Assembly: GCA_041906785.1 (NCBI GenBank)
Contig: JAYRIM010000028.1
Span: 121,661-185,660 of the forward strand
Direction of reading: 5' to 3'
DNA from: Candidatus Levyibacteriota bacterium
Lineage (GTDB): Bacteria > Patescibacteriota > Microgenomatia > Levybacterales > UBA12049
DNA length: 64,000 nucleotides
Shown here piece by piece: positions 1-64,000 of this stretch. The notes under the pieces were generated by a model that was not told the origin of the DNA, made no database searches, and saw nothing but the letters and a program-made list of their open reading frames with translations. The translations under genes were made by a program, and so were the position numbers. Each line of letters opens with the position of its first letter. Position 1 is the stretch's first letter.

Positions 1-1526
1 AAAAATGGATTATATTTAAAAATAAGAAATACATTCCCTCAAGATTTAGAATCGTACAAAACCTAGTGTTGTTAAATGGTGAAAAAAGTAATTTTGATAC
101 GGAAATTGAATTATTAGATAAAAATGATGTTATTCTGGAAGATTCTTTTGACAAAGCAAAAATTTCGAAAATTATTATTTTACCTAAAAAAATTCAAACA
201 CCGTCACATGATATTTTCAAAAATGTTCAATTGACGCTCTATCCTGATTCTCTTTTCTATCCTATTAAAAATTTTTTTCATAAGCTTAAAAAACCAAAAG
301 TTCAAAATGTAAAACAATCAGTAGATTACCACATCGGATCTATGTTTACTAAATTAGTGGAACTTAAACATTTAGAAGAATCACATAAATCAGATTATCT
401 TACTAAACAAGTAGATACTATATTATCTATGCTCGATGGTTTAGATAAAATCTTACATAATAACTCGTCATCACTTGAAAATAACATAGAGATTATTCAA
501 GAAACAGTTAGTTATTTAGATAGCTTTGAGCAGTTTATTAATGAATTTAATATGGACTATATTATGTATAATGAGCCGATTTTACAAAAAATATCTTCAA
601 CTAAAAATAATTTAAAGAAAAAATATTCTTTCTTTCTAGGTTGTATCGATAATTGTTTTCTATATAAAGCAGAAATTCCACAAGCACACAAATATATATT
701 TCATATTTCAAGTTCAGAAAGAAAAAACATAGAGAAAATGAACATTTATAACTTTAATATGGATAATCCTCTGGATATTTCCTCAGCTACAGTTATTTCA
801 GGAATAACAGGATCAAATTATATTAAGATCTATCTTCATGCATTACATGTAAGTGATGAAATTAGTCTTACGAATAATCAATCAAAAAAAATATATGTAA
901 AAAATGATTCAAAAAAGTTTATTTTACAATTCAACTACCTCTCCGGTGAGGGCAAGTATCTTGTTAAAAAAAATTACTTTAATTCTATTTCTAAACATCG
1001 ATGGTTTGAAACAATTGCCTTAAAGAATAAATTTCCTGAGCAGTTTAGTGATGCGGTAAACCTGAATGATTACACTATTTTAGAAAGTATTGAGATTAGT
1101 CCGTTATTTAGAGATGGAATTAACAATAAGATTGAATTAGGAAAAATTGTAAAATATGATTTTGCGAATGATTTTTCTCTAGTATGGGAAGATGTCACTA
1201 AAAGTCAAGGATATATACCTAAACAATTACAATATACAGATGAATCTCCCATAAATAAGAAAGTTTTGCAATATCCGAAATTAGAAACCACAGAATATTT
1301 AGTATTCTCTGAGACATATGATGATGGTTGGCAAACTGATAAAAACTTTCAAAAAATTAAAGTTAGTGGTGGTTTAAATGCTTGGGCTATACCTGCTGGA
1401 TTTTATGGTAATATTGATATTTATTTCGAAAATCAAAAAATGTTTTACATAGGTATAACTATTTCTCTCGTAACCTTTGTTCTGTTATTAACAATATTTG
1501 CTAAACAATATAAAAATGGAAAATAA
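1..1526 (+). CDS. 5'-partial CDS: C-terminal extracytoplasmic domain plus final TM helix of a YfhO-like GT-C membrane glycosyltransferase. The frame is open back to the window start.
   Basis: The listed ORF 66..1526 begins with GTG, but the same frame has no stop back to nt 3. No TM helices occur until the C-terminus. The C-terminal motif ETYDDGWQ...NAWAIPAGFYGNIDIYF...ISLVTFVLLL resembles the YfhO C-terminus (xYDxGWKA...VP.G.H.V.F.Y plus terminal TM). Confidence 0.45.
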   Translation, partial: KWIIFKNKKYIPSRFRIVQNLVLLNGEKSNFDTEIELLDKNDVILEDSFDKAKISKIIILPKKIQTPSHDIFKNVQLTLYPDSLFYPIKNFFHKLKKPKVQNVKQSVDYHIGSMFTKLVELKHLEESHKSDYLTKQVDTILSMLDGLDKILHNNSSSLENNIEIIQETVSYLDSFEQFINEFNMDYIMYNEPILQKISSTKNNLKKKYSFFLGCIDNCFLYKAEIPQAHKYIFHISSSERKNIEKMNIYNFNMDNPLDISSATVISGITGSNYIKIYLHALHVSDEISLTNNQSKKIYVKNDSKKFILQFNYLSGEGKYLVKKNYFNSISKHRWFETIALKNKFPEQFSDAVNLNDYTILESIEISPLFRDGINNKIELGKIVKYDFANDFSLVWEDVTKSQGYIPKQLQYTDESPINKKVLQYPKLETTEYLVFSETYDDGWQTDKNFQKIKVSGGLNAWAIPAGFYGNIDIYFENQKMFYIGITISLVTFVLLLTIFAKQYKNGK

Positions 1527-1854
1527 TTTATTTTTGGATAAAAAAAGATTATTAGCTTTCACAATTTTTTTAATATTACTTGTAAATTTGATCAATATAC
1601 CTTATTTAAGTATTTTTTTTGAGCAAATTATTGTTTTTTATGTATTCTTTCTTTTAATACCTTTTGTATTTAGATTTTCTTTACAAGCGACGATATTTTA
1701 TACTTTGTTTTTTTTCATTGTTTGTTGCGCACTATTACTTGTTGGGGCAAATATTATCGCAGAAGAATTTGCTAATATTATTTACTTCTTACTTGTTTAT
1801 ATCTTTATTAAATTTATTATGAAAGTTAGAGAAAGTGATCTTCTTAAGAAATAA
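1498..1854 (+). CDS. small hydrophobic membrane protein (hypothetical)
   Basis: 118-aa ORF with 3-4 predicted TM segments; no recognisable motif. Confidence 0.3.
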   Translation: MLNNIKMENNLFLDKKRLLAFTIFLILLVNLINIPYLSIFFEQIIVFYVFFLLIPFVFRFSLQATIFYTLFFFIVCCALLLVGANIIAEEFANIIYFLLVYIFIKFIMKVRESDLLKK

Positions 1855-2887
1855 ACTTAAGCAATTTTAAAATTCCTAATTTTGGAAGACTTTTATTATC
1901 TGAAACATTGCTCTTTCCAACCTCTTTGAAATGTAGTCGATTTTTAACAAACCAATCGTAATTTTCTATAAACAACTCTGCATTTGTTTTTTTTGGTTTC
2001 CATTTGAGCTTTGTTTTTACTTTATGAGTATCTGAGTATAATGATCGTCCTAACATTGTATACTGATAAACTCCGAGAGGTGACAGATTAAATCTATCAA
2101 GAATTGATAAAAGTAAAATTGTGAATCCTGTAGGCAAAGAGATTACTTTTGACTTACTTTTCGCATGTTCGATAACTTCATTATAAATTTGTTTAATTGT
2201 TAATATCTGATCTGCACCTATATTATAGATTTCGAAATCCTTTCTTTTACTTGCCTTTAGTAATGCAACACATAAGTCCTGAACATTTATAAATTGGTAT
2301 TTATTATCTCCCTTTCCTAAAGTATATATATTTTTCCCGGCATGAATAAACTGAAACAATATTCCTTGTAGGCCTAATCTTCCTACACCAGACACAACAG
2401 GACAGCGAAAAATTTGGATTGGTATCTTTCCTCTGTATTCCTCTAAAACACGTTCTGCCTCTAATTTGCTTTTTCCATATATTTCTAATGGCCTTGTTAT
2501 TGTTTTTTCTGTTACTGGATTTTTAGGTGGTAATCCATATACTGTATTACTTGAAGTAAACATAAAAGACTTAGCTTTTTTTCTTAAAGCTAGTTCTATA
2601 ATATTTCTTGTCCCTTCAATATTTGTTTTCCATAGAGTGTTTTTAGAAACTGTTTTATTAGGTAGAGAAGCAGCGAGATGGAATACATAATCGATTTTCC
2701 CAATTTTTTGTTCTAGCCTTTTTAAATCTTTACTAACAAGAATATTTCCTTTTATAAAGGTAACATCTTTATTTTCTGGAGATAATAGATCAAAGACAGT
2801 TATCTTATATCCTTTTTTAAGCAGATAATTACACAGTTGAGTTCCTATAAATCCAGAACCACCTGTTATAAGTGCTTTTTTTTGCAT
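1844..2887 (-). CDS. NAD-dependent epimerase/dehydratase (SDR, nucleotide-sugar modifying)
   Basis: N-terminal Rossmann motif TGGSGFIG; length and layout typical of the UDP-sugar epimerase/dehydratase family. Confidence 0.75.
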   Translation of the reverse strand: MQKKALITGGSGFIGTQLCNYLLKKGYKITVFDLLSPENKDVTFIKGNILVSKDLKRLEQKIGKIDYVFHLAASLPNKTVSKNTLWKTNIEGTRNIIELALRKKAKSFMFTSSNTVYGLPPKNPVTEKTITRPLEIYGKSKLEAERVLEEYRGKIPIQIFRCPVVSGVGRLGLQGILFQFIHAGKNIYTLGKGDNKYQFINVQDLCVALLKASKRKDFEIYNIGADQILTIKQIYNEVIEHAKSKSKVISLPTGFTILLLSILDRFNLSPLGVYQYTMLGRSLYSDTHKVKTKLKWKPKKTNAELFIENYDWFVKNRLHFKEVGKSNVSDNKSLPKLGILKLLKFIS

Positions 2888-2897
2888 AAAAGAAGAG

Positions 2898-3434
2898 TTA
2901 TTTCTTGTCGGCAGAAGTTATAGCATTTGTTATTTCTTTCATGTTTTGCTCTGAAAAATAAAGAACATTTTTGAAATTTTCCTTGTGTTCTTTCGGAACT
3001 GTAGAGATAAATTTTTTTAAATATCTTTGGTGAACAGAAGATGCAAGTTTCAATCTTTCAAATGTTTCATCCTTGATCTTTGCAGGGTTTTGTTTTACCA
3101 AATTACTTATTAATGTCATATTATTTTCTGCTTTTAATGCAGTATCTAATGCAAGTTTATAATTTTTTTTATCTATTAGAGAATTCGCTGCATTAATTCC
3201 CTTGTCTGTTTGCAAAACATAAAAATCGACTTTTTTAATAGTATCTGTTATCAAGATGGGAGTAATCTTGTCTCTAATTTTTTTAAGTGAATACAATGGA
3301 TTATCTGGTAAAATCCCAGGATATGCGAGGGAGTAATCTGCAGATTTTTCGCCTTTTGCGAATGTTGTAGTTGGTAAAATTACTGTAGATAGTAAAAGAA
3401 CAAAGAAAATAAAAAATGCAATTTTTTGTAACAT
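2898..3434 (-). CDS. secreted/membrane-anchored hypothetical protein
   Basis: N-terminal hydrophobic signal-like segment; no catalytic motif seen. Confidence 0.35.
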   Translation of the reverse strand: MLQKIAFFIFFVLLLSTVILPTTTFAKGEKSADYSLAYPGILPDNPLYSLKKIRDKITPILITDTIKKVDFYVLQTDKGINAANSLIDKKNYKLALDTALKAENNMTLISNLVKQNPAKIKDETFERLKLASSVHQRYLKKFISTVPKEHKENFKNVLYFSEQNMKEITNAITSADKK

Positions 3435-3516
3435 GTTCTTACTATAGCACAGCTATAAAAATAGTCAATATAAATTATTTCAAAACAGATGTGCTTGATG
3501 ATATAATCAAGATATA

Positions 3517-4197
3517 ATGTTATTATCTATTATTATTCCTTCTTATAACAGTGGAGAAAGACTAGTAGAACTTATAAAGCGTCTACAAAAAATAAAAATT
3601 AAAAATATTAAAAGTGAAATCATCATTATTAATGATGCTTCAAAAGATCCAATTTATAATAAGATAAGAACACTCAGAAACATCACATATATTGAACATA
3701 AAGAAAATAAAGGAAAAGGGGGATCAGTACGAACGGGTTTTGAGAATGCTAGAGGTGATATCCTTCTCATTCAAGATGACGACTTAGAATATATACCTGA
3801 AGATATTCCAAAGTTAATAGAGCCAATTATAAAGAAAAAAACAGAAGTTGTATATGGTTCTAGAAGGCTAAATAAAAATAATAAATACTCGTCATGGACA
3901 TATTTTTTTGGTGGTGCTTTTATTAATATGCTTTTTAGAATCTTTTTAAGAACTTCTTTAACAGATGCAATCACAGGCTCTAAGGTAATTACAAGAAATG
4001 TTTACAATCATATAAAGCCAATAGAAGTAAAAGGTTTTGAGATAGAGGCAGAATTGACAGCGAAAATTTTACATAAAGGTTTTACTATTTTAGAAATTCC
4101 TATACGTTACATTCCACGTACACATAAAGAAGGGAAAAATATAAGATGGCACCATGCTTTTAGAATTATTAAAACACTTCTTTCTTATTCTTTTTAA
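3517..4197 (+). CDS. GT2 family glycosyltransferase (DPM1/polyprenol-phosphate sugar synthase-like)
   Basis: SIIIPSYNSGERL ... IIINDASKD ... LIQDDDLEY motifs (GT-A fold, DxD). Confidence 0.8.
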   Translation: MLLSIIIPSYNSGERLVELIKRLQKIKIKNIKSEIIIINDASKDPIYNKIRTLRNITYIEHKENKGKGGSVRTGFENARGDILLIQDDDLEYIPEDIPKLIEPIIKKKTEVVYGSRRLNKNNKYSSWTYFFGGAFINMLFRIFLRTSLTDAITGSKVITRNVYNHIKPIEVKGFEIEAELTAKILHKGFTILEIPIRYIPRTHKEGKNIRWHHAFRIIKTLLSYSF

Positions 4198-4211
4198 ACA
4201 CAACCATTTGT

Positions 4212-5168
4212 TCATAAAGAAACTTTTTTATCTTCTGGAGGTTCCCCATGACAAACGCCTTCACCTTTGTCTGTAAAAGTTTGCCCGTTAATTGGTTTAA
4301 ACTCCCAGCTGTAACTTTTATCATACAATGTTAATACAAGGACACCGTATGAATTGTTCTCTTTTATCTCACTGTTTCTTGCAGGTCTTCCTAAATTATG
4401 AAGCATAGTTCCACCTGTACCAACGACAAATGATCGAATTCCATACTCGTTGTCTATTTGACCTATTGGATTTAATGGTGGAAAGCGTTCATACATGTGA
4501 TCGTGTCCGGCAAGACTAATATCGCTTCCTGCATTGTAAAGTACTTCCCAAAAAGGTAAAACTGCTTGATCATTACTCGATGGTCCTGAGCTGAATCGTG
4601 GATGATGTCTATAGGCAAGTGTGCAAAAGTTTCTATGTTTATCAAGGTCTTCTTTAAGCCATGTAATCTGTTCAGAATGTTCACAATCAGGATCTTCCAC
4701 ACAAAGCTGGCTATTCAATGCAATAATATGCCATTTACCTATATCATAACTATAAAACCCTTTCCCTTCTTCTCCTGCACGTTTACCAAAATACTTAAAG
4801 TAGGCTGATGCATTCTCGGTATGATATTCATGGTTACCCACAGCTGGTCTTATTCTAGATTTCAATTTTCCCCAGGCTGGATCAAAACAATTCATGAAAT
4901 CATCCCAAGATCCATCTGGGTATCCTATATCGCCTAAAAGCGCTATTGTCCCCGGCAATTGGCCAACGAGTTGAGCAACTTTTTCATCATATTCTGAATT
5001 ACAATCTCCAATATCCCCTACTGCTATCAAAAAATGTTTTGCTACCTTATTTTTTTCAGATTCTGAGGGGTTTGTGCCATCAGTAGTAAAAATTTTATCA
5101 CTATTGTTTCTAACAATAATAATCGATATTATTACTACTATACAGATGAGCGCCAAAAACTTTTTCAT
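4212..5168 (-). CDS. calcineurin-like metallophosphoesterase (purple acid phosphatase-like), secreted/anchored
   Basis: GDIGY...GNHEY...GHDHMYER metallophosphatase signature motifs; N-terminal TM/signal. Confidence 0.75.
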   Translation of the reverse strand: MKKFLALICIVVIISIIIVRNNSDKIFTTDGTNPSESEKNKVAKHFLIAVGDIGDCNSEYDEKVAQLVGQLPGTIALLGDIGYPDGSWDDFMNCFDPAWGKLKSRIRPAVGNHEYHTENASAYFKYFGKRAGEEGKGFYSYDIGKWHIIALNSQLCVEDPDCEHSEQITWLKEDLDKHRNFCTLAYRHHPRFSSGPSSNDQAVLPFWEVLYNAGSDISLAGHDHMYERFPPLNPIGQIDNEYGIRSFVVGTGGTMLHNLGRPARNSEIKENNSYGVLVLTLYDKSYSWEFKPINGQTFTDKGEGVCHGEPPEDKKVSL

Positions 5169-5194
5169 ATTTCAGAACTAAAGTATAGTATATC

Positions 5195-6679
5195 TTGGGG
5201 TTAATAGCTATGAGAAAAAGAACACAACATTCTGTTATTGATACTGTAACAGATTTTATAATCAAAAAGAATTTTTTGTATCTAATTCCAGGTATTGTTT
5301 GGATATTTTTTAATCTTTTTTTTCTACCTTTTCAAATTGGAACTGAAGTAATGCATCGACCTTGGCTTGTAATGAGAGGAGAAATTCCTTATAGGGATTT
5401 TGAATGGATAAGAAATCCTCTAGATATCTTTTTACTTGCTAGTTCATTTAAAGTTTTTGGTTTTAATGGTTTAACACTTCGCATTTTTGTTTTTTTGATG
5501 TACACCTCTATTGCAATAACAATTTATTTTTGTGTCAGAAATATATTGAAAAATCAGGCACTTAGAAGTTTCTATATTTATATAATCATGCTTTTTCCTT
5601 TATTTATGAATACACAGATAGGAGAGGCGTTAGTAGGTTTTTTCATTTTTTTGTCGTTCTATATGTTTTGGAAGTTTACAAGTACAAACTATAATAGATT
5701 TCTTTTACTGTCTGGAGTTTTCTCCGGGCTTTCTCTTCTTACGAAACAAACATCAATAGGAATATTAACAGCGATAGGGTTAACATTATTTCTTTTTTAT
5801 TTTAGAAAGTCATTTTTAAAAAAGGTATTTATTTATATATTAGGTGTCTCTTGTATGTATTTAATTTTCATTCTCTATCTTCTCGCGAATAATGCACTGG
5901 ATGATTATTTTTATTACGCTATTTATTTTAACCTTTTCATTTATAGAGAGATTGCTGGGAGATGGGGATTAAATGAAGGAGTAAAAATGTTGATTTTATT
6001 TTTTTCCTTAGTATTTCCTTTTTCCTTTCTAAAATTAAAGAATTTTCCAAGTGTAAATAGATTTTTAATAATCTTGATTATGATCTGTATGATTCCTACT
6101 TTACTACCTTCATTCTGGTCATATAGATTGAATACGGTGCTTCCAATATTTAGCATTATTGCTTCTGTAGTGTTGTCAAAAGTATACGACCTTATCAAAC
6201 AGCGCGATAGATCTATAATTACTACATTCTCTGCTGTGATGATTCTAATCTTTCTCTATATTTTTATTTATTTCTTCAATCAATATAAGTCATTTATTAA
6301 AAACTATGGAGTTAGTTGGTCTCCTTTTATCTATGATTACTCTCAAAAAGAAATAAAAGCTGGCAAGTGGTTAAATCATAACACAGACCCCGGACAAACA
6401 ATATTTAATACAGCAAGTAATATAATTATGGTATTTAGTGAACGAGATCACCATAATAGATATATAGATGGATTACCGTGGGTTTATTATCCATATGACG
6501 AAACTTTTAAAGAAATTACGAAAGTACCTCCGAGGATTGTGATATGGGATAAGAACCTACCTTCTAATTGGCCAGAATTAAAAAATTGGAAGTTTATACC
6601 GTTTCTTAACAAAAACTATATTCTCAAAAAAAGTTTCGGAGAAATAGAAATTTATTTTTTGAAGAAAAATGTTATTTAG
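5195..6679 (+). CDS. polytopic GT-C-type membrane glycosyltransferase (GT39/GT87-like)
   Basis: At least 9 TM helices; WLVMRGEIPYRDFEWIRNPL resembles the GxxPYxDxW loop motif of GT-C mannosyltransferases. Confidence 0.45.
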   Translation: MGLIAMRKRTQHSVIDTVTDFIIKKNFLYLIPGIVWIFFNLFFLPFQIGTEVMHRPWLVMRGEIPYRDFEWIRNPLDIFLLASSFKVFGFNGLTLRIFVFLMYTSIAITIYFCVRNILKNQALRSFYIYIIMLFPLFMNTQIGEALVGFFIFLSFYMFWKFTSTNYNRFLLLSGVFSGLSLLTKQTSIGILTAIGLTLFLFYFRKSFLKKVFIYILGVSCMYLIFILYLLANNALDDYFYYAIYFNLFIYREIAGRWGLNEGVKMLILFFSLVFPFSFLKLKNFPSVNRFLIILIMICMIPTLLPSFWSYRLNTVLPIFSIIASVVLSKVYDLIKQRDRSIITTFSAVMILIFLYIFIYFFNQYKSFIKNYGVSWSPFIYDYSQKEIKAGKWLNHNTDPGQTIFNTASNIIMVFSERDHHNRYIDGLPWVYYPYDETFKEITKVPPRIVIWDKNLPSNWPELKNWKFIPFLNKNYILKKSFGEIEIYFLKKNVI

Positions 6680-8123
6680 CCTTATTACACTTGGTAATTG
6701 CTTCTTTCTCATTTCTCTGCTCAATAGTATCTTCAGTAGCATAAAAATAAAAAGTTTTAGGCTGATTTTTTTTCCAAGTAACCCGCATCTTTTTTAATGA
6801 TTCACAATCAAATACAACCTCAATTTTTTCATAATCTTTGTTATAGTAAACAGCCAAAGACCCGCTGTGCGGTAAAACACCTACATCTGTAACCCTAGAG
6901 ATTCTATTAATTTCCGGTACACCATTTCCATCAAAATATACTATAGAAAAGTTTGGTAAACTTTTAATTTTTCCTCGTATGTAGTCAAAAAGCTCTTTTC
7001 CATATCTTCTGTCTTGAGTAATTTCCTCTTGGTACTTTCGGTGTTGCATGTATTGAGGAATAAATGCCAAGCTAATAACTACAGGAAATAATAAATAAAG
7101 AATTTTATTTTTATATTGCATTAATCTCCAAATAATCCCTGCAGTTAAGATTGCATAAAAAGGTCTAATAGCGAATAAATATCGATCATAAGAAATATAG
7201 TAATCTCCAAAAATAAAAACAAATCCTGCAACCCCTAATAGTAACAATGAATATATTAATAGAAGTTTTTTATTTTTGAGTAAAAGAATAAATGTCGTTA
7301 AACATAAGAAAAATACAGATGGTAATAGAGATAGAGAAGAAAGATCAATATTGTAGATCGATAGTGTAGATGTATGAGGTATAAATACGCTCTGAACTGT
7401 TTTGGTAAAATTTTGCAATGTGTGTAAATTAAGATGTGCAAACAGCTTAGGTAACGTATGTATTTTAGAGTCAAAAAAGAAAAATCGAGGCATAACATAA
7501 TAGATTAAGTAATATATGAAAATAAAAGGTAAAAATGAAATAATTAAATATTTTATTTTTACAGATTTGACTATAAAAAGATATGTAAACAACAAATAAA
7601 GAATAAGCATATGTGCTCTATAAGGAAAGAATAAGACAGTAATGAAAGCGAAAAATATCGATATTACAAAATACTTTTTGTTATGCGTCTGAGAGTAAAA
7701 TGTAAAAGACATAAGGGTAGAAAAAAGGGTTAGTATAAATTCGTTTATTCGTATTCCTTCAGACATTGTATACAATGCATCTGATCCTACAAAAGAAAAA
7801 ATATAAAAGAAGCCAGCCATGAATGAAGAAAAGTTATTTTTAAAAAGCAGATAAGAATAAAAATAAATAACGAGAGAGGTTATTATAAATAATAAGAAAG
7901 AAAAAGCATAATAGTACACAGGTTCAAGACCAAATAGCATAATGAGTGGATTAAATATATATGACATTGCATAATAAGGATAAAAGAGAGTTTGGTTATG
8001 TCGTTGATAGTAAAGAATAGTGAAATCATCAAGTGCAAAGTTAAAAAGGAGAATAGTGCCAAATGAAAAAAATGAAAATAAAGCAAATAGAATTAAGACG
8101 ATTCTAGAGTCTCTTTTATACAT
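6672..8123 (-). CDS. polytopic membrane protein, GT-C or Wzy-like (hypothetical)
   Basis: Many TM helices followed by a C-terminal soluble domain; sits in the glycan locus. Confidence 0.35.
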   Translation of the reverse strand: MYKRDSRIVLILFALFSFFSFGTILLFNFALDDFTILYYQRHNQTLFYPYYAMSYIFNPLIMLFGLEPVYYYAFSFLLFIITSLVIYFYSYLLFKNNFSSFMAGFFYIFSFVGSDALYTMSEGIRINEFILTLFSTLMSFTFYSQTHNKKYFVISIFFAFITVLFFPYRAHMLILYLLFTYLFIVKSVKIKYLIISFLPFIFIYYLIYYVMPRFFFFDSKIHTLPKLFAHLNLHTLQNFTKTVQSVFIPHTSTLSIYNIDLSSLSLLPSVFFLCLTTFILLLKNKKLLLIYSLLLLGVAGFVFIFGDYYISYDRYLFAIRPFYAILTAGIIWRLMQYKNKILYLLFPVVISLAFIPQYMQHRKYQEEITQDRRYGKELFDYIRGKIKSLPNFSIVYFDGNGVPEINRISRVTDVGVLPHSGSLAVYYNKDYEKIEVVFDCESLKKMRVTWKKNQPKTFYFYATEDTIEQRNEKEAITKCNKAK

Positions 8124-8174
8124 GTAGTATGTTAGAATATTTCTTATAGAAATTATAACTCAACTTTTCGATAA

Positions 8175-8873
8175 ATGAAAAAACCAAATGTATCTATTAT
8201 TTTCCCTGTCCACAATGAAGAAGAGGGAATAACAGAGTTTATCAAGTACGTTTTTAAACAATTGAAACAAGTAGATTTTACATATGAAGTTTTCTTTATT
8301 GAAAATGGTTCTCGTGATAATAGTTTTAATATTTTAAAAGAATTGCAGAAGGAATTCGAATTTAAACTTTTAAAATCAAGGAAGGGGTGGGGAAATGCCG
8401 TAAAAGAAGGTTTTAAAAACGCGCAAGGAGAATATATTTGTTATATGGTTTCAGATTGGCAGGTAGATCCGAAATATATTTCGTTTTTAATGGAAAAAAT
8501 TACTAAATCAAATTTTGATATGGTGAAAGTAAGTAGGATGACAAGGGAAAATAAAACTAGATTAGTTAACTCACGATTATATAATTTACTTGCAATAATT
8601 TTATTTGGAACAAAAACATTCGATATTAACGCTACACCCAAGATAATAAAAGCAAAGATTATTAAAAATAAGCAATTTATTTCAGAAAATATAGCGTTTG
8701 ATTTAGAGTTATTATTATTTCTAAAAAAAAATAAATATAAGTGGAAGGATTTTTCAGTACCATCTTCCAAGCGAAAGACTGGAGTTTCCACAACAAATAT
8801 AAAATCTATTATTGAAATGCTCCGCTATATGATGATATTTAGATTTAGTTCACCTGTTAGAAAAGAACTATAG
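8175..8873 (+). CDS. GT2 family glycosyltransferase
   Basis: VSIIFPVHNEEEGI ... FFIENGSRDNS ... GEYICYMVSDWQVDP motifs. Confidence 0.75.
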   Translation: MKKPNVSIIFPVHNEEEGITEFIKYVFKQLKQVDFTYEVFFIENGSRDNSFNILKELQKEFEFKLLKSRKGWGNAVKEGFKNAQGEYICYMVSDWQVDPKYISFLMEKITKSNFDMVKVSRMTRENKTRLVNSRLYNLLAIILFGTKTFDINATPKIIKAKIIKNKQFISENIAFDLELLLFLKKNKYKWKDFSVPSSKRKTGVSTTNIKSIIEMLRYMMIFRFSSPVRKEL

Positions 8874-9875
8874 CACGGATTGATAGTGTTCAGTTTTTCC
8901 TTGTATTATTCCATATGTTCTACAAAGTTCTAAAACCCTTTGAGGTCTTCTCATAAACATCTCAAGTCTCTCTCTTTCGTGCCTTTGTCCAGGAGCCGGA
9001 TCTAATAAACTAGTTATTCGTCTTGCTAAAAAAGTATATGCTGGCGACACAGGTAGAAATTCGTCAGCTACTGGTTCACGATGAAAAACTTCTTTAATTA
9101 AATTATCAGATTGTGTTTTTGCTACTCCATCGGGATCTTCACCATGAATTTGGGTACGTAGCCAGGAATGAAAATCACCAATAGGGAATCCTATATGCGC
9201 TGCAAGGTCATTAATTCTTTGGATACCCCAGTTTCTGTATTCGAGCCAACGTTGCTTTGGCAGATTCTTGGGGCTGTCTAAATTATTTGCGTGTCTGTTG
9301 ATTAAGTCTTCAAATCTTTTTTCTATAGGTATAATAGTCCCCGCTACTGACCAACTTGCAATTTGTGTTATAGCTGGATCCCAATGTATATCTGATGGAG
9401 AAGTTGCAATTACAGGCCCGACGCTTTTTTCCGGAAAACCACGTGCTCGCTGTATCTTCTCCATAGTTGTAATTAAAGATAAAGGCAGACCTTCTTGTAT
9501 GGCGATAAGTGTTGCTAGATCTATATCTGTATGATCTTTCATATATATGTTAATAGCTTCATTTGCATGTCCAGCCGTTCCTTCATTTGCAAGTTTTCGT
9601 GGAGCGTGATAAGCAGCCATAGTTTCCAAAATAGTGTCTGGTTTTATCACTATTTGATCTTCTGGGGATTTTGACGAATTCGCTACAGTTATTTGCTGCA
9701 TTAGAACATCTGCCACAACGCTAGTCGTTACTATATGAAGTGATAGCATCGGTAGATCGAGCGTTTCATATTTCAATAAGTAGTGAAGCATTTCAGATGA
9801 TTGTAAAGGAACATCGTCTACTTTACCAAGACGTTCCCATGGGGCATATCGTAATCGTTCAACTTTTTGTGACAT
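8868..9875 (-). CDS. hypothetical protein (orphan) with composition atypical for the locus (~40% GC)
   Basis: 335-aa intact ORF on the opposite strand within the sugar-modification block. It is poor in K/I/N compared with its neighbours and has no motif I can assign. Confidence 0.45.
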   Translation of the reverse strand: MSQKVERLRYAPWERLGKVDDVPLQSSEMLHYLLKYETLDLPMLSLHIVTTSVVADVLMQQITVANSSKSPEDQIVIKPDTILETMAAYHAPRKLANEGTAGHANEAINIYMKDHTDIDLATLIAIQEGLPLSLITTMEKIQRARGFPEKSVGPVIATSPSDIHWDPAITQIASWSVAGTIIPIEKRFEDLINRHANNLDSPKNLPKQRWLEYRNWGIQRINDLAAHIGFPIGDFHSWLRTQIHGEDPDGVAKTQSDNLIKEVFHREPVADEFLPVSPAYTFLARRITSLLDPAPGQRHERERLEMFMRRPQRVLELCRTYGIIQGKTEHYQSVL

Positions 9876-10010
9876 GTGACTGGAATTATAAAGATTTGTA
9901 AAGAAAAAACAAGTTTAGAAGACGATTATTACTGAAAAACTTTTCTAAAAAAGACTATTGAAATTATATTTCTTGTATGATAGGATCGTAATCGTTGAGT
10001 TAAATTTTTT

Positions 10011-10937
10011 ATGGATAGAAGAAAAAAATTTAAATTAATAATGATTTCCGCAATGTATGAAAATGGCGGAAACACAACTCACCGTTTCCTCGATGGCCAT
10101 CCTCAACTATTCGTTTATCCATTTGAATCGCAACCTGGAACTTTTCTAGTCTCTGATTATTTAACGACATTATTTCCGCAGAAATACCGATGGCCTGAAC
10201 TTTCTATAGCAGGAAATATTTCTGATGATTATGAGTTATTGATTGATGAAGAATTAAAAAGACATGTTAAAACTCCATTCGCAAGTAAGTTTAAAGATGC
10301 GCATATGGATTTAACGGATAAAAACAGAAAAAAAATCTTTTTAGATATTTTAAAAAAGAAACCAAGAACACGTGCAAATATCGTAGAAGCCTACTATGTA
10401 TCTACATTTGAAGCCTGGAAAGACTATCAAAGATCAGGAAAAGAAATTGCTTATGTTGGATATAGTCCTATCATAGGAGTAGATGCAGAAAAAATTTTCA
10501 GTGATTTTCCTGATGCACATGTCATTCATGTAGTGCGTAATCCTTATTCAGCATATGGGGATACGAAGAAACGTCCAGTGCCGTATTCCATATCCCGTTA
10601 TATGCAAACATGGAATATTGTTCAACTTATGGCATTAAACTTCGCAGCAATGTATCCAAGACAATTTCATATAATTAAATTTGAAGATTTAGTAGCAAGC
10701 CCTAAAAAATTATTTCAAGAATTAGCTCCTAAACTAGGTATTAGATATGCAGAAACACTTGAATATCCTTCTTGGAACGGTAAAAAGCTTGAAAAAGTTG
10801 TCCCATGGGGAACAATTATGACTCCAACGACGGATTTTAATAAGCAAGTAAAAGGTGAATTAACAAAAAAAGAATATGATGCAATTAAAGAACAGACAAG
10901 TGTGATTAATAAACTGTTAGGATATGACCGATTATAA
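10011..10937 (+). CDS. sulfotransferase-family protein (putative carbohydrate sulfotransferase)
   Basis: N-terminal SAMYENGGNTT resembles the 5'-PSB loop (PKSGTT). IHVVRNPYSAYGD resembles the 3'-PB region. C-terminal FEDLVASPKKLFQELAPKLGIRY matches the typical sulfotransferase tail (yEDLvadPe..l..ic.FLGl.y). Confidence 0.5.
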   Translation: MDRRKKFKLIMISAMYENGGNTTHRFLDGHPQLFVYPFESQPGTFLVSDYLTTLFPQKYRWPELSIAGNISDDYELLIDEELKRHVKTPFASKFKDAHMDLTDKNRKKIFLDILKKKPRTRANIVEAYYVSTFEAWKDYQRSGKEIAYVGYSPIIGVDAEKIFSDFPDAHVIHVVRNPYSAYGDTKKRPVPYSISRYMQTWNIVQLMALNFAAMYPRQFHIIKFEDLVASPKKLFQELAPKLGIRYAETLEYPSWNGKKLEKVVPWGTIMTPTTDFNKQVKGELTKKEYDAIKEQTSVINKLLGYDRL

Positions 10938-11997
10938 GAAATTCGGTTTTTCAAAAAAAGAACTTCAAAAACATTCTTCACTTCAAAAAAAAACTTTTTT
11001 CTTAAAAACAGAATCGTGTTTTACTCCCAAAATATTTCTAGCAAACAAAAAAAAAGTTATTAAAAACAGAACAGTTAAATCAATAATTGATTTATATTTT
11101 GGCAAACAACAAGCTTCTGTTTTCGCTATTAAGAATGGTACACTTCACGTTCTTTATAGAATTGTTATTAATGATAAAGCATATATACTACGAATTAACA
11201 AGTTTTCAAAAAACTATAAAGAATTCTCGTTCTTTACTGAACAATGGATTTACGAAGTTTTACATGCTAATAAACTTTCTTCTTTAAATGTTATAGCAGT
11301 TGATATCTCTCGCAAAATTTTTCCTTTTGACTTTCAAATTATTGAAGAGGTTCCTGGAGTATCATTATTCGAATTAGGTAGAGAGCGAAAGATTGCATAT
11401 AAACAACACTATAATTTAGGTATTTATATAGCTAGTGTTCATAAAAATAAAACTTCCGGTTTTGGTCCTTTTTCAATAGATGATATTTTTCTAGAAAAAG
11501 GAATAGGTATCCATAACAGCTGGAAAGACTTCGTTTTTTTAAATCTTGAAGCGCACATTGGATACTGTATTAAACATAAGTTATTAGATAATACTAGCGC
11601 TCAAAAAATTGAGACATATTTTTCACATTTAGATAAAAGACTTTTTTACGTTGATCCTGTTCTACTTCATGGTGATATTGCAAATCATAATGTATTTGTC
11701 AAAGGAAATAAAATTTCTGGTGTAATAGATTGGGAAGATAGCATTTCTGGAGACCCAGTATATGATATAGCTTATTTTGGTACTGGTTGTTATAGAAATG
11801 AACAGTGGCTTTCGGCATTTTTAGACGGTTATAAAATAGTAAAATCTTTACCAAAAGACTTTGAAAAAAAATACTGGTTCTATTATCTACGAATTGCGAT
11901 TGCAAAATCTATTATTAGACATGCGACTAATAAAAAAAATAGAAACTTTGGAAAGAGAATAGAATATGGTTTAGAGAAACTCGAATCTCTTGTGTAA
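10924..11997 (+). CDS. APH/choline-kinase-like phosphotransferase (putative sugar or small-molecule kinase)
   Basis: Brenner and activation motifs LLHGDIANHNVFV ... VIDWEDSISGDPVYD, typical of the aminoglycoside phosphotransferase/CotS family. Confidence 0.7.
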   Translation: MTDYKKFGFSKKELQKHSSLQKKTFFLKTESCFTPKIFLANKKKVIKNRTVKSIIDLYFGKQQASVFAIKNGTLHVLYRIVINDKAYILRINKFSKNYKEFSFFTEQWIYEVLHANKLSSLNVIAVDISRKIFPFDFQIIEEVPGVSLFELGRERKIAYKQHYNLGIYIASVHKNKTSGFGPFSIDDIFLEKGIGIHNSWKDFVFLNLEAHIGYCIKHKLLDNTSAQKIETYFSHLDKRLFYVDPVLLHGDIANHNVFVKGNKISGVIDWEDSISGDPVYDIAYFGTGCYRNEQWLSAFLDGYKIVKSLPKDFEKKYWFYYLRIAIAKSIIRHATNKKNRNFGKRIEYGLEKLESLV

Positions 11998-12025
11998 TAA
12001 AAATATTGAAATTATAATACCTTAT

Positions 12026-12997
12026 ATGAAAAAGACAGTTTTAATTACTGGTGGATTAGGATTTATAGGAACAAATTTAATTCATGCACTTCTTAGAGAG
12101 ACAAATTATTCATTTATTATTCTTGATAAAGTAACATATGCAGGAAGGATTGATAATTTACCACAAAAAGTAAAAGATAGAAAAAGGATACAATTCGTTG
12201 AAGGTGACATCATAAATAAAAATATAGTTTTATCAGTTCTCAAAAATACTTCAATGGTAATCCATCTAGCAGCTAATACGCATACTGCACGTTCGTTAAA
12301 AGATCCTCTTTCATTTGTTAAAACAAATGTTTTAGGTACAACGCAACTGCTTGATGTTGCTAGTAAATATCCTATTCAGAAATTTATTTATATATCTAGC
12401 TCAGAAGTATATGGTGATAGAAAAGAAAAAACACCAATGGATGAGAATCATCCGTTAAATCCTGTTACACCTTATGCAGTCACAAAGCTTGCTGCAGATA
12501 GAATGGCTTATTCATATTATTTAACAAAAAAACTACCAATTGTTATACTTCGGCCTTTCAATACATACGGGTCTTATCAACACACCGAAAAAATGATTCC
12601 TCTTTTTATAACTCGACTTCTTAAAAATGAACCAATTACATTACATCATGGTGGACTTCAAAAAAGAGATTGGGTATTTGTCGAAGATCATGTGCGCGCA
12701 ATATTCTTAGCACTTATTACTCCTATAGAAAAGATTAATGGGGAAATTTTTAATATAGGAACAGGGAAAGCTACATCAACGAAAACTGTAGCAGAGTTAA
12801 TAGCAAAAGCATTAAATAAAAATAAGAACCTTGTTCAAGTAGAAAAAACGTCTTTACCTGGAACTATGAGTAATGTAGGGGTTTCTAAAAAAGCTGAAAA
12901 AATATTGGGATGGAAGAATGAAGTTTCGCTAGAAGAAGGTATTGCAAAGACTGCATTATGGTATAAAAAAAATCCTGATTGGTGGAGAAATATATGA
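12026..12997 (+). CDS. NAD-dependent nucleotide-sugar 4,6-dehydratase/epimerase (RfbB-like SDR)
   Basis: MKKTVLITGGLGFIGTN start (internal ATG of ORF 11990..12997); YISSSEVYGD catalytic region. Confidence 0.75.
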   Translation: MKKTVLITGGLGFIGTNLIHALLRETNYSFIILDKVTYAGRIDNLPQKVKDRKRIQFVEGDIINKNIVLSVLKNTSMVIHLAANTHTARSLKDPLSFVKTNVLGTTQLLDVASKYPIQKFIYISSSEVYGDRKEKTPMDENHPLNPVTPYAVTKLAADRMAYSYYLTKKLPIVILRPFNTYGSYQHTEKMIPLFITRLLKNEPITLHHGGLQKRDWVFVEDHVRAIFLALITPIEKINGEIFNIGTGKATSTKTVAELIAKALNKNKNLVQVEKTSLPGTMSNVGVSKKAEKILGWKNEVSLEEGIAKTALWYKKNPDWWRNI

Positions 12998-13917
12998 AAA
13001 AAAATATTGTTTTAACAGGTGGAGGAGGATTTATCGGTGCGACCTTAATTCGGAAAAGTATCAAGAAATATAATGTGCATGTCATAGCAAGGGAAGGCGG
13101 TTCATTATGGAGGTTAGACGATCTACAGAAAGATCTAACTATCCATACAGGATTACTTGAAGATTTACCAAAATTGACAAGGTTAATGCAAGAAATTCAG
13201 CCGAAAGCGATATTTCACCTTGCTACATATGGAGCTTATCCCTCACAAAATATTCCATTAAAAATGATCGATGTAAACGTGAAGGGAACAATGAATCTAT
13301 TAGAGAGCATTAAAAATGTTGAATATGACCAATGTATTGTAACAGGAAGTTCGTCAGAATATGGAAAAAAAGATAAAGAGATGCGGGAAAATGATTTTAT
13401 TGAACCAAATAATTATTATGCTGCTACAAAAGCAGCACAAACGCATTTATGCCAAGTTTTTTCAAAAACTAACAAAAAACCTTTACTCATTTTTCGTCTT
13501 TTTAATGTATATGGACCATTTGAAGAGAAAGGGAGATTGGTGCGAACAGTTATTGAATCTGTACTAAACAAAAAACCTATACCACTAGCTACTGGAAAAG
13601 AAGCAAGAGATTTTATTCATGTAGAAGACGTGGCAGATGCATTTTTACGAGGTATACATAAACGGACATTATATGGTGAAGTATTCAACATAGGTACTGG
13701 CAAGCAAACAACGATAAAGCAACTTGCTGAACATATAATCGACATTACAGGAATCAAGGTGCCTATCCAACTGAATGTTTATCCGGGACGAGAATGGGAT
13801 GCATTTCACTGGAAAGCAGATACAAAGAAAACAGAAAATGTGCTTGGTTGGAAAGCAAAATACTCTCTAGATGAAGGATTAAAGAAGACCATTGCATGGT
13901 ATAGGTTACAAAAATAG
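12994..13917 (+). CDS. NAD-dependent epimerase/dehydratase (SDR)
   Basis: MKKNIVLTGGGGFIGATL Rossmann motif; start overlaps the upstream gene (ATGA). Confidence 0.75.
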   Translation: MKKNIVLTGGGGFIGATLIRKSIKKYNVHVIAREGGSLWRLDDLQKDLTIHTGLLEDLPKLTRLMQEIQPKAIFHLATYGAYPSQNIPLKMIDVNVKGTMNLLESIKNVEYDQCIVTGSSSEYGKKDKEMRENDFIEPNNYYAATKAAQTHLCQVFSKTNKKPLLIFRLFNVYGPFEEKGRLVRTVIESVLNKKPIPLATGKEARDFIHVEDVADAFLRGIHKRTLYGEVFNIGTGKQTTIKQLAEHIIDITGIKVPIQLNVYPGREWDAFHWKADTKKTENVLGWKAKYSLDEGLKKTIAWYRLQK

Positions 13918-13918
13918 T

Positions 13919-14731
13919 ATGTCTAATTCAGAATTACATAAAGTTTCTAAAGAGATCGCATTATTAACACTTGAAATTTCTTATTTAGCAAAAACCGGAC
14001 ATGTTGGCTCTGCATTATCAATAGTAGATATTTTAACAGTGTTGTATTTCACGCAGTTAAACGTTACGCTTGAAAATTTATCCTCGGAAAAAAGAGATCG
14101 ATTTATTCTCAGTAAGGGCCACGCCGCTGCTGCGCTGTATGCGACTTTATATAAAAAAGGGATTTTATCAAAAAAGAAATTGTATAGCTTCGGTTCTGAT
14201 GAAGGAGGGTTATGTGAACATACAGAGATTGAAGATACAGGCATAGAGATGACAAGTGGTTCTTTAGGGCATGGGTTAGGTTTTGGTGTGGGCATTGCAT
14301 TAGGAATGAAGCTTGCAACTGTAAAAAGCCAGGTATATGTATTGATTAGTGACGGAGAGTGTGGAGAAGGCTCTGTATGGGAGTCGGCATATTTAGCCAG
14401 TAAATTAAGATTAGATAATTTGACAGTTATTATTGATAATAATAAATGGCAATGTTTTGGAAAGGTTTCAGACATTACAAATATTACTCCTTTTAGGCCT
14501 AAATGGGAATCATTCGGATGGCATGTAGAAGAGATAGAGGGGCACGATACGTCAGCAATTCGCAATTCATTTCAAAGAATCAAATTAGTAAAAGAAAAAC
14601 CTCATGTCATTATTGCTAATACTGTAAGTGGTAAGGGAATATCTATGATCGAAGACAAACTGATCGGTCATTATAAAGTCTTTACAGATGAGGAATATGT
14701 ATTAGCCAGAAAGGAAATTGAACAGCTATGA
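13919..14731 (+). CDS. transketolase, N-terminal (TPP-binding) subunit of a split transketolase
   Basis: GHVGSALSIVDILTVLYF ... SKGHAAAALYATL ... ISDGECGEGSVWE are hallmark transketolase N-domain motifs; ~270 aa. Confidence 0.85.
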   Translation: MSNSELHKVSKEIALLTLEISYLAKTGHVGSALSIVDILTVLYFTQLNVTLENLSSEKRDRFILSKGHAAAALYATLYKKGILSKKKLYSFGSDEGGLCEHTEIEDTGIEMTSGSLGHGLGFGVGIALGMKLATVKSQVYVLISDGECGEGSVWESAYLASKLRLDNLTVIIDNNKWQCFGKVSDITNITPFRPKWESFGWHVEEIEGHDTSAIRNSFQRIKLVKEKPHVIIANTVSGKGISMIEDKLIGHYKVFTDEEYVLARKEIEQL

Positions 14732-15681
14732 GGAAAGCCTTTATAAAAGCTTTATGCGAAATAGCAAAAAAAGACGAAAGAGTTGTACTCCTTACTGGTG
14801 ATTTAGGGTTTAACGTTTTAGAACCTTTTAAAGAACATTTCCCAGATAGATTTTTTAATATAGGTGTAGCCGAAGCAAATCTCGTAACTGTAGCCGCAGG
14901 TTTAGCTACTGCCGGTTATATTCCCTTAACGTACTCTATAGCTACATTTATGAGTATGAGACCTTTCGAACAGATACGAAACATGGTAAGTCTGCAGAAT
15001 CTAAACGTAAAAATAATAGCTGTTGGGGCAGGAATTTCCTACACAAAAGCTGGACCTACACATCATGCAATTGAAGATATTTCGCTTATGCGTTCTTTAC
15101 CGAACATGACTATTATCGCTCCTTCAGACCAAAAAGAAACATATCAAGCAACAAAAGCGATGCTAGCGTATTCAGGCCCTGTGTATTTCAGAATAGGAAG
15201 AAATCCTGCCGATAGTATTGTTATCCCAGAATCAACATTTATCATAGGTAGAGCGAGATTATTACAAAAAGGTGAGAAAATCGCATTATTGGCTACTGGT
15301 AATCAAGTAGAGATTGCATTTCAAGTTGCAAAAATACTAAAGCAATTAAATATTCAAGCGTCTATATATAGTTTTCCCACAGTTAAACCACTAGATAAAC
15401 AAACACTCAGCGAAATTTATTCTAGCCATGTAGTAATTGCTACTCTTGAGGATCATAGTATTACTGGGGGATTTGGTTCAGCGATTTGTGAAGATGTTTA
15501 TGAAGAACCGCTTGCTGTGTATCCTTCAATTGTACGCTTCGGATTTAAGCCTGGATATAGCAAATTGTCAGCATCATATAGCAAAATGATCGAAGAATAC
15601 AGTTTTTCTCCTTATCAAATTGCTGAGAGAATTCTACAAATTATGATGAAACAATTTTCTCTGCAGAACAATTCTCTTTAA
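14728..15681 (+). CDS. transketolase, C-terminal (pyrimidine-binding) subunit of a split transketolase
   Basis: FNIGVAEANLVTVAAGLA ... and C-terminal domain features; ATGA overlap with the N-subunit gene. Confidence 0.85.
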   Translation: MRKAFIKALCEIAKKDERVVLLTGDLGFNVLEPFKEHFPDRFFNIGVAEANLVTVAAGLATAGYIPLTYSIATFMSMRPFEQIRNMVSLQNLNVKIIAVGAGISYTKAGPTHHAIEDISLMRSLPNMTIIAPSDQKETYQATKAMLAYSGPVYFRIGRNPADSIVIPESTFIIGRARLLQKGEKIALLATGNQVEIAFQVAKILKQLNIQASIYSFPTVKPLDKQTLSEIYSSHVVIATLEDHSITGGFGSAICEDVYEEPLAVYPSIVRFGFKPGYSKLSASYSKMIEEYSFSPYQIAERILQIMMKQFSLQNNSL

Positions 15682-15691
15682 TTAAAATCAT

Positions 15692-16630
15692 ATGATGCCT
15701 TTCATTAGTATTGTTATACCAACATACAATGCCCAAAAATATTTAAAACAGTGTTTGAAAAGTATTTTTAAGCAGTCATATCCTCGATCATCATATGAAG
15801 TATTAATAGTTGATGGGGGTAGCAGTGATCGGACTCTCAATATTGCAAAACAATTTAAAACACGAATACTTAAAAATAAATATAAAGATGCAGAAAGTGG
15901 TAAAGCGATCGGAATTTCTAAAGCAAAAGGTCAGATAATCGCACTGATAGATGCAGATAATGAGTTAGTAAATGATAATTGGTTAGAGGAAATGGTGTAT
16001 CCATTTGTAAAACATAAACAAATTTTTGGTGTTGAATCACGTTGGTTAGTAAATAAAAAACATTCTTTGTTAAACCAGTATTTTGCTATGTTAGAGATCG
16101 CCGATCCTCTTGCAAGACGTTTTCATCCTAAAGTTCAGGTTACAGAATATAAACGATATTTTCTGCATAAAGTTAAAGTCGGTGAAACCCCCATAATAGG
16201 TGCCAATGGTTTCCTCTATAGAAAAAAATTTATAGATATCATTGGATATGGATCGAAATTTGAAGAGGTAAATTTTGTGGCCAAATTAGTTAATAAAGGA
16301 TATGTGTATTATGCAGTTCCGAAAAGTGTAGGAATTTACCATCATTATGTATCTTCACTTTCAGGCTATATTAAAAAAAGAATAAAAATCGGTAATAAAT
16401 TTATGAATAGAAAAATGCAAGGACAAGCAACATGGGTTGATCAATCAAACAATAAACACTTCTTTTCAGCTGTTTTTTATAATATAACTCTCATTGGACC
16501 GGTTATTGAGTCTATATCACAAATGAAAAAAACAAAAAATATTGCATGGTTATGGCATCCAATTATTTCTTTTGTAACTGTAGTAGTTTATGGAATAATC
16601 TTTTTAAAATATAAATTAAAGAAATTATGA
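15692..16630 (+). CDS. GT2 family glycosyltransferase with C-terminal TM helix
   Basis: ISIVIPTYNAQKYL ... LIVDGGSSDRT ... IALIDADNE motifs. Confidence 0.75.
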   Translation: MMPFISIVIPTYNAQKYLKQCLKSIFKQSYPRSSYEVLIVDGGSSDRTLNIAKQFKTRILKNKYKDAESGKAIGISKAKGQIIALIDADNELVNDNWLEEMVYPFVKHKQIFGVESRWLVNKKHSLLNQYFAMLEIADPLARRFHPKVQVTEYKRYFLHKVKVGETPIIGANGFLYRKKFIDIIGYGSKFEEVNFVAKLVNKGYVYYAVPKSVGIYHHYVSSLSGYIKKRIKIGNKFMNRKMQGQATWVDQSNNKHFFSAVFYNITLIGPVIESISQMKKTKNIAWLWHPIISFVTVVVYGIIFLKYKLKKL

Positions 16631-17391
16631 ATATTGATCATTATTACGAGAAACTAAGATACACAAATAAATCTAAAGAAGAACGTTTAGATATTTATAA
16701 AAAAAGAGTAAATGTTTACCTTGAGATTTTGAAAAAAAACTCTCTTTTTAATAAAAGAAATAAAATGAAAATATTGGATATTGGGTGTGGGGATGGTGGA
16801 TTGGGATTTGAATTGAAAAAGCATATTGCATCTGAAGTATATGGTGTGGATATTTCTAAGGCTGGTGTATCGTTGGCAAATAAATTAGGAATTAAAAGTA
16901 AAGTTGCAGACGTGCAAAAAAAGATCCCTTTTAAATCTTCATCCTTTGATGCTCTAATTGCAAACGAAATAATAGAACATTTATACGATACTGATACCTT
17001 TATTAATGAATCTAAAAGGATATTGAAAAAAAAAGGTTTATTTATTATTGGAACACCAAACCTTTCTTTTTGGTTTAATAGAGTTATTTTTTTGTTAGGA
17101 ATATATCCAATGTATCAGGAAGTGAGTATACGTCATAGAAATTTTGGGATGGGGTTTCTTCGTCGATTCGTAGATACGCAACCCGTGGGGCATGTTCGCG
17201 TTTACAATACACAAGCACTAAAAGATATGCTTTCTTTTTATGGATTTGAAATTATTTCATTACATGGAGGAAGTGTTAATTTCGAATCACAAAACTCTTT
17301 TTTAACTTCTATTTATAGACTTTTTGATACATTTTTCAGTCATTTTTCCTCTTTGTCGTCAGATATTATTATCATTGCAAGAAAAAAATAA
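16627..17391 (+). CDS. class I SAM-dependent methyltransferase
   Basis: ILDIGCGDGGLGFEL (motif I) ... FDALIANEIIEHL. Confidence 0.75.
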   Translation: MNIDHYYEKLRYTNKSKEERLDIYKKRVNVYLEILKKNSLFNKRNKMKILDIGCGDGGLGFELKKHIASEVYGVDISKAGVSLANKLGIKSKVADVQKKIPFKSSSFDALIANEIIEHLYDTDTFINESKRILKKKGLFIIGTPNLSFWFNRVIFLLGIYPMYQEVSIRHRNFGMGFLRRFVDTQPVGHVRVYNTQALKDMLSFYGFEIISLHGGSVNFESQNSFLTSIYRLFDTFFSHFSSLSSDIIIIARKK

Positions 17392-17439
17392 ACTACTGCT
17401 TTCATAATAGATTTAAATTTTTTACAATATAGATGGGTT

Positions 17440-19131
17440 ATGAAGTTTCCAGGAAAAATATTTAAACATGATAGTAAATATTTCTTTTTTCTTCTCTTAG
17501 TGTGTCTAGTAGTTTTCTATAAATTATTTTTTACCTTTTATCAGCAAGATGAATGGCATGCTTTAGGCTTTATCATATCAAAGGGTTTCAGCTATATTTT
17601 TTCTCAAGCATCTTTGCTAGATATTCTTTTTCTTGAAAATAGACCTCTTGCTCGATTCTTAAATATTTTGTTTTTTGGTTTCCTTCCGTTTAATATAATA
17701 CCTTTATCATTATTTGCTATTACTGTTCACTCAATAAATGCATTCTTGATATTTAAAATTGCAAAGAAGTTAACAAATACGATATATTTCTCGCTATTAG
17801 GCTCGTTAATTTTCCTCATAAATGATACAAGTAAACAGGCTATTATTTGGTTCGGAGCTGTTACAGGGACGTTACTTTCTACGACAGGAATATTGTTGTC
17901 TGTTTATTTCTTTCTTTTATATCTTATAGAACATAAAAAAACAAAGGCATATGCAGCAGTTATTTTTATGATTTTATCATTAGGTTTTAAAGAAAGTGGG
18001 CTTTTTCTCGTTCTTTTTCTTCCTTGTATTGAACTTTTATACCGAATATATAAAGAACACTCGTGGAGGTTAAGTAAGATATCCATCGGTATTTTTTTAA
18101 TTGGATTGTTTTTTTTAGGAGTAAAATTTTTAAAATTATTCTTTCTGACACAGAACTATTCTGGATATGTAAGCAGTAATTCAGGGGGAGGGTTATATAA
18201 AATTGTTTGGGGATTTATTACATATCCGCTAGAAACTTTTTCTCAATTACTTATCCCCGATGAATATTTTTATCCTTATTCGCATAAACTAACAAATATT
18301 ATTTTTCCCTATTTTGATACAGTTGGTTATTCCGTACAAGTATCTGAAAAAGTAATGCTTGAATTACTATCGCTTTTACTGGCATTTTTAATACTTTTTC
18401 CTATGTTTCTTTTCTTATTAAGACAAAGAAATAAATTTCCTATACTGTTCAGCACAGTACTTTATATGTTATGTTTTATACCTTTTATAGTTATAAACAA
18501 AAGCTCTGCGTATTTTGAATCAAGATATTATTACACTTTTTTGATTGCCTTCTCATTAATAATTGCTTTATTTTTTTATCAGCTATCAATTGTTTTTCAT
18601 AAAACAGTAAAATCGAAAAGAAAGTTTAATGTTCTTAAAAGACTTGGTTTTATTATGTTTGTAACTTACTTTCTAATCCAAATTTCTTCAATATCCACTA
18701 AGCTCGATTATCAAGTAGAAAGAGCATCTACTCAAAGACCTATTCTTGAACAAATGATCTCGTCAGTTCCAAAATTATCTCTAAAACATATTTTCTACAT
18801 AACGAGTGATAGAGATTTTATAACTGAAAATAATCCATTACCATTCCAAAACGGGATAGGATATACCATTTTGACTTATTATGTCGCACGTACAAATGAT
18901 TTTGGGCATAAAAAATTGCTTAATAATAATTTTTTTTGGGAATTAGGTAATCAAGGGTATAGGGAATTGTATAATGGTTATGGGTTTGGTTTCTACACCG
19001 AATTACAAAAACTTTTATTAGATAAAAAAAAATATAATTTTCAAGAAAACGACATTACTTCTTTTTACTATGATTCTAAGAAAAATTCTCTTATAAACAA
19101 TACTAATACTATAAGAAAAAAATTGCATTAA
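17440..19131 (+). CDS. polytopic GT-C-type membrane glycosyltransferase (hypothetical)
   Basis: ~12 TM helices plus a C-terminal soluble domain; context. Confidence 0.4.
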   Translation: MKFPGKIFKHDSKYFFFLLLVCLVVFYKLFFTFYQQDEWHALGFIISKGFSYIFSQASLLDILFLENRPLARFLNILFFGFLPFNIIPLSLFAITVHSINAFLIFKIAKKLTNTIYFSLLGSLIFLINDTSKQAIIWFGAVTGTLLSTTGILLSVYFFLLYLIEHKKTKAYAAVIFMILSLGFKESGLFLVLFLPCIELLYRIYKEHSWRLSKISIGIFLIGLFFLGVKFLKLFFLTQNYSGYVSSNSGGGLYKIVWGFITYPLETFSQLLIPDEYFYPYSHKLTNIIFPYFDTVGYSVQVSEKVMLELLSLLLAFLILFPMFLFLLRQRNKFPILFSTVLYMLCFIPFIVINKSSAYFESRYYYTFLIAFSLIIALFFYQLSIVFHKTVKSKRKFNVLKRLGFIMFVTYFLIQISSISTKLDYQVERASTQRPILEQMISSVPKLSLKHIFYITSDRDFITENNPLPFQNGIGYTILTYYVARTNDFGHKKLLNNNFFWELGNQGYRELYNGYGFGFYTELQKLLLDKKKYNFQENDITSFYYDSKKNSLINNTNTIRKKLH

Positions 19132-19134
19132 TAT

Positions 19135-21048
19135 ATGTTTACTTTTAGCGCAAAAGACTTACCATTTTTCTTCACAGAACAACTAGATAAATTTTCAATT
19201 ATACCTTTCGTTTGGGATTCTACCAGAGCAAATGGTTTTGGTGAAAATATTTCTTCTCTTTTATGGTTAAGAAGCTTTATATATATACCTTCTAGTTTTC
19301 TGCATAATCTTTTCAACTTTGATTGGTTCCAGATAACAATATTTTATTATTTTCTTTTTATTTTTTTTGCTCTGATTTCAATACGGACTTTTACATCTTT
19401 TTTTGAAATAAAAAATATCTTTATAAAGATATTTTTTGGAATAATTTTTATCACCAATACATATACTGCTATGCTTTTAGATGGTGGCCAATTGGGAGTT
19501 TTGTTGGCATACAGTTTAGTACCTCTCGTTTTTACACTTTTTTCAAATGTAGTTACGAAGAAAACACATAGATTTATTGATGTGATTGATGCCGGGATAA
19601 TACTAGCATTACAACTGCTTATAGATATCCGAATTGCATTACTTACAGTTTTCTGCATTTTTCTTTACTGGATTATCCATATTTTTCTATTTCCCGATAA
19701 AATAAATTTTTTAAAATTAATACTTAAATATAGAACTTCATCATTTATTATTGTATTTCTACTTCATCTGTTTTGGATAATTCCTTCATTAATAAGCTTT
19801 ATGACTTCTAGCCAATTCAATGTCCCATCGGATAGTAGACAAACCGGTCAATATTTTAGTTTTGCCAAATTTGAAAATGCTATCGCATTATTACATCCAA
19901 ATTGGCCAGAAAATATTTTTGGAAAAGTATATTTTATGAAACCTGAATTTCTCATTATTCCCCTTGCTGTTTTTTCAGTACTATTATTGATTGACTTAAG
20001 AAATAAGGAGAAAACTAAGAACATATTATTTTTTTGTCTTCTTAGTATCATTGGAATCTTTTTAGCGAAAGGGACAAATGAACCTTTTGGGTTTATATAC
20101 ACCTATATGCTTCACTATATTCCTGGATTTGTGTTCTTTCGAGATCCTACAAAATGGTATATATTGATCGCATTTTCATACTCTTTTTTATTATCGTTCG
20201 TAGTATCTACATTTGTTGGTTATATAAAAAGTAAACTGATTAAACAATGTATACTTCTGATAATCTTTTTAGTTTTTTTAAGTCCTTCGATTTCTGTAAT
20301 ACCGCCGGACAGAAATAGCGCACTTCGCATAAAAGAAGTTCCCTCGTCATATGTACAACTTAAAGATTTTTTAATTAATAAAGATTTTTCTCGAACATTC
20401 TGGATACCTGAACGCCAGACATTTGGTTATTATGATGCTATGCATCCAGCAATAAATGGCAATGAATACATGAAAGAATTTGTACCTGAGACTATCGCAA
20501 AGAAATTAATAAGTAAGAAATATGAATATATGTTTAAGGAACAATCTATTCGGTATGTTATTGTTCCTGAAGATACAAACGGTGAATTATTTCTTTCAGA
20601 TCGAAAGTTTGATCAAAGAAAATATAGAAAGGTAATTACGGCTCTGGATTCTATAGACTGGCTTAAGAAAATTGAAACATTTGGTTCAATACAAGTATAT
20701 GAGATTTATGAACCAATGACTCTTTTTTGGGATGCAAATACAAAAATGAATTTTCCGGGAAGCATGGTTAATCAGACTACTTACACAGTAAATGTAGCTA
20801 AACAAAACCGAACGAAACTTATCTTTTCAACTGGTTTTGATCCTCATTGGGAAGCAAGAATGAATGATAAAATAATCCATCCAAAATCTTATAAAACTTT
20901 AACAGCATTTAATCTGCCAACTGAAGCTAACGAGGTTTTTATCACTTATAATATTCAGCCTATAGTTAGATTTTGGTTTTTTAGTTCCTGTATGCTTTTC
21001 TTGCTGATCATTGTTGCAAGATATATAATGTGGAGGAGAAATATATGA
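19135..21048 (+). CDS. YfhO-like GT-C membrane glycosyltransferase
   Basis: N-terminal polytopic domain; C-terminal DPHWEARMNDK ... final TM resembles the YfhO C-terminus (DPGWKAxVDGK). Immediately followed by a GtrB/CsbB-like gene. Confidence 0.55.
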   Translation: MFTFSAKDLPFFFTEQLDKFSIIPFVWDSTRANGFGENISSLLWLRSFIYIPSSFLHNLFNFDWFQITIFYYFLFIFFALISIRTFTSFFEIKNIFIKIFFGIIFITNTYTAMLLDGGQLGVLLAYSLVPLVFTLFSNVVTKKTHRFIDVIDAGIILALQLLIDIRIALLTVFCIFLYWIIHIFLFPDKINFLKLILKYRTSSFIIVFLLHLFWIIPSLISFMTSSQFNVPSDSRQTGQYFSFAKFENAIALLHPNWPENIFGKVYFMKPEFLIIPLAVFSVLLLIDLRNKEKTKNILFFCLLSIIGIFLAKGTNEPFGFIYTYMLHYIPGFVFFRDPTKWYILIAFSYSFLLSFVVSTFVGYIKSKLIKQCILLIIFLVFLSPSISVIPPDRNSALRIKEVPSSYVQLKDFLINKDFSRTFWIPERQTFGYYDAMHPAINGNEYMKEFVPETIAKKLISKKYEYMFKEQSIRYVIVPEDTNGELFLSDRKFDQRKYRKVITALDSIDWLKKIETFGSIQVYEIYEPMTLFWDANTKMNFPGSMVNQTTYTVNVAKQNRTKLIFSTGFDPHWEARMNDKIIHPKSYKTLTAFNLPTEANEVFITYNIQPIVRFWFFSSCMLFLLIIVARYIMWRRNI

Positions 21049-21971
21049 TAAGTGTTGTAGTTCCAGTTTTTAATGAAGATGATGGCTTAGAAGCGTTTTA
21101 TACGAAGCTAAAATCTGTTCTTGGGCATTTTAAGGATGAACATGAAATTATCTTTATTGACGATGGATCTACTGACCAGACATTATTTAGATTAAAAGAA
21201 TTGAAAAAAAGGGACAAAACTCTTCGGATTTTTTCCTTCAGGAAAAATAAGGGTAAGTCTGAAGCATTAACATTAGCTTTTCAAAAAGCGCGAGGTGAAT
21301 ATATATTTACGCTCGATGCAGATTTAGAAGAAAATCCGGAAGAGCTTCAGAATTTACTGAAGAAAGCTCAAGAAGGGTGGGATATAGTTTCTGGTTGGAG
21401 AAAACATAGAAAACACTCTTTCGCTAGAGTTTATTCTTCTCGATTAGCGAACTATGTTCTCTCAAAATTATGGGGAATTCATTTACATGATATTAACTGC
21501 GGATTGAAAATATATTCAAAAGATGCTGCAAAGTCTCTGGAATTATATGGTGGTTTGTATCGTTTTATACCTATCATGGCGCATTTAAAAGGATTTAAAG
21601 TGACTGAAATTGTCGTAGAACATGAGAATAGAAAATTTGGAAAAGCAAAATTTGGTTTTCTAAAATTATGGAAAGATCTCCCAGATGCGTTCACAATTAT
21701 TTTTTTAACAAAATATGCTGAGCGACCGCTTCATTTTTTTGGGATGATTGGAGGTTTGCTTTTCACTTTTGGCTTTGCAATATTTTGTTATCTTAGTTTT
21801 ATTTGGTTTCAAGGAGAATCTATCGGTAGAAGACCTCTTTTCTTCGTTTGCATAGTGCTAATGTTAGCAGGTTTGCAAGTGTTTCTAACAGGTTTTTTAG
21901 CAGAACTTATTATTAATGTAACGCGAAAAGAAAAGTCTTTTTCAATAAAATATTCTTCAGATACTACATGA
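21045..21971 (+). CDS. polyprenol-phosphate sugar synthase (GtrB/CsbB/DPM1-like GT2 with two C-terminal TM helices)
   Basis: MISVVVPVFNEDDGL ... IFIDDGSTDQT ... TLDADLEENP plus two C-terminal TM helices. Confidence 0.8.
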   Translation: MISVVVPVFNEDDGLEAFYTKLKSVLGHFKDEHEIIFIDDGSTDQTLFRLKELKKRDKTLRIFSFRKNKGKSEALTLAFQKARGEYIFTLDADLEENPEELQNLLKKAQEGWDIVSGWRKHRKHSFARVYSSRLANYVLSKLWGIHLHDINCGLKIYSKDAAKSLELYGGLYRFIPIMAHLKGFKVTEIVVEHENRKFGKAKFGFLKLWKDLPDAFTIIFLTKYAERPLHFFGMIGGLLFTFGFAIFCYLSFIWFQGESIGRRPLFFVCIVLMLAGLQVFLTGFLAELIINVTRKEKSFSIKYSSDTT

Positions 21972-22186
21972 AAATACAAGATATATTTTTTTTAGGAATC
22001 TTTCTTTTTCTTATTATAAAATCTAACCCTAAACTTTCTGCTTCTTTTGGTCTTATTTGTATTGTACTGTCGATTCCCCTTTTTAGCTTATGGATATTTT
22101 TTACTGCTCAAAGACTTATCCGGTATGCTACTGCTTTTTTTCTTCTTTCAATTCTGCTTCATTTATATTACGCTAGAAACAAGTGA
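21968..22186 (+). CDS. small 2-TM membrane protein (possible GtrA-like flippase remnant)
   Basis: 72 aa, two hydrophobic helices, start overlaps the upstream gene's stop (ATGA). Confidence 0.3.
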   Translation: MKIQDIFFLGIFLFLIIKSNPKLSASFGLICIVLSIPLFSLWIFFTAQRLIRYATAFFLLSILLHLYYARNK

Positions 22187-22189
22187 TTT

Positions 22190-22729
22190 ATGAAAATTGG
22201 AATAGATATTTCACAAACTGCTTATGAAGGAACCGGAGTTGCAAATTTCCTTGAAAGATTGGTAGAAACTCTACTAAAAATTGATGAAACGAATGAATAC
22301 ATTTTATTTTATTCATCGCTTCGGAAAAAATTTCCAATTTCCAATTTCCAATTTCAAATTTCAAATAAAAACTTCACAATAAAACAGTTTAAATTACCTC
22401 CAAGCTTACTTGATATATTGTGGAATAAGTTGCATATTGTTCCCATTGAAACATTGATTGGAGATGTAGATGTATTTATATCTTCAGACTGGACTCAACC
22501 ACCTACAAGTAAAGCAAAGCAGGTGACAATTCTCTATGACTTAATTGTGTATACATATCCTGAAGAAACAGACAAAAAAATTGTTGAAGTGCAAAAAAGA
22601 AGACTACAGTGGGTAAAAAAAGAATGTGATCAGATACTATGCATTTCAGAATCCACAAAAAATGATGCAATGAGAATTCTAGGCATAGAAAAGGAGAGGT
22701 TACAGGTTATTTATCCTGGTGTACAATAA
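22190..22729 (+). CDS. GT4 glycosyltransferase, N-terminal (acceptor) domain only. Either a truncated tandem paralog or a pseudogene remnant. Contains a 35-nt heptamer repeat tract.
   Basis: MKIGIDISQTAYEGTGVANF ... ends at YPGVQ*, exactly where the GT4 C-terminal domain would begin. The next gene is a full-length paralog that has its own N-terminal domain. Confidence 0.55.
   Translation: MKIGIDISQTAYEGTGVANFLERLVETLLKIDETNEYILFYSSLRKKFPISNFQFQISNKNFTIKQFKLPPSLLDILWNKLHIVPIETLIGDVDVFISSDWTQPPTSKAKQVTILYDLIVYTYPEETDKKIVEVQKRRLQWVKKECDQILCISESTKNDAMRILGIEKERLQVIYPGVQ
22331..22365 (+). repeat. heptanucleotide tandem repeat tract (3x TTTCCAA + 2x TTTCAAA = 35 nt) inside the GT4 N-domain ORF
   Basis: Read directly from the sequence; encodes FPISNFQFQISN. 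The 7-nt unit is not a multiple of 3. Confidence 0.85.
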
Positions 22730-22733
22730 GAAT

Positions 22734-23885
22734 ATGATTATCGGAATTGATGGAAATGAAGCAAATGTTGCACATAAAGTTGGCATCAGCGAGTATGCTT
22801 TTGAACTGTTGTCACAGTTCAAAAATATCAAATATCAAATATCAAATATCAAATATCAAATTTATCTTAAAGATAAACCACGAATTGATTTACCAGCTGA
22901 ATCTGAATATTGGAAGTATCGGGTATTTGGACCGAAAAAACTATGGACGCAATGGAGATTACCGCTTGAGTTATTCGCTCATAGACCCCGACCAAATGTT
23001 TTTTTTACACCTTCTCATTATGCCCCGCGTTTCTCGCCAATTCCACGTGTGGTTTCGGTCATGGATCTTTCTTATATCCATTTTCCAGAAATGTTTAAAA
23101 AAGACGATTTATATCAACTTGTTAACTGGACAAAGTACTCAATCCAAAAATCAAAAGCTATCATTACAATCAGTGAATCAAGCCGAAATGATATAATTGA
23201 AGAGTATGGTGTTTCGAAAGAAAAAGTTCACGTTGTGTATCCAGGAATTAAAGAAATAGTAGATTTACAACCGCATATTTACGCTATGAGTGAATTACAT
23301 ACGAAATACAATATAAATAAAAATTACATTCTTTTTGTTGGAACACTCCAGCCTCGAAAGAATATTGCTCGCCTTATTGAAGCTTTTGCAAAAACGCTGA
23401 AAAATGCGGATCTAGACGCTGAAAAACGCGGAAATTTAGAATTGGTAGTGGTAGGAAGAAAGGGATGGTTATATGAAGAAATTTTAACTGCGCCTGAAAA
23501 ATATAGTATAAAAGAGCATGTTCGATTCCTCGATTATGTACCCGATGAAGATTTACCTTTACTGTATAAACAAGCTTTGTTTTATATACTTCCCAGTCTC
23601 TATGAAGGATTTGGCCTGCCTGTGCTTGAAGCGATGCAATATGAGTGTCCAGTAATAACAAGCAACATTTCGAGTCTTCCAGAGGCTGCAGGGGAGGCGG
23701 CGCTATATATTGACCCTCATAATGTTGATGATATAGCTGAGAAAATGGAAAAACTATTAAAGAGTCCTTCATTACGTAAAGAATTAATTGAGAAAGGGAA
23801 AAAGCAAGTAAAAAAATTTAGTTGGGAAAAAGCTGCAAAAGAAACACTTGCTATTTTAGGAGAAGTAGCTAAAAACAAAGTGTGA
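22734..23885 (+). CDS. GT4 glycosyltransferase (full length; contains a 35-nt heptamer repeat tract)
   Basis: MIIGIDGNEANVAHKVGISEY ... EGFGLPVLEAMQYECPVITSNISSLPE (the EX7E region). The internal ATG at 22734 is preferred over the GTG at 22719. Confidence 0.8.
   Translation: MIIGIDGNEANVAHKVGISEYAFELLSQFKNIKYQISNIKYQIYLKDKPRIDLPAESEYWKYRVFGPKKLWTQWRLPLELFAHRPRPNVFFTPSHYAPRFSPIPRVVSVMDLSYIHFPEMFKKDDLYQLVNWTKYSIQKSKAIITISESSRNDIIEEYGVSKEKVHVVYPGIKEIVDLQPHIYAMSELHTKYNINKNYILFVGTLQPRKNIARLIEAFAKTLKNADLDAEKRGNLELVVVGRKGWLYEEILTAPEKYSIKEHVRFLDYVPDEDLPLLYKQALFYILPSLYEGFGLPVLEAMQYECPVITSNISSLPEAAGEAALYIDPHNVDDIAEKMEKLLKSPSLRKELIEKGKKQVKKFSWEKAAKETLAILGEVAKNKV
22825..22859 (+). repeat. heptanucleotide tandem repeat tract (5x ATATCAA = 35 nt) inside the full-length GT4
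   Basis: Read directly; encodes NIKYQISNIKYQI; non-triplet unit. Confidence 0.85.
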
Positions 23886-23908
23886 TCTAATTTTAAGATC
23901 CTACCCAT

Positions 23909-23965
23909 GTTGTATTGTTGAATTGTTATATTGTTAGGAACAATAAAGCAATATAACAATAGCAA
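23909..23965. repeat. intergenic TTGTTATATTG inverted-repeat element, copy A
   Basis: GTTGTATTGTTGAATTGTTATATTGTTAGGAACAATAAAGCAATATAACAATAGCAA: direct TTGT(T)ATATTG units followed by their reverse complement CAATATAACAA. Confidence 0.6.
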
Positions 23966-24569
23966 TTTTAAACATATGAAGGATAAAAACGGAAACCAAC
24001 TCACTCAAAAAGAGTTGCAGCGAAAATTGAGAAATCGATTAGCCACAGTAAGTTTAGAATTTACTGTGTACTTTCTACATCTTGTCGGATGTATCCCCAG
24101 TCATACTATTCGTCGTTTTTTCTATTCATTAGCTGGTTTACAGATTGGAGAAGGTTCTACGATTCATATGCATGCCACATTGTACAATCCAATGAATATT
24201 ACTATTGGCCAGGATACTTTAATAGGTGAGGGAGTTGTTCTAGATGGGAGAGATAAACTTTCTATCGGAGATCATGTCGATATGGCTTCTGAAGTTATGA
24301 TTTACAATGCTGAACATGATGTTCAAAGTGAAGATTTTCATGCAGTCACAGCAGCTGTCCGTGTTGAAGATTATGTATTTATAGGACCTCGTGCAATCAT
24401 ATTACCCGGAGTAACTATTGGAAAAGGTGCTGTAGTAGGGGCAGGTGCTGTAGTCACAAAAACAGTAAATCCTTTTGAAATAGTAGGTGGTGTTCCTGCA
24501 AAAGTTATAGGTGAAAGGAAACAAAAAGATCTTCATTATAAACTCGGTAGAGCAGCATGGTTCAGGTAA
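23931..24569 (+). CDS. hexapeptide-repeat sugar O-acetyltransferase (left-handed beta-helix)
   Basis: Repeated [LIV]G-x4 hexapeptides: IGPRAIILPGVTIGKGAVVGAGAVV. ORF starts at a TTG; the true start may lie downstream. Confidence 0.7.
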   Translation: MLGTIKQYNNSNFKHMKDKNGNQLTQKELQRKLRNRLATVSLEFTVYFLHLVGCIPSHTIRRFFYSLAGLQIGEGSTIHMHATLYNPMNITIGQDTLIGEGVVLDGRDKLSIGDHVDMASEVMIYNAEHDVQSEDFHAVTAAVRVEDYVFIGPRAIILPGVTIGKGAVVGAGAVVTKTVNPFEIVGGVPAKVIGERKQKDLHYKLGRAAWFR

Positions 24570-24605
24570 AAGTATTTAGTATAAAGTATTATGTATTAAG
24601 TATTT

Positions 24606-25451
24606 ATGCAATTAATTTCTATTTTAATTTTGAGCTACAATACTAAAGATTTGCTCAGAATTTGTTTGCAATCTATCTATAAAAATCTATCAAACGTTTC
24701 GTTTGAAGTGATTGTACTAGACAACGCATCTAAAGACGGTAGTCCTGAAATGATTAGAAAAGAATTTCCTGATACGAAAATAATAGTTTCTGAAAAAAAT
24801 TTGGGATTTGCCAAGGGAATGAATGAAGCTGTCAAAAAAGCAAAAGGAGACTATTTGTTATTCCTTAATTCAGATGCTATCTTAACAGACTCTACAGTAT
24901 TTAATATGCTTACATTTTCAGAGTCATCGGCAGATGTTGCTATAGTTGGTGGACAGTTACTCGATGCTGATGGTACTCTACAGCGATCCTTTGGAAATTT
25001 TTATACTCTTCCCATGGCGTTTATTCTGTTATTCGCTGGAGAGAAGGTGGAATTAGCATTACAAAATACCAAAACAATAAAGCAGGTTGATTGGGTAAAT
25101 GGAGGTTTTATGCTTATTAAAAAAGATATTTTTGAGAGAGTAAAAGGGTTTGATGAACGGTATTTTATGTATGTAGAGGATATGGATTTATGTTATAGAG
25201 TAAAACAAGCAGGATATAAAACCTTTTTTTACCCCACAGCAACTGCTATTCATACAAATCAAGGCAGCTCAAACCGTTCATTTGCTATTCAACACATTCA
25301 TAAAGGATTACTCCTTTTTTATAAAAATCATAAATCTTATCTAGAATATCTGATTCTTAAAGCACTTATTCTTTTAAAAGAAACAATATTAACGTTTATA
25401 GGAATGATAACTGGTAACTCATATTTGAAAACGACATATAAACATACATAA
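24606..25451 (+). CDS. GT2 family glycosyltransferase
   Basis: ISILILSYNTKDLL ... VIVLDNASKDGS ... FLNSDA ... YVEDMDLCYR. Confidence 0.8.
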   Translation: MQLISILILSYNTKDLLRICLQSIYKNLSNVSFEVIVLDNASKDGSPEMIRKEFPDTKIIVSEKNLGFAKGMNEAVKKAKGDYLLFLNSDAILTDSTVFNMLTFSESSADVAIVGGQLLDADGTLQRSFGNFYTLPMAFILLFAGEKVELALQNTKTIKQVDWVNGGFMLIKKDIFERVKGFDERYFMYVEDMDLCYRVKQAGYKTFFYPTATAIHTNQGSSNRSFAIQHIHKGLLLFYKNHKSYLEYLILKALILLKETILTFIGMITGNSYLKTTYKHT

Positions 25452-25454
25452 AAA

Positions 25455-28400
25455 ATGAAATATTTTAAATGGTTAAAAGATAATATTCTTTTTGTTATTA
25501 CGCTTTTCTTGTTAGCTTTTATCCCGCTCTATCCAAAGAAGCCATTGTTAGACATTAAAAACACTTGGGTTTATATAAGAGCTGAAGATTTTATCGTAGT
25601 TTTAGTTATGGCTTTTTGGATATTTCTGCTTATACGGAAAAAAATTACTCTGAGAACACCGTTAACACTGCCTATCTTATTTTTTTGGCTCGCAGGGGCT
25701 ATAGCTACTATCCATGGTGTAATCCTTATTTTTCCTACAATTGCAAATGTTTTTCCCAATGTTTCATTTCTCAGTTTTCTAAGACATATAGAATACATGA
25801 GTTTATTTTTCATAGCGTATAGCGGAATGAAACATAAGCGTTTTTTACCCATTGTTATTACAACATTAACCATTACTCTTCTACTCGTCATCGGTTATGG
25901 TTTCGGACAAAAATATTTAGGATTTCCTGCATATCTAACAATGAACGAGGAGTTTGCGAAAGGAATTCCAATACGATTATCAGCTTTATCAAGAGTTCCT
26001 TCAACATTTGCTGGACATTATGATTTAGCTGCGTATCTGGTTTTAATTATTCCTATACTTGCAAGTTTAATTTTCGGCTTTCGAAATTGGTTGATAAAAA
26101 TAAGTCTCCTAATAACAATCGTGTTGGGTTTTGGATTACTTTTTATGACAGTATCACGTGTTTCATTTTTTGTTCTCTTTCTTGCACTTTTTATCGTACT
26201 CTTCTTTCATAAAAAACGATTTGTTATTTTCTCAATTCCTATTATTGCAGTATTAACGTTTATTTTTATTTCTCTTCAACCATCTCTCTTTGATAGGTTT
26301 ACAAGCACTGTTAAAGATGTAGATGTTCTTATAGACGCAAAAACCGGAGAAGCCTTAGGTCATGTAAAGTACCTATCAGCAGAACAATTTAAAAATAAAA
26401 CTATTTGGCAGCAAGATGTTCGTAGTAAGAATGAAATAGCAGCGATCATAGGTGATGAAAAAGATGAAGTACTAGAAGCATCTCCCTCAGCTTTATTTCC
26501 CTATGAAAATCTCACTCCGGAAGTTCCTGTTTTTATTGCAACTAACATATCAACTGGCGAGAATTTACCACAGGGAACAGGGTATATAAACCTTTCACTT
26601 TCTCCAGTAACAAAAAAACTCGGGTGGTTCATTTATGAACGACAATCAAATCCAGAAAAGTCTATATCTGAAAAAGTCTATGCATTAAATGGAACGTTTT
26701 TAATTAAAAGAGCAGCTGCATATGATCTATCATTTACAACACGATTTCAAGGGGAATGGCCAAACACAATAAAAGCATTTAAGAGAAATATTTTCTTCGG
26801 AAGCGGGTACGGCTCTGTGAGCCTCGCTGTTGATAATAATTATCTTCGGATGTTAGGGGAAATTGGATTATTAGGTCTACTGTCTTTTATAGGTATTTTT
26901 GTGATTATCGGAATTTATATCCGTAAAATCCTCCCTGACGTTGATTCGAATTTGGCAAAAAGTTTTGTTATTGGATTCGTAGCCGGAGTTGTCGGATTAT
27001 TTTTTAATGCATTTTTGATTGATGTTTTCGAAGCATCCAAAATTGCGTTTAGCTTATGGCTTTTGGCAGGAATAACAGTCGGACTTCTAGATTTATATAA
27101 GAAAAAGGATATAAATCTCAGCCAGGAGTTTTTACATGCAATTACTTCTCCTTTAGCAATTATTGTTTATTTAATTACTGCAGTTATAGTTCTTTATACA
27201 CCAATGATCAGTAACTATTTTATAGGTGATGATTTCACATGGTTTAGATGGGCTGATATGGGAGGAAACATTCTTACTTATTTTACACAAGCAGATGGTT
27301 TTTTTTATCGACCTGGAACAAAAATTTATTTTTATCTTATGTATTCAGTTTTTTGGCTAAACCAATCCGTATATCACGCCGTTTCTTTAGTGCTACATTG
27401 TATGATTATTATAGAGTTCTTTTTACTTGCAAAAAAAATCTTTGGGAGAACGCTTTCAGCGTCTCTCGCGGCGTTTCTTTTTCTTATTATTAGCGGATAT
27501 TTTGAAAGTATTTTTTGGATCTCATCTACAGGACATCTTTTCTCTTCCGTTTTTATTTTAGGAAGTCTTCTTTTTTATATTGTTTGGGAAGATAATAAAA
27601 AAACACTTTATTTTATTGCCTCAATTCTATCATTTATATGTAGTCTTCTCTTTTATGAATTAGGTATCGTTACGCCTCTTCTTATTTTATTGTACGCAGC
27701 ATATAAAAGAGAGACATATAATATTTCTTTTATACTTAAGAGAATAGAGTATGTATTCTATATAATTCCATTGATTTTCTATTGGCTTATTCGATATGCT
27801 GCTCAAAGCCATTGGCTAAACGGGGATTATAACTATAATATTATAAAACTACCTTTTAACGCGATTGGTAATAGTATTGGTTATTTCTCTTTAACATTAT
27901 TTGGTCCTATCGTCTTACCTTTTTATGAAAAATTAAGAGATTTCTCAAAGCTTCATGTCGGTTTGACAATGATCGTTGTTTTTTCTGCTTCTGTCCTAGT
28001 GTTCTTTTTATATAAAACACAAAGAAAAAAGATTAATAAAAGAGATAATAGTATTTTTCTTTTTGGTTTTTTCTTTTTTGTTATATCCTTAATACCATTC
28101 TTAGGATTAGGAAATATCACTTCTCGCTATAGCTATTTAGCTTCATTGGGATTAATTATAATTCTTGTTCTTGTCTTAGAGAAAATATATAACCTTTTAT
28201 CAACGAGTGGAAAAAACATCGCTTTTGGAAGTATGGTAGTTGTTCTTATGGTATTCAGTCTTTTCCATATCATGCAAATCCAGCAGATTCACAGTGATTG
28301 GTATGAAGCTGGGCAAAAGGTAAAGAGATTTTTTATAGTAATTGATGAACTATATATTGATGAATGGTCACGGGAACCACTTTCATTGTATTTTGTAAAT

Positions 28401-28628
28401 GTTCCTATACGGCATGGAGACGCATGGGTATTTCCGGTTGGTTTAAAAGATGCTTTATGGTTCTCATTTAAGAATCCTCAATTATCTGTCAACACCACAA
28501 CATCAGCGAACGATGCATTGAATGCAGCTGCGCATTCTGTAAATCCGAAAGTCTTCGAATTTAATGAAGATGGAACACTTGTAGAGCTAACAAGAGTTAA
28601 AGGAAAAATTATAAAAATTAACCGCTAA
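25455..28628 (+). CDS. 1057-aa giant membrane protein: an O-antigen ligase/polymerase-like (Wzy_C) domain fused to a second polytopic GT-C-like domain and a C-terminal soluble domain
   Basis: FGSGYGSVSLAVDNNYLRMLGEIGLLGL is Wzy_C/WaaL-like; at least 20 TM helices in total; C-terminal ~130 aa hydrophilic. Confidence 0.5.
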   Translation: MKYFKWLKDNILFVITLFLLAFIPLYPKKPLLDIKNTWVYIRAEDFIVVLVMAFWIFLLIRKKITLRTPLTLPILFFWLAGAIATIHGVILIFPTIANVFPNVSFLSFLRHIEYMSLFFIAYSGMKHKRFLPIVITTLTITLLLVIGYGFGQKYLGFPAYLTMNEEFAKGIPIRLSALSRVPSTFAGHYDLAAYLVLIIPILASLIFGFRNWLIKISLLITIVLGFGLLFMTVSRVSFFVLFLALFIVLFFHKKRFVIFSIPIIAVLTFIFISLQPSLFDRFTSTVKDVDVLIDAKTGEALGHVKYLSAEQFKNKTIWQQDVRSKNEIAAIIGDEKDEVLEASPSALFPYENLTPEVPVFIATNISTGENLPQGTGYINLSLSPVTKKLGWFIYERQSNPEKSISEKVYALNGTFLIKRAAAYDLSFTTRFQGEWPNTIKAFKRNIFFGSGYGSVSLAVDNNYLRMLGEIGLLGLLSFIGIFVIIGIYIRKILPDVDSNLAKSFVIGFVAGVVGLFFNAFLIDVFEASKIAFSLWLLAGITVGLLDLYKKKDINLSQEFLHAITSPLAIIVYLITAVIVLYTPMISNYFIGDDFTWFRWADMGGNILTYFTQADGFFYRPGTKIYFYLMYSVFWLNQSVYHAVSLVLHCMIIIEFFLLAKKIFGRTLSASLAAFLFLIISGYFESIFWISSTGHLFSSVFILGSLLFYIVWEDNKKTLYFIASILSFICSLLFYELGIVTPLLILLYAAYKRETYNISFILKRIEYVFYIIPLIFYWLIRYAAQSHWLNGDYNYNIIKLPFNAIGNSIGYFSLTLFGPIVLPFYEKLRDFSKLHVGLTMIVVFSASVLVFFLYKTQRKKINKRDNSIFLFGFFFFVISLIPFLGLGNITSRYSYLASLGLIIILVLVLEKIYNLLSTSGKNIAFGSMVVVLMVFSLFHIMQIQQIHSDWYEAGQKVKRFFIVIDELYIDEWSREPLSLYFVNVPIRHGDAWVFPVGLKDALWFSFKNPQLSVNTTTSANDALNAAAHSVNPKVFEFNEDGTLVELTRVKGKIIKINR

Positions 28629-28630
28629 TT

Positions 28631-30091
28631 ATGGCAAAACTCTTCTCAAAAAATACATTGTTGCTATTATTTGTAGTTATAGTAGGTTTTCTCTTGAGGC
28701 TTTATAAAATTGAAAATCCGATTGCTGATTGGCATAGTTGGAGACAGGTCGATACGTCAGCTGTATCAAGAACTTTCGTAACAAACGGTTTTGATATTTT
28801 ACATCCTCGTTTTGAAGATATTTCGAACGTTCCTTCGGGAAAAGATAATCCTGAAGGATATAGATTTGTAGAATTTCCTCTCTATAATATTTTTCAAGCA
28901 GGTTTTTATACTATATTTGATACATTTTCACTGGAAGTTTGGGGAAGATTAGTAACAATATGTTCCTCACTACTAGCAGGAATATTCTTATATGTATTAG
29001 TAAAGAGGCATTCAGATGAACTTACTGCATTATGTGTGTCAATCGTGTACCTTACATTACCTTTTAATGTCTATTTCGGTAGAACTGTTCTTCCGGATCC
29101 TTCTATGATTATGACAATTCTTGCTGGGATTTATTTTTTTGACAATTATGTAGAAAAAACAAATAAGAAAAAAGCACTTTACTACATGCTTGCAGTTGTT
29201 TTTACCGCTTCTTCATTTCTGCTGAAACCGTACGCATTATTTTTTACACTCCCTATGTTTTATTTGGTGATTAAAAAATATCCTCGGAGTTTTTTTAAAC
29301 AATGGCAACTTTGGCTTTTTATTTTTTTAACAGTTTTTCCTCTCCTAGGCTGGCGTCAATGGATATCGCAATTCCCTGAAGGAATTCCGGCGAGTGATTG
29401 GTTATTTAATGCAGGTAACATCCGTTTTACTGGAGCATATTTTTACTGGATTTTTGCTGATAGAATTGCACGATTAATCTTAGGATATTGGGGAATAACA
29501 TTTTTCATTTTTGGAATACTGTTTGGAAAAACAGTATTAAAAGAGAAGAAAGACTTTGGTTTTTTTATCAGTTTTATTTTTTCATCACTTTTATATCTCA
29601 TTATTATTGCTAGAGGAAATGTCCAACATGACTATTATCAAATTGCGATTGTTCCTTCTCTATCTATTTTTACAGGATTAGGATTACGTTTTTTGATTAA
29701 CAATTCTCTACACGAATTAGATAAAAAAATCACAATCACTGCAGTAACTATATTACTTTTATTTATGTATATGTTTAGTTGGTATTTTGTTAGAGATTAT
29801 TACAATATAAATAATAAATCGATAATAATAGCTGGTGCTGCTGTGGATGAGAAAACACCTAAAAATGCGAAAGTAGTTGCTCCTTATGATGGAGATACCA
29901 CGTTGCTTTATTATACATATCGACAAGGATGGGCAAGTTTTCAAAATCCTCTTCCTGAATTAATTCAAAAAGGCGCAACACATCTTGTTCTCATTAACCC
30001 TTCAGAAAAAGATCGTGAGATTGGGAAAACATATAAAATTATTGCAGATACGAAAGAATATATTTTATTTGATTTAAGAAAATCACCATGA
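28631..30091 (+). CDS. ArnT/PMT-like GT-C glycosyltransferase (GT39/GT83-like)
   Basis: N-terminal LLRLYKIENPIADWHSWRQVDTSAVSRTF is typical of the ArnT/PMT family; ~11 TM helices. Confidence 0.6.
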   Translation: MAKLFSKNTLLLLFVVIVGFLLRLYKIENPIADWHSWRQVDTSAVSRTFVTNGFDILHPRFEDISNVPSGKDNPEGYRFVEFPLYNIFQAGFYTIFDTFSLEVWGRLVTICSSLLAGIFLYVLVKRHSDELTALCVSIVYLTLPFNVYFGRTVLPDPSMIMTILAGIYFFDNYVEKTNKKKALYYMLAVVFTASSFLLKPYALFFTLPMFYLVIKKYPRSFFKQWQLWLFIFLTVFPLLGWRQWISQFPEGIPASDWLFNAGNIRFTGAYFYWIFADRIARLILGYWGITFFIFGILFGKTVLKEKKDFGFFISFIFSSLLYLIIIARGNVQHDYYQIAIVPSLSIFTGLGLRFLINNSLHELDKKITITAVTILLLFMYMFSWYFVRDYYNINNKSIIIAGAAVDEKTPKNAKVVAPYDGDTTLLYYTYRQGWASFQNPLPELIQKGATHLVLINPSEKDREIGKTYKIIADTKEYILFDLRKSP

Positions 30092-31296
30092 ATATTTTAT
30101 TAATTTCTTCATATTTGCCTTATCCGCTTTATTCTGGTGGACATATCCGACTATTTAATTTAATTAAAGAACTATCGAAAAAGCACAGAATAACATTGGT
30201 TTGCGAGAAACGTGCGTACCAAACTGAAAAGGATATTATGGAAGTCGCCAGGTACTGTGACACTGTTCATACAGTTCACAGGAATAAGCAGTGGAGTCTA
30301 AAAAACATTATAAAAACAGGTTTCTCATTTAAGCCTTTTTTATTAGTCGGTCATGACCATAATGATATGAAGAAAAAGATTAAGGAGTTACTTGAGAAAA
30401 AAAAATTTGATGTCATACATGTTGAAACATTCTACGTACTGCAAAACGTTCCGGAGACTGAAATTCCGATAATACTTGTAGAACATAATATTGAATATTC
30501 AGTATATAAACGGTACGCAGATCAGGCAAAAATTTTTCTTCGTCCATTCTTTTATATTGATGTTAAAAAACTAGAAATCGCTGAAAAAAAATCATGGAAT
30601 AGAGTACATAAAGTAATCGCAGTTTCAGAAATTGAAAAGAAAAAAATAGGAATAGATGGCGTAGAAGTAGTGCCAAATGGTGTAGATCTAGGTCTTTTTA
30701 CTTTTAGAAAACCACTAGAAAAATCATATCATTCTGTTGCTAAACAAGCGCATATGCCAGAGAAAGAGTTGTTATTCATAGGTGATTTTTCTTGGATTCA
30801 AAATCGTGATGCAGTAAAATGGATTATTAATGATATTTGGCCATATTTGTTACGCGCAGTTGAAGGAGAAATTAAAATTAAGTTCCACATCGCAGGAAGA
30901 CAGATTCCTTCGGAAATTAGATCTTTAAGCACATATGACAGCATTATATATACAGAAAATTCACCAAATACTGTAGAACTTTTTAAGAATGCAGATGTAC
31001 TATTAGCGCCGATACGAGTAGGGGGTGGAACGAGCTATAAAATATTGGAAGCAATGGCTACAGGCGTCCCCGTAGTAACAACATCGTTAGGTATTGAAGG
31101 TTTACAGGCCAAACCTGATGTTCATGCTATATGTGCAGACGAAACACAAGCTCTGGTTGAAAAAACAGCTCGGCTTTTGAGAGATACAACTCTCTATGAG
31201 AATGTAGGAAAAAATGCACGGAAACTCATAGAAGAAAAATATAATTGGAAAGTAATTGCAAAGAAATTAGAAGAAGTGTATGAAGCTATAAAATAA
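30088..31296 (+). CDS. GT4 family glycosyltransferase
   Basis: C-terminal GGGTSYKILEAMATGVPVVTTSLGIEG donor-binding region. Confidence 0.8.
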   Translation: MNILLISSYLPYPLYSGGHIRLFNLIKELSKKHRITLVCEKRAYQTEKDIMEVARYCDTVHTVHRNKQWSLKNIIKTGFSFKPFLLVGHDHNDMKKKIKELLEKKKFDVIHVETFYVLQNVPETEIPIILVEHNIEYSVYKRYADQAKIFLRPFFYIDVKKLEIAEKKSWNRVHKVIAVSEIEKKKIGIDGVEVVPNGVDLGLFTFRKPLEKSYHSVAKQAHMPEKELLFIGDFSWIQNRDAVKWIINDIWPYLLRAVEGEIKIKFHIAGRQIPSEIRSLSTYDSIIYTENSPNTVELFKNADVLLAPIRVGGGTSYKILEAMATGVPVVTTSLGIEGLQAKPDVHAICADETQALVEKTARLLRDTTLYENVGKNARKLIEEKYNWKVIAKKLEEVYEAIK

Positions 31297-31360
31297 TTGT
31301 TATATTGCTAAATTGTTATATTGTTTTAGGATTAGAGCGATGTAACAATACAACAATCCT
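31294..31360. repeat. intergenic TTGTTATATTG inverted-repeat element, copy B
   Basis: AATTGTTATATTGCTAAATTGTTATATTGTTTTAGG...GTAACAATACAACAATCC between the GT4 stop and the GT2 start. Confidence 0.6.
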
Positions 31361-32266
31361 ATGTTTGATCTCTCGATAATTATCATTTCTTTTAATACAA
31401 AAGAATTTTTAAAAAAATGTTTACTTTCGATTAGAGAAAATACCTCGAAACCATTAAATTATGAAATTATCGTTGTTGATAATAACTCTTCAGATGGAAC
31501 AAAGGATGAGATTTCCAATTTTTCTTCTCAAATTTCCAATTTCAAATTGATTGAGAATGAAGAGAATGTTGGGTTCGCAAAAGCTTGCAATATTGGTGTA
31601 AAACAAGCAAAAGGCAGATATATATTATTTCTTAATCCTGACACGCATATTTTTAAACATACTTTAAATGAAATGGTTTCCTTTATGGATTTTCATAAAG
31701 AAGCTGGAGCCGCAACATGTTTTGTAGAATGGCCAAATCGAAAACTAGATGATGGTGCTCATAGAGGATTTCCAACTCCCTGGAATGCTTTTTGTTATTT
31801 TTCTGGTTTAGCGAAATTATTTCCGAAATCTTTATTGTTTAATGGGTATAATTTAGGGTTTAAGCATCTTGATACTGTGCATGAAATTGATGCACTAACT
31901 GGAGCTTTTATGATAGTAAGAAGAGAGGCTGGAGAAGAAATTGGATGGTGGGATGAAGATTATTTCTTTAATGGTGAAGATCTGGATTTTTGTTTTAAAT
32001 TAAAAGAAAAAGGTTGGAAAATATATTTTATTCCGACTGTAAAAGTCTTACATTATAAAGGAGTCTCGAGTGGCATTAAATCTATATCACGTGATATTAC
32101 TACTGCCGATAAAGCATTACGAATAAAAATAACAAAGGCGAGGTTTGATGCAATGCGATTATTCTACAAAAAGCATTATAAGAATACATATCCAGGAATT
32201 CTTACTTGGTTAGTAATGCTCGGGGTATCCTTAAAAGAAAAATTAGCGCTTCGAACAATATCCTAG
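31361..32266 (+). CDS. GT2 family glycosyltransferase (carries an in-frame insert of ATTTCCAATTT repeats)
   Basis: LSIIIISFNTKEFL ... IIVVDNNSSDGT ... FLNPDT ... FFNGEDLDFCFK. Confidence 0.8.
   Translation: MFDLSIIIISFNTKEFLKKCLLSIRENTSKPLNYEIIVVDNNSSDGTKDEISNFSSQISNFKLIENEENVGFAKACNIGVKQAKGRYILFLNPDTHIFKHTLNEMVSFMDFHKEAGAATCFVEWPNRKLDDGAHRGFPTPWNAFCYFSGLAKLFPKSLLFNGYNLGFKHLDTVHEIDALTGAFMIVRREAGEEIGWWDEDYFFNGEDLDFCFKLKEKGWKIYFIPTVKVLHYKGVSSGIKSISRDITTADKALRIKITKARFDAMRLFYKKHYKNTYPGILTWLVMLGVSLKEKLALRTIS
31510..31541 (+). repeat. two ATTTCCAATTT copies separated by 10 nt inside the GT2 gene. Shares the 18-mer AATTTCCAATTTCAAATT with the tract at 22331-22365.
   Basis: GAGATTTCCAATTTTTCTTCTCAAATTTCCAATTTCAAATTG encoding EISNFSSQISNFKL in the loop after the DGT motif. 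Confidence 0.7.
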
Positions 32267-32359
32267 ATATATATTTCGATCTTCTTAGTCATGAAAGCTA
32301 TGTTATACTTGAGGTATGACCCTTCGGTAAACTCAGGGTCATAGTGAGTTTATGGAACT

Positions 32360-33499
32360 ATGAAAATCGGGATTGATGTTCGACTCTGGAATGAGACTGG
32401 AGTAGGTCGGTATATTCGGAATTTGGTTAAAAACTTGCATGAGATTGATAAAGTTAATGACTATATTTTATTTGCAAGAGCAACTGATGTAGAAAGTATT
32501 AAGTATTATGTATCAAGTATTAAGTGGAAAATAGTTGTTGTAAATATTCGATGGCACTCTTTTAAAGAACAGTTGAAGTTTCCCCAAATTCTCTATAGAG
32601 AGAATCTAGATCTTATGCATTTTCCTTATTTCTCCGTTCCATTTAACTATAGAAAACCTTTTATTGTAACCATACATGATCTTATCATTTATCATTATTC
32701 GACAGGAAAAGCATCGACGCTTCCTTTACCTTTTTATCAGTTGAAACGTTTAGGATATAAATTTGCTATAAAGCAAGCTATTCATAACGCTAAAAAAGTA
32801 ATTGTCCCTCTGCAATCGGTTAAAGAGGACGTTATAGAAACCTTACAAGCTGATCCAAAAAAGATTATAGTAACTCAAGAAAGTGTTGATGAAGAAATTA
32901 ACAATGCTAATAGACAAATGATCAATCCACAATTAAAATCAGAGAATTATTTTCTTTATGTTGGTAATGCTTATCCACATAAAAATATTCAAACGTTACT
33001 GCAGGCGTTCGAATCATTTAAAAAACAAATTGTCCATCATAACGTTAAGCTATTTTTAGTTGGAAAAAAAGATTATTTTTATTCTCAGTTAGAAAACAAT
33101 TTAAAAGAAAAACAGGGAAATGCAGTACATATTTTTCATACCATTGATGATTCTATGTTACATGAATTGTATGATAATGCGATTGCTCTCATAGCACCAT
33201 CTTTTATAGAAGGTTTTGGTTTAGTACCCTTAGAGGCAATGGCGAACAATTGTCTGGTAATAGCGTCTGATATTCATGCGCATCGAGAAGTTTGTCAAGA
33301 CGCTGCGGTTTACTTTCCTGCTCATGATCAATCAGAATTAACAAATAGAATGATTGAAGTTTTTACACAGACTAATAATTCAATATTTGAAAATTTGAGA
33401 CAAAAAGGATTGAAAAGAGTAAAAAACTTTTCCTGGAAGCGTATGACTCAGGAAACATTGAAAATCTATGAAAGTTGCATTAGTGTACGACAGAGTTAA
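32360..33499 (+). CDS. GT4 family glycosyltransferase (carries an in-frame AGTATTAAGT repeat insert)
   Basis: MKIGIDVRLWNETGVGRYIRNL ... EGFGLVPLEAMANNCLVIASD. Confidence 0.8.
   Translation: MKIGIDVRLWNETGVGRYIRNLVKNLHEIDKVNDYILFARATDVESIKYYVSSIKWKIVVVNIRWHSFKEQLKFPQILYRENLDLMHFPYFSVPFNYRKPFIVTIHDLIIYHYSTGKASTLPLPFYQLKRLGYKFAIKQAIHNAKKVIVPLQSVKEDVIETLQADPKKIIVTQESVDEEINNANRQMINPQLKSENYFLYVGNAYPHKNIQTLLQAFESFKKQIVHHNVKLFLVGKKDYFYSQLENNLKEKQGNAVHIFHTIDDSMLHELYDNAIALIAPSFIEGFGLVPLEAMANNCLVIASDIHAHREVCQDAAVYFPAHDQSELTNRMIEVFTQTNNSIFENLRQKGLKRVKNFSWKRMTQETLKIYESCISVRQS
32494..32526 (+). repeat. AGTATTA(A/T) repeat insert inside the GT4, near-identical to intergenic 24583-24607
   Basis: AAGTATTAAGTATTATGTATCAAGTATTAAG (in-gene) versus AAAGTATTATGTATTAAGTATTT (intergenic upstream of the GT2 at 24606). 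Confidence 0.65.
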
Positions 33500-34553
33500 T
33501 AAATGGGGCGGGGCAGAAAGAGTACTTTTAGCCTTTCACGAATTATTTCCAGATGCTCCTCTATATACATCGGTTTATAATCCTGAGACTGCTCCATGGG
33601 CAAGTGCGTTTACAATAAAGACTTCGTTCCTACAAAATCTGTCATATTTTCGTAATAAACATGAACTGCTTCCTCTCCTTATGCCAATCGCTTTCGAAAG
33701 CTTTATTTTTGATGAATACGATCTTGTTATTTCTATAACAAGTGAATTTGCGAAAGCAATAATTACGAAACCTGGGACAAAGCATATTTGCTATTGTTTA
33801 ACACCTACCCGCTATTTATGGAGTGGATATGATGAATATTTTAAAAACAAAGTTTTACGGACTTCTACGAAATTCTTAATACGAAATCTACGAAAATGGG
33901 ATCGAATTGCAGCACAAAGACCAGATGCATATATCGCTATATCGAAAGAAGTACAGGGGAGAATTAAAAAATATTATGGAAGAGAATCAGAAGTTGTGTA
34001 TCCACCAGTAAGTTTACAAAATTCAAGATTTAAGATTCAAGATTTAAGAATAAATAAAAAAGAACAATATTTTTTAATTGTGTCACGGCTTGTAAGATAT
34101 AAAAGAATCGATCTTGCGATACGAGCATGCAATGAACTGCAATTTCCACTTAAAATTATTGGTATTGGAAGTGAGGAAAAAAGATTAAGGACAATTGCTG
34201 GTCCTACAATTGAATTTGTGGGCTCTGTAGATGAGGAAACACTTGCGCGATACTATTCTCAATGTCAAGCACTTCTTTTCCCTGGATACGAAGATTTTGG
34301 ATTAGCAATGGTTGAAGCACAGCTTTTCGGAAAGCCAGTGATCGCATTCCATAAAGGTGGTGCAGAGGAGATAGTTCTTCATGGAAAAACAGGTTTACTC
34401 TTCGATTCACAAACAGTTGCATCTTTGTCCTCTGTTTTAGGAGCATTTGAAAAAAATGACTTTGATAAGGAAGTTATTATGAAACACGCAGCTCAATTTA
34501 ATAAAGAACATTTTAAGAAAGCTTTCTTATCTGAATTAAAGAAATTATTATGA
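33468..34553 (+). CDS. GT4 family glycosyltransferase
   Basis: MKVALVYDRVNKWGGAERVL ... EDFGLAMVEAQLFGKPVIAFHKGGAEE. Confidence 0.8.
   Translation: MKVALVYDRVNKWGGAERVLLAFHELFPDAPLYTSVYNPETAPWASAFTIKTSFLQNLSYFRNKHELLPLLMPIAFESFIFDEYDLVISITSEFAKAIITKPGTKHICYCLTPTRYLWSGYDEYFKNKVLRTSTKFLIRNLRKWDRIAAQRPDAYIAISKEVQGRIKKYYGRESEVVYPPVSLQNSRFKIQDLRINKKEQYFLIVSRLVRYKRIDLAIRACNELQFPLKIIGIGSEEKRLRTIAGPTIEFVGSVDEETLARYYSQCQALLFPGYEDFGLAMVEAQLFGKPVIAFHKGGAEEIVLHGKTGLLFDSQTVASLSSVLGAFEKNDFDKEVIMKHAAQFNKEHFKKAFLSELKKLL
34021..34052 (+). repeat. 2x 14-nt direct repeat (ATTCAAGATTTAAG) inside GT4 33468..34553
   Basis: AAATTCAAGATTTAAGATTCAAGATTTAAGAATAAA encoding SRFKIQDLRINKK in the inter-domain linker. 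Confidence 0.6.
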
Positions 34554-34618
34554 GAGAATTATAGGATCTTTTAGGTGCCAAATTTGAATTCCTACTCATC
34601 ATTTAGTAGAATAAGTAT

Positions 34619-35704
34619 ATGAAGATCGTTCTCTTCGCAGGTGGTGTCGGTTCGAGATTGTGGCCGTTATCTAGGAAAAACTCTCCTAAACAGTTTGAGA
34701 AAATCATAGCAGATCGTTCAATGCTTCAGATAGCAGTTCATAAACTTTTTCCTGAATTTAAATGGGAAGATATTTATATTTCGACGGGGAAAACATATAA
34801 AAACATTATTATAGAACAGCTCCCTCAGCTTCCGAAAAACAATATCATTATTGAACCTGAAATGCGTGATGTTGGTCCGGCTGTGGGGTTAATCATCGCT
34901 CAGTTTGCGAAAACTAATCCAGACGAACCCATTGTTCTCCTTTGGGGAAGTGATCATTTAGTAAAGCGAGAAGATTATTTTAGAAAAATTCTTAGAACTG
35001 CTGAAAAACTCGTGTTAGAAAAACCAGAAAGCATTGTTTTTATAGGTCAAAAACCTCGATATGGAAATCAAAATGTTGGTTATATAGAGTTCGGTCGTGA
35101 GCAAACAAAAAGAGATGATTTGTCAGTATATGAATTTAAGAGTTTTCAATATGCTCCTCCTCTTGAAATTGCACAAAGATACGCGAATGACGGAAAACAT
35201 GCCTGGAATTTGGGATATTTTGTCACAACAGCTGGATTTTTATGGAAATTATTTGAGAAATTTTCTCCAGAATTATTTAAACAGTTGAAGCAAATTCAGG
35301 ACGCCTTCGGCACACCAGCATATGAGAAAGTATTACAAAGGATTTATCCTACTATTGAAAAAATCTCTTTTGACCATGCGGTCCTTGAAAGAATGGATCC
35401 AGAATCCGGTATGGTAATTTCAGCAGATATTGGCTGGAGTGACATAGGTGCGTGGGAAGCTATGAAAGAGGCATTAAGCGATACTGTAGAATCAAATGTT
35501 ACGAAAGGTAAAATTATTCTCGAAGATTGTACAGATTCAATAGTTCATAATTCTACAGAACAATTAGTAGTAGGAATAGATTTAAATGGATTAGTTGTTG
35601 TCAGTACTGATGATGTAATACTTATTTGCCCGAAAGATTCAGTACCCAAAATTAAAAAATTTGTTACAAGTCTTAAGGGCACTGAGCATGAACATCTAAC
35701 TTAG
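34619..35704 (+). CDS. manC: mannose-1-phosphate guanylyltransferase-like sugar nucleotidyltransferase
   Basis: MKIVLFAGGVGSRLWPLSRKNSPKQF nucleotidyltransferase motif; ~360 aa and lacks an isomerase domain. Confidence 0.7.
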   Translation: MKIVLFAGGVGSRLWPLSRKNSPKQFEKIIADRSMLQIAVHKLFPEFKWEDIYISTGKTYKNIIIEQLPQLPKNNIIIEPEMRDVGPAVGLIIAQFAKTNPDEPIVLLWGSDHLVKREDYFRKILRTAEKLVLEKPESIVFIGQKPRYGNQNVGYIEFGREQTKRDDLSVYEFKSFQYAPPLEIAQRYANDGKHAWNLGYFVTTAGFLWKLFEKFSPELFKQLKQIQDAFGTPAYEKVLQRIYPTIEKISFDHAVLERMDPESGMVISADIGWSDIGAWEAMKEALSDTVESNVTKGKIILEDCTDSIVHNSTEQLVVGIDLNGLVVVSTDDVILICPKDSVPKIKKFVTSLKGTEHEHLT

Positions 35705-35705
35705 C

Positions 35706-36371
35706 ATGCACTACATAGAAGTTAAAAAGAGTCGCAGATACGAAGTAACAAAACGATTCATAGACATAGTTTTTTCTTTCATTTTACTCATATTATTTCT
35801 TCCTATTATTATTGTCGTTGCAATAGCAATAAGGTTGGAAACGGAAGGGCCTATTTTTGCTGACACTCCTCCTCGAGTAGGAAAAAAAGGTAAATTATTT
35901 AAAATGTATAAGTTCAGATCAATGGTCCAGAATGCATACGAATTACTTAAATCTGATCCAGAATTTGCGAAGCTCTATCAAGAATATAAGCTTGGAAGTT
36001 ATAAATTAAAAAATGATCCACGAGTTACGAAAGTAGGTAAATTTATTCGAAAGCATTCTTTAGATGAAGTGCCTCAACTAATGAATAGTTTAAAAGGAGA
36101 TATGAGCGTCGTTGGGCCACGTGCATATTATCCTGATGAACTGAAAGAACAACAGCAACGATACCCTCAAACGAAAGAAGCAGTTAAGATTGTGCTTTCT
36201 GTAAAACCAGGAATTACAGGTTATTGGCAGGTATCGGGAAGAAGTGAAATAAATTTTGATAAACGTATCCATATGGATGCTGAGTATGTGAAAAAACGTT
36301 CGATACTTTTTGATTTACACATCATTGCTAAATCACCTTGGGCTATGATTTCAGGAAAAGGAGCACACTGA
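35706..36371 (+). CDS. polyprenyl-phosphate hexose-1-phosphate transferase (bacterial sugar transferase; WbaP/WcaJ C-terminal-domain type), initiating enzyme
   Basis: One N-terminal TM, then DEVPQLMNSLKGDMSVVGPRAY, the signature of the Bac_transf family. Confidence 0.8.
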   Translation: MHYIEVKKSRRYEVTKRFIDIVFSFILLILFLPIIIVVAIAIRLETEGPIFADTPPRVGKKGKLFKMYKFRSMVQNAYELLKSDPEFAKLYQEYKLGSYKLKNDPRVTKVGKFIRKHSLDEVPQLMNSLKGDMSVVGPRAYYPDELKEQQQRYPQTKEAVKIVLSVKPGITGYWQVSGRSEINFDKRIHMDAEYVKKRSILFDLHIIAKSPWAMISGKGAH

Positions 36372-36375
36372 AAGT

Positions 36376-36425
36376 TATGAGTTATGAGTTATGAGTTATG
36401 AGTTGTAGGTTGTAAGTTGTAGGTT
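36376..36425. repeat. heptamer tandem repeats (4x AGTTATG, then 3x RGTTGTA) with a GC-rich imperfect hairpin downstream (to ~36470)
   Basis: AAGTTATGAGTTATGAGTTATGAGTTATGAGTTGTAGGTTGTAAGTTGTAGGTTG followed by CCCGCCTGCAACG...GCGGGCAGG. Confidence 0.8.
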
Positions 36426-36504
36426 GCCCGCCTGCAACGTTTTGCGTAGCAATGCGGGCAGGTGGGTTGGGAATTAAAAAATAAAGTGTAGTTACATTTG
36501 ACAT

Positions 36505-38517
36505 TTGAAATTGGTAGTATTTGACATTCTTATTATTGGTTGGGTATCATGTATTAGCTATATGGCTGGATTCAATAAAATAGATCTGAATACTGATGTA
36601 AAAGCTGGGAATCAGCCTAAAAATGATTCACTTTTTATGACTGTAAAAAAGAAACGTTCTTTACGATTTAAAAATAAAAAACTGGTTCTTGTAGCTGGCG
36701 GAATTATAGTTTTCTTCCTCCTATTGGCAGCTATAACAGCGGTGCCTGCATTTAATACTTATACAGCTGGAATGGCTACGTATCGTCAAGCGAAAATGAT
36801 CGCAACAGCTATGAAACAGCAGAACGTCACTTTGGCTTCAGAAGAATTAGAAAAAACAAAACAGAGTTTACAAACGACTAGGAAACATTTCGATCAAATG
36901 TTTTATCTTAAGTTTGTTCCTATTGTGAATTTCTATTATGGCGATGCCGATCATGCACTGAGAGCAGGTGAGTATGGTTTAAAAAGCGCTACCATCGTAA
37001 TCGATTCGCTGAAACCATATGCTGATGTTTTAGGTTTAAAAGGCCAGGGAAGTTTTAGTGCAGGTTCTGCTGAAGATCGAATTAAAACAGCTGTCATGAC
37101 AATGGGTAGAATTACTCCAAAGGTTGATGAGATTGCAGATTCCTTACTGCTCATTCAAAAGGAAATTGATCAAATAAATCCTGGACATTATCCAGAGTTA
37201 CTCTTCGGTAAAAAACCGAAAACAGAACTTACCCAGATTCGTGACCTAACGGATCAAAGTGTTGAATTGGTAAATGAAGCTCGTCCATTGATAAAAGTTC
37301 TTCCTTCATTACTTGGAGAATCAGAAGAAAAAAAATACTTGGTTCTTTTCCAAAATGATAAAGAACTACGTGCTACAGGTGGATTTATTACTGCATATAC
37401 AATTATGAAAATAGATAAGGGACGAATATCGATCGAACGGTCTGACGATATTTATCCTTTAGATGATTCAATTCCAAATAAACCAGAGGCTCCCGATCCA
37501 ATTGTTAACTATCTTCCAAAAGTTCCACGACTCAATTTACGTGATTCGAATCTCTCTCCAGATTTTGTTACATCCATGAAAACATTCAAGTCGCTTTATG
37601 ATAAGGCAGGACAGGGTGTAGATGTAGATGGAATTATCGCAATTGATACACATGTACTTGTTTCTACTATTAAAGTACTTGATGATCAAGTACAGGCAGC
37701 AGGAATGACATTTACGACACAAGTAGATAAACGATGTGATTGTCCCCAAGTTATTTATGAACTCGAAAATGATATCTCTCGCCCTGTAAATTATGTAAAG
37801 ACAGACCGTAAATACCTTATTCGAGAATTGATGAATACCATTATGGTGAAAGCATTGTCTTCTTCACCAAAGGCATACTGGGGGAAACTATTCCAAACAA
37901 TGCTTATGCTTACGAATCAGAAACACATCCTCTTTTATCTCTACGATAAAGACGCACAATCAGGTATAGAAGCTCTTGAAGCATCAGGAAAAATAGTTGA
38001 TTTTGAGGGCGATTATTTACATATTAACGACACAAATTTCGGGGGACAAAAGTCAAATCTTTTCACAAAGCATACTGTAGAAGTTGCTTATGATAAAAAG
38101 AATGATGGAAAAATAGAAAAAACCATAACTATTAATTATAAGAACACATTTCCACCTTCTAATTGTGATTTAGAAGCAGGGCAGCTCTGTCTAAACGCTC
38201 CATTACGTAACTGGCTTAGAGTTTACGTGCCGAAAGGAAGTAAGCTCGTCTCTAGTAAAGGTTCCCAAGTAAAACTACAAACATATGATGAATTAGGAAA
38301 AACTGTATTTGATGGATTCTTAACAGTAAGACCGTTAGGGTCTGCGAAATTTACGATCACCTATACCTTACCATTTAAAGTAGATTCAAACTCATTACCT
38401 ATTCTTATCCAAAAACAAGCGGGAACAGAAGGTCATGAGTATATAATTACTGCCAATGGTAGACCTGTCCAAAAATTCCAACTTTTTGCAGATAAAGAAA
38501 TGGAAATAAAGTTATAA
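36505..38517 (+). CDS. membrane-anchored extracytoplasmic protein (DUF4012-like), hypothetical envelope protein
   Basis: Single N-terminal TM then a ~600-aa hydrophilic domain. This family is commonly linked to cell-wall glycopolymer loci. The start codon is uncertain. Confidence 0.4.
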   Translation: MKLVVFDILIIGWVSCISYMAGFNKIDLNTDVKAGNQPKNDSLFMTVKKKRSLRFKNKKLVLVAGGIIVFFLLLAAITAVPAFNTYTAGMATYRQAKMIATAMKQQNVTLASEELEKTKQSLQTTRKHFDQMFYLKFVPIVNFYYGDADHALRAGEYGLKSATIVIDSLKPYADVLGLKGQGSFSAGSAEDRIKTAVMTMGRITPKVDEIADSLLLIQKEIDQINPGHYPELLFGKKPKTELTQIRDLTDQSVELVNEARPLIKVLPSLLGESEEKKYLVLFQNDKELRATGGFITAYTIMKIDKGRISIERSDDIYPLDDSIPNKPEAPDPIVNYLPKVPRLNLRDSNLSPDFVTSMKTFKSLYDKAGQGVDVDGIIAIDTHVLVSTIKVLDDQVQAAGMTFTTQVDKRCDCPQVIYELENDISRPVNYVKTDRKYLIRELMNTIMVKALSSSPKAYWGKLFQTMLMLTNQKHILFYLYDKDAQSGIEALEASGKIVDFEGDYLHINDTNFGGQKSNLFTKHTVEVAYDKKNDGKIEKTITINYKNTFPPSNCDLEAGQLCLNAPLRNWLRVYVPKGSKLVSSKGSQVKLQTYDELGKTVFDGFLTVRPLGSAKFTITYTLPFKVDSNSLPILIQKQAGTEGHEYIITANGRPVQKFQLFADKEMEIKL

Positions 38518-38518
38518 C

Positions 38519-38556
38519 TCACGAATCACACGAATTTCTTTACGAATGATGCGAAT
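38519..38556. repeat. array of ACGAAT/GCGAAT hexamers upstream of the GxxExxY gene; the inverted counterpart (ATTCGC x3, with the palindrome AATTCGCGAATT) lies at ~38925-38960
   Basis: CACGAATCACACGAATTTCTTTACGAATGATGCGAATTTG upstream; AATTCGCGAATTTCGCAAAAAGATTCGCATAA at the 3' end of the gene. Confidence 0.65.
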
Positions 38557-38964
38557 TTGTGTATGAGCCATGTCCTCTATAAAGAGCTCAGCTATGAAAT
38601 TGTTGGTGCATTATTTGAAGCCTATAATTCACTTGGTGCTAATTATCATGAAAGGTACTGCCAACGCGCTGTTGAGAAATTCTTAATTAAAAGGAATTTA
38701 AGGTATAAAAAAGAATATCCTGTTGATATTCTTCTTGAAGAAGATGTCATCGGTAAACACTATCTAGATTTTCTTATAAATGAAGTTGTTGTCTTAGAAA
38801 TTAAGAAAGGTAATAGATATAATATGTCAGATATAAAACAAGTTTTAATGTATTTAAAAACAACAGGGTTAAAACTTGGAATCTTGGCTTATTTTGGTAC
38901 TGATGGTGTATTCTATAAAAGAATAATCAATTCGCGAATTTCGCAAAAAGATTCGCATAATTAG
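38557..38964 (+). CDS. GxxExxY family protein (PD-(D/E)xK nuclease fold)
   Basis: IVGALFEAYNSLG (GxxExxY) ... VVLEIKKG ... TTGLKLGILAYFG are diagnostic of this family. Flanked by inverted CGAAT repeat arrays. Confidence 0.7.
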   Translation: MCMSHVLYKELSYEIVGALFEAYNSLGANYHERYCQRAVEKFLIKRNLRYKKEYPVDILLEEDVIGKHYLDFLINEVVVLEIKKGNRYNMSDIKQVLMYLKTTGLKLGILAYFGTDGVFYKRIINSRISQKDSHN

Positions 38965-39590
38965 TGAATATGAGAACATTTAAGACAGAAGGGATTGTTA
39001 TAAAGAGAAGGAATGTTGGCGAAGCAGATCGGATAATTACTATTTTTTCTAAAGATCATGGTAAATTACAAATAAAAGCTTCAGGTGTTAGAAAAATCAC
39101 AAGCCGCCGATCTCCTCATATCGAATTATTAAACTACGTTAATCTTACATTGTATACAGGTAAGACGTATCCTATATTAGTAGAAGCACAATCGAAAGAA
39201 AATTTTTCTACACTCAAAGAAGATTTACATAAAGTAGGACTCGCGTATCATATTTGTGAATTAATTGATGGTCTCTGCCCTGAAGGTCAGGAACACGAAT
39301 CAGTCTTTGAATTATTAAAAAGAACACTTGTCATCCTGAGTCCCGATGGATATCTGGGCGAAGGATCCCCAATGTACAATGATGCCGGAGATTCTTCGTC
39401 CTTCGACAAACTCACGACTCAGAATGACTTAGTTTTTATAATTCATGAATTTGAAGTAGAGCTTTTAGCATTGTTAGGTTATTGGAGAGGTTCACAAGAA
39501 GTAGCAAAAACGCTTGACACTCAACATATGATAGAGAATATTCTTGAAAGAAAATTAAAAAGCCGTAACATCTTCGCAAAACTTAGTTAA
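38964..39590 (+). CDS. recO: DNA repair protein RecO, carrying a 33-codon in-frame palindromic-element insertion
   Basis: MRTFKTEGIVIKRRNVGEADRIITIFSKDHGKLQIKASGVRK is the RecO N-terminal OB fold. Confidence 0.7.
   Translation: MNMRTFKTEGIVIKRRNVGEADRIITIFSKDHGKLQIKASGVRKITSRRSPHIELLNYVNLTLYTGKTYPILVEAQSKENFSTLKEDLHKVGLAYHICELIDGLCPEGQEHESVFELLKRTLVILSPDGYLGEGSPMYNDAGDSSSFDKLTTQNDLVFIIHEFEVELLALLGYWRGSQEVAKTLDTQHMIENILERKLKSRNIFAKLS
39330..39428. mobile_element. MITE-like palindromic element copy (99 nt, 33 codons), in frame inside recO
   Basis: Left arm GTCATCCTGAGTCCCGATGG; right arm ...GACTCAGAATGAC; GGATCC near the centre. Encodes VILSPDGYLGEGSPMYNDAGDSSSFDKLTTQND. Confidence 0.6.
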
Positions 39591-39628
39591 TACCTTCTAA
39601 CTCGACAATAGAATGGTATAATCATGAG

Positions 39629-40504
39629 ATGCATAATTGGAAAGGTTTTTCTGCGTTATTAATCACTGGTTTTCTCTCTGGGACAGTAGGTATTTTTATC
39701 CGCTATCTTAATAAGTATATCAGCGGTCCTCAACAGATAATTTATTTAAATGTATTTGTTTTTTGTTTGTTATTGTTATTAGTATTAGTGCTAAGAAAAA
39801 AGATTTCATTTGATAAAAAAATGATCAAGTTTATTTTTCTGTATGGAATTTTTTATGGTTTTGGAGGGACACTTTATACACTATCAATATTGACCACAAA
39901 AATTTCGACAACGGTATTTGGTATATATGCAAGTATACTCTGCTTCTCATTACTTTTCGGTTTTTTTCTTTTTAAAGAAAAAATTACTACTAAAAAAGTA
40001 TTAGCTCTTATTCTCGCATGTATCGGCTTCTTTTTATTTACCTATCCATTATCTTTTCAAAGGTTTGATATAGGCTTAGGATTTAGTTTAGTTTCTGGCT
40101 TTATGGCAATTGCTGCAAACTCTATTGGAAAATATTTAGGAAATAAAGTGGATAACATACTGTTAGTTTTAGCGCGAACTATTGGAATAGGATTAGGGGG
40201 CGTGATATTCGCACTTTATCAGAAAGAATCACTTATTCCTGCTTTTACTTCAGAGTCATTTATTCTCTTGTTTATACTTGCAGGGATAATCTTAACAGCA
40301 TCATTTACAATCCTTATCGGTTTTAACAATTTCGATTTAAATTTAGGTGCGATACTTGTTTCCTCGGAGTTACTTTTCGCTACAACATTTGCCGCTGTAT
40401 TTTTTAAAGAATATCCAAAAAACTTGGAATATATCGGTGGTTTTTTTATTTTATGTGCGATTTGTATAGCTAACCTTTCATTTAGGAAAAAAAAGCAGAA
40501 CTAA
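39629..40504 (+). CDS. EamA/DMT-family transporter
   Basis: 10 TM helices arranged as two 5-TM repeats. Confidence 0.55.
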   Translation: MHNWKGFSALLITGFLSGTVGIFIRYLNKYISGPQQIIYLNVFVFCLLLLLVLVLRKKISFDKKMIKFIFLYGIFYGFGGTLYTLSILTTKISTTVFGIYASILCFSLLFGFFLFKEKITTKKVLALILACIGFFLFTYPLSFQRFDIGLGFSLVSGFMAIAANSIGKYLGNKVDNILLVLARTIGIGLGGVIFALYQKESLIPAFTSESFILLFILAGIILTASFTILIGFNNFDLNLGAILVSSELLFATTFAAVFFKEYPKNLEYIGGFFILCAICIANLSFRKKKQN

Positions 40505-40549
40505 TCGAACTCTTTCCGTAAAGAAATTTATCTGCTATCATACCCACAT

Positions 40550-42055
40550 ATGGCTGAGAACATTATGGATAAAATTGTCGCACTTGCAAAACGCCGTGGG
40601 TTTATCTATCCAGGTTCAGATATATATGGTGGTCTGGCTAATACATATGACTATGGACCAATGGGTACTGAGTTACTCCGTAATATAAAAAATCTTTGGT
40701 GGAAAACATTTGTTCATAATAGAGAAGATATAGTAGGTCTTGATGCAAGTGTGATTTCTCATCATCGTATATGGGAAGCGTCTGGACATGCGACAGGGTT
40801 TTCCGATGCACTTGTTGATTGTAAAAAATGTAAAAACAGAAAACGAGCTGATCATCTAATAGAAGAGTGGTTAGAGGAACACAGTAAAGATGTCGATATT
40901 GATGTCATCTTGAGTGGAACGAAGGATCTTATGCAAGATTCTTCGCCAAGGGCTCAGAATGACAAGGCAGTCAAAATAACAAAAGAAGAGTTAGAAAAAG
41001 CTCTTGAACTTAAAAAAGTTGAAGGTTGGTCTGAAGAAAAGATGGATGAGTTTATTAAAAATACTCGTATTCCATGTCCTCAATGTAAAGCAGTTGATTG
41101 GACACCTGTGCGTAGATTTAACCTTCTTTTTCCGGTAAAGCTCGGAATTGTCGAAGGAGAACAAAGTCTGGCTTATCTTCGTGGAGAGACAGCCCAAGGA
41201 ATGTTTGTTGATTTTCGACACGTAGTCGATTCCACTCGTGTTCGTTTACCATTTGGTATCGCACAGTTAGGAAAAAGTTTTAGAAATGAAATAACGTTAG
41301 GTAATTCCGTCTTTAGAACAATAGAGTTTGAACAAGGAGAAATAGAATATTTCTTCGATCCGGAAAAAACACTTTGGGAGAAATTATTTGAAGAATGGAA
41401 GGAACAGATGTGGAATTTCGTTTTGTGGGAACTTGGAATTAATGAGAAAAATGTCAGATGGCGAGTACATACAGATGAAGAACGATCTTTTTATAGTAAA
41501 CGGACAGAAGATCTCGAGTATAATTTTCCTTTCGGATATAAAGAATTATGGGGATTAGCATATCGAACTGATTATGATTTAAAACAGCACATGCAGTTTT
41601 CAGGAAAAGATCTTTCTATCACTGATCCTTATACCCAAAAGAAAGTTATTCCTCATGTTATCGAGCCTGCTGTTGGTATTAACCGTTTGCTTTTGATGGT
41701 GTTATGTGAAGCATATTCTGAGATAGATGACCGGGTAGTGCTAAGTTTGAAACCAAAACTTGCTCCATATAAAGTCGCAGTATTTCCATTACTTGCGAAT
41801 AAAGAAGAATTAGTGAAAAAAGCGAGAGAAATCTACGGTTCTTTAAAGCCTCATATGAATATCGCATGGGATGATAGAGGAAATATTGGTAAAAGGTATT
41901 TATACCAAGATGAGATTGGTACACCATGGTGTGTTACAGTAGATTTTCAAACACTTGAAGATGGAACAGTAACTGTTCGCGATCGCGATACGGCAGAGCA
42001 AGAAAGAGTGAAAGTTGAAGAGCTTACAACACACTTTAATAGCAGGTTAGCATAA
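40550..42055 (+). CDS. glyQS: glycine--tRNA ligase (dimeric alpha2 class II type)
   Basis: GLANTYDYGPMGTELLRNIKNLWW, class II motifs, C-terminal anticodon-binding domain. Confidence 0.9.
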   Translation: MAENIMDKIVALAKRRGFIYPGSDIYGGLANTYDYGPMGTELLRNIKNLWWKTFVHNREDIVGLDASVISHHRIWEASGHATGFSDALVDCKKCKNRKRADHLIEEWLEEHSKDVDIDVILSGTKDLMQDSSPRAQNDKAVKITKEELEKALELKKVEGWSEEKMDEFIKNTRIPCPQCKAVDWTPVRRFNLLFPVKLGIVEGEQSLAYLRGETAQGMFVDFRHVVDSTRVRLPFGIAQLGKSFRNEITLGNSVFRTIEFEQGEIEYFFDPEKTLWEKLFEEWKEQMWNFVLWELGINEKNVRWRVHTDEERSFYSKRTEDLEYNFPFGYKELWGLAYRTDYDLKQHMQFSGKDLSITDPYTQKKVIPHVIEPAVGINRLLLMVLCEAYSEIDDRVVLSLKPKLAPYKVAVFPLLANKEELVKKAREIYGSLKPHMNIAWDDRGNIGKRYLYQDEIGTPWCVTVDFQTLEDGTVTVRDRDTAEQERVKVEELTTHFNSRLA

Positions 42056-42228
42056 TGAAAAGTAATTATTTTTTTGAACTTGCAACAGCATTTTGGATTA
42101 ATTTAGCTGCTGGTTATTTTCTAGCAATTGCAATAAGTCCTTCAGTTATAGAAAAAATAAATTCTACTATTTACTGTTTTCTTTGTTTTGGTATAGCATA
42201 TTATTCAAGAGAGCAACAAAAATAATTT
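42055..42228 (+). CDS. possible 57-aa small membrane protein (start overlaps the glyQS stop, taATG)
   Basis: Short ORF with a hydrophobic core (LAAGYFLAIAISPSVI) and taATG overlap coupling. Below the 60-aa ORF-track cutoff. Confidence 0.2.
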
Positions 42229-42407
42229 TCGAGTTTGTAGTCTAGATATAATATGGTATAATTTATGTAATTAAAGTTTGTTTATGCAAAATATTTCGGA
42301 AATAATTACTAGTGCACAGATTGCAACAGGTCTTGCAATAATTGCGTTTATACTATTGGTTCTTGCTTTTAAGAAGCATTCGCATCGTAAGTAGAGATAA
42401 GTTTCTT

Positions 42408-43202
42408 CTAGGCAACTTTTCTGTAAAACTGAGATAAAGGAATAGGAGATTGATCTTGGGGAACAACAATTGTTCCAGGTATTATGACACGCATACGTAA
42501 ATCTTCACCTCGAAATTCACCATCTGTATCCAATCCACATCCTTCAAGCCATCCATTCGGGGTATAGTATCCAGGAAATCTAATCGGTTTTTTCAAGAAT
42601 TGTTCCTGTTCCTCATGTTCTGCTCCCCTTTTTATAAATAACACACTTTCTTCTAAATTCGGATACAGTTCAGCAAGTCTCTCTCTAACTGCAAGTATAC
42701 TAAAACCTGTATCAAGTACATCATCTAACGTGATAACTGGCCCTGTTGAAGGTCTTAGTCTTTCTAATTCCTGTTGTATAAAACGAGGTTGTCTGTTCGA
42801 TGTCATTTTATCGTCATAACTTGAGACATGGAGTGAATGATAACTAAAATCTTTAATATCTCTTCGTTGAAGCGCAGAGAATAACCAACCTGCGAAAGGT
42901 AAGCCTCCTTCTAACATAATTAAAAATTTTGCTTTCTGCTTTCGAATCTCAGGAGCCATTTTATCTGCAATTTTGTCTACTTCTTCAAGAACTTGTTCAT
43001 GGGTTAATAAAAGTTCATATTCCACACCATTTTCTACATAGTACATACTTTTTTCAGAATGAGGGTTGGGTTGTGTTCCGGCTCCTTCAGGAATATGCAC
43101 CTTTGGTAATCCATTTGGTGTTAATATGCTGCTTTCGCCATTGGGTCGTAAAACAGTTCGATATCTTTCCGGTGTATAGATTATTCCTTCTTTTATTGCC
43201 AT
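42408..43202 (-). CDS. phosphoribosyltransferase-domain protein (HGPRT-like)
   Basis: VITLDDVLDTGFSI matches the PRPP-binding motif (hydrophobic4-DD-x-x-DTG); intermediate GC. Confidence 0.55.
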   Translation of the reverse strand: MAIKEGIIYTPERYRTVLRPNGESSILTPNGLPKVHIPEGAGTQPNPHSEKSMYYVENGVEYELLLTHEQVLEEVDKIADKMAPEIRKQKAKFLIMLEGGLPFAGWLFSALQRRDIKDFSYHSLHVSSYDDKMTSNRQPRFIQQELERLRPSTGPVITLDDVLDTGFSILAVRERLAELYPNLEESVLFIKRGAEHEEQEQFLKKPIRFPGYYTPNGWLEGCGLDTDGEFRGEDLRMRVIIPGTIVVPQDQSPIPLSQFYRKVA

Positions 43203-43228
43203 ATTTTATGTATAAAATTTTGGTGATT

Positions 43229-43258
43229 GGGGGGCCCCGATGTGAAATCGGGACCCCC
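43229..43258 (-). terminator. GC-rich hairpin at the left boundary of the high-GC island (candidate terminator of the minus-strand phosphorylase gene)
   Basis: GGGGGCCCCGAT-gtgaa-ATCGGGACCCCC (11-bp stem with one mismatch); an A/T-rich run follows on the minus strand. Confidence 0.4.
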
Positions 43259-43304
43259 TCCGCACCAGTTGACTCGAGTTGAAGGCGTCAGTGAGTGTAG
43301 CTTC

Positions 43305-44351
43305 TTACTGCTGGGACAGCGCTTCCTGGTAGACCTCAGGCCGGTGGATGAGCAACTCCCGGCACGTACAGTTCGTGGGGATAGGAGCTGTCTCAAGCAG
43401 GAGAGCCTCGAATTCCAGAATCCGCCGCGGGAGCTGCTTGACGTAGAGGCTGTCGAGCGTCGTGTTCAGGCCGAACTTGGGGTCGGTTACATCCTGCCCT
43501 TCGCAGTCGTTCGCGACGATGCAATAGTAACCTTCGTCCATACCAAGATGCCTGCACAGGATTGGCGTAACGCTATCACCGTGGAGCATGGCGAAGGGGG
43601 ATCCTTCGCGCTCGGAGATGGTCTGCATCATGTGTCGCCAGACCATAGTTTCGCCTTCGCTCTCGAACGTGCCGCCTGTTGGACTCCGCAAGATTACGCG
43701 GACGTCGCTGGGGCGGTGAACCTTCGGGAAGAACTCGAGGTCCTCTGCCAGGTCTGCCATCCACCCGCTCAGGCTGACGCAGAAGGGATCCTTCATGCGT
43801 GCCAAGTTCGGGAGGACCCCGCCTATCCCAGTGCCGGGGAGATGCCCGGCCATGTTATCGTTCCGATAAAAGGACCATGGGAAGACGATGTCGCCGGGAC
43901 GAATCGCGTCCTGAAGGTTGGCTGGTGAGCGGGGGTCGTTGACCCCATGGGTACCACCGACGAAGAGAACACGAACGCCAGCCTTCCACAGAATCCAGAA
44001 GAGACGCCATTGTCCTTCATGGGGATGCGTGAATCGTTCACCCCGTACCCCGCCGTAGGACGGAATCCAGATGACGTCACGTCCGGATGAGGTGGTGAAC
44101 TGAGTAACCAGCGGGCCGAGGCCGTAAGGCGTGCGCACACGGGCGTTGAAGTTGAGTACCCAGCCCCTCGCCTGGCGGTCGGCGATGACCTGCTCAGGCG
44201 TGACGCCCCAGAGCGGCGAGCCAGTGATGCTCGCCACGGATGCTGACGGTCCATCATAGGCGAAGTTCAGAACAGCGGGATCTTTATATCCTCCCAACAT
44301 CGGTGCCTCCATAGATATGTTGCATGATGCGTGCCTCCACTGTGGAAACAA
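43305..44351 (-). CDS. MTAP/PNP-family nucleoside phosphorylase (high-GC island). True start probably an internal Met (~44312).
   Basis: LFWILWKAGVRVLFVGGTHGVNDP ... IRPGDIVFPWSFY ... CIVANDCEG parallels MTAP ([23 protein letters not shown] ... PGDIVIIDQFIDRT ... ATDYDCW). Confidence 0.45.
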   Translation of the reverse strand: MFPQWRHASCNISMEAPMLGGYKDPAVLNFAYDGPSASVASITGSPLWGVTPEQVIADRQARGWVLNFNARVRTPYGLGPLVTQFTTSSGRDVIWIPSYGGVRGERFTHPHEGQWRLFWILWKAGVRVLFVGGTHGVNDPRSPANLQDAIRPGDIVFPWSFYRNDNMAGHLPGTGIGGVLPNLARMKDPFCVSLSGWMADLAEDLEFFPKVHRPSDVRVILRSPTGGTFESEGETMVWRHMMQTISEREGSPFAMLHGDSVTPILCRHLGMDEGYYCIVANDCEGQDVTDPKFGLNTTLDSLYVKQLPRRILEFEALLLETAPIPTNCTCRELLIHRPEVYQEALSQQ

Positions 44352-45147
44352 CGCGCATGAAACCGAGTGACAGGACTGCGCTGGCGATTGCCAGGTCGAC
44401 GAGCAAGTCCATCCGATACCGTGTAGTGAAGGTGTACAACAACCACCCGAGGCCGCCGCCGGCTGTCAGCCATTCCACGACCACTGCTGAGAGGATTACC
44501 ACACTCGCCGACGTCTTCAAAGCTGCGAAGAGCATCGGCAGCGAATAGTAGATCCGTACATGGCGGAACGTGGCCCATGGCGTGATGCCTGGCAAGGTCT
44601 GGGTATAGTCCATCACGTCCGACTCCACTTGATGCAACCCTGTGAAGAAGTTGATCAAGGTGGGGAAGAACGTTGCCAACGACACGAGCGCGACTCTCAT
44701 CTTCCAGTTAGGGCCGAGGACGAGCATCAGCATCGGGATCAGAACGATAAACGGCACGCTCTTCACCCAGACTGATGTTCGGAGTACGACCGGTTTTAGC
44801 CATGGCACGAATACCATGACGATCGACAGCATGATCGCGATGCTGTTGCCGACCACGAACCCGGATAGAGCATCTAGCAGCGTTAGGCCGATGTTCTGGA
44901 TGATCCAGATACCGTTCGGAATCCGTAATGCCAGATCCTGTTCCCACAGGGCAACGATGACCTTATGGGGAGCAGGGAGTATGAACTGCACATAGTCGGG
45001 GGCGAAGTGAAGGTAGATGTAGACGAGTAGTATCAGCCCCCCGATGTGCAGGATTAGCCCAAGACGTTCGACGAACTGAGTAGCTCCGCGCTTGAGTAAC
45101 GAGAGCCAACCAGTTGGCTGAGGATGATGTTTCAATGCTACTCTCAT
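44284..45147 (-). CDS. ABC transporter permease (NitT/TauT / binding-protein-dependent family)
   Basis: 6 TM helices; conserved EAA-like region ...ALKTSASVVILSAVVVEWL; high GC. Confidence 0.7.
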   Translation of the reverse strand: MRVALKHHPQPTGWLSLLKRGATQFVERLGLILHIGGLILLVYIYLHFAPDYVQFILPAPHKVIVALWEQDLALRIPNGIWIIQNIGLTLLDALSGFVVGNSIAIMLSIVMVFVPWLKPVVLRTSVWVKSVPFIVLIPMLMLVLGPNWKMRVALVSLATFFPTLINFFTGLHQVESDVMDYTQTLPGITPWATFRHVRIYYSLPMLFAALKTSASVVILSAVVVEWLTAGGGLGWLLYTFTTRYRMDLLVDLAIASAVLSLGFMRVVSTVEARIMQHIYGGTDVGRI

Positions 45148-45159
45148 ACGTAGCCCTCC

Positions 45160-46239
45160 TTACTTCAGGTAGTCGAGTGTCATCAGCTCCTGGAGTGTGG
45201 GACGGCGGCGAATCACGTTGTTTGTCATGTAGAAGTCGAGTGCTTCCTCGATCCGCTTGCCGTCCATCCAGAGAAGACCGTTAGACTTGGTAGACTCGCT
45301 AGTCATCATCGGCGCCTGGAGTTGAATACGGCGCCTCAAGATTTGCTCGGTTTCCGAACCACCGAACGCGAGGGCGGTCTTGACGGTGAAGTCCTGGTCG
45401 TTGATCATGCGCTGCATGCCGTTGCGCAGGCCGCGCAAGAAGGCACGCATGACCTGCTTGCCTTCAGGGGTTTCGAGAAACGACCGCTTGGTGAACACGA
45501 TGTCCGCGTAGAACGGTACACCCCACTGGTTATAGCGGAGCGCCTTCCAGGGCAGGCCCTGCTGCTCGAGTGCGAGGGGTTGATTGACAACCCAGTATGA
45601 AGCGAAATCCACCGACTGCGTGAGCAAATCGGCGGGATTTTCGCCTCCGATGCGGACGATGGTGACGTCACGATCATTTACGCCGTTCTTGTGGAGAAGG
45701 GCGATGAGCTGCGCCTCGCTTTGGACACCGACACGCTTGCCGATCAGGTCCTTGGGCGTGAGCTCGCGCGCCCGCTGCTCTGGCGTCAGGTTTTTCTCCA
45801 GAATGACATATCCGAGAGGATGCTCCTGGAGAATCGCACCCGTCATTACGATGGGTACGTTTTCCGCGACCTGCGGCACGATGCCGTCCAGGCTGGCGGT
45901 AACACCGATCTCAGCCTCGCCGGACAGAACGTTGTTAAGAGCGGGAACTTGAGGCCCACCCTCCTTGAACGTGACGGCGAGTCCTTCTTGTTCGAAGTAT
46001 CCGCCTTTGACAGCATTGTACAGGGCGCAGGACTCGCAGTTATGTCGCCAGGGAAGCTGGACGACGAGCGGGCGAAGGGGTTTGGGAGTAGCGGTAGCAG
46101 CAACGGCGACAGTCGGTGCGGCTTTCGGAGCCGCCGTAGTGACGGCCTTAGGTGCGGCCGCCTGAGGAGCGGGCTGCTGGCAGCTGATGAGCAGGCCAGC
46201 AAGGACAAGCAGAACCAAGAGACGTGGAACACGCTGCAT
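45160..46239 (-). CDS. ABC transporter substrate-binding lipoprotein (NMT1/THI5-SsuA-like)
   Basis: MQRVPRLLVLLVLAGLLISC lipobox, then an Ala/Pro-rich linker and an SBP domain. The ORF track extends 25 codons upstream to 46314. Confidence 0.7.
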   Translation of the reverse strand: MQRVPRLLVLLVLAGLLISCQQPAPQAAAPKAVTTAAPKAAPTVAVAATATPKPLRPLVVQLPWRHNCESCALYNAVKGGYFEQEGLAVTFKEGGPQVPALNNVLSGEAEIGVTASLDGIVPQVAENVPIVMTGAILQEHPLGYVILEKNLTPEQRARELTPKDLIGKRVGVQSEAQLIALLHKNGVNDRDVTIVRIGGENPADLLTQSVDFASYWVVNQPLALEQQGLPWKALRYNQWGVPFYADIVFTKRSFLETPEGKQVMRAFLRGLRNGMQRMINDQDFTVKTALAFGGSETEQILRRRIQLQAPMMTSESTKSNGLLWMDGKRIEEALDFYMTNNVIRRRPTLQELMTLDYLK

Positions 46240-46397
46240 GGTAATCCTCCAGTGAACTGATGCTTTGAGTTGGTTGAGACATGGTAGACCACATTCAAAT
46301 AATGTGATCTCCACTGTTCCATACTTGTCTTTCCTAAGGACAAGTGAGAAATCTAAGGAACAGCAGAATGAAAAATGCCAAACATTTTAAAGGTTCC

Positions 46398-46470
46398 AGG
46401 AGAGACAAAAGAGCCAAATGGGCCAAAGGTTTAGTACCCTTCTGTCTCTTTTGGCTCCTCGGTCCCATTT
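46398..46470. repeat. hairpin repeat family 2 (AATGGGCCAAAGG core), copy 1
   Basis: GAGACAAAAGAGCCAAATGGGCCAAAGGTTTAGTACCCTTCTGTCTCTTTTGGCTCC: an inverted repeat forming a long stem. Confidence 0.55.
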
Positions 46471-46647
46471 TTCCCTTATTATCCCTTGACATTCTTTATA
46501 CTGCTGCTCCTTGATAAGTTGAAAAAATAAATAGCCTTCAACTTGTCAAGGTGCGAAAAATAGTTATTTCTGCAAGCGACGTCTTTTCGCGATTGAAAAT
46601 ATGTTGCTTGGAAAAAGAAAAAAAATATTTCTGTCTCTAAACGAAAA

Positions 46648-46672
46648 AACTCCTCGCGTGTGAGGAGTTTTC
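46648..46672. terminator. bidirectional intrinsic-terminator-like hairpin in the gene-free spacer
   Basis: AACTCCTC-gcgtgt-GAGGAGTT, followed by TTTTC on the + strand and preceded by the complement of TTTTTTCG on the - strand. Confidence 0.45.
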
Positions 46673-46859
46673 AGAATATTGACAGCAAGTAATTATTAAT
46701 AGAAGACAGGGCTCGATGAGATTATTAAAAAGTAAATAAAGCGGTTTAGTAATGACGTTTCTCAACAGCATCACTACTATAGTATTATGTGATTTTTATC
46801 ACATGTCAATAGGGAATTGTCTAGTTTTTGTCTAGTTTTTGTTTGAAAATTTGAAGCAT

Positions 46860-46887
46860 TTGACAAACAAGTGTAAGTTGTTACAAT
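46860..46887 (+). promoter_or_regulatory. near-consensus sigma70 promoter (TTGACA-16-TACAAT) abutting the start of the 46899 gene, giving a leaderless or near-leaderless mRNA
   Basis: TTGACAaacaagtgtaagttgtTACAAT; the predicted TSS is ~5 nt before the ATG at 46899, leaving no room for an SD. Confidence 0.45.
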
Positions 46888-46898
46888 GTAACTAATTG

Positions 46899-47411
46899 AT
46901 GAATAATCAAAAGTTATTTATTGGTTTTGGCATATTGTTAGTTGTACTCCTCCTTGGTGGTGGTTTATTTATTATGTCGTCCGGTAAAAAATCTAGCCAA
47001 TCTCCTACACCTTCTGCTGAGCAATTCATGATAGAAAAACTTTCTCCAGAAGATATTGGTCTAGAATTAATTCCAAAAACGCTTCCAAATGATGGAAAAC
47101 AGATAAAAGTTATAGTGAGTAAAGTTGCTGATATAAAACATTTAGCATATGAAATTACATACGAAGCAGATATTCCGAAAAGTGAATTGCCTCCAGGTGA
47201 GACAGAAGGACGTGTTGAGCGTGGTGTAGGAAATGATGATGTATCGATCAATTCATCTGATAAAAAATACGAATCGAAGTTTTTAGATTTCGGATCTGAG
47301 TCAAAAGGTGTGGTTCGATATGACACAGGAGTAACTGAAGCGAAGATCGTGATGAAAGTCACGAAACGGGACGGAAAAGTCTATCAGGTTGAAGATTCAG
47401 TGAAATTCTAA
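46899..47411 (+). CDS. secreted/membrane-anchored hypothetical protein
   Basis: N-terminal TM/signal (LFIGFGILLVVLLLGGGLFI); ATG at 46899 preferred over TTG at 46896. Confidence 0.4.
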   Translation: MNNQKLFIGFGILLVVLLLGGGLFIMSSGKKSSQSPTPSAEQFMIEKLSPEDIGLELIPKTLPNDGKQIKVIVSKVADIKHLAYEITYEADIPKSELPPGETEGRVERGVGNDDVSINSSDKKYESKFLDFGSESKGVVRYDTGVTEAKIVMKVTKRDGKVYQVEDSVKF

Positions 47412-47503
47412 TTGTTATATTGCTCTATTGTTATATTGTTAACTTCGCACAAGCGAAGTTTTTTATTTGTTTAGCAATAAAACAATACAACAATATAACA
47501 ATT
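47410..47503. repeat. intergenic TTGTTATATTG inverted-repeat element, copy C (longest, with a central stem-loop)
   Basis: AATTGTTATATTGCTCTATTGTTATATTGTTAACTTCGCACAAGCGAAGTT...AGCAATAAAACAATACAACAATATAACAATT. The central AACTTCGC-ACAA-GCGAAGTT hairpin is followed by TTTTTTATTTG. Confidence 0.6.
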
Positions 47504-47566
47504 TCTTCTTTGTCTCTACATATAGTGTTTTATAGTTTCATGAACTCAATTTTTTGAGAATTCTTC

Positions 47567-47595
47567 TTGACACGACCATTAATTTGTATTGTAAT
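47567..47595 (+). promoter_or_regulatory. sigma70-type promoter of mraZ/dcw operon (TTGACA-17-TGTAAT)
   Basis: TTGACA cgaccattaatttgtat TGTAAT, about 55 nt upstream of the mraZ ATG. Confidence 0.55.
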
Positions 47596-47604
47596 AGAAA
47601 GTAC

Positions 47605-47634
47605 TGGCGATTTCTGGTGATTACTGGTGATTTT
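47605..47634 (+). promoter_or_regulatory. putative MraZ operator: three direct 10-bp repeats TGGCGATTTC / TGGTGATTAC / TGGTGATTTT
   Basis: 10-bp periodic direct repeats with a TGGnG core between the -10 box and the mraZ start. This matches the published architecture of MraZ boxes (direct TGGGN-type repeats at 10-bp spacing in PmraZ). Confidence 0.55.
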
Positions 47635-47649
47635 TAAAATTGAAAATAT

Positions 47650-48093
47650 ATGTTTCAGGGACAATACCGTGTTAAAATAGGAGAATTTTTTCGAGTTGCG
47701 TTTCCGAGAACATACAGAGATCGACTGGGTGAGAAGATTATTATCACGTACGGGTTTGAGAGTTCACTAATAATCACATCTGAGAGCCAGTGGGATGCGC
47801 TTTACAAAAAGGAAATTGAAGGTAAATCGTTCCTATTCCCAAATGTTCGGGATATAAGAAGATTTTTTCTCGGTGGAATAGCGACAATTGAATTTGATAA
47901 ACAAGGAAGATTTATTATTCCTGAATATTTACGCACATACGGAGAACTAGTAGATCAAAAAGAAGTGACATTCGTATGGCAGAAAGAATACGTGGAACTT
48001 TGGAATTCGAAGAGATGGGCTGAGAAAGAAAAAGAATTATTACGAAATATTAGCGTTATCGCAGAAAAATTATCGGAAACTGATAAGGTTTAA
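47650..48093 (+). CDS. mraZ: transcriptional regulator MraZ
   Basis: MFQGQYRVKIGEFFRVAFPRTYRDRL ... a duplicated MraZ-domain protein of 147 aa; first gene of the dcw cluster. Confidence 0.9.
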   Translation: MFQGQYRVKIGEFFRVAFPRTYRDRLGEKIIITYGFESSLIITSESQWDALYKKEIEGKSFLFPNVRDIRRFFLGGIATIEFDKQGRFIIPEYLRTYGELVDQKEVTFVWQKEYVELWNSKRWAEKEKELLRNISVIAEKLSETDKV

Positions 48094-48184
48094 TTTCCAG
48101 TTTCGAATTTCCAGTTGCCAATTAATTTGAAATTAATGAATTAATCAATTTACCGGAAATTGGAAAATCGAAATTCGAAACTAA
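48094..48184. repeat. ~90-bp imperfect palindrome filling the mraZ-rsmH spacer
   Basis: TTTCCAGTTTCGAATTTCCAGTTGCCAATTAATTTGAAATTAATGAATTAATCAATTTACCGGAAATTGGAAAATCGAAATTCGAAACT, centred on TTAATGAATTAA. Contains the TTTCCA(A/G) motif and its complement. Confidence 0.55.
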
Positions 48185-49057
48185 ATGGATACTTATCATA
48201 CACCTGTCCTTTTACAAGAAACAATTGAATTTTTAGATGTTCAGTCAGGAAAACGATACATTGATGCAACATTAGGTGGTGGTGGACATACTGAAGCTAT
48301 ACTGAAGCTTGGTGGTACTGTGTTGGGAATAGATACGGATGAAGAGGCTGTTACACACGTTCAAGAGAAACTAAAAATTAAAAACGAAAAAATAAAAATT
48401 ACTAAGGGGAATTTTAGGAATATTGACGAAATAGCAAGAGTGAATGGGTTTGAAAATGTAGATGGCATACTGTTTGACCTGGGTGTTTCAAGTCATCAAT
48501 TCGATAGCGCTGAACGGGGTTTTAGCTTTTTAAAAAAAGGACCATTAGATATGCGTATGGATCGAAGGCTTGGTGTAACTGCGAAAGATTTACTTGCGGT
48601 GCTATCTAAAACAGATCTGGCGAAATTATTTATAGAATACGGAGAAGAGCGATTCGCACATAAAATAGCTGATGCTATCGTAAAACGAAGAGAAATTAAG
48701 CCTATTGAAAGCACAGAAGAGTTAGAAGCATTAATTCGAATGGTAGTTCCTAAGAAGGAAGTCATCCATCCAGGAACACGGGTATTTCAGGCCTTACGAA
48801 TAGCAGTAAACACAGAACTTGAAAATATAGAAGAGGCATTGCCCAAAGCGATCGAATTAGTACACGTAAAAGGCAGAATTGCGGTTATCAGCTTTCATTC
48901 ATTGGAAGATAGAATTGTAAAACGTACATTTGCGGATTGGGAAGAAAATAACATTGGAAATATACTTACGAAGAAACCTGTGATACCAAGCGAAAAGGAG
49001 ATTGCAGAAAATCCTAGAAGCAGAAGCGCAAAATTAAGAGTTTTTGAAAAAATATGA
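48185..49057 (+). CDS. rsmH: 16S rRNA (cytosine1402-N4)-methyltransferase RsmH
   Basis: YIDATLGGGGHTEAIL ... FDLGVSSHQFD motifs. Confidence 0.9.
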   Translation: MDTYHTPVLLQETIEFLDVQSGKRYIDATLGGGGHTEAILKLGGTVLGIDTDEEAVTHVQEKLKIKNEKIKITKGNFRNIDEIARVNGFENVDGILFDLGVSSHQFDSAERGFSFLKKGPLDMRMDRRLGVTAKDLLAVLSKTDLAKLFIEYGEERFAHKIADAIVKRREIKPIESTEELEALIRMVVPKKEVIHPGTRVFQALRIAVNTELENIEEALPKAIELVHVKGRIAVISFHSLEDRIVKRTFADWEENNIGNILTKKPVIPSEKEIAENPRSRSAKLRVFEKI

Positions 49058-49329
49058 AAAAAAGATTTGTCGTCATTTTATTATCTATCACAATACTCCT
49101 TTCCTGTATCCATGTTGTGATATCTAATATGCTTTCGACTGCTGGGGTAGAACTCGATGAAATACAAGAAAAATTAACCCAATATAAAAAAGAAAATTTA
49201 TTACTTCATGAAGATATTTTAGAACATTCTTCTCTGTATTCTATTGCCTCTGCATCAGCGACAATGGGATTTGTCAGTGAAAAATCGCATGTTTATATTT
49301 CCGCGCCTTTACCACTCGCTAAAAGATAA
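49054..49329 (+). CDS. ftsL: FtsL-like small bitopic cell-division protein
   Basis: 91 aa with one TM plus a coiled region, located between rsmH and ftsI. Confidence 0.45.
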   Translation: MKKRFVVILLSITILLSCIHVVISNMLSTAGVELDEIQEKLTQYKKENLLLHEDILEHSSLYSIASASATMGFVSEKSHVYISAPLPLAKR

Positions 49330-49337
49330 TTTTTGAT

Positions 49338-49422
49338 AAGGAGTCAAAAGAGACAAAGGAGACAAATGGGCCAAAGGAATCTAACTTCTGTCCCTTCTGG
49401 TTCTTTGGTCTCTTTTGGTACC
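49338..49422. repeat. hairpin repeat family 2, copy 2 (between the ftsL-like gene and ftsI, overlapping the annotated ftsI 5' end)
   Basis: AGTCAAAAGAGACAAAGGAGACAAATGGGCCAAAGGAATCTAACTTCTGTCCCTTCTGGTTCTTTGGTCTCTTTTGG. Confidence 0.55.
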
Positions 49423-51115
49423 TTTTATTATGACTTTTCGTTATAGAAGCTTATTGGGATTTTTCGCTTGTATTTTCTTCATTATATTTGCGCGGTTATT
49501 CTATTGGCAGGTTGTTCGTGCACAAGAATTAGCAGAACTTGGAGAGATGCAATATGGCCAATTTATAAAACAGATTCCTAAACGAGGAGAAATACGCACG
49601 AGTGATAACTTTCCTATTGCCGCGAATAAAATAAATTACCTTGTTTTTCTTAATCCGAAAACAGTCCCAGATGATGAGAAAGAAAAAATTTCTCCATTAC
49701 TCGCGCCTCTACTCGAAGTAGATCCAGCAAGTATTAGTGCGAAACTTATGATGAACAGGTATTGGGTAGCCTTAAAACCAAATGTGGAACATTCGGTAAA
49801 AGAACAGATTGAAAAGCTCAAGTTACAAGGAATAGGATTCGAAGAACAAACAGTTCGGTTTTATCCAGAGGCTTCATTAGCAGCCAAATTAATAGGATTT
49901 GTCGGGAAAGATGATGAAGGAAATAATAAAGGGTATTTCGGATTAGAAGGATATTATGATCTACAGCTTTCAGGAAAACCTGGTTTGGCTATGCAGATAA
50001 AGGACGCGTTGGGAAGACCGATATTGGCCAAAATGAATAACAGTTCTGCAAAAGTGGACGGTAGAAATATTATTCTCTATGTAGACCGGAGTGTGCAGTT
50101 TATCCTTGAAGAGGAATTACGGAAAGGCCTAGAAAAATATGGCGCTCAAGGTGCTATGGGTGTCATTATGGACCCGAAAACCGGTGGCATTTTAGGAATG
50201 AGTGCTTTTCCGTCTTTCGACCAGCGAAATTTCCAAGAATATTCAAGTGATTTATATTTAAATCCTATCATTTCCAACGCTTATGAGCCCGGATCGACCT
50301 TTAAGCCACTTGTCATGGCTGCAGGAATAGATAGTGGCGTTGTAAAACCTGAAACCCAATGTCCTATTTGTGATAAGCCTGTTGAAATAGGGGGGTACAC
50401 TATAAAAACCTGGAATAATGAATACCAACCCGGTATTACAATGGCAAACGTCATCCGAGATTCTGATAATACAGGAATGGTTTATGTCTCACAAAAACTG
50501 GGATTAAAGAAAATGTATTCTTATTTAGAAAAATATGGTATAGGGTCTTTAACAGGAGTAGATCTTCAAGGCGAGATGTCCCCTGATTTACGTTCCATAG
50601 ATTCTTGGTACCCTATAGATGTTGCGACTGCAAGTTTCGGACAGGGAATATCTGTTACAGCGATTGAATTAGTAAGTGCTTTTGCAAGCTTAGCAAATGA
50701 TGGAAAACGTATGCAGCCGCATGTAGTCTCTAGTGTCGAGACCCCGGAAGGGGAAATTATTCCAATAGCACCGAAAGAAGTGAATCAAACAGTTTCGCCT
50801 ACGACGACGAAAATAATGCGGGAAATTTTAGTTAATGCTGTGAAAAAAGGCGAGGCTAAATGGGCTGCTCCGAAGGGATACAGAATCGCGGGGAAAACTG
50901 GTACTGCACAGATTCCTATTGAAGGTCATTATGATTCAGAAAAAACCATTGCGTCTTTCATAGGATATGCTCCAGCAGATGATCCGAAGTTTGTAATGTT
51001 GATAGTCTATGATCGTCCGACAAGTTCTATTTATGGATCGGAGACTGCAGCGCCGACGTTTTTTACTATTGCCACGAAATTATTAGCTTACTATAAAATT
51101 CCGCCATCAGAATAA
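49415..51115 (+). CDS. ftsI: peptidoglycan D,D-transpeptidase FtsI (class B PBP)
   Basis: STFKPLVMAAG (SxxK), SDN, KTGTAQ motifs; N-terminal TM. True start possibly ATG ~49430. Confidence 0.85.
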   Translation: MVPFIMTFRYRSLLGFFACIFFIIFARLFYWQVVRAQELAELGEMQYGQFIKQIPKRGEIRTSDNFPIAANKINYLVFLNPKTVPDDEKEKISPLLAPLLEVDPASISAKLMMNRYWVALKPNVEHSVKEQIEKLKLQGIGFEEQTVRFYPEASLAAKLIGFVGKDDEGNNKGYFGLEGYYDLQLSGKPGLAMQIKDALGRPILAKMNNSSAKVDGRNIILYVDRSVQFILEEELRKGLEKYGAQGAMGVIMDPKTGGILGMSAFPSFDQRNFQEYSSDLYLNPIISNAYEPGSTFKPLVMAAGIDSGVVKPETQCPICDKPVEIGGYTIKTWNNEYQPGITMANVIRDSDNTGMVYVSQKLGLKKMYSYLEKYGIGSLTGVDLQGEMSPDLRSIDSWYPIDVATASFGQGISVTAIELVSAFASLANDGKRMQPHVVSSVETPEGEIIPIAPKEVNQTVSPTTTKIMREILVNAVKKGEAKWAAPKGYRIAGKTGTAQIPIEGHYDSEKTIASFIGYAPADDPKFVMLIVYDRPTSSIYGSETAAPTFFTIATKLLAYYKIPPSE

Positions 51116-51117
51116 GT

Positions 51118-51184
51118 GTCATTCTGAGCGTAGCGAAGAATCCAAGAGGTCGTTTAAAAGATGTTTCGCTTCACTCAACATGAC
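51118..51184. mobile_element. short copy of the same palindromic element, immediately 5' of the GIY-YIG gene
   Basis: GTCATTCTGAGCGTAGCGAAGAATCC ... GATGTTTCGCTTCACTCAACATGAC. The GIY-YIG ATG (51180) lies in the right arm; the ftsI stop is 2 nt upstream of the left arm. Confidence 0.55.
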
Positions 51185-51467
51185 AAATATATATTGGGTT
51201 TATATTCTAACGAACTGGAACAATAAAGTACTCTATGTTGGTGTAACCAATAATTTAATTAAAAGAATATATGGACATAAAAATAAATTAGTTGAAGGAT
51301 TTAGCAGTAAATATAACCTTACTAAGTTAGTATATTTTGAAGAGTTCAATTATATAAATGATGCGATTGCAGCTGAGAAAAAAATTAAAGGATGGGTGAG
51401 GATTAAGAAGAATAAACTAATTGAATCAGTGAATCCAGAGTGGGAAGATTTGACTTTGTCATTCTGA
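51180..51467 (+). CDS. GIY-YIG nuclease-domain protein (stand-alone, 95 aa)
   Basis: IYWVYILTNWNNKVLYVGVTNNLIKRIYGHK matches the GIY-x10-YIG core. Its start and stop codons lie inside palindromic element arms. Confidence 0.8.
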   Translation: MTNIYWVYILTNWNNKVLYVGVTNNLIKRIYGHKNKLVEGFSSKYNLTKLVYFEEFNYINDAIAAEKKIKGWVRIKKNKLIESVNPEWEDLTLSF

Positions 51468-51554
51468 GTGAAACGAAGAATCTTTCGTAATTGATAAGAT
51501 CCTTGCGCCACCGCTAAAGCTTTAGCGACACGCGGTCACTTCGTTCAGGATGAC
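51458..51554. mobile_element. palindromic element copy immediately 3' of the GIY-YIG gene
   Basis: GTCATTCTGAGTGAAACGAAGAATCT ... GTCACTTCGTTCAGGATGAC with an internal perfect palindrome CGCTAAAGCTTTAGCG. The GIY-YIG stop TGA is the TCTGA of the left arm. Confidence 0.6.
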
Positions 51555-51556
51555 AT

Positions 51557-51886
51557 TTATTTGATTGATGTTCCTGGGGGGACTTGGTCGTCTATTTTTA
51601 AGGGTAATGGTTTTTCGCCATCTGCTGCGAGGATCATTCCTTGGGATTCTTCACCCATAAGCTTTCGTGGTTCTAGATTGATAACGAAAATAAATTGTTT
51701 ACCAACTAATTCTTCAGGTTGGTACCAAGGAGCAATACCGCTTAAAATATTTCGAATACCTTCTTCACCAAAATCCACAGTTAGTCTAAGCAATTTTTCA
51801 GATCCTTCTTTACGAACACATTCGTTAATAGTCCCAACGCGAAGGTCAAGTTTTGCGAAATCATCAAATGTTATAGTAGGTTTCAT
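51557..51886 (-). CDS. tRNA-binding domain protein (CsaA/Trbp111-like EMAP-II fold)
   Basis: DLRVGTINECVRKEGSEKLLRLTVDFGEE ... is typical of the tRNA_bind OB fold. Confidence 0.7.
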   Translation of the reverse strand: MKPTITFDDFAKLDLRVGTINECVRKEGSEKLLRLTVDFGEEGIRNILSGIAPWYQPEELVGKQFIFVINLEPRKLMGEESQGMILAADGEKPLPLKIDDQVPPGTSIK

Positions 51887-52176
51887 GTTTTCCTCTTTCT
51901 TTTTTTTGGCAGAGCATGCGTCATCCGTTCTAATGAAGCTCCGATATTATACGCGATCCACATATAAAAAAGAAGCGTGGTTGGGAAAACAAACAGAAGG
52001 AAAGGATAGGTAATAATATGAAACATTTGGCCGAGCATGAAAAAGGGAAAGTTGAAAATTATCAAGCTATAACCACATGAAATCTTACATGACATTTCGC
52101 TGATAAGAATGATGATACTAACTATAAGAACACTAAAACCAAACACTTTACCTATTAAAGAAGGAAACCTACTCAT
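51883..52176 (-). CDS. small membrane protein (hypothetical)
   Basis: 97 aa, 3 TM helices. Confidence 0.3.
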   Translation of the reverse strand: MSRFPSLIGKVFGFSVLIVSIIILISEMSCKISCGYSLIIFNFPFFMLGQMFHIITYPFLLFVFPTTLLFYMWIAYNIGASLERMTHALPKKRKRKT

Positions 52177-52234
52177 GTATATTGATTGTAATTCAAATTA
52201 AATCTCTTGAAAAGATATTTGTTATACTAAATTC

Positions 52235-52813
52235 ATGACAGGTCGGACACATGATTTAGCAGCATTTACAGCATTGACTTATGTTATCGCTACACAACCT
52301 CTTTCGAAAATGTCGCTTGCCACTGCGATGGTTGCGTTTAGTGCGAACATGATTGGTGGTTTAGCACCTGATATCGACCAACCTACCGCTGCTCTTTGGC
52401 AGCGAATCCGTGCCGGTTCACTGCTCGGTAAAATCATCCAACCTCTTCTCGGTGGACATCGCTATATCTCACATTCGCTTATTGGAATAATAATTTTCGG
52501 CATAGCCTTAGATATTATTTTAGATTCATTAAGAACAATACTTTTAGTGGATATGACTGTGGTATGGTGGTCGTTTATGATTGGTTTTCTTTCACACCTT
52601 CTTATGGATATGTTTACACGTCAAGGTGTGCCATGGCTGTTTCCCATTCCTATCCGTTTCGGGTTTCCCCCATTTTCATTTATGCGCATGAAGACCTCAG
52701 GGTTAGTTGAAAAATCATTTGTTTTTCCAATGCTTCTTTTGACAAACGTGTATCTTATTTATAGCAATTATCATAAATTTGTCGATTTCTTTAAGCATTA
52801 TATTATTAAATAG
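52235..52813 (+). CDS. membrane-bound metal-dependent hydrolase (YdjM/DUF457-like)
   Basis: MTGRTHDLAAFTALTYV start and ~5 TM helices with conserved His residues. Confidence 0.5.
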   Translation: MTGRTHDLAAFTALTYVIATQPLSKMSLATAMVAFSANMIGGLAPDIDQPTAALWQRIRAGSLLGKIIQPLLGGHRYISHSLIGIIIFGIALDIILDSLRTILLVDMTVVWWSFMIGFLSHLLMDMFTRQGVPWLFPIPIRFGFPPFSFMRMKTSGLVEKSFVFPMLLLTNVYLIYSNYHKFVDFFKHYIIK

Positions 52814-52864
52814 TATTGTTAAGCGATTAGACATTAGAAAACAGAAATCTTATAATACTTTTCC

Positions 52865-54172
52865 ATGTGGCAATCACTGAAGAACACCTACCATCTTGCC
52901 CAGTCTTTTTTGGCGAACGTCTATTATGGATTTCCGGCAAAAAAACTGACTATTATCGGTGTGACCGGTACGAGTGGTAAAACGACAACTGCTTTAATGA
53001 TCTATTCGATGCTGCAAGCCGCAGGGTATAAAGTCTCTGTGTTAACGACTATTAAAGCTATAATCGCTGGAAAAGAGTATGATACAGGTTTTCATGTGAC
53101 GACACCTGATCCTCACGTTCTTCCTAAATATCTAAAACAAGCTGTAGATAATGGTGACACACATTTCGTCCTTGAAGTTTCTTCTCACGCTCTCGATCAG
53201 AACCGTGCTGCTTTTGTGCCTTTTAAGATTGGAGTTCTTACAACATTGGCACATGAGCATTTAGATTATCATAAAACTTTCATAAATTATGCTCGAGCGA
53301 AATTTAAGCTATTATTCGCATCAGAATGCTCCGTTTTGCCTAAGGGTTTATTTAATAATGCAGAAATTAGAGATTTACTGGATGATCTTACAAAAAAGAA
53401 AAAAATAAAAACATTTGGTCTGAATTCTGGAGAAGAAACACAAAAAAAATGGCATTTTAAACTGACAATGCCAGGTGAATATAGTTTACGTAATGCATTG
53501 GCTGCTGCAACTGTAGGAGATTACCTTGGGATAGATAAAAAAACGATCACTGAAGCGCTTGAGAATTTTTCAGCAATACCTGGAAGATTTGAAGAAATTC
53601 CAAACAGACGAGGTTTACGTATTATTATTGATTTCGCGCATAAACCAGACGCACTTGAGGCTGTTTTACATGTTGCACGATCTCTTGTGAAAGAGAAAGA
53701 AAAGGTGATTGTTTTATACGGATGTGCAAGTGAACGCGATGTATTAAAGCGGCCAATTATGGGGAAAATAAGCGGCCTCTTATCAGATGTGACCGTATTG
53801 ACAGATGAAGATCCACGAAGAGAAGATCCAATGAAAATAATTGATGAAATAGCACAGGGGTGTCTTGAAAGTGGTGCTAAGGAAGGTGTCATTCTGAGCG
53901 ATAGCGAAGAATCTAATGGCGATTTGTACAAAGTTGCAGGGGATCCTTCGTCCGATGGGAATCGGACTCAGGATGACAAACAACATATATTTTTTAAAAT
54001 TCCAAATAGAGAGGAAGCGATTGACTTTGCAATTAATACAATTGCAAGAAAAGGAGATATCATTCTACTTTGTGGAAAAGGACATGAGCAGTCGATGAAC
54101 TATAATGGCGTTGAGAAACCTTGGAGTGAACACAAAGCAGTAGAAAAAGCATTGAATAAAAAAGATTTATGA
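52865..54172 (+). CDS. murE: UDP-N-acetylmuramoyl-tripeptide synthetase MurE-like Mur ligase, with a ~30-aa in-frame palindromic-element insertion near the C-terminus
   Basis: GVTGTSGKTTT P-loop; C-terminal CGKGHEQ; sits within the dcw cluster. Confidence 0.8.
   Translation: MWQSLKNTYHLAQSFLANVYYGFPAKKLTIIGVTGTSGKTTTALMIYSMLQAAGYKVSVLTTIKAIIAGKEYDTGFHVTTPDPHVLPKYLKQAVDNGDTHFVLEVSSHALDQNRAAFVPFKIGVLTTLAHEHLDYHKTFINYARAKFKLLFASECSVLPKGLFNNAEIRDLLDDLTKKKKIKTFGLNSGEETQKKWHFKLTMPGEYSLRNALAAATVGDYLGIDKKTITEALENFSAIPGRFEEIPNRRGLRIIIDFAHKPDALEAVLHVARSLVKEKEKVIVLYGCASERDVLKRPIMGKISGLLSDVTVLTDEDPRREDPMKIIDEIAQGCLESGAKEGVILSDSEESNGDLYKVAGDPSSDGNRTQDDKQHIFFKIPNREEAIDFAINTIARKGDIILLCGKGHEQSMNYNGVEKPWSEHKAVEKALNKKDL
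53888..53976. mobile_element. palindromic element copy inserted in frame inside murE
   Basis: GTCATTCTGAGCGATAGCGAAGAATCT ... GGATCCTTCGTCCGATGGGAATCGGACTCAGGATGAC. Encodes the extra loop VILSDSEESNGDLYKVAGDPSSDGNRTQDD, which is absent from canonical MurE. Confidence 0.6.
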
Positions 54173-55596
54173 ATAAAGATTTAAGACTGAAAAAGATTCA
54201 TTTCGTAGGAATTAAAGGCGTAGGAATGACTCCCCTCGCTATTATCGCAAAAGAAGCAGGAATAAACGTAACAGGTTCCGACGTGAATGAAGTTTTTATT
54301 ACGGACGAGCCTTTAAAAAATGCGGGAATAAAATCATTCACTGAATTTTCTCCTGATCATATAACAGATGATATCAATCTCGTTATCACTACTGGTGCTC
54401 ATGGAGGATTTCAAAATCCAGAAGTCTTGAAGGCTAAAGAAATGAATATTCCTGTACTAACACAAGGGGAAGCTGTCGGCGTTTTTATGGATGGAACAAT
54501 TCTTGGACGGAAAACACTGGGGATCTCTGTAGCTGGAACACATGGTAAGACAACAACAACAGCCATGATCGCTACTGTTTTAAAAAAATCAAAACAGGAT
54601 CCTTCTTATGTTATCGGGACAAGTACTATACCTTCTTTAGGTAATGCAGGTCATTATGGAAAAGGAAACTATTTTGTGGCTGAAGCAGATGAATATGCTA
54701 CCGAGCCGATGTCTGATAGAAGAGCGAAATTTTTTTGGCAACATCCGAATATTGCTGTTATCACTAATATCGAGCTTGATCATCCTGATATCTATGAGAA
54801 TGTTAGCGTTATGCGGAATACTTTTTTACAGTTTGCACAACAAATTCCAACTGAAGGAGTACTCGTCGCGTGTGGGGATGATCATGAAGTCCGCACATTA
54901 TTAAAAGAATATACTGGTCGTGTTATTACCTATGGCTTTTCCCCTGCGAATGATTTTATTATAGAACATACTTCTTTTTCAGCTCAGTCGACTTTTTTTA
55001 GAGTAAAAGCGTATGGGACCAGTCTAGGAGAGTTCTTTCTTCATGTATCGGGAGAACATAATTGTTTGAATGCGCTTGCATCAATTATCGTGGGATTTGA
55101 AGTTGGGTTGTCGTTGGATGTAATCTCAAAATCATTAGCTGAGTTTAAAGGTACTAAAAGAAGGCTAGAGTTTATCCGAACCCTAGAAACCGGAGCCTTG
55201 CTTTATGATGACTATGGGCATCATCCAACTGAAATTCAGAAAACGCTTGCAGGGCTTCGATCAGTGTACCCAAAAAAGAAAATTACTTGTATTTTCCAGC
55301 CTCATACATATTCACGCACAAAAGTCCTTTTTGAGGAGTTTTCTCGGGCCTTTCAAGAAGCAGACGAGGTCATAATAATTGATATTTACCCTTCTATGCG
55401 GGAACAGCCAGATTCGAGTGTCTCTTCAAAATTACTAGTTGAATCCATTAAAAAACATCATCGGTCAGCTCTATTCCTCCCAAAACTTCATGATGTGGTA
55501 AAATATATCGATGAAAAACGACCGGGGGAAGGTACGGTTGTCGTCACAATGGGTGCAGGCGATATTTATAAGCTAAATGAGTTGATGACAATCTGA
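54169..55596 (+). CDS. murC: UDP-N-acetylmuramate--L-alanine ligase
   Basis: IHFVGIKGVGMTPLAIIAKEAGINVTGSD N-terminus and GTHGKTTTT P-loop. Confidence 0.85.
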   Translation: MNKDLRLKKIHFVGIKGVGMTPLAIIAKEAGINVTGSDVNEVFITDEPLKNAGIKSFTEFSPDHITDDINLVITTGAHGGFQNPEVLKAKEMNIPVLTQGEAVGVFMDGTILGRKTLGISVAGTHGKTTTTAMIATVLKKSKQDPSYVIGTSTIPSLGNAGHYGKGNYFVAEADEYATEPMSDRRAKFFWQHPNIAVITNIELDHPDIYENVSVMRNTFLQFAQQIPTEGVLVACGDDHEVRTLLKEYTGRVITYGFSPANDFIIEHTSFSAQSTFFRVKAYGTSLGEFFLHVSGEHNCLNALASIIVGFEVGLSLDVISKSLAEFKGTKRRLEFIRTLETGALLYDDYGHHPTEIQKTLAGLRSVYPKKKITCIFQPHTYSRTKVLFEEFSRAFQEADEVIIIDIYPSMREQPDSSVSSKLLVESIKKHHRSALFLPKLHDVVKYIDEKRPGEGTVVVTMGAGDIYKLNELMTI

Positions 55597-55620
55597 CCAT
55601 TTTTCCGGCTTTATAGTATT

Positions 55621-56952
55621 ATGGAGAAATTTGTTATCAAAGGTGGTAATACATTACAGGGTACTGTAAAAATTTCAGGAGCTAAAAACGCTGCATTAAA
55701 AGCTCTCGTTGCTGCATGTTTAACAGACGAGACTGTCACACTTCATAATGTTCCTCATATTGCTGATATTTTCGTCATGATCGATATTATGAAAAACCTA
55801 GGTGCTGAGGTTGTGCTTCATGATCATAGTTTATCGATTACCATGAAAAAGTTTAACCATTTTTCTATCCCGCTGGATAAAGCGGCACTTGCGCGTACAT
55901 CAGCCATGTTTATCGCGCCATTGCTTGCACGCACAAAGGAAGCAATTATTCCAAATCCAGGTGGCTGCCGTCTTGGAGCACGACCAATTGACCGAACAGT
56001 AGAAGGAATAGAGAAAATGAATACAGAAATTACGTATCACAGCGAAGATGGATATTTTCATGCTAAAACTACGGGTTTAAAAGGTATTACATACCGATTT
56101 GCAAAAAGTACACATACAGGTACAGAGACAATGATTCTTGCTGCAGTGTTGGCTAAAGGAAAAACAGTTTTAGAGAATGCAGCAGAAGAGCCTGAAATAG
56201 ATGATGTGATCAATTTACTAAATGCAATGGGAGGAAAGGTGAAACGAAATGGAAAAAGACAAATAACTATTGAAGGCGTTGAGAAACTTCATGGAGCTGA
56301 CTTTACCATAAGTCCTGATAGGATAGAAGCTGTAACATTTGCTATCTGTGCCTACATTACTGGTGGAGATATCTTCGTGAAAGATGCACATAAAACACAC
56401 ATAAAAGCGTTTCTTGAGAGATTAGATCAGATCGGAGCACGTTATGAAATAAAAGAAGATGGTATTAGATTCTTTACAAACGGTATATTAAAAGCTGTTG
56501 ACGTGACAACTGATATTCACCCAGGTTTTTTAAATGATTGGCAAGCACCATGGGCGGTATTAATGACGCAAGCTGAAGGAGTGTCAACAATTCATGAGAC
56601 AGTATTCGAAAATAAACTTGGCTATGTGAAAGATTTAAAAAAAATGGGTGCAAAAGTACAACTATTTAATCCTCCAGTATCTAATAAAGAGGAGGTTTAT
56701 AATTTTAATTTGGAAGATGATCGGCCTGAATATTTTCATGCAGTAAAAATTACCGGTCCGGCGAAATTACATAACGCGGTTATGACGACACTGGATATTC
56801 GTGCGGGCGCAGCAATAGTTTTGGCTGCTTTAGCAGCAAAAGGTACAAGCATTATTTATGGTGTCGAAAAACTGGATCGTGGATATGAACGTTTTGAAGA
56901 ACGTTTAACATCACTCGGTGCAAATATAAAAAGGGTAAAGGAGGTAATATGA
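55621..56952 (+). CDS. murA: UDP-N-acetylglucosamine 1-carboxyvinyltransferase
   Basis: FVIKGGNTLQGTVKISGAKNAALKALVAA ... EPSP-synthase-like fold. Confidence 0.9.
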   Translation: MEKFVIKGGNTLQGTVKISGAKNAALKALVAACLTDETVTLHNVPHIADIFVMIDIMKNLGAEVVLHDHSLSITMKKFNHFSIPLDKAALARTSAMFIAPLLARTKEAIIPNPGGCRLGARPIDRTVEGIEKMNTEITYHSEDGYFHAKTTGLKGITYRFAKSTHTGTETMILAAVLAKGKTVLENAAEEPEIDDVINLLNAMGGKVKRNGKRQITIEGVEKLHGADFTISPDRIEAVTFAICAYITGGDIFVKDAHKTHIKAFLERLDQIGARYEIKEDGIRFFTNGILKAVDVTTDIHPGFLNDWQAPWAVLMTQAEGVSTIHETVFENKLGYVKDLKKMGAKVQLFNPPVSNKEEVYNFNLEDDRPEYFHAVKITGPAKLHNAVMTTLDIRAGAAIVLAALAAKGTSIIYGVEKLDRGYERFEERLTSLGANIKRVKEVI

Positions 56953-57704
56953 AAAAGATAGGCGCAATTATTTTAGCGGGTGGCAAAGGCACACGAATGA
57001 AAATGAAAACGACAAATAAAGTTACGATGAAACTTGGGGAAAAACCTATGGTGAAACATATCGTTGAGTTTATGCAAGGATTAGGAATAGATACGATTGT
57101 CGTTGTTGTCGGCTTCGCGAAAGAGTCAGTCATGGATGCATTAAAAGGTAAGGACGTCATCTTTGCAGAACAAAAAAAGCGTCTAGGTACTGGACATGCT
57201 ATCGTTTGTGCATTACGCACATTACCTAAAGATATTACCGATGTATTAGTTGTCTATGGAGATGATGCAGTATTATATGCAGAAAAAAATATTCCTACAA
57301 TTAAAAAATTATTTGAAGTGCATGACGAAAGAAATGACGCTGTGACTTTTTTAACTATAGAACAACCGAATCCATTTGGTTTAGGCAGGATTATTCGAGA
57401 TAAAGAAGGAAAAGTACAGGCCATTATTGAAGAAAAGGATGCTACAGAAGAGCAACGAAAAATTACTGAAATAAATCCGGGATGTTTTCTTTTCTCAGTT
57501 TCTTTTCTTAATAAATATCTTTCAAAAATAAAGAAAAGTCCAATAACAGGGGAGTATTACATTAATAGTTTTATAGATCTTGCGATTGCGCATGGAGAGC
57601 TAGTGAAGACAGTTCAAGGAGGATATATGGCTTGGCGAGGAGTAAACACGCATGACGAACTGCACCAAGCAGAGCAGTTGTTTACCAATGTTCGTTCTGC
57701 TTAA
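56949..57704 (+). CDS. sugar-phosphate nucleotidyltransferase (GlmU N-terminal-domain-like, stand-alone)
   Basis: GAIILAGGKGTRM ... YGDDAVL motifs. Confidence 0.75.
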   Translation: MKKIGAIILAGGKGTRMKMKTTNKVTMKLGEKPMVKHIVEFMQGLGIDTIVVVVGFAKESVMDALKGKDVIFAEQKKRLGTGHAIVCALRTLPKDITDVLVVYGDDAVLYAEKNIPTIKKLFEVHDERNDAVTFLTIEQPNPFGLGRIIRDKEGKVQAIIEEKDATEEQRKITEINPGCFLFSVSFLNKYLSKIKKSPITGEYYINSFIDLAIAHGELVKTVQGGYMAWRGVNTHDELHQAEQLFTNVRSA

Positions 57705-57709
57705 CATCT

Positions 57710-58348
57710 ATGGAGCAATATTCTCATAATACTTTTTTCGATATTTCAGAATTTCCTTATAAAGGCGTTTTTGAAAATGTCTACTCTGTCTGGGAAGCGA
57801 TAGGAAGATTAAAATTTTATATAGATGAACTCTTCAGTAGTAAGATAATTCAGGCTAATTATCAGAAAGCTCCTTTAGTATTTCTAGGGAAGAATGTCGT
57901 GATAGACGAAGGAATAAAGATAGAAGGTCCGGCTATCATAGGAGATAACAGTGTCATTAGGCATGGAGCATTGCTGCGAGCGTATTGTTTACTAGGCAAT
58001 AATGTCATCATCGGACATGGATGTGAAATAAAACATAGCATTTTTTTAAATAATGCTTCTGCTGCACACCTGAATTATGTTGGTGATAGTATTATCGGAA
58101 ATAACGTAAATATTGCAGGTGGTGCTATTACTGCAAACTTTCGACTTGATAAACAGAAAGTTAGAATCAAACATGGTACTAAAATCCTTGATACTCAGTT
58201 AGAAAAGTTAGGTGCTGTTATAGGAGATGGTTCAAATATAGGCGTAAATGCTGTTTTGAATCCAGGAACACTACTTGGAAAAAATACCATCGTATATCCA
58301 TTAACTTCAGTAAGAGGTGTACACGACAATAACGCAATTATAAAATGA
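57710..58348 (+). CDS. left-handed beta-helix acetyltransferase (GlmU C-terminal-domain-like, stand-alone)
   Basis: Hexapeptide repeats (IGDNSVIRHGA ... IGHGCEI ... IGNNVNIAGGAI). Confidence 0.6.
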   Translation: MEQYSHNTFFDISEFPYKGVFENVYSVWEAIGRLKFYIDELFSSKIIQANYQKAPLVFLGKNVVIDEGIKIEGPAIIGDNSVIRHGALLRAYCLLGNNVIIGHGCEIKHSIFLNNASAAHLNYVGDSIIGNNVNIAGGAITANFRLDKQKVRIKHGTKILDTQLEKLGAVIGDGSNIGVNAVLNPGTLLGKNTIVYPLTSVRGVHDNNAIIK

Positions 58349-58827
58349 AAAAAGATACGATCGTTCTTTTCGATATCGATGATGTTTTATTTGATACACA
58401 GCATTTTATAGAGACAAATCTCGAAGAATTTAGATTATATGAAGATGCTGAAGCAGTTTTGAAAAAAATAGCGCCCTTTGCTGAGATAGGAATATTATCT
58501 CAAGGTGAATATGATTTTCAATTAAAAAAGCTTATCCAGACAGGCATTAGACATGAAATCGTTTCGGAACATATGCATATAGTACCTGCGAAAGATCAAA
58601 CAATGGTAAAAGTATTAGAAAAATATAGAATTAATAGCAAGAGAGTTTTTTTTATAGATGACCGTTTAAATGGTTTATATCACACGAAAATGATCCTACC
58701 TCAAATAACAACAATTTTATTAAAACGAGGACGATATATTGATAACCAAGAGGAAATTAATGATTTTAAACCCGATAGAATCATACACAAACTCGAAGAG
58801 ATTATTGATATAATCAAAGGCGAATAA
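58345..58827 (+). CDS. HAD-superfamily hydrolase/phosphatase
   Basis: LFDIDDVLFDT (DxDx[TV] motif I). Confidence 0.55.
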   Translation: MKKDTIVLFDIDDVLFDTQHFIETNLEEFRLYEDAEAVLKKIAPFAEIGILSQGEYDFQLKKLIQTGIRHEIVSEHMHIVPAKDQTMVKVLEKYRINSKRVFFIDDRLNGLYHTKMILPQITTILLKRGRYIDNQEEINDFKPDRIIHKLEEIIDIIKGE

Positions 58828-58832
58828 CGACT

Positions 58833-60611
58833 ATGTGCGGAATATTTGGATATATCGGTACTAAAAAAGATGCACCTATGATGGTATTTGAAGGTTTAAA
58901 ACTTCTTGAATATCGTGGCTATGATTCCTGGGGGATTGCTACGAAAAATAGCAGTGGTGAATTAAAAGTTGAGAAATACACGGGTAAAATTGCTGAAAAT
59001 GAGAAAAACATTCAGATTGTAAAGCTTCCATCAAACATGGCGATTGGTCATACTCGTTGGGCAACCCATGGTGGAGTAACAGTGACAAACGCTCATCCTC
59101 ATTTCGACTGCAATAAACAATTAGCTCTTATCCATAATGGTATTATCGAAAATTATGTTGAGCTTCGCGATGAATTACTCGAAAAAGGACACAAATTTAT
59201 TTCAGAAACAGATACTGAAGTTGCGGTCCATTTGATTGAAGAAAATATAAAAAATGAAGGTTTCGCATCCGCGGTTCGAGATAGTTTTAACAGAATGAAA
59301 GGGTTAAATGCAATCGTAGTAATGAACGCTGCATCCCAAGAAATTATTACAGCGAAAAATGGTTCACCAATCGTCATTGGGAAGGACAGCACTGGATTAT
59401 ATATAGCATCTGACGCATCAGGAATTATAAAACACACACGAGATGTACTTTTTCTCGAGGATAATCAAATGGCGATTTTAGGAAAAACATTAAAAGTAAT
59501 TAAACTTCCGGAAGGTGAACCTATTACTCCTGAATTCCGAACTATAGAGTGGAAATTTGAAGAAAGTACTTTAGGAGACTATCCACATTATTTGTTAAAA
59601 GAAATACATGAACAACCACGTGTTTTGCGAAATATAGCGCTTTCATATGCTGATGAAACGAAACGGTTTGCCAATTTAATAGAAAAAGCGTTCGGTACAT
59701 TTATGTTAGGTTGTGGTACAGCTTCATACGCAGCGTTAAGTGGTACGTATCTTTTTTCGAAAATTGCTAAAAAACATGTTAATTTTGCTGTCGCGTCAGA
59801 ATTTAATTATTTGGAAGATTATCTAACCTCTGAAAGTCTCCTTATTCCAATATCTCAGAGTGGTGAAACAATTGATGTTGTGGAATGTGTAGGTAATGCA
59901 AAAAAACATGGTGCTAGAATTGCAGCGATAGTTAACGTTCTCGGTTCCACATTATATCGTCAGGCAGATAGTAGTGTTTTACTTGGTGCAGGTCCTGAGC
60001 GAGCCGTAATAGCTACAAAAAGCTTTATTGCAATGATTTCCGTGCTTCTTCTTACAGCCTATACATTAGCTGATAAACAAAAAGAAGGCATGAAACTTCT
60101 CGAACAAACAGCAGATGACATAGATGCAATATTAAAACCTTCGTATGTCGAGCAGGTTGTAAAACTTGCTGAAAATTTGAAAAATAAAGATCATGTTTTT
60201 ATCATAGGCCGAGGACTTTCATATGCAACATCACTTGAGGGTGCTTTAAAACTGAAGGAGACATGTTATATCCATGCTGAAGGTTTCGCTGGTGGGGAAT
60301 TAAAACATGGTGTTATAGCATTAATTGAACCTGGAACACCATGTATAGTTTTCGCACCCGATGATGAAACGTATGATGCAATAATTTCAAATGCTCAAGA
60401 AGTGAAAGCCCGTGGTGGATATATTATTGGTATTGGTCCTAAAAAGCATATCGTTTTTGATACATTCTTGCAGACAGCAGATGCTAAAGAAGCGACAATG
60501 ATTCCCCAAGTAGTTATCGCACAGCTATTAGCATATCACTTAGCATTAAAAAAAGGAATTAAAGATCCTGATAAACCGCGTAACCTTGCTAAGAGTGTTA
60601 CTGTGAAATAA
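58833..60611 (+). CDS. glmS: glutamine--fructose-6-phosphate aminotransferase
   Basis: MCGIFGYIG N-terminal nucleophile; two SIS domains; C-terminal ...KSVTVK. Confidence 0.9.
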   Translation: MCGIFGYIGTKKDAPMMVFEGLKLLEYRGYDSWGIATKNSSGELKVEKYTGKIAENEKNIQIVKLPSNMAIGHTRWATHGGVTVTNAHPHFDCNKQLALIHNGIIENYVELRDELLEKGHKFISETDTEVAVHLIEENIKNEGFASAVRDSFNRMKGLNAIVVMNAASQEIITAKNGSPIVIGKDSTGLYIASDASGIIKHTRDVLFLEDNQMAILGKTLKVIKLPEGEPITPEFRTIEWKFEESTLGDYPHYLLKEIHEQPRVLRNIALSYADETKRFANLIEKAFGTFMLGCGTASYAALSGTYLFSKIAKKHVNFAVASEFNYLEDYLTSESLLIPISQSGETIDVVECVGNAKKHGARIAAIVNVLGSTLYRQADSSVLLGAGPERAVIATKSFIAMISVLLLTAYTLADKQKEGMKLLEQTADDIDAILKPSYVEQVVKLAENLKNKDHVFIIGRGLSYATSLEGALKLKETCYIHAEGFAGGELKHGVIALIEPGTPCIVFAPDDETYDAIISNAQEVKARGGYIIGIGPKKHIVFDTFLQTADAKEATMIPQVVIAQLLAYHLALKKGIKDPDKPRNLAKSVTVK

Positions 60612-60645
60612 AGTATTTTTTATTATTGAAAATCCGTTAGAAATC

Positions 60646-62307
60646 TTGCTAACATTATTCGATAATCCTGCCACTACGTCCCTGCCTTTTTCTATGAATA
60701 TTCTTTTCGTGTTAACAACATGCTTTTTTTATATTTGGATCATTCGTAATATATCTTTTTGGTTGTTTCACCTGCAAGAAAACGAATATCGCGGATATGC
60801 TTTATTTCAAAAAAAGTATTTCTTTAATAAAAACCTCGTTATATTATTATTATTGCAAGCTCTAGGAATAGCTGGATATATACTGTCTATCTTTATTGAC
60901 TCAGTTTCCCAAATAAGTCATATAATCATTTTCTCGGTATATCTATTTCAAGGCACAATTCTCTTTAGAGAAATCGTTTCACATCAATTTTTGATACCTA
61001 AAATAACGAAAAAATTTTTATTCCTTTTTTTACCTACTTTTTGCATTCTATACATTTTATTTTCTATACCACTTTTAGATAAATTTGTCTGGCTAATTGT
61101 TCTAGATCGGTTAACACTGCCTATTATCTTGTTTTTTGTTTTCAGCTATTCCTTTCCCATGGAAGTTTATAACGATATTATTTTGGAACGTGTGAGTAAA
61201 AAAAGAAAAACATTTAAACAAACGAAAATTATATGCATAGCTGGTGATGAATTAAAAAATCTTATTGCTTATTTTTTAGGTGAAATAGTTGCTAAATCCT
61301 ATGAAGTCATCCTGACGAAAGGCTCTCCTTATCTTCTTGAAGGTATATCAGAAGTTATAAACAAAGAAATTACAGATAATAAAACCGCTGTAATAATCCC
61401 CATTGAAGGGAATAACCGTGAAGATCTCAGCATTATTGTACAGACTTTAGGACCTGATATCGGAATCTATACTGATGTAGTGGGATTTCCGCTAAAAGGA
61501 ATAGAAGAAAAAGCCTATGTGCAGAAAATTAGTGAATTTTTTTTGCAAAATACATACTCCATACAGTTTCTTTCGTTAACTGGTAAGTACGCAGAAAAAT
61601 GTATAGATCTTATCATTAAAAAAAATGTAGATAAAAATATTCATACTCTTCGTTTAAAAAGTTCGGAGCCAAACTTAGCCATCGAAGATACTTCGAATAT
61701 GTATTTATATGTGAACGAAATGAATAAGCAGGGTGCAAGTTTTACTCTTAGATACAAGCAGAAAATATATACGTTAAAAACATCTATGAAAGGGGAACAA
61801 ACAATCTGGGCTTTATCGACAGCTGTATATATAGCTGATTACCTTGGCATTCCCTCTATAGATATCGAAGAAAAAGTTTCTGAGATAAAAGTTCCTGAAG
61901 GGTATATGTCCCATCATGCTTTTCTAAAAAGTCAGATTATTGATGCATCTGCATTTTCTAGTACATATATATTGGCAATTCTTCGGTATCTACATTTTTT
62001 TACAGGGAAAAAACTTATTATTCTGTCAGACGAAGGATTAAATAACAAAATAGTTCGTGAGGTTTTATTCGAGTTAAAAAATAGTGCTCCTGGAGAGTAC
62101 ACTTTTTTAGCGAATGATGAGATATATAAAAAATTGATTCGTCATTTTTCACCATTATCACCTATACGTTTAATACTATACTCCAGAAACGAACAGGTAA
62201 TTCGTCTGCTGAAACATTATCTAAAAGGAAAAGAAGATATTGCTGCATTTTTGGGTAATGCATCTAAATCTTTAATAGAAAATATTCTCAGAGAGCTGGA
62301 AAGTTAG
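60646..62307 (+). CDS. MurF-like Mur-ligase homolog with a degenerate P-loop, fused to a ~170-aa N-terminal 5-TM domain
   Basis: By eye it aligns block by block to MurF: KIICIAGDELKNLI vs KVVAITGSSGKTSV; AVIIPIEGNNREDL vs AVIELGANHQGEI; GFPLKGIEEKAYVQKISEFF vs AAHLEGFGSLAGVAKAKGEIF. It lies between the glmS end and mraY, where murF is expected. Confidence 0.45.
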   Translation: MLTLFDNPATTSLPFSMNILFVLTTCFFYIWIIRNISFWLFHLQENEYRGYALFQKKYFFNKNLVILLLLQALGIAGYILSIFIDSVSQISHIIIFSVYLFQGTILFREIVSHQFLIPKITKKFLFLFLPTFCILYILFSIPLLDKFVWLIVLDRLTLPIILFFVFSYSFPMEVYNDIILERVSKKRKTFKQTKIICIAGDELKNLIAYFLGEIVAKSYEVILTKGSPYLLEGISEVINKEITDNKTAVIIPIEGNNREDLSIIVQTLGPDIGIYTDVVGFPLKGIEEKAYVQKISEFFLQNTYSIQFLSLTGKYAEKCIDLIIKKNVDKNIHTLRLKSSEPNLAIEDTSNMYLYVNEMNKQGASFTLRYKQKIYTLKTSMKGEQTIWALSTAVYIADYLGIPSIDIEEKVSEIKVPEGYMSHHAFLKSQIIDASAFSSTYILAILRYLHFFTGKKLIILSDEGLNNKIVREVLFELKNSAPGEYTFLANDEIYKKLIRHFSPLSPIRLILYSRNEQVIRLLKHYLKGKEDIAAFLGNASKSLIENILRELES

Positions 62308-62355
62308 GATATCAATTGTTGAATAGATATGCTAATACCAGTATAATTAACAGAT

Positions 62356-63360
62356 ATGGCATCTTTATTAGGTTTGACCATAATGGCCTTTTTTATTACT
62401 ATAATACTTTTGGTTCCTTTCATAGACTTTCTCTACGCTGTAAAGCTGAAAAGACGAACACAGAAAACTCGTGATCCTTTTGATAATAGAACTCCCTTAT
62501 TTGATAAATTCAATGAATGGAAAGTAGGTACTCCTTTCGGAGGAGGCTTGTTAATAATCATTATTGTACTTGTTCTATCGTTATGGGCATATGGGATGCT
62601 GGATATAAATGTAAATCCATGGGAACTTTTCGTGCTCATTTTTTCACTTGTTGGCTTTGGTTCTTTAGGATTATATGATGATTTTAAGAAGCTGGTGAGT
62701 GGATCGAACGAGTTTTTTGGTTTGCGATTACGGTATAAATTTATTATTCAATGGATTTTAGCATTCATAATCGCAAGCGTCTTCTATTTAAAACTCGGTT
62801 ATGATTTTATTTATCTTTATGGGAGTGTTATGAATATCGGAGCATTTTTTATACCTATAGCGGCTTTCGTTATCGTAGCTTTTGTAAATGCGTTTAATAT
62901 TACTGATGGCTTAGATGGGCTCGCTTCAGGATTATTATTAATCTGTTTGTTAGCTCTTTTGGCTATAACAGCACAGATTCTGGATCAGACGCTCGGTATT
63001 TTTATCGCTGTGCTTGTAGGCAGTGTAGGAGCATTCTTGTACTTTAATACATATAAAGCGAGGTTATGGCTGGGAGATGTGGGATCACTTTCTTTAGGTG
63101 CAGCACTTGCTGTTATGGGACTACTTACAGGAAAAACACTTGCGCTTGGAATTATCGGCGGTGTATTTGTCGCTGAAGTAGCTTCTTCTTTTTTACAATT
63201 AACGAGTAAAAAATTCTTCAACAGGAAAGTACTACCAGCAGCTCCTTTACATCTATGGCTTTTAAAACGAGGATGGGAAGAACCAAAAATCGTAATGCGT
63301 GCATGGATTGTTGGGTTTTTCCTCGCTATTTTGGGATTGTATTTAGCTTTGGTACGTTAA
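62356..63360 (+). CDS. mraY: phospho-N-acetylmuramoyl-pentapeptide transferase
   Basis: NAFNITDGLDGLASG and a ~10-TM topology. Confidence 0.9.
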   Translation: MASLLGLTIMAFFITIILLVPFIDFLYAVKLKRRTQKTRDPFDNRTPLFDKFNEWKVGTPFGGGLLIIIIVLVLSLWAYGMLDINVNPWELFVLIFSLVGFGSLGLYDDFKKLVSGSNEFFGLRLRYKFIIQWILAFIIASVFYLKLGYDFIYLYGSVMNIGAFFIPIAAFVIVAFVNAFNITDGLDGLASGLLLICLLALLAITAQILDQTLGIFIAVLVGSVGAFLYFNTYKARLWLGDVGSLSLGAALAVMGLLTGKTLALGIIGGVFVAEVASSFLQLTSKKFFNRKVLPAAPLHLWLLKRGWEEPKIVMRAWIVGFFLAILGLYLALVR

Positions 63361-63406
63361 TCTCCTTTTTTTCGACTTCGTTATCCATGGTATGATAATA
63401 CTAGAC

Positions 63407-64000
63407 TATGAAACGTTATGATTTTATACTTTTTTCATCTATTATTTTCCTCACATTATTCGGAATATTAATGATTTATAATGCTTCGTCTGTTATTGCA
63501 TTCAGAGATTTCGGAAATAAATATCATTATTTCACTGAACAGCTGACATGGATCATTCTAGGCTATTCAGCAATGATTTTTATGTCATATATAGATTATC
63601 ATTTGTATTATAAACTTGCTGTTCCTTTACTTATGATTGCCATTATTTTTCTGCTAGCTGTCTTTATACCTGGAATTGGCATATATGCTCTTGGAGCGCA
63701 TCGATGGATAAATTTACATTTTTTCGTTCTTCAACCAGCAGAATTTATTAAACTTACACTTGCTATCTATCTTTCTGCTTGGTTTTCGCATAAAGAACGT
63801 GAACGGTTTTTAGCTTTCTGTTTACTAATAGGCACAGTATTACTTCTTGTTATGTTACAGCCAGATATGGGAACCGCTTCAGTTATACTTTTCGAGGCAT
63901 TAGTTGTTTATTACTTGTCCGGTGGAAATATTATGCAGTTTGTATTTTTAATCCCTGTCTTGGCTATCGCTGGCTTTTTACTCATTAAAATCGCTCCATA
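63407..64000 (+). CDS. ftsW: 3'-partial SEDS-family FtsW/RodA (runs off the window end)
   Basis: ATG ~63407; IFLTLFGILMIYNASS ... LQPDMGTA motifs; no stop before nt 64000. Confidence 0.75.

Follow-up and report, generated by a model that had tools for sequence, protein, structure and literature searches.

A rare 335-residue protein of CPR glycan operons with a predicted HD-like core, encoded next to an independent sulfotransferase-kinase cassette

In the genome of a Candidatus Levyibacteriota bacterium, a stretch of 64,000 nucleotides (GCA_041906785.1, JAYRIM010000028.1:121661-185660; here termed the window) contains a minus-strand gene with an ATG start (8868..9875) that encodes a 335-residue protein and is located between a GT2 gene (8175-8873; PF00535, 6e-23) and a sulfotransferase-like gene. 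The question raised by this locus is what such a protein does there. The first-pass annotation, which had placed the reading frame correctly, described it as an orphan of atypical composition lying antisense to the locus, and suggested that it could be a sulfate/PAPS-handling or regulatory protein associated with the neighbouring sulfotransferase/kinase pair.

The gene is real and conserved, since 23 full-length homologues (41-49% identity) were found along with a distant subfamily of approximately 10 members from code-25 CPR genomes, to which the main-family profile matches at E values of 1e-32 to 1e-39. The term orphan is therefore appropriate with regard to named families but not with regard to homologues, of which there are approximately 35 at full length, nearly all on CPR contigs. 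The family is nevertheless very rare and confined almost entirely to such contigs: a search of 1.84 billion cluster representatives yielded only 18 at E<=1e-3. As had been noted earlier, no family could be recognised: there is no Pfam model for the protein, which had no match in Pfam or NCBIfam and none among PDB sequences even at E<=10, and searches of Pfam, NCBIfam, PHROGs and PDB with the two family profiles as well as the protein found nothing. Pfam searches with 20 family members at E<=10 gave no HD-clan match and no HDOD match, and profile searches of the PDB with the family returned only unrelated matches with E values above 0.3.

The atypical composition is a local feature only: the reading frame has a GC content of 39.0%, compared with 27-33% in the flanking genes and 34.3% in the whole window, but its GC3 of 0.24 equals the genome norm (approximately 0.23-0.25). 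The excess is carried by codon positions 1 and 2 and results from an amino-acid content low in K/N/I/F/Y residues (a fraction of 0.21) and high in G/A/R/P residues (0.25); housekeeping genes elsewhere in the window reach GC contents of 0.37-0.395. Horizontal transfer as the source of the higher GC content was rejected on the basis of the GC3 value and the codon positions involved; flanking repeats around the gene did not exceed chance, so there is no sign of a mobile element. A separate GC-rich block at 43-46 kb had no match in Rfam, and rRNA was rejected as its cause for this reason. The protein itself is soluble and cytoplasmic, with a GRAVY of -0.34, and the absence of a transmembrane helix reported at first pass was borne out: its top-scoring 19-residue Kyte-Doolittle window (1.62) corresponds to a buried core helix in the predicted structure.

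The GT2 gene and the 335-residue protein gene converge on the palindrome CTATAG (8868..8873, read from the sequence), within which both stop codons are located (TAG at 8871-8873 for the GT2 gene and TAG on the minus strand at 8868-8870 for the 335-residue protein gene), leaving no intergenic spacer, and a terminator scan found none at this junction. On its other side, the gene is separated from the sulfotransferase operon by a divergent, AT-rich intergenic region of 135 bp (9876..10010), which contains a TATAAT ending 9 nt ahead of its ATG and a TTGAAA-17-TAGGAT 25 nt ahead of the sulfotransferase ATG; no Shine-Dalgarno sequence is evident ahead of the 335-residue protein gene. These promoter-like sequences are given low weight because the scan around the gene found no more sites than chance (13 compared with 10.2 +/- 3.5 expected, no excess over shuffled sequence), and terminators in the same surroundings were likewise not enriched over shuffled sequence. 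The gene is antisense only with respect to the plus-strand operon beginning at 10011 and not to the locus as a whole, as strands alternate among the genes at 1.8-9.9 kb.

The plus-strand operon begins with a Sulfotransfer_3 gene (PF13469; 10011..10937; 1.7e-12, 48.5 bits against a Pfam cut-off of 27), the first gene of a conserved cassette. It is followed by a gene for an APH-fold small-molecule kinase (PF01636; 10924..11997, plus strand; 1.3e-20, 74.6 bits against a cut-off of 23.2), which overlaps it by 14 nt (ATGACCGATTATAA), as previously described, and is translationally coupled to it. The remainder of the cassette (11990..15681, plus strand) comprises, according to Pfam, two SDR NDP-sugar epimerase/dehydratase genes (11990-12997, overlapping the APH gene by 8 nt, and 12979-13917) and a split transketolase (13892-14731 and 14728-15681); it is collinear with locus L022 at 55-60% identity and is also present in L024. 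The earlier suggestion that the sulfotransferase and the kinase form a module was correct, given that the pair recurs in CPR genomes and on an Acidobacteriota contig (L022, L023 and L024), with the 14-nt overlap repeated in two of these three loci and SDR epimerase/dehydratase genes and a split transketolase always following.

The 335-residue protein is absent from all three of these loci. In L022, the closest collinear locus, the GT2 gene and the sulfotransferase gene are separated by a 42-bp spacer, at the position of which the window has the 335-residue protein gene, while in L023 the same slot holds a weakly HD-like domain fused to His_Phos_1; homology of our protein to the HD-like half of this fusion was rejected, as both hmmsearch and hhalign were non-significant and only the order of motifs agrees. 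Neither sulfotransferase nor APH homologues are present in the 14 loci carrying a homologue of the 335-residue protein gene or in loci added later, and the two families differ approximately 100-fold in abundance (about 35 members compared with more than 3,500 for the sulfotransferase). The gene is thus a single-gene, opposite-strand insertion between the GT2 gene and an independent sulfotransferase-kinase-SDR-transketolase cassette, and its product is independent of the sulfotransferase/kinase pair. That it might handle sulfate or PAPS, or serve the pair as a dedicated partner, is hardly credible and already effectively refuted by distribution: what speaks for it is adjacency in one genome only, between divergent genes 135 bp apart, whereas the protein has no similarity to ATP sulfurylase, APS kinase, PAPS reductase or CysQ, and the PAPS-synthesis genes which the first-pass annotation proposed to look for are absent from the window.

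A more informative context is provided by the homologues, since 18 of the 19 independent family loci are NDP-sugar or glycan operons, containing genes for SDR enzymes, ThDP branching enzymes or C-methyltransferases, methyltransferases, GT2s and phosphatases. The family gene often overlaps or starts a few nucleotides from an adjacent enzyme gene, this being an upstream SAM methyltransferase or GT2 gene or a downstream GFO_IDH_MocA gene. A ThDP branching enzyme (split transketolase or YerE-like) is found beside an SDR in six family loci and a TylC3-type C-methyltransferase in approximately eight. The phosphatases adjoining the family gene belong to His_Phos_1 in five independent loci and to NT5C in one, and the family member is followed downstream by KdsA-like DAHP_synth_1 genes, closely in L025 and after approximately 1.5 kb in L027. 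Three synteny types can be distinguished, which have no single partner gene in common to point to a particular substrate; L001 (56% GC) is the sole family locus without any glycan genes.

Structure prediction gave an AF2 model with a pLDDT of 87.1 and a pTM of 0.89, for which Foldseek searches of PDB and BFVD returned nothing significant (no match below E 0.3). According to this model, the N-terminal half forms a core of nine helices (approximately residues 25-197; 9285..9803, minus strand) with a divergent, all-alpha fold of the HD/PDE-superfamily type that is superposable on HD domains, and the closest structural matches are HDOD domains (3i7a, 3hc1, 3m1t, SadB 9qzk and MmoQ 3p3q). The 23 full-length homologues share 36 invariant columns, including four His, one Asp and four Arg, and the invariant residues of the core include H47, H90, R93, H115, D190, R194 and H195. 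The motif AYHAPRKL (9591..9614, minus strand; family consensus AYHAxRP), which has an invariant H90 and R93 and an A91 conserved in at least 90% of members, is located at the C-terminal end of the helix spanning residues 79-90 in the model and is the putative positional counterpart of the HD[IL]GK motif, with Asp replaced by Ala. In a non-significant hhalign alignment with the weakly HD-like protein, H47 was aligned to the first His and AYHAPRKL was one residue out of register with LHDAAR. The complete H...HD...D metal motif is absent from the family: H47, H90 and D190 are kept, but H90 is followed by Ala in at least 90% of sequences, and the distant subfamily lacks both H115 and H195.

Two further elements distinguish the model. 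The conserved loop GFPEKSVGPVIATSPS (9393..9440, minus strand; consensus RGFPxKTIGPxN), with G146, F147, P148 and G153 invariant, is predicted to be flexible, its pLDDT being below 50 across residues 146-161, and is a candidate substrate lid. The C-terminal helical extension (residues 198-335; 8871..9284, minus strand) packs on the core in the model and contains the invariant motif DEFLP (residues 271-275; 9051-9065, minus strand). In the full-length model its pLDDT ranges from 84 to 97 up to residue 290 and from 73 to 90 thereafter, but when folded alone the C-terminal fragment reaches a pLDDT of 69 and a pTM of only 0.40, compared with 0.89 for the whole protein, and as modelled it is not an autonomous domain.

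With about even confidence, we regard the 335-residue protein as an accessory enzyme in the biosynthesis of cell-surface glycans, which would tailor or process a phosphate-bearing sugar intermediate. Its substrate would be an NDP-activated branched or methylated deoxysugar, or a sugar phosphate derived from one. Assuming that the conserved residues cluster in one pocket, H47, H90 and D190 would hold a divalent metal, with help from H115 and H195 in members of the main subfamily, R93, R187, R194 and R220 would bind the phosphate or diphosphate, and the flexible loop 146-161 and the DEFLP motif would close over the sugar. In the most specific version of this mechanism, the protein would cleave a phosphoester or phosphoanhydride bond and so strip the nucleotide carrier from the modified sugar or sugar phosphate, and this product would be taken over by a phosphatase, KdsA-like synthase, aminotransferase or GT2 encoded nearby. 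Catalysis, metal binding, substrate class and reaction are all inferred; the invariant loop that is predicted to be disordered and the acidic character of the family (pI mostly 5.2-6.9) are features in favour of an enzyme. Against this reading stand the absence of any sequence or profile link to HD families, the replacement by Ala of the HD-dyad Asp, a defining metal ligand, the loss of H115 and H195 in the distant subfamily, the fact that the best structural matches are HDOD domains, the lack of glycan genes in L001 and the absence of a single partner shared across synteny types. More tentatively, and with the balance against it, the family may constitute an undescribed class of HD-fold enzymes with a remodelled metal site (H...H-A...D) and the C-terminal DEFLP, performing a dedicated step in CPR branched or methylated deoxysugar biosynthesis, e.g., hydrolytic release from the nucleotide carrier or modification of a side chain installed by a ThDP or SAM enzyme. 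To our knowledge, no member of the HD superfamily has been credited with either reaction in a glycan pathway.

HDOD domains are regarded as non-catalytic, and a rather unlikely alternative is that the protein is, likewise without catalysis of its own, an HDOD-like binding or scaffold protein that would use its degenerate HD fold to bind nucleotides, NDP-sugars or partner enzymes and thereby tune or organise the glycan-assembly enzymes. As in many HDOD domains (PF08668), the catalytic HD tetrad is incomplete, but the family has no HDOD profile match, even a weak one, and its unusually rich set of invariant polar residues (the four His, one Asp, four Arg and DEFLP), together with the mobile loop, is more reminiscent of an active site. 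Furthermore, no REC, GGDEF or EAL signalling domains occur in the protein or its neighbours at the loci examined, and the family, which is operonic with biosynthetic enzymes, is not associated with regulators of motility or biofilm formation.

An HD-fold enzyme which is not hydrolytic, either a MIOX/PhnZ-like oxygenase or a cyanamide-hydratase-like hydratase or lyase, could remodel the sugar at its branched side chain and not at a phosphate ester; this appears improbable, as the residue that is missing is the bridging Asp needed by diiron HD oxygenases, the distant subfamily has not retained H115 and H195, and the several invariant Arg and recurrent phosphatase neighbours point to phosphate chemistry. 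The regulatory role offered by the first-pass annotation, here a transcriptional regulator of the glycan locus with an HD-like sensor coupled to a helix-turn-helix (HTH) at residues 205-245, we consider very improbable, even though the spacing within residues 221-240 (INDLAAHIGFPIGDFHSWLR) is that of a classical HTH (hydrophobic residues at 4, 8, 10, 15 and 18, Ala at 5 and Gly at 9), a protein composed of five HTH_7 repeats of the resolvase type is matched by the family profile (E 2e-5), weak HTH_Tnp_1_2 matches occur in three of 20 members (best 0.009), and the gene in the window is monocistronic and divergent from the operon. The corresponding hhalign probability is only 25%, the HTH-like stretch is acidic to neutral in most members (pI 5-6.5), its would-be DNA-contact positions are not basic, it lies in the C-terminal part that does not fold confidently alone, and in most loci the family gene is part of an operon, overlapping or directly adjoining an enzyme gene.

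With regard to known systems, the protein differs from the HD superfamily (PF01966/HD_PDEase clan, including YfbR, YqeK, dGTPases and the SpoT hydrolase domain) in having no detectable sequence or profile similarity to it, in the Ala at the position of the HD-dyad Asp, in the additional C-terminal helical extension of 140 residues with the invariant DEFLP, in the long, conserved, disordered loop inserted in its core, and in a setting of glycan operons and not nucleotide metabolism. The role proposed for it, removal of the nucleotide from a tailored NDP-sugar for a downstream synthase or kinase, would be the same as that of PseG and the NeuC/LegG hydrolysing 2-epimerases of nonulosonic-acid pathways. 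The analogy is confined to function: the GT-B-like or epimerase folds of PseG and NeuC are entirely different from the fold predicted here, and most family loci lack an ulosonic-acid synthase. Six family loci contain an NTP-transferase, SDR dehydratase, ThDP enzyme and SDR reductase in an arrangement like that of YerE/YerF for branched-chain deoxysugars (yersiniose and erwiniose; PMC9306805). One of these six has a true YerE-like TPP_enzyme_N/M/C protein, the window having the split-transketolase version, and other family loci have C-methyltransferases in place of ThDP enzymes. We know of no HD-like protein in the described yersiniose-type pathways.

CPR bacteria (Patescibacteria) are tiny episymbionts, the surface glycans of which probably mediate attachment to the host, and their glycosylation islands are large and full of unnamed proteins; literature searches found nothing relevant on HD-domain proteins in nucleotide-sugar clusters or on CPR glycosylation. 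The 335-residue protein now has a fold class, candidate active-site residues and a reproducible context in NDP-sugar operons for C-branched or methylated deoxysugars, and can on this basis be tested as a possible missing step in these pathways; if non-catalytic, it would be another degenerate HD/HDOD-like fold recruited to glycan assembly.

The neighbouring cassette has features of its own. The sulfotransferase-like protein contains the 3'-phosphate-binding motif VRNP, within a VRNPYSAY that is invariant across phyla in the alignment. A canonical 5'-PSB loop carries Lys, and here the PKxGTT-like loop is replaced by an invariant ISAMYENGGNT with no Lys, so that the protein may use a donor other than PAPS or a different mechanism. 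In the kinase, the translated catalytic motifs HGDIANHN and IDWED are intact. The sulfotransferase family comprises 3,593 proteins at E<=1e-10, 55-75% identical across phyla, and the cassette, being widespread across phyla, strongly conserved and apparently biochemically uncharacterised, may be a more rewarding target than the 335-residue protein.

The open reading frame at 8868-9875 on the minus strand, which starts with ATG and encodes 335 amino acids, is a real gene belonging to a very rare family. The first-pass annotation had described its product as an orphan, and this holds inasmuch as sequence searches of Pfam, NCBIfam, PHROG and the PDB returned no match; however, 5.8 billion protein clusters contained 23 full-length, conserved homologues at 41-49% identity, none of which (0/23) carries a Pfam domain, the few named ones being labelled Patescibacteria or Parcubacteria. 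Among 1.84 billion cluster representatives, the family profile matched only 18 at E<=1e-3, a distant subfamily included. This subfamily (about ten members, with E-values of 1e-32 to 1e-39 against the main-family profile) comes from genomes reading UGA as a sense codon: on four of its contigs (L015, L025, L026 and L027) the genes contain 9-19 in-frame UGA codons each and give uninterrupted reading frames under translation table 25, codon usage that is consistent with Gracilibacteria or Absconditabacteria. Three other family-bearing contigs (L011, L012 and L013; 34-40% GC) are labelled 'Woesearchaeota archaeon' or 'uncultured Gammaproteobacteria' in automated MAG submissions; since their gene content and GC resemble those of candidate phyla radiation (CPR) loci, these labels may be a result of mis-binning.

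The composition of the gene, previously called atypical, does stand above that of its neighbours (39.0% GC compared with 27-33% in adjacent genes and 34.3% in the whole window), but its GC3 of 0.24 is the genome norm, and the difference is thus no signature of foreign DNA. The surplus falls in the first and second codon positions, a consequence of the protein's low K/N/I/F/Y and high G/A/R/P content, and housekeeping genes elsewhere in the window reach a GC of 0.37-0.395. Similarly, the gene is antisense only relative to the operon beginning at 10011, the strand of genes alternating across 1.8-9.9 kb. Its stop codon overlaps that of a convergent GT2 gene (8175-8873; PF00535, 6e-23) within the palindrome CTATAG, and no mobile-element repeats flank it. 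The other annotated neighbours were confirmed by Pfam matches: a Sulfotransfer_3 protein (10011-10937, 1.7e-12) and an APH-fold kinase (10924-11997, 1.3e-20), whose genes overlap by the 14 nt noted earlier, the kinase gene overlapping the next one by 8 nt. The protein itself is soluble (GRAVY -0.34) and, as had been stated, contains no convincing transmembrane segment.

The family alignment has 36 invariant columns, including H47, H90, R93, H115, D190, R194, H195, W165 and W175, the loop G146-F147-P148...G153 and the motif D271-E-F-L-P275; near-invariant across both subfamilies are H47, H90, R/K93, R187, D190, R194, E272, F273 and P275. An AlphaFold2 model built from this alignment is of high confidence (pLDDT 87.1, pTM 0.89) and all-alpha, with one segment predicted to be disordered, residues 146-161, corresponding to the conserved GFPxKTxGPxN loop. 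The closest known kind of protein is the HD/PDE superfamily, with HDOD domains within it being the nearest structures; Foldseek searches against the PDB and BFVD found nothing significant, the highest-probability matches again being HD proteins. From the predicted structure it is concluded that residues ~25-197 make up a divergent HD-like core, and common ancestry with HD proteins is likely, short of proof because the structural scores are moderate. The AYHAxRP motif lies at the C-terminal end of a helix, in the same place as HD[IL]GK in canonical HD proteins, with the Asp of the HD dyad replaced by Ala in at least 90% of family members. The defining H...HD...D tetrad is therefore incomplete, which is why we call the protein HD-like and not a member of the HD family. 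In contrast with the superfamily, this family also has no profile similarity to any HD family, carries an invariant motif of its own within a C-terminal extension of 140 residues, has a long conserved loop inserted in the core, and is confined to CPR glycan operons, apart from one locus without glycan genes.

Of 19 independent family loci examined, 18 are NDP-sugar or glycan operons, the exception being that same locus (L001, 56% GC). In type A loci the order is GT2, GT4, SDR, CMAS-like SAM methyltransferase, family gene and GT2, with the stop of the methyltransferase overlapping the family gene. Type B loci begin with an NTP-transferase, a 4,6-dehydratase, a UDP-glucose-dehydrogenase-like gene and a TylC3-type C-methyltransferase, after which come a divergent His_Phos_1 phosphatase and the family gene, then a GFO_IDH_MocA oxidoreductase that overlaps the latter, and an AftD-like GT-C. 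Type C (the window, L012 and L013) comprises a pair of SDRs with a split transketolase, plus a methyltransferase and GT2. In the distant, code-25 subfamily an NTP-transferase, SDR, ThDP enzyme (split transketolase or YerE-like TPP enzyme) and SDR precede the family gene, and downstream of it lie a KdsA-like DAHP_synth_1, DegT aminotransferase or NT5C nucleotidase gene along with methyltransferases and GT2s; one of these loci, L027, carries two tandem family paralogues (5918-6985 and 7001-8071), and another, L026, is a compact operon running from NTP-transferase through SDR, YerE-like enzyme and SDR to the family gene and DegT. Phosphatases are frequent neighbours. The pairing of a ThDP enzyme with an adjacent NAD(P)H reductase follows the established YerE/YerF scheme for making C-branched deoxysugars (PMC9306805). 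Because such ThDP/reductase pairs or C-methyltransferases are found in the family loci, their common denominator is the addition of C-branches or methyl groups to NDP-keto-deoxysugars as a tailoring step. C-methyltransferases produce the other class of branched sugars.

Proteins of 637-737 aa with no Pfam match also recur (window 19135-21048; L002 846-2888; L004 21-2015; L017 9891-12104), those of L002 and L004 being 34-35% identical to the window protein and that of L017 matching the GT-C_AftD arabinofuranosyltransferase model at 9.9e-9. These large proteins, combined with the PMT_2 proteins and the numerous small GT2s, suggest polyprenyl-phosphate-sugar donors and extracytoplasmic GT-C transfer.

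The window's protein is conserved, soluble, compact and all-alpha, with a degenerate dyad in the modelled HD-like core, a rich invariant set of His, Asp and Arg and a conserved loop predicted to be mobile, and genes of its family are in tight operonic linkage with sugar-nucleotide tailoring enzymes and phosphatases; we infer that it is probably an enzyme. H47, H90 and D190, with H115 and H195, would form a metal site, conserved arginines would hold a phosphate or diphosphate, and the substrate would be an NDP-activated branched or methylated deoxysugar or a sugar phosphate derived from such. The most specific proposal, made tentatively, is that a tailored sugar or sugar phosphate may be hydrolytically released from the nucleotide, a product that would supply the adjacent phosphatase, KdsA-like synthase, aminotransferase or polyprenyl-phosphate GT2; this role would be analogous to that of PseG and NeuC, whereas the fold is not. 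A non-catalytic, HDOD-like binder or scaffold is an unlikely alternative to an enzyme, and a non-hydrolytic HD-type oxygenase or hydratase working on the sugar branch is less probable again. The earlier suggestion of a regulator is retained as a minor and quite improbable reading: residues 221-240, INDLAAHIGFPIGDFHSWLR, show textbook helix-turn-helix spacing, the family profile weakly matches a protein of five resolvase-type HTH_7 repeats (E 2e-5) and three of 20 family members give weak HTH matches in Pfam, but the hhalign probability is 25% and the HTH-like region, like the whole proteins, is acidic in most members. Furthermore, the C-terminal residues 198-335 model poorly when folded alone (pLDDT 69, pTM 0.40) and well in the full-length model (pLDDT 84-97 through residue 290 and 73-90 beyond), which indicates that their helices belong to one globule, as opposed to forming a DNA-binding domain of their own. 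Unnamed proteins abound in CPR glycan islands; this family is sharply defined, with testable residues and a reproducible pathway context, and no surprising mechanism has been demonstrated.

The least probable reading is that the protein handles PAPS or sulfate as a partner of the sulfotransferase/kinase pair, as the first-pass annotation had proposed. The family's linkage to this pair is not conserved: neither the sulfotransferase nor the APH kinase of the window has a homologue in the other family loci, and a family member is absent from all three sulfotransferase loci examined (L022, L023 and L024). No PAPS-synthesis gene was found within the 64-kb window. The pair does form a module, the kinase following the sulfotransferase in 3/3 of these loci (with the same 14-nt overlap in two) and being followed by SDR genes and a split transketolase, and the gene order Sulfotransfer_3, APH kinase, SDR, (SDR), split transketolase holds across lineages from CPR to Acidobacteriota; in the window this cassette occupies 10011-15681 (plus strand). 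L022 is collinear with the window from GT2 through transketolase-C (identities: GT2 55%, sulfotransferase 73%, APH 33%, SDRs 60% and 55%, transketolase halves 59% and 56%), and just 42 bp separate its GT2 from its sulfotransferase, the slot that in the window holds the reversed gene. As the families occur apart and L022 has only this spacer in the same slot, the gene is a lineage-specific insertion beside an independent cassette.

The sulfotransferase family comprises 3,593 proteins at E<=1e-10, the best 120 of which are 54-75% identical and span CPR, Acidobacteriota and Planctomycetota. Canonical PAPS-binding loops carry a lysine; the invariant P-loop here, ISAMYENGGNT, has none. No biochemical characterisation of the cassette was found, and it may merit its own study; in the wps-1 cluster of Actinoplanes missouriensis, the sulfotransferase WpsH occurs alongside the kinase-like protein WpsI (PMC13390465). 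In L023, a Gottesmanbacteria contig, the GT2-sulfotransferase slot is occupied by a 497-aa fusion (3869-5362) of a weakly HD-like domain with a canonical-looking H...LHDAAR (PF01966, E 0.01, below cut-off) and a C-terminal His_Phos_1 phosphatase. This parallels the adjacency of family gene and His_Phos_1 in type B loci, with no detectable homology between the fusion and the window's 335-aa protein.

The first 38.5 kb of the window is one large glycosylation island, containing many GT2 and GT4 genes, PMT_2 and AftD-like GT-C enzymes, SDRs, a transketolase, methyltransferases, a hexapeptide acyltransferase, a ManC-like NTP-transferase and a Bac_transf priming enzyme. Within it, a 179-aa ORF at 22190-22729 has only an N-terminal GT4 domain (Glyco_transf_4) and overlaps the start of a full-length GT4 (22719-23885); a frameshift, or the splitting or duplication of a glycosyltransferase, could account for it. 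Housekeeping genes occupy 38.9-64 kb (RecO, an aminoacyl-tRNA synthetase, MraW, PBP, Mur ligases, MurA, GlmS and MraY) and flank on both sides the true compositional outlier of the window, a 3.2-kb block at 43,150-46,400 with 52-62% GC and GC3 of ~0.70 within a 34% GC genome. Its identity as rRNA was rejected, Rfam being empty for the whole window, with no tRNAs either. The block carries ABC-transporter genes on the minus strand, namely those for an NMT1/THI5-like binding protein (45160-46314) and a BPD_transp_1 permease (44284-45147) and an ORF with no Pfam match (43305-44351), and reflects either recent horizontal transfer or a chimeric assembly.

What the first reader, a model, noticed from the sequence alone, without database searches (positions are those of the whole stretch)
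12026..15681. Split transketolase embedded between SDR sugar-nucleotide enzymes, a sulfotransferase-like gene, an APH-like kinase and a methyltransferase: pathway for an unusual sugar
Two overlapping genes encode the N and C halves of transketolase. They sit immediately after two NAD-dependent dehydratase/epimerases and within 4 kb of a sulfotransferase-like protein, an APH-like kinase, a SAM-methyltransferase and a GT2. Glycolytic or pentose-phosphate neighbours are absent. Split TPP-dependent transketolase pairs in glycan loci are used for two-carbon ketol transfer onto keto-sugar intermediates to make branched or extended sugars. Together with sulfation, phosphorylation and methylation, this predicts a highly decorated, possibly novel monosaccharide on the cell surface.
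Basis: inference. Interest (0 to 1): 0.65.

Follow-up and report, generated by a model that had tools for sequence, protein, structure and literature searches.

The report
Sugar-branching split transketolase in glycan operon
A two-gene transketolase-like enzyme that has lost the residues for normal sugar-phosphate substrates sits in a cell-surface sugar operon and most likely adds a two-carbon branch to a nucleotide-activated keto-sugar, a reaction so far only proposed for a few antibiotic pathways.

Summary
On the + strand lie SDR1 (12026-12997), SDR2 (12994-13917), TK_N (13919-14731) and TK_C (14728-15681). They are tightly packed, between a sulfotransferase-fold gene plus APH-like kinase upstream and a GT2 plus methyltransferase downstream, inside a ~38-kb glycan locus of a low-GC, probably CPR, genome.

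The pair is not a housekeeping transketolase. It keeps the ThDP/Mg motif, Glu411 and the catalytic histidines. It lacks His461, Asp469 and the Ser385 loop, which bind phosphosugars in canonical enzymes. In my tree, a clade of 123 sequences containing it holds no canonical type.

In the loci examined for relatives with this altered site, the neighbours were sugar-nucleotide or glycan genes, never pentose-phosphate genes. In Microcystis and at least six metagenomic loci the pair adjoins RfbF/RfbG/RfbH, which make the substrate of the branching enzyme YerE. A reductase is always coupled, once as a TK_C-ADH fusion.

Best reading (about 0.6): ThDP-dependent two-carbon branching of an NDP-keto-sugar, followed by ketoreduction. 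Donor, acceptor and nucleotide are unknown.

"Sulfation" is doubtful, because the sulfotransferase-fold protein lacks the catalytic Lys/Arg of the PAPS loop.

I rate it a new variant of a known kind.

The parts
8175..8873 (+). Small soluble GT2 glycosyltransferase (232 aa, no predicted TM segment) that is co-conserved with the cassette.
   Evidence: Pfam Glycos_transf_2 E 6e-23. Orthologues of 47-55% identity occupy the same position upstream of the sulfotransferase-fold gene in L001, L003 and L005.
10011..10937 (+). Sulfotransferase-fold protein with a non-canonical nucleotide loop. Function unknown.
   Evidence: Pfam Sulfotransfer_3 E 1.7e-12, with the match starting only at profile position 15. 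No PDB match by sequence. The AlphaFold model has pLDDT 87. The best Foldseek hits are the CurM and OLS activating sulfotransferases and TPST (E 9e-9, TM about 0.5). The invariant motif 'ISAMYENGGNT..R' replaces 'PKSGTT', while 'RNP' is kept. Identity is at least 55% across CPR, Acidobacteriota and Phycisphaerae.
10924..11997 (+). APH-family small-molecule kinase, overlapping the preceding gene by 14 nt.
   Evidence: Pfam APH E 1.3e-20. The closest solved structure is hygromycin-B 4-O-kinase (E 3e-13). The catalytic 'HGDxxxxN' and 'IDWE' motifs are present. The gene overlap is shown. The gene is paired with the sulfotransferase-fold gene in L001, L003, L005, L011, L015 and L018.
12026..12997 (+). 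SDR1: an RmlB-family extended SDR of the NAD+ type. It is the probable keto-sugar-forming enzyme.
   Evidence: TIGR01181 scores 286 bits, below its cutoff of 365. The best PDB hit is dTDP-glucose 4,6-dehydratase 6bi4 (E 3e-65). The motif is 'SSSEVYG' instead of 'STDEVYG'. An Asp follows beta-2. Orthologues occur only in L003, L005 and L018. In L015 a CDP-glucose-dehydratase-like SDR holds the same position.
12994..13917 (+). SDR2: an NADPH-type extended SDR. It is the conserved partner immediately upstream of TK_N and the probable ketoreductase.
   Evidence: Pfam Epimerase E 2.4e-47. Orthologues of 51-59% identity lie directly upstream of TK_N in L001, L003, L005 and L018, and two genes upstream of it in L011 (37-41% in L006 and L024). 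It has an Arg after beta-2 and the Ser/YxxxK motif.
13919..14731 (+). TK_N: the ThDP-binding (PP) half of the split transketolase-like enzyme.
   Evidence: Pfam Transketolase_N E 5e-40. PDB 6YAK, the N chain of the C. hydrogenoformans split TK, matches at E 1e-54. His26, His66, His100, Asp155, Asn185 and His261 (E. coli numbering) are kept. The clade signatures 'SDGE', 'WQCFG' and 'H-Y-K' are present.
14728..15681 (+). TK_C: the pyrimidine-binding plus C-terminal half, with an altered substrate site.
   Evidence: Pfam Transket_pyr E 1e-38 and Transketolase_C E 9e-21. PDB 6YAJ matches at E 4.5e-57. Arg358, Glu411, His473 and Arg520 are kept. His461 is Gly, Asp469 is Ala, and the Ser385 loop is changed and one residue shorter.
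15692..16630 (+). GT2 glycosyltransferase (312 aa, one C-terminal hydrophobic segment).
   Evidence: Pfam Glycos_transf_2 E 1e-25. An orthologue of 34% identity follows the TK module in L001. In L007 and L014 the corresponding GT2 has two TM segments and is paired with GtrA.
16627..17391 (+). SAM-dependent methyltransferase, overlapping the GT2 gene by ATGA.
   Evidence: Pfam Methyltransf_11 E 4e-19. The overlap is shown. Methyltransferases are frequent neighbours of the TK pair elsewhere.

Best explanation
TK_N and TK_C form a ThDP- and Mg-dependent carboligase of the transketolase superfamily that has been recruited from the pentose-phosphate pathway into nucleotide-sugar tailoring.

Proposed order of reactions:
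1. A keto-sugar nucleotide is made. In this window SDR1 probably does this. In relatives the enzymes are RfbF/RfbG with or without RfbH, giving CDP-4-keto-6-deoxy- or CDP-4-keto-3,6-dideoxy-hexose.
2. The TK pair carries a ThDP-bound two-carbon carbanion, most likely dihydroxyethyl taken from a ketose phosphate or hydroxypyruvate. It adds this to the sugar's ring carbonyl, giving a C-branched sugar with a tertiary alcohol and a hydroxyacetyl side chain.
3. The NADPH-type SDR2 reduces the new side-chain ketone.
4. The methyltransferase, the APH-like kinase and the sulfotransferase-fold protein modify the sugar or an intermediate further.
5. GT2 and GT-C enzymes of the locus place it on the cell envelope.

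Shown here: enzyme family, intact cofactor and catalytic residues, loss of phosphosugar-binding residues, clade separation, and conserved gene context. Inferred: the acceptor, the donor, the position of branching and the order of steps.
For: 1. Cofactor and catalytic machinery are intact: the GDG-type motif Asp155/Asn185, Glu411, and His26, His66, His100, His261 and His473. His461, Asp469 and the Ser385 loop are replaced. In canonical TK these bind the substrate phosphate and the acceptor's C2-OH.
2. The change defines a clade. About 140 of the 150 best 50%-identity representatives lack both His461 and Asp469. In an NJ tree, the clade spanning the window, Microcystis and L006 has 123 tips and contains no canonical type.
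3. Context is consistent. All 10 loci inspected by hand (the window, L001, L003, L005, L006, L007, L011, L012, L014, L015) carry the pair among SDR, DegT, GT and methyltransferase genes.
4. A Pfam census of 124 immediate neighbours in 31 further loci gave Epimerase 17, DegT 12, Polysacc_synt_2 11, Bac_transf 9, methyltransferases 9 and GT2 5, with no PPP family in the top 25. Seven of those 31 loci carry a TK_C that keeps His461, so the census is not purely of the altered-site type.
5. In Microcystis the pair follows RfbF, RfbG and RfbH, all above NCBIfam cutoffs (347>300, 474>278, 763>423). These make CDP-3,6-dideoxy-4-keto-hexose, the substrate of YerE (PMC12247030).
6. RfbH orthologues of 53-59% identity lie beside altered-site TKs in L014, L024, L027, L067, L088 and L095.
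7. A reductase is coupled. SDR2 is the conserved upstream partner. A Zn-ADH follows TK_C in L012 and L013. P0159 is a natural TK_C-ADH fusion. This parallels YerE followed by YerF.
8. Contrast cases. Canonical His461/Asp469 split TKs sit with a DeoR regulator, a DeoC aldolase and a GH1 (L016), or with a transaldolase-like gene (L066).
Against: No transketolase-family enzyme has been shown to accept a ketone or an NDP-sugar (PMC12247030). In this window there is no RfbF, RfbG or RfbH, and no nucleotidyltransferase lies next to the cassette. SDR1 lacks the Asp of the 'TDE' dyad, and its L005 orthologue also lacks the Glu, so formation of a keto-sugar here is inferred, not shown. Arg358 and Arg520 (Arg or Lys) are kept, which would also fit a phosphorylated substrate. 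In the wider clade only about half of the loci have an SDR among the four nearest genes. All context evidence is correlative.
Confidence: 0.6

Rival explanations
1. Same role (branching of an NDP-keto-sugar), but with pyruvate as donor. The enzyme would decarboxylate it and transfer an acetyl or 1-hydroxyethyl unit, as DXS, YerE and E1-type enzymes do. The product would be a yersiniose-like sugar rather than a hydroxyacetyl-branched one.
For: TK_C scores almost as well against DXS (TIGR00204, 182 bits) as against transketolase (NF004559, 188 bits). DXS structures are its second-best PDB hits. The RfbF/G/H context is exactly that of yersiniose synthesis (PMC12247030).
Against: TK_N is clearly of transketolase type (Transketolase_N 138 bits against DXP_synthase_N 33 bits). 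His100 and His473, which hold the donor's C1 hydroxyl in transketolases, are kept in the window and in most relatives.
Confidence: 0.14
2. The pair extends a sugar chain rather than branching it. It would add two carbons to an aldehyde, for example a C6 dialdose made by an SDR, to give an octulose-type nucleotide sugar that SDR2 then reduces.
For: Aldehydes are the native acceptors of transketolases. SDR1 is not a canonical 4,6-dehydratase. A reductase is coupled.
Against: Where the neighbouring pathway is identifiable (RfbF/G/H), the product has a C6 methyl group, and its only electrophile is the C4 ketone. Asp469, which positions the alpha-hydroxyl of aldose acceptors, is lost.
Confidence: 0.1
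3. The pair works on free sugar phosphates to supply an unusual precursor for the glycan. It would make a ketose phosphate that is reduced, phosphorylated and nucleotide-activated, for example into an alditol phosphate or heptose.
For: Kinases (APH-like or choline-kinase-like) and Zn-ADHs of the TarJ type occur next to the pair. L014 carries SIS (GmhA-like) and HAD genes at its edge. Arg358 and Arg520 are kept.
Against: His461 and the Ser385 loop of the phosphate pocket, and Asp469, are lost throughout the clade. The conserved partners are extended SDRs, whose C-terminal domains bind nucleotide sugars. RfbF/G/H adjacency points to CDP-sugars.
Confidence: 0.12
4. It is the organism's ordinary pentose-phosphate transketolase, which happens to lie in a glycan locus.
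For: Split transketolases can be true housekeeping enzymes; the closest solved structure, the C. hydrogenoformans split TK (6YAK/6YAJ), is deposited as a transketolase. Whether this genome has another tkt could not be checked.
Against: Key substrate residues are lost. The pair falls in a clade that excludes canonical types. The cassette is conserved across phyla. Members occur in Microcystis, and cyanobacteria need a standard transketolase for the Calvin cycle (established knowledge). PPP or catabolic neighbours were seen only beside canonical His461/Asp469 types.
Confidence: 0.04

Closest known systems
YerE/YerF pathway (yersiniose A, Yersinia pseudotuberculosis) and YerE-like enzymes such as ErwE and MMAR_2332
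   Same: ThDP-dependent C-C bond formation on a CDP-4-keto-3,6-dideoxyhexose made by RfbF/G/H-type enzymes, followed by ketoreduction, for a cell-surface glycan. The same upstream genes flank relatives of this TK pair.
   Different: YerE is a single-chain enzyme of the decarboxylase (acetolactate-synthase-like) superfamily and uses 2-keto acids. The enzyme here is a two-chain member of the transketolase superfamily, so any shared function would be a non-homologous replacement.
Split-gene transketolases proposed for hydroxyacetyl branching in miharamycin and amipurimycin, plus 13 other Streptomyces clusters (PMC12247030, citing Krug et al. 2024)
   Same: Two-gene TK architecture, placement in a sugar-tailoring cluster next to an oxidoreductase, and the proposed ketone acceptor.
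   Different: Those enzymes are in antibiotic clusters and are all from Streptomycetes, with function unproven. This one is in cell-envelope glycan loci of CPR, Acidobacteriota and Cyanobacteria. I could not obtain the Streptomyces sequences, so shared ancestry and a shared active-site signature are untested.
Split transketolase of Carboxydothermus hydrogenoformans (PDB 6YAK/6YAJ)
   Same: Best sequence match among solved structures (E 1e-54 and 4.5e-57), with the same N/C split and the same cofactor residues.
   Different: It keeps His461, Asp469 and the Ser-containing phosphate loop. TK_C identity to it is only 37% over the trimmed alignment, and it falls outside the altered-site clade.
Two-subunit E1-like (alpha-KADH2) branching enzymes of deoxysugar antibiotics, e.g. 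KbDH-alpha/beta (PMC12247030)
   Same: Two-chain ThDP enzymes that add a C2 branch to a deoxy-keto-sugar.
   Different: They belong to a different ThDP superfamily. Here E1_dh and PDH E1 models score only 25-57 bits, against 138-229 bits for transketolase models. They use pyruvate as donor.
CurM/OLS 'activating' sulfotransferases (closest fold of the sulfotransferase-like neighbour)
   Same: Same fold; top Foldseek hits 4gbm and 4gox.
   Different: TM-score is only about 0.5 and identity 17%. The PAPS 5'-phosphosulfate loop is replaced by 'YENGGNTT', which has no Lys/Arg at the catalytic position.

Membership tests
Transketolase superfamily (ThDP enzymes with PP + Pyr + TK_C domains) | Domain set Transketolase_N, Transket_pyr and Transketolase_C. 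| tested here: met
   Pfam E 5e-40, 1e-38 and 9e-21. The best PDB hits are transketolases.
Transketolase superfamily (ThDP enzymes with PP + Pyr + TK_C domains) | ThDP/Mg2+ motif (Asp155, Asn185), cofactor-activating Glu411, and catalytic His26, His66, His100, His261 and His473 (E. coli TktA numbering). | tested here: met
   All are present in the alignment with E. coli TktA and 6YAK/6YAJ. Glu411 is present in 80 of 80 metagenomic relatives and His473 in 78 of 80.
Canonical transketolase, EC 2.2.1.1 (pentose-phosphate enzyme) | Phosphate pocket Arg358, Ser385, His461 and Arg520. | tested here: not met
   Arg358 and Arg520 are kept. His461 is Gly, and the Ser385 loop 'DLSKST' becomes 'DLGFNV' with one residue fewer. 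The same holds for about 140 of 150 representatives.
Canonical transketolase, EC 2.2.1.1 (pentose-phosphate enzyme) | Asp469, which binds the C2 hydroxyl of the aldose acceptor. | tested here: not met
   It is Ala in the window, and Leu, Ala, Asn, Gln and others across the clade.
Canonical transketolase, EC 2.2.1.1 (pentose-phosphate enzyme) | Genomic association with pentose-phosphate or sugar-catabolic genes; sole tkt of the genome. | tested here: inconclusive
   There are no PPP genes in the window or beside any altered-site relative. They occur only beside canonical types. The rest of this genome was not available, so whether this is the sole tkt is untested.
Keto-sugar C-branching ThDP enzymes (function shared with YerE) | Placement next to enzymes that make an NDP-4-keto-deoxyhexose. 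| tested here: inconclusive
   Met in relatives: RfbF/G/H in L007, L014, L024, L027, L067 and L095 (RfbH also in the contig-truncated L088), and RfbF/G-like in L006 and L015. In the window only the atypical RmlB-like SDR1 is present.
Keto-sugar C-branching ThDP enzymes (function shared with YerE) | A dedicated reductase for the new side-chain ketone (YerF equivalent). | tested here: met
   SDR2 is conserved directly upstream. A Zn-ADH is adjacent in L012 and L013, and fused to TK_C in P0159. The reductase's substrate itself is not shown.
Keto-sugar C-branching ThDP enzymes (function shared with YerE) | Demonstrated carboligation onto a ketone or NDP-sugar. | not testable with these tools
   This needs enzyme assays. 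According to PMC12247030, no TK-type enzyme has been shown to do it.
YerE family (decarboxylase superfamily) | Single chain with TPP_enzyme_N/M/C domains. | tested here: not met
   Only a marginal TPP_enzyme_C hit (26 bits) lies within TK_N. The architecture is that of a transketolase.
PAPS-dependent sulfotransferases (for the 10011-10937 protein) | Sulfotransferase fold. | tested here: met
   Pfam Sulfotransfer_3 E 1.7e-12. The top 20 Foldseek hits are all sulfotransferases.
PAPS-dependent sulfotransferases (for the 10011-10937 protein) | 5'-phosphosulfate-binding loop (PKSGTT or PRSGTT) with the catalytic Lys/Arg. | tested here: not met
   The loop reads 'MYENGGNTT' and is invariant in 20 diverse homologues. 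The Pfam match starts after this loop. The 3'-phosphate motif 'RNP' is kept.
APH / eukaryotic-like small-molecule kinases (for the 10924-11997 protein) | Catalytic loop HxDxxxxN and the metal-binding Asp. | tested here: met
   'HGDIANHN' and 'IDWED' align with hygromycin-B 4-O-kinase.

The most novel reading that the evidence does not exclude
The conserved cross-phylum cassette is: sulfotransferase-fold protein, APH-like kinase, NADPH-SDR, split TK-like enzyme. In the novel reading it makes a sugar not yet described, for example a 4-C-(1,2-dihydroxyethyl)- or hydroxyacetyl-branched deoxyhexose. The kinase and sulfotransferase-fold pair would then be a new two-enzyme module that prepares the keto-sugar. 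It could do this by turning a hydroxyl into a phosphate or sulfate leaving group, replacing the RfbH/E1 deoxygenation route with which it never co-occurs. Alternatively it could work through a 3'-phospho-nucleotide donor analogous to PAPS. This would give CPR bacteria and others a new class of envelope sugar, and it would provide the first transketolases that accept ketones.
Probability: 0.15. Interest if true: 0.8.

Novelty: new variant of a known kind. Interest (0 to 1): 0.6.

Why it matters
If correct, transketolase-type sugar-branching enzymes are not a curiosity of about 15 Streptomyces antibiotic clusters. They would be a large, old and widespread family, with hundreds of 50%-identity clusters, working on cell-envelope glycans in CPR bacteria, Acidobacteriota and Cyanobacteria.

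That has three consequences:
- Biocatalysis gains a pool of candidates for making hydroxy-functionalised tertiary alcohols, a capability the 2025 review lists as missing.
- There is now a simple sequence signature that separates these enzymes from housekeeping tkt in genome annotation: Gly at position 461, no Asp at 469, and 'H-Y-K' after His261. This also affects metabolic reconstructions of CPR genomes, which may currently count these genes as the pentose-phosphate transketolase.
- A culturable organism, Microcystis aeruginosa LEGE 91341, is available in which the predicted branched sugar can be looked for.

Tried and rejected
- Exact look-up of the window's own TK_N (P0001) found no contig on record. 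The listing of cluster members returned no name or accession. The CPR assignment rests on the named close homologues (Gottesmanbacteria, Levybacteria, Staskawiczbacteria), the presence of DUF5667 and DUF4012 domains, and about 30% GC.
I could therefore not look for a second tkt in the same genomes.
- Five literature searches for transketolase in glycan, O-antigen or CDP-sugar contexts gave nothing relevant. The paper by Krug et al. 2024 is not held, so the Streptomyces split TK sequences could not be compared.
- Alignment A2 (30 diverse TK_C sequences) was too divergent for the metagenome scan. A smaller alignment, A3, worked.
- My first tblastn census under-detected SDRs and over-called RfbH by picking up generic DegT proteins. 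I replaced it with identity thresholds and a Pfam census of neighbours.
- I considered a DXS identity and a PDH-E1 identity and rejected both on domain scores.
- I considered a heptose or S7P supply role because L014 has GmhA/GmhB-like genes. I ranked it low because the phosphate pocket is lost.
- Rfam found no RNA family in the window.

Full report
**Observation**

The window has about 30% GC. From position 1 to about 38.5 kb it is one very large glycan-synthesis locus. It contains many GT2, GT4 and PMT_2 genes, a ManC-like nucleotidyltransferase, a Bac_transf initiating transferase and several multi-TM proteins. The dcw/peptidoglycan cluster follows at 48-63 kb.

The finding's genes are real and tightly packed on the + strand:

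| Gene | Coordinates | Junction |
|---|---|---|
| Sulfotransferase-fold protein | 10011-10937 | |
| APH-like kinase | 10924-11997 | 14-nt overlap with the preceding gene |
| SDR1 | 12026-12997 | |
| SDR2 | 12994-13917 | ATGA overlap |
| TK_N | 13919-14731 | |
| TK_C | 14728-15681 | ATGA overlap |
| GT2 | 15692-16630 | |
| Methyltransferase | 16627-17391 | ATGA overlap |

Domain assignments come and junctions. There is no second transketolase and no transaldolase, rpe or rpi gene in the 64 kb.

**The enzyme**

Both halves are of transketolase type. Their best solved relative is the split transketolase of Carboxydothermus hydrogenoformans, 6YAK/6YAJ (E 1e-54 and 4.5e-57).

I aligned the halves with that enzyme and with E. 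coli TktA. The following are intact:
- the ThDP/Mg motif (Asp155, Asn185);
- Glu411;
- His26, His66, His100, His261 and His473.

Three elements that define a phosphosugar transketolase are gone:
- His461 is Gly.
- Asp469 is Ala.
- The Ser385 loop is changed and one residue shorter.

Arg358 and Arg520 remain. TK_N carries matching signatures: 'SDGE', 'WQCFG', and Tyr-Lys after His261. These recur in most of its 120 closest homologues.

**A separate clade**

An exhaustive HMMER search of 1.84 billion cluster representatives with TK_C gave 2130 hits at E ≤ 1e-30. About 140 of the 150 best lack both His461 and Asp469. Canonical types first appear around rank 83. In a neighbour-joining tree rooted on E. 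coli TktA, the clade spanning the window, Microcystis and a Staskawiczbacteria member has 123 tips and includes no canonical sequence. Of 80 metagenomic relatives, at least 66 have Gly461.

**Context in relatives**

The cassette small GT2, sulfotransferase-fold, APH, (SDR1), SDR2, TK_N, TK_C is conserved at 50-65% identity in several CPR contigs. These include L001, L003 (GCA_964629685.1), L005 and L011 (Gottesmanbacteria).

It also occurs in an Acidobacteriota contig, L015. There it lies in a Wzm/Wzt O-antigen locus, preceded by an RfbF orthologue (52% identity to the Microcystis one) and a CDP-glucose-dehydratase-like SDR with the 'SSDKAYG' motif.

Matching exact contig lengths between the two homologue tables shows that at least 23 of 36 contigs of 4.9 kb or more that carry a close TK_N homologue also carry a close homologue of the sulfotransferase-fold protein. 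This is an inference from those tables, not a direct measurement.

In Microcystis aeruginosa LEGE 91341 (L007) the order is RfbF, RfbG, RfbH, SDR, FkbM methyltransferase, TK_N, TK_C, GtrA, GT2. The first three score above their NCBIfam cutoffs. These three enzymes make CDP-3,6-dideoxy-4-keto-hexose, the physiological acceptor of the branching enzyme YerE (PMC12247030).

True RfbH orthologues (53-59% identity) lie beside altered-site TKs in L014, L024, L027, L067, L088 and L095. RfbF and RfbG orthologues lie beside several more.

A Pfam census of the two genes on each side of the pair in 31 further loci is dominated by extended SDRs, DegT, Polysacc_synt_2, Bac_transf, methyltransferases and GT2. 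No pentose-phosphate family is in the top 25. Seven of those 31 loci carry a TK_C that keeps His461 (four fully canonical His461/Asp469 types, one His461 with a gap at 469, one His461/Ala469, and L072), so the census mixes types.

By contrast, a canonical His461/Asp469 split TK sits with a DeoR regulator, a DeoC aldolase and a GH1. The only transaldolase-like neighbour found lies beside another canonical type, L066.

**Coupled reduction**

SDR2 is the gene most faithfully linked to TK_N. It is 51-59% identical in L001, L003, L005, L011 and L018, and 37-41% in L006 and L024. It has an Arg after beta-2, typical of NADPH-using reductases. SDR1 instead has the Asp typical of enzymes with tightly bound NAD+. 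In a marine lineage a Zn-ADH follows TK_C. One representative, P0159, is a TK_C-ADH fusion. This mirrors the YerE-then-YerF logic.

**Mechanism proposed**

A keto-sugar nucleotide is formed, probably by SDR1 here and by RfbF/G with or without RfbH elsewhere. The TK pair adds a ThDP-bound two-carbon unit to the ring carbonyl. SDR2 reduces the side-chain ketone. Tailoring enzymes and glycosyltransferases finish the job.

In L007 and L014 the GT2 that follows has two TM helices and a GtrA partner. This suggests transfer to a polyprenyl phosphate and then use by GT-C enzymes such as the PMT_2 proteins in this window.

Only the family, the residues and the context are shown. The acceptor, the donor (ketose phosphate or hydroxypyruvate versus pyruvate), the nucleotide and the site of attack are inferred. 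Weak points:
- SDR1 reads 'SSSEVYG' rather than 'STDEVYG', and its L005 orthologue reads 'SSSG'.
- No nucleotidyltransferase is adjacent in this window.
- No transketolase has yet been shown to accept a ketone (PMC12247030).

**The sulfotransferase-fold protein and the kinase**

The kinase has intact catalytic motifs and is closest to hygromycin-B 4-O-kinase.

The sulfotransferase-fold protein is very conserved, at 55% identity or more across CPR, Acidobacteriota and Phycisphaerae. It models confidently (pLDDT 87). Its best structural matches are the CurM and OLS activating sulfotransferases and the tyrosylprotein sulfotransferases. However, its PAPS 5'-loop is the invariant 'YENGGNTT', with no Lys/Arg at the catalytic position, while the 3'-phosphate 'RNP' motif is kept. 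Sulfation is therefore unproven.

The ten loci with this protein have no RfbH orthologue, and the seven loci with RfbH have none of this protein. This hints that the two are alternative modules. It could also simply reflect phylogeny.

**Comparison with the literature and novelty**

A 2025 review states that split-gene transketolases have been proposed, not demonstrated, for hydroxyacetyl branching in miharamycin and amipurimycin. It adds that 13 further candidates, all from Streptomycetes, were found by genome mining. It assigns cell-envelope sugar branching to YerE-like enzymes only (PMC12247030). My other searches found no report of transketolases in glycan loci.

The present case is therefore a new variant of a proposed kind. 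It has the same architecture and likely the same chemistry. It differs in biological setting and taxonomic range, has a defined active-site signature, and comes with an unexplained conserved kinase and sulfotransferase-fold pair.

**Verdict**

- Observation: confirmed.
- Housekeeping explanation: very unlikely (about 0.04).
- Interest: 0.6.

Noticed in passing
window 43200-46400 (minus-strand ORFs 43305-44351, 44284-45147, 45160-46314): A sharp island of about 3.2 kb at about 58% GC lies in a genome of about 32% GC. It encodes an NMT1/THI5-like binding protein, an SsuC-like ABC permease and an unassigned 348-aa ORF. It looks like a recent horizontal acquisition or an assembly chimera. NMT1/THI5-type binding proteins include carriers of thiamine-pyrimidine precursors, which would be of interest in a genome with ThDP enzymes.
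   Followed up: partly
window 10011-10937 and homologues P0271-P0390: The sulfotransferase-fold family is unusually conserved across distant phyla (at least 55% identity), with about 70 invariant residues in 20 diverse members. It is almost always annotated only as 'hypothetical' or 'sulfotransferase'. Its nucleotide loop is not that of any characterised sulfotransferase.
   Followed up: partly
loci L001, L003, L005, L011, L015, L018, L065, L083, L089 versus L007, L014, L024, L027, L067, L088, L095: The sulfotransferase-fold gene and RfbH never occur together beside the TK pair (10 loci against 7, counting the window). They may be alternative modules for preparing the acceptor sugar.
   Followed up: partly
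protein P0159 (658 aa); L012 4861-5913 and L013 4154-5206: A natural fusion of TK_C to a zinc alcohol dehydrogenase. The same ADH is encoded as a separate gene directly after TK_C in a marine lineage, followed by a 547-aa choline-kinase/APH-like protein and radical SAM enzymes.
   Followed up: partly
window 25455-28628: A 1057-aa protein with about 22 predicted TM segments and only a weak Wzy_C (O-antigen ligase/polymerase) match. A 1002-aa counterpart holds the same position in L003 and L004.
   Followed up: no
window 22190-22729 and 22719-23885: A short ORF containing only a GT4 N-terminal domain (179 aa) overlaps the start of a full-length GT4 (388 aa). The same two-gene arrangement (194 aa + 380 aa) is present in L003 and L004, so it is conserved rather than a frameshift artefact.
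   Followed up: no
window 17440-19131, 19135-21048, 6672-8123 (minus strand), 8868-9875 (minus strand): Three multi-TM proteins (9, 11 and 8 predicted TM segments) and a 335-aa protein with one TM segment have no Pfam family. They sit between the tailoring genes and the glycosyltransferases.
   Followed up: no
window 56949-57704: A 251-aa NTP_transferase lies between MurA and GlmS in the dcw/peptidoglycan cluster. It is the only RfbF/RmlA-like nucleotidyltransferase in the window (25-30% identity to RfbF-type enzymes) and could supply a nucleotide sugar.
   Followed up: no
L006 8200-8964 (minus strand): In the Staskawiczbacteria locus a NUDIX-domain protein lies between the RfbG-like dehydratase and the SDR2-TK module.
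   Followed up: no

Follow-up and report, generated by a model that had tools for sequence, protein, structure and literature searches.

What does a bacterium do with half of a glycosyltransferase gene? To our knowledge, GT-B glycosyltransferases are thought to need both of their Rossmann domains, and the sole well-known exception is the Alg13/Alg14-type split, in which both halves persist. In the window studied here (the whole 64-kb stretch of DNA that was analysed, with a G+C content of 34%), an ORF that covers just the N-terminal half of a GT4 enzyme sits immediately in front of a full-length GT4 gene. The first-pass annotation of this ORF left two answers side by side, that is, a duplication remnant or pseudogene, or a deliberately separate module. 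The features of the locus that are needed for the argument are as follows.

21030..21971, + strand: ArnC/PgfS-like polyprenyl-phosphate GT2 with a C-terminal membrane segment (PF00535; ArnC and PgfS are the best NCBIfam matches, both below cut-off)
21968..22186, + strand: hydrophobic ORF of 72 aa taken from the ORF list, overlapping the GT2 stop by 4 nt and ending 3 nt before the half-GT4 gene
22190..22729, + strand: half-GT4 gene, 179 aa, with the GT4 N-terminal (acceptor-side) Rossmann domain only (Pfam, AlphaFold2 model, Foldseek, homologs)
22329..22366, + strand: heptamer tract AATTTCC/AATTTCA, 5.4 copies, encoding KFPISNFQFQISN in the loop after beta-2 (TRF, 96% matches)
22730..22733, + strand: 4-nt spacer GAAT that separates the stop of the half-GT4 from the start of the full GT4, read from the sequence and without a terminator-like site
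22734..23885, + strand: full-length GT4 of 383 aa with N- and C-domains, called ORF2 below (PF13439 and PF00534, the latter with E 1.2e-41)
22823..22861, + strand: heptamer tract AAATATC, 5.6 copies, in the N-domain loop of ORF2 equivalent to that of the half-GT4 (TRF, 100% matches)
23976..24569, + strand: WcaF-like hexapeptide-repeat acetyltransferase, third gene of the block (Pfam Hexapep; NCBIfam WcaF family, below cut-off)
24606..25451, + strand: GT2 glycosyltransferase, conserved fourth gene (PF00535)
25455..28628, + strand: polytopic membrane protein of 1057 aa, conserved fifth gene, the window copy being without a Pfam match

The half gene runs from an ATG at 22190 to a TAA at 22727-22729, and its product ends with ...VIYPGVQ*. 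The first-pass annotation described this ORF as the acceptor-binding domain of a GT4 only, ending at YPGVQ* and followed 4 nt later by a full GT4, and both the Pfam scan and the sequence itself bear the description out. The sole Pfam match of the 179-aa protein is PF13439 (Glyco_transf_4), which covers residues 16-178 and profile positions 3-166 of 170 with a score of 33.6 bits against a cut-off of 28.5. In the same scan the protein matches neither of the C-domain families PF00534 and PF13692, and it ends 1 residue past YPGV; the Alg14 family PF08660 is likewise unmatched, PF13439 alone being returned at E ≤ 0.01. We have also built an AlphaFold2 model from 27 family members (pLDDT 79.8, pTM 0.80), which shows one alpha/beta Rossmann-type domain with seven strands of at least three residues according to DSSP. 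The PDB structures that Foldseek ranks first for this model are N-domains of GT4 enzymes, namely those of MshA, GlgM, sucrose-phosphate synthase, PglA, and WbnH. These matches come from the fold comparison alone, as a PDB sequence search with the half-family profile has returned nothing at E ≤ 0.01. No obvious hydrophobic anchor is seen by eye at the N-terminus. Overall, a Glyco_transf_4-type N-terminal Rossmann domain is recognized by Pfam and by AlphaFold2/Foldseek, whereas the donor-binding C-domain (Glycos_transf_1, with its EX7E motif) is missing from the half protein and from 80 orthologs. The half protein is therefore a GT4-derived domain protein and not a complete GT4 enzyme.

The half gene could still be one broken piece of its neighbour, and the first-pass annotation had argued against this since the neighbour starts with an N-domain of its own. 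Our comparison agrees with that argument. ORF2 has both domains, with an EGFGLPVLE stretch that is read as the GT4 EX7E-type motif, and the N-domains of the half protein and ORF2 are just 29% identical over 89 aa. This low identity also rules out a recent duplication of ORF2's N-domain as the source of the half gene. The frame of ORF2 is open for a short distance before the ORF2 ATG (from about 22690), and we have considered a programmed frameshift or stop read-through into ORF2. Among the orthologs, however, the stop codon of the half gene varies (TAA, TGA, TAG), its frame relative to ORF2 varies too, and the spacing between the two genes ranges from -4 to more than 1900 nt. Because the stops, spacing, and frame all vary, and because other genes are inserted between the two, a conserved fusion by frameshift or read-through is excluded.

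The half protein is not a sporadic product of one genome. A search of 5.8 billion proteins has yielded 2146 homologs, and the best 120 protein clusters are all 173-195 aa long, 66-76% identical, and end at YPG[IV]. In GTDB, where one genome represents each species, relatives are encoded in 461 species-representative genomes; the best 80 of these are mostly Candidatus Levybacteria, and the nearest relatives of the window itself are metagenome-assembled genomes of Candidatus Levybacteria and other Microgenomates (Patescibacteria). We called ORFs at the loci of these 80 genomes, which were picked by match quality and are thus biased against OFF alleles. All 80 loci carry an ORF of 174-211 aa that ends at or a few residues from YPG[IV] and is without a C-domain match. 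The first-pass annotation had reasoned that its view would fall if relatives had a single intact gene here and this genome a recent nonsense mutation; actually, 80 of 80 loci show the same truncated ORF. The half-GT4 proteins make up a family that is conserved and is typical of Candidatus Levybacteria (Microgenomates, Patescibacteria).

We have further compared the conservation of the half protein with that of its neighbour in 75 genomes. In pairwise comparison, the half protein averages 64.6% identity, as compared with 57.5% and 61.5% for the N-domain and the C-domain, respectively, of the adjacent GT4. Its conservation exceeds that of the neighbour's N-domain in 78% of the genome pairs, and that of the neighbour's C-domain in 73%; the pairwise divergence of the half protein and that of the neighbour's C-domain are weakly correlated (r = 0.32). 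At the nucleotide level, the median pS of the half gene is 0.77, i.e., synonymous sites are saturated, while the median pN is 0.23. The two least saturated pairs have a dN/dS value of 0.13; over the usable pairs the median is 0.19 and the range about 0.13-0.27, so that the half gene is under strong purifying selection. That is, the relaxed selection and the disrupted or variable ORFs among relatives that mark a pseudogene are not observed. Since the ORF is intact in 80 species, is more conserved than its neighbour, and has a low dN/dS, the half gene is not a pseudogene. Of the two answers left side by side at the outset, the remnant or pseudogene fails against this purifying selection and the same truncation in 80 species genomes, and the separate module stands.

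As to its origin, we have searched 1.84 billion representative proteins for full-length relatives. The nearest ones, of about 360-385 aa, are 50-54% identical to the half protein over the whole N-domain, and these full-length Microgenomates GT4s include P0123, P0126, P0128, and P0131. The genomic context was read for P0126 and P0131, the contigs of P0123, P0128, and P0136 being too short or uninformative. In locus L089, the gene directly downstream of P0126 encodes a GT4 of 362 aa with 42% identity to ORF2 (E 4e-103), and in L091, P0131 is followed by an ORF starting MIIGIDGNEANVEKKVG..., which is clearly an ORF2 ortholog. The intact tandem pair that the first-pass annotation proposed to look for at orthologous loci is thus present in L089 and L091, and from these two pairs of full-length genes we derive a pair of complete GT4 genes as the ancestral state. 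The half gene therefore goes back to the upstream gene of such a pair, from which the C-domain was cleanly lost long ago. A plausible route to this loss is suggested by another GT4 of the window (33468-34553), in which a heptamer tract (34017-34049) directly follows VYPPV, exactly at the N/C linker. If that tract slips by 1-2 units, the product has ~190 aa and the N-domain only, and tract slippage at the N/C linker may have removed the C-domain in a similar way.

The family has also changed in specific residues. In an alignment of 119 half proteins with 100 full-length relatives, position 97 (in F-H-S-S-D-W) is His in 76 of the 100 full-length proteins, and I, V, or L in all 119 halves. Similarly, position 116 (in T-[IV]-H-D-L) is His in 94 of the 100 but Tyr in 119 of 119 halves; ORF2 itself carries Met at this second position. 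Two more distant half-size proteins, P0122 and P0124, retain His116 and may be independent truncations. On the other hand, E126, T127, C151, I152, and A160 are invariant or nearly so in the halves only. That is, the cleft residues typical of the closest full-length relatives are lacking in the half family. In the AlphaFold2 model, the replaced and the half-specific residues are located at the C-terminal ends of beta-4, beta-5, and beta-6, and the C-terminal strand ends of a GT-B N-domain are the side that faces the inter-domain cleft. This pattern in the model fits the idea that residues linked to catalysis may have been given up and that new constraints may have been gained on the same face. 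This face, which is conserved, would by now function in docking or in binding a ligand. Docking to a free C-domain is equally compatible with such a face.

The gene neighbourhood places the half gene in a larger conserved block. An ORF2 ortholog is found downstream, on the same strand and within 3 kb, in 74 of 82 loci. The ArnC-like GT2 lies upstream of the half gene in 68 of the 82, the acetyltransferase occurs in 73 (~1.7 kb beyond the start of the half gene), the second GT2 in 62 (at +2.3 kb), and the large membrane protein in 61. The orthologs of this membrane protein in L005-L007 are marked as PF04932 (Wzy_C). The 72-aa ORF (21968..22186) matches nothing in Pfam or NCBIfam, and ORFs of 68-81 aa occupy its position in many loci. 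A scan for promoters and terminators has given counts no higher than those of shuffled sequence, with nothing between the half-GT4 and ORF2.

The distance between the half gene and ORF2 is often very short: the gap is no more than 10 nt in 38 of the 74 distinct loci, eight of which show an ATGA overlap. Other genes lie between the half gene and the ORF2 ortholog in 17 of the 74. The large gaps are filled by small inserted genes, including mutually similar ORFs of 122-129 aa, short ORF pairs that resemble toxin-antitoxin modules, and others. In L009, a 7-kb insertion with enolase and PPDK genes splits the pair, and the ORF2 ortholog is kept 7.4 kb downstream. Because of these intervening genes, tight coupling of the half gene to ORF2 is not obligatory.

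The first-pass annotation had pointed to the Alg13/Alg14-type split as a precedent for half enzymes that function in trans, and such an enzyme needs a donor half. We have therefore looked for ORFs made of the C-domain only. None is present in the 64-kb window (phmmer and HMM searches, and Pfam on 30 further window ORFs), nor, by phmmer and HMM again, in the ~1.3 Mb around the half gene in the 80 genomes. Two short C-domain matches were rejected, as the one in L070 is cut by the locus edge and the one in L026 is a frameshifted GT4. A search with the C-domain profile of the nearest full-length relatives returns mostly full-length proteins, plus short ones that are mostly on small contigs. Of the few short matches on longer contigs, the others of which are on 3-40 kb contigs, we looked up one, P0343; it lies on the 18-kb contig L094 and is broken by a scaffold gap. 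The profile search has thus given no credible family of stand-alone C-halves, and in the window the adjacent gene is a two-domain GT4 where an Alg13-like partner would have been expected. The Alg13/Alg14 analogy is therefore not supported in the form in which it was put forward. An unlinked C-half elsewhere in the genome, outside the scanned loci, is possible though unsupported.

The half gene carries a heptamer tract of its own, as the first-pass annotation had seen, and we have located it at 22329-22366 with 5.4 copies of AATTTCC. Such tracts are enriched in the window at this period specifically: five period-7 tracts of at least 3.5 copies are found, versus none in 30 Markov simulations. 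At the same copy threshold, periods 5, 6, and 9-11 have none, period 8 has one, and period 4 has two, where the simulations average about 1. Heptamer tracts are present in four of the window's five GT4-type genes, and the tract of the GT4 at 32360-33499 is in the equivalent loop. Tracts of this kind are not confined to GT4 genes, as intergenic DNA and the housekeeping gene mraW have them as well. In the model of the half protein, the tract loop belongs to the least confident part (residues 41-60, pLDDT 59).

Among 51 analysable orthologs, 28 have at least three tandem heptamers in the same loop, and the remaining ones have a non-repetitive, PxFAK-type loop in that position. The repeat units differ among the orthologs (AATTTCC, AATTTCT, AATTTTC, AATTCAA, AAATCTC, AATATCC, AAGATTT), while the copy number is nearly constant at 4.3-4.7. 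This distribution shows that the tract of the half gene has been maintained for a long time with turnover of the array.

The first-pass annotation had further suggested that tract length toggles between the half protein and a longer read-through. We have simulated slips from -3 to +3 heptamers, and the suggestion has to be given up. Adding or removing one or two heptamers in the half gene leads to stops at aa 54-68 without any fusion, and ±3 heptamers alter the loop length alone, by 7 aa; the stop at 22727 is never reached. In ORF2, changes of 1-2 copies in its own tract truncate the protein to 40-158 aa. The half-gene tract could at most switch the half protein off, and it could never lengthen it. 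It does share the features of an SSR contingency repeat, namely an intragenic position, a unit that is not a multiple of 3, and a frame shift upon slippage. All 80 orthologs are in frame, with the reservation that choosing loci by match quality selects against OFF alleles. A candidate for a natural OFF allele made by a clean slip, P0125 (163 aa), matches the half family only from the tract onward, but its 1.6-kb contig of 2x coverage has unrelated sequence upstream, and it should be a chimera or rearrangement. In addition, repeated k-mers account for the fact that the Logan contig L001 stops within the tract of ORF2.

Considering these results together, we hold, with a probability of about 55%, that the half gene encodes a functional, non-catalytic GT4 N-domain subunit, which has come from an old full-length pair and works with ORF2. 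In an ancestral tandem pair of full-length GT4s, the upstream gene has lost its entire donor-binding C-domain at the YPG[IV] boundary, through a clean and ancient deletion or truncation. The remaining half protein, being devoid of a C-domain, should neither bind a nucleotide-sugar donor nor carry out transfer by itself. Most likely it would be made together with ORF2, by translational coupling, in one cell-envelope glycan operon with the order ArnC-like GT2, small membrane ORF, half-GT4, GT4, WcaF-like acetyltransferase, GT2, and Wzy_C-like protein. Its most likely role would be that of a non-catalytic subunit, which could dock on the GT4 or on a lipid-linked acceptor via the cleft-side face, and docking might give stability, membrane or acceptor targeting, or specificity. 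The heptamer tract is an old in-frame microsatellite in a surface loop, where a slip of 1-2 units would turn the half protein off. This reading is built on the domain content, truncation point, conservation, synteny, tandem-pair origin, residue replacements, and slip effects described above, from which we infer that the half gene is expressed, coupled to and physically partnered with ORF2, and non-catalytic.

Other explanations account for part of the same observations. The half protein may act without ORF2 as an autonomous binding or regulatory protein, which sequesters or presents a lipid-linked intermediate or scaffolds the operon enzymes. The strong purifying selection and the new family-specific invariant residues would suit such a protein, separation from ORF2 is tolerated (17 of 74 loci, and 7 kb in L009), and the synteny spans the whole operon and not the GT4 alone. 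Nevertheless, the ORF2 ortholog co-occurs almost universally, the gap is no more than 10 nt in half of the loci, and the ancestral state is a GT4-GT4 pair, so that we regard an autonomous protein as doubtful, although it is the least doubtful of the alternatives. The split enzyme of the Alg13/Alg14 type, in which the half-GT4 is the acceptor half and is joined in trans by a donor C-half encoded elsewhere in the genome, deserves attention for the reason that the most conserved residues of the half face the cleft, and it is on this side that a C-domain would dock. GT-B splits are known to work in trans (Alg13/Alg14 and bacterial homologues), and the search for a C-half covered the 64-kb window and ~1.3 Mb around the half gene, which is less than whole genomes. 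Still, neither the window nor the 80 loci contain a stand-alone C-domain ORF, and the profile search adds no credible match. Gene fission normally leaves adjacent halves, but here the C-domain DNA is gone and a 4-nt spacer is left, and two His conserved in the active relatives are lost; a split enzyme is thus quite unlikely. As for a functionless pseudogene or duplication remnant, the absence of the catalytic half and of those two His is all that speaks for it. An ORF that is intact with the same end in 80 species and more conserved than the neighbouring enzyme, dN/dS values of 0.13-0.27 with saturated synonymous sites, and the newly invariant residues make it hardly credible.

The heptamer tract raises a different kind of alternative, namely that slippage turns the half-GT4 and the neighbouring GT4s on and off and so varies the surface glycan. 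In favour of this are a unit length indivisible by 3, the position of the tract within the 5' third of the ORF, and the stops at aa 54-68 that ±1-2 units produce. Period 7 is specifically enriched, with tracts in four of the five GT4-type genes of the window, and the differing units in the same loop of 28 of 51 orthologs point to ongoing turnover; moreover, Haemophilus, Campylobacter, and Neisseria are well-known cases of SSR-driven switching of glycosyltransferase genes. However, the copies are few (about 4.3-5.4) and their number is nearly constant across species, every one of the 80 orthologs is in frame (albeit with a locus choice biased against OFF alleles), tract length was not seen to vary within a population, and the occurrence of tracts in intergenic DNA and mraW suggests that they may be a genome-wide mutational feature. 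We take phase variation to be unlikely on balance, and it would be compatible with the subunit explanation instead of exclusive of it. A more elaborate scheme is that the free N-domain docks in trans on the C-domain of ORF2 and competes there with ORF2's own N-domain, so that one donor domain would serve two acceptor domains and give two products, with the tract as a stochastic on/off switch of the surface glycan. We mention this scheme as speculation, and we think it very improbable.

An ultra-small bacterial lineage with little spare genome has long kept the acceptor-side half of a GT4 under a constraint stronger than that on the adjacent enzyme, and such long retention under strong constraint implies that a lone GT-B half-domain does have a function, and a non-catalytic one. 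As a subunit of ORF2, the half protein would be a compact natural model for how a GT-B N-domain recognizes a partner, an acceptor, or the membrane. About 2000 database entries named 'glycosyltransferase' would then not be transferases by themselves, which calls for caution among annotators. In addition, heptamer tracts recur at one and the same loop in several GT4s, and this offers a test case for repeat-mediated switching of surface glycans in CPR. If docking in trans and the switch both prove true, they would represent a new way to build GT-B specificity and, as far as our literature search has shown, the first phase variation described in the Candidate Phyla Radiation. For CPR bacteria, our literature search has found no report of heptamer repeats, of phase variation, or of such a family, and it has found nothing on stand-alone GT4 N-domains.

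Comparison with known systems helps to place the half-GT4. SSR contingency loci have been described in glycosyltransferase genes of Haemophilus, Campylobacter, and Neisseria (PMC2651432, PMC8437040, PMC5084427). Like those loci, the half gene has its repeat near the 5' end, with a unit that is not a multiple of three and slippage that shifts the frame. It differs from them in having ~5 copies of a 7-nt unit with a conserved copy number, and in that no out-of-frame alleles are seen among 80 orthologs. The host differs as well, being a free-living or episymbiotic groundwater-type CPR bacterium in contrast to the pathogens of these three genera.

Within the GT4s of Microgenomates, the full-length proteins P0123, P0126, P0128, and P0131 resemble the half family with 50-54% identity over the whole N-domain, and P0126 and P0131 (L089 and L091) are, like the half gene, directly upstream of an ORF2 ortholog. 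Unlike the half family, these proteins have kept a C-domain with the EGFGLP stretch and mostly the residues His97 and His116.

Among split GT-B enzymes, Alg14 (with Alg13), Cps14F/Cps14G, EpsE/EpsF, and PssD/PssE are of the GT1/GT28 type. As in the Alg14-type halves, the half-GT4 is an N-terminal GT-B Rossmann half encoded by its own small gene in a glycan operon, and is presumably inactive alone. The Alg14-type halves belong to the Alg14/MurG-type family (PF08660), whereas the half-GT4 is GT4-type and matches PF13439 only. In all the cases we know of, Alg14-type proteins are accompanied by an adjacent gene for the complementary C-half; in contrast, the neighbour of the half-GT4 is a complete two-domain GT4 and no C-half has been found. 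A different precedent is given by GtfB/Gtf2, the non-catalytic GT-B-like partner of the GT4 GtfA/Gtf1 in the glycosylation of streptococcal serine-rich-repeat proteins. The half-GT4 may, by analogy with GtfB, be a dead paralogue that is encoded beside an active GT4 and works as its subunit, with the difference that GtfB keeps both Rossmann domains and the half-GT4 one only. Overall, the half-GT4 would appear to resemble the GtfB-type dead partners in its mode of action and Alg14 in its architecture.

In the window, tandem repeats with a period of 7 are enriched (5 observed against 0 expected), while most of the other periods show no enrichment. The tracts considered here are distributed as follows.

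Heptamer tracts in the window
34017-34049, about 4.7 copies of CAAGATT/AAGATTT, inside the GT4 gene 33468-34553
32494-32525, inside a third GT4 gene (32360-33499), in the same post-beta-2 loop as in the half-GT4
24570-24604, just 5' of the start codon of the GT2 gene
36373-36426, two adjoining arrays, 3' of the Bac_transf priming-transferase gene
48092-48123, in the mraZ-mraW spacer
48368-48398, within mraW

Mutational bias, regulation and switching are all candidate causes of this recurrence. The tract at 34017-34049 lies exactly at the linker between the N- and C-domains of its GT4, after VYPPV. When slips of 1-2 units were simulated, the gene yielded a product of ~190 aa containing the N-domain only. 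That is, judging from these simulated slips, the length of the tract would toggle this gene between half and full enzyme, unlike the situation in the half-GT4 (22190..22729). This observation suggests a route by which the half-GT4 family may have arisen.

Among more distant relatives (55-56% identity), P0122 and P0124 are apparently half-size, at 182 and 191 aa. Both also end at the YPG/YEG boundary and both have retained His at position 116. They may stem from separate truncation events or be early offshoots of the half-GT4 family.

In P0125 (L093 1-180), encoded on a 1.6-kb contig with 2x coverage, the similarity to the half-GT4 family starts exactly at the tail of the heptamer tract (…GNFQS), and the sequence upstream is unrelated; the junction reflects either chimeric assembly or rearrangement at the tract. 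L001, a contig from the Logan assembly of the same sample, ends within the perfect 39-nt heptamer tract of the full GT4 directly downstream of the half-GT4, at about window position 22852. This break is most simply an effect of repeated k-mers and gives no evidence for tract-length polymorphism. In the Levybacteria chromosome OY970292.1 (L026, ~17700-19000), a GT4 gene that also carries a heptamer-coded peptide, ISNFKFQISN, is split by a frameshift within the C-domain; the frameshift may have arisen as an error in sequencing or assembly, or the gene may be a genuine pseudogene.

In eight genomes, an inserted gene of 122-129 aa separates the half-GT4 from the full GT4, lying precisely between the two.

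Inserted genes in the spacer
L011, 2442-2831
L051, 4760-5128
L064, 10559-10927
L078, L080, L083, L086 and L087, in this same position

Their products are alike, and by eye they look like putative proteins of the four-helix-bundle or rRNA-intervening-sequence-protein kind. Other genomes carry toxin-antitoxin-like pairs here, and small selfish genes seem to favour this spacer as an insertion site. In L040, the 47 nt from the half-GT4 stop (4006) to the next ATG (~4054) are filled by six copies of an 8-nt tandem repeat, AAATTGCT.

A further pair of ORFs in the window concerns a transketolase.

ORFs of a possible split transketolase
13892-14731, N-terminal (TPP-binding) part only
14728-15681, overlapping ORF of 317 aa, presumably the rest of the transketolase

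If the second ORF is indeed the remainder, this would be a split transketolase, another two-gene enzyme in the source genome.
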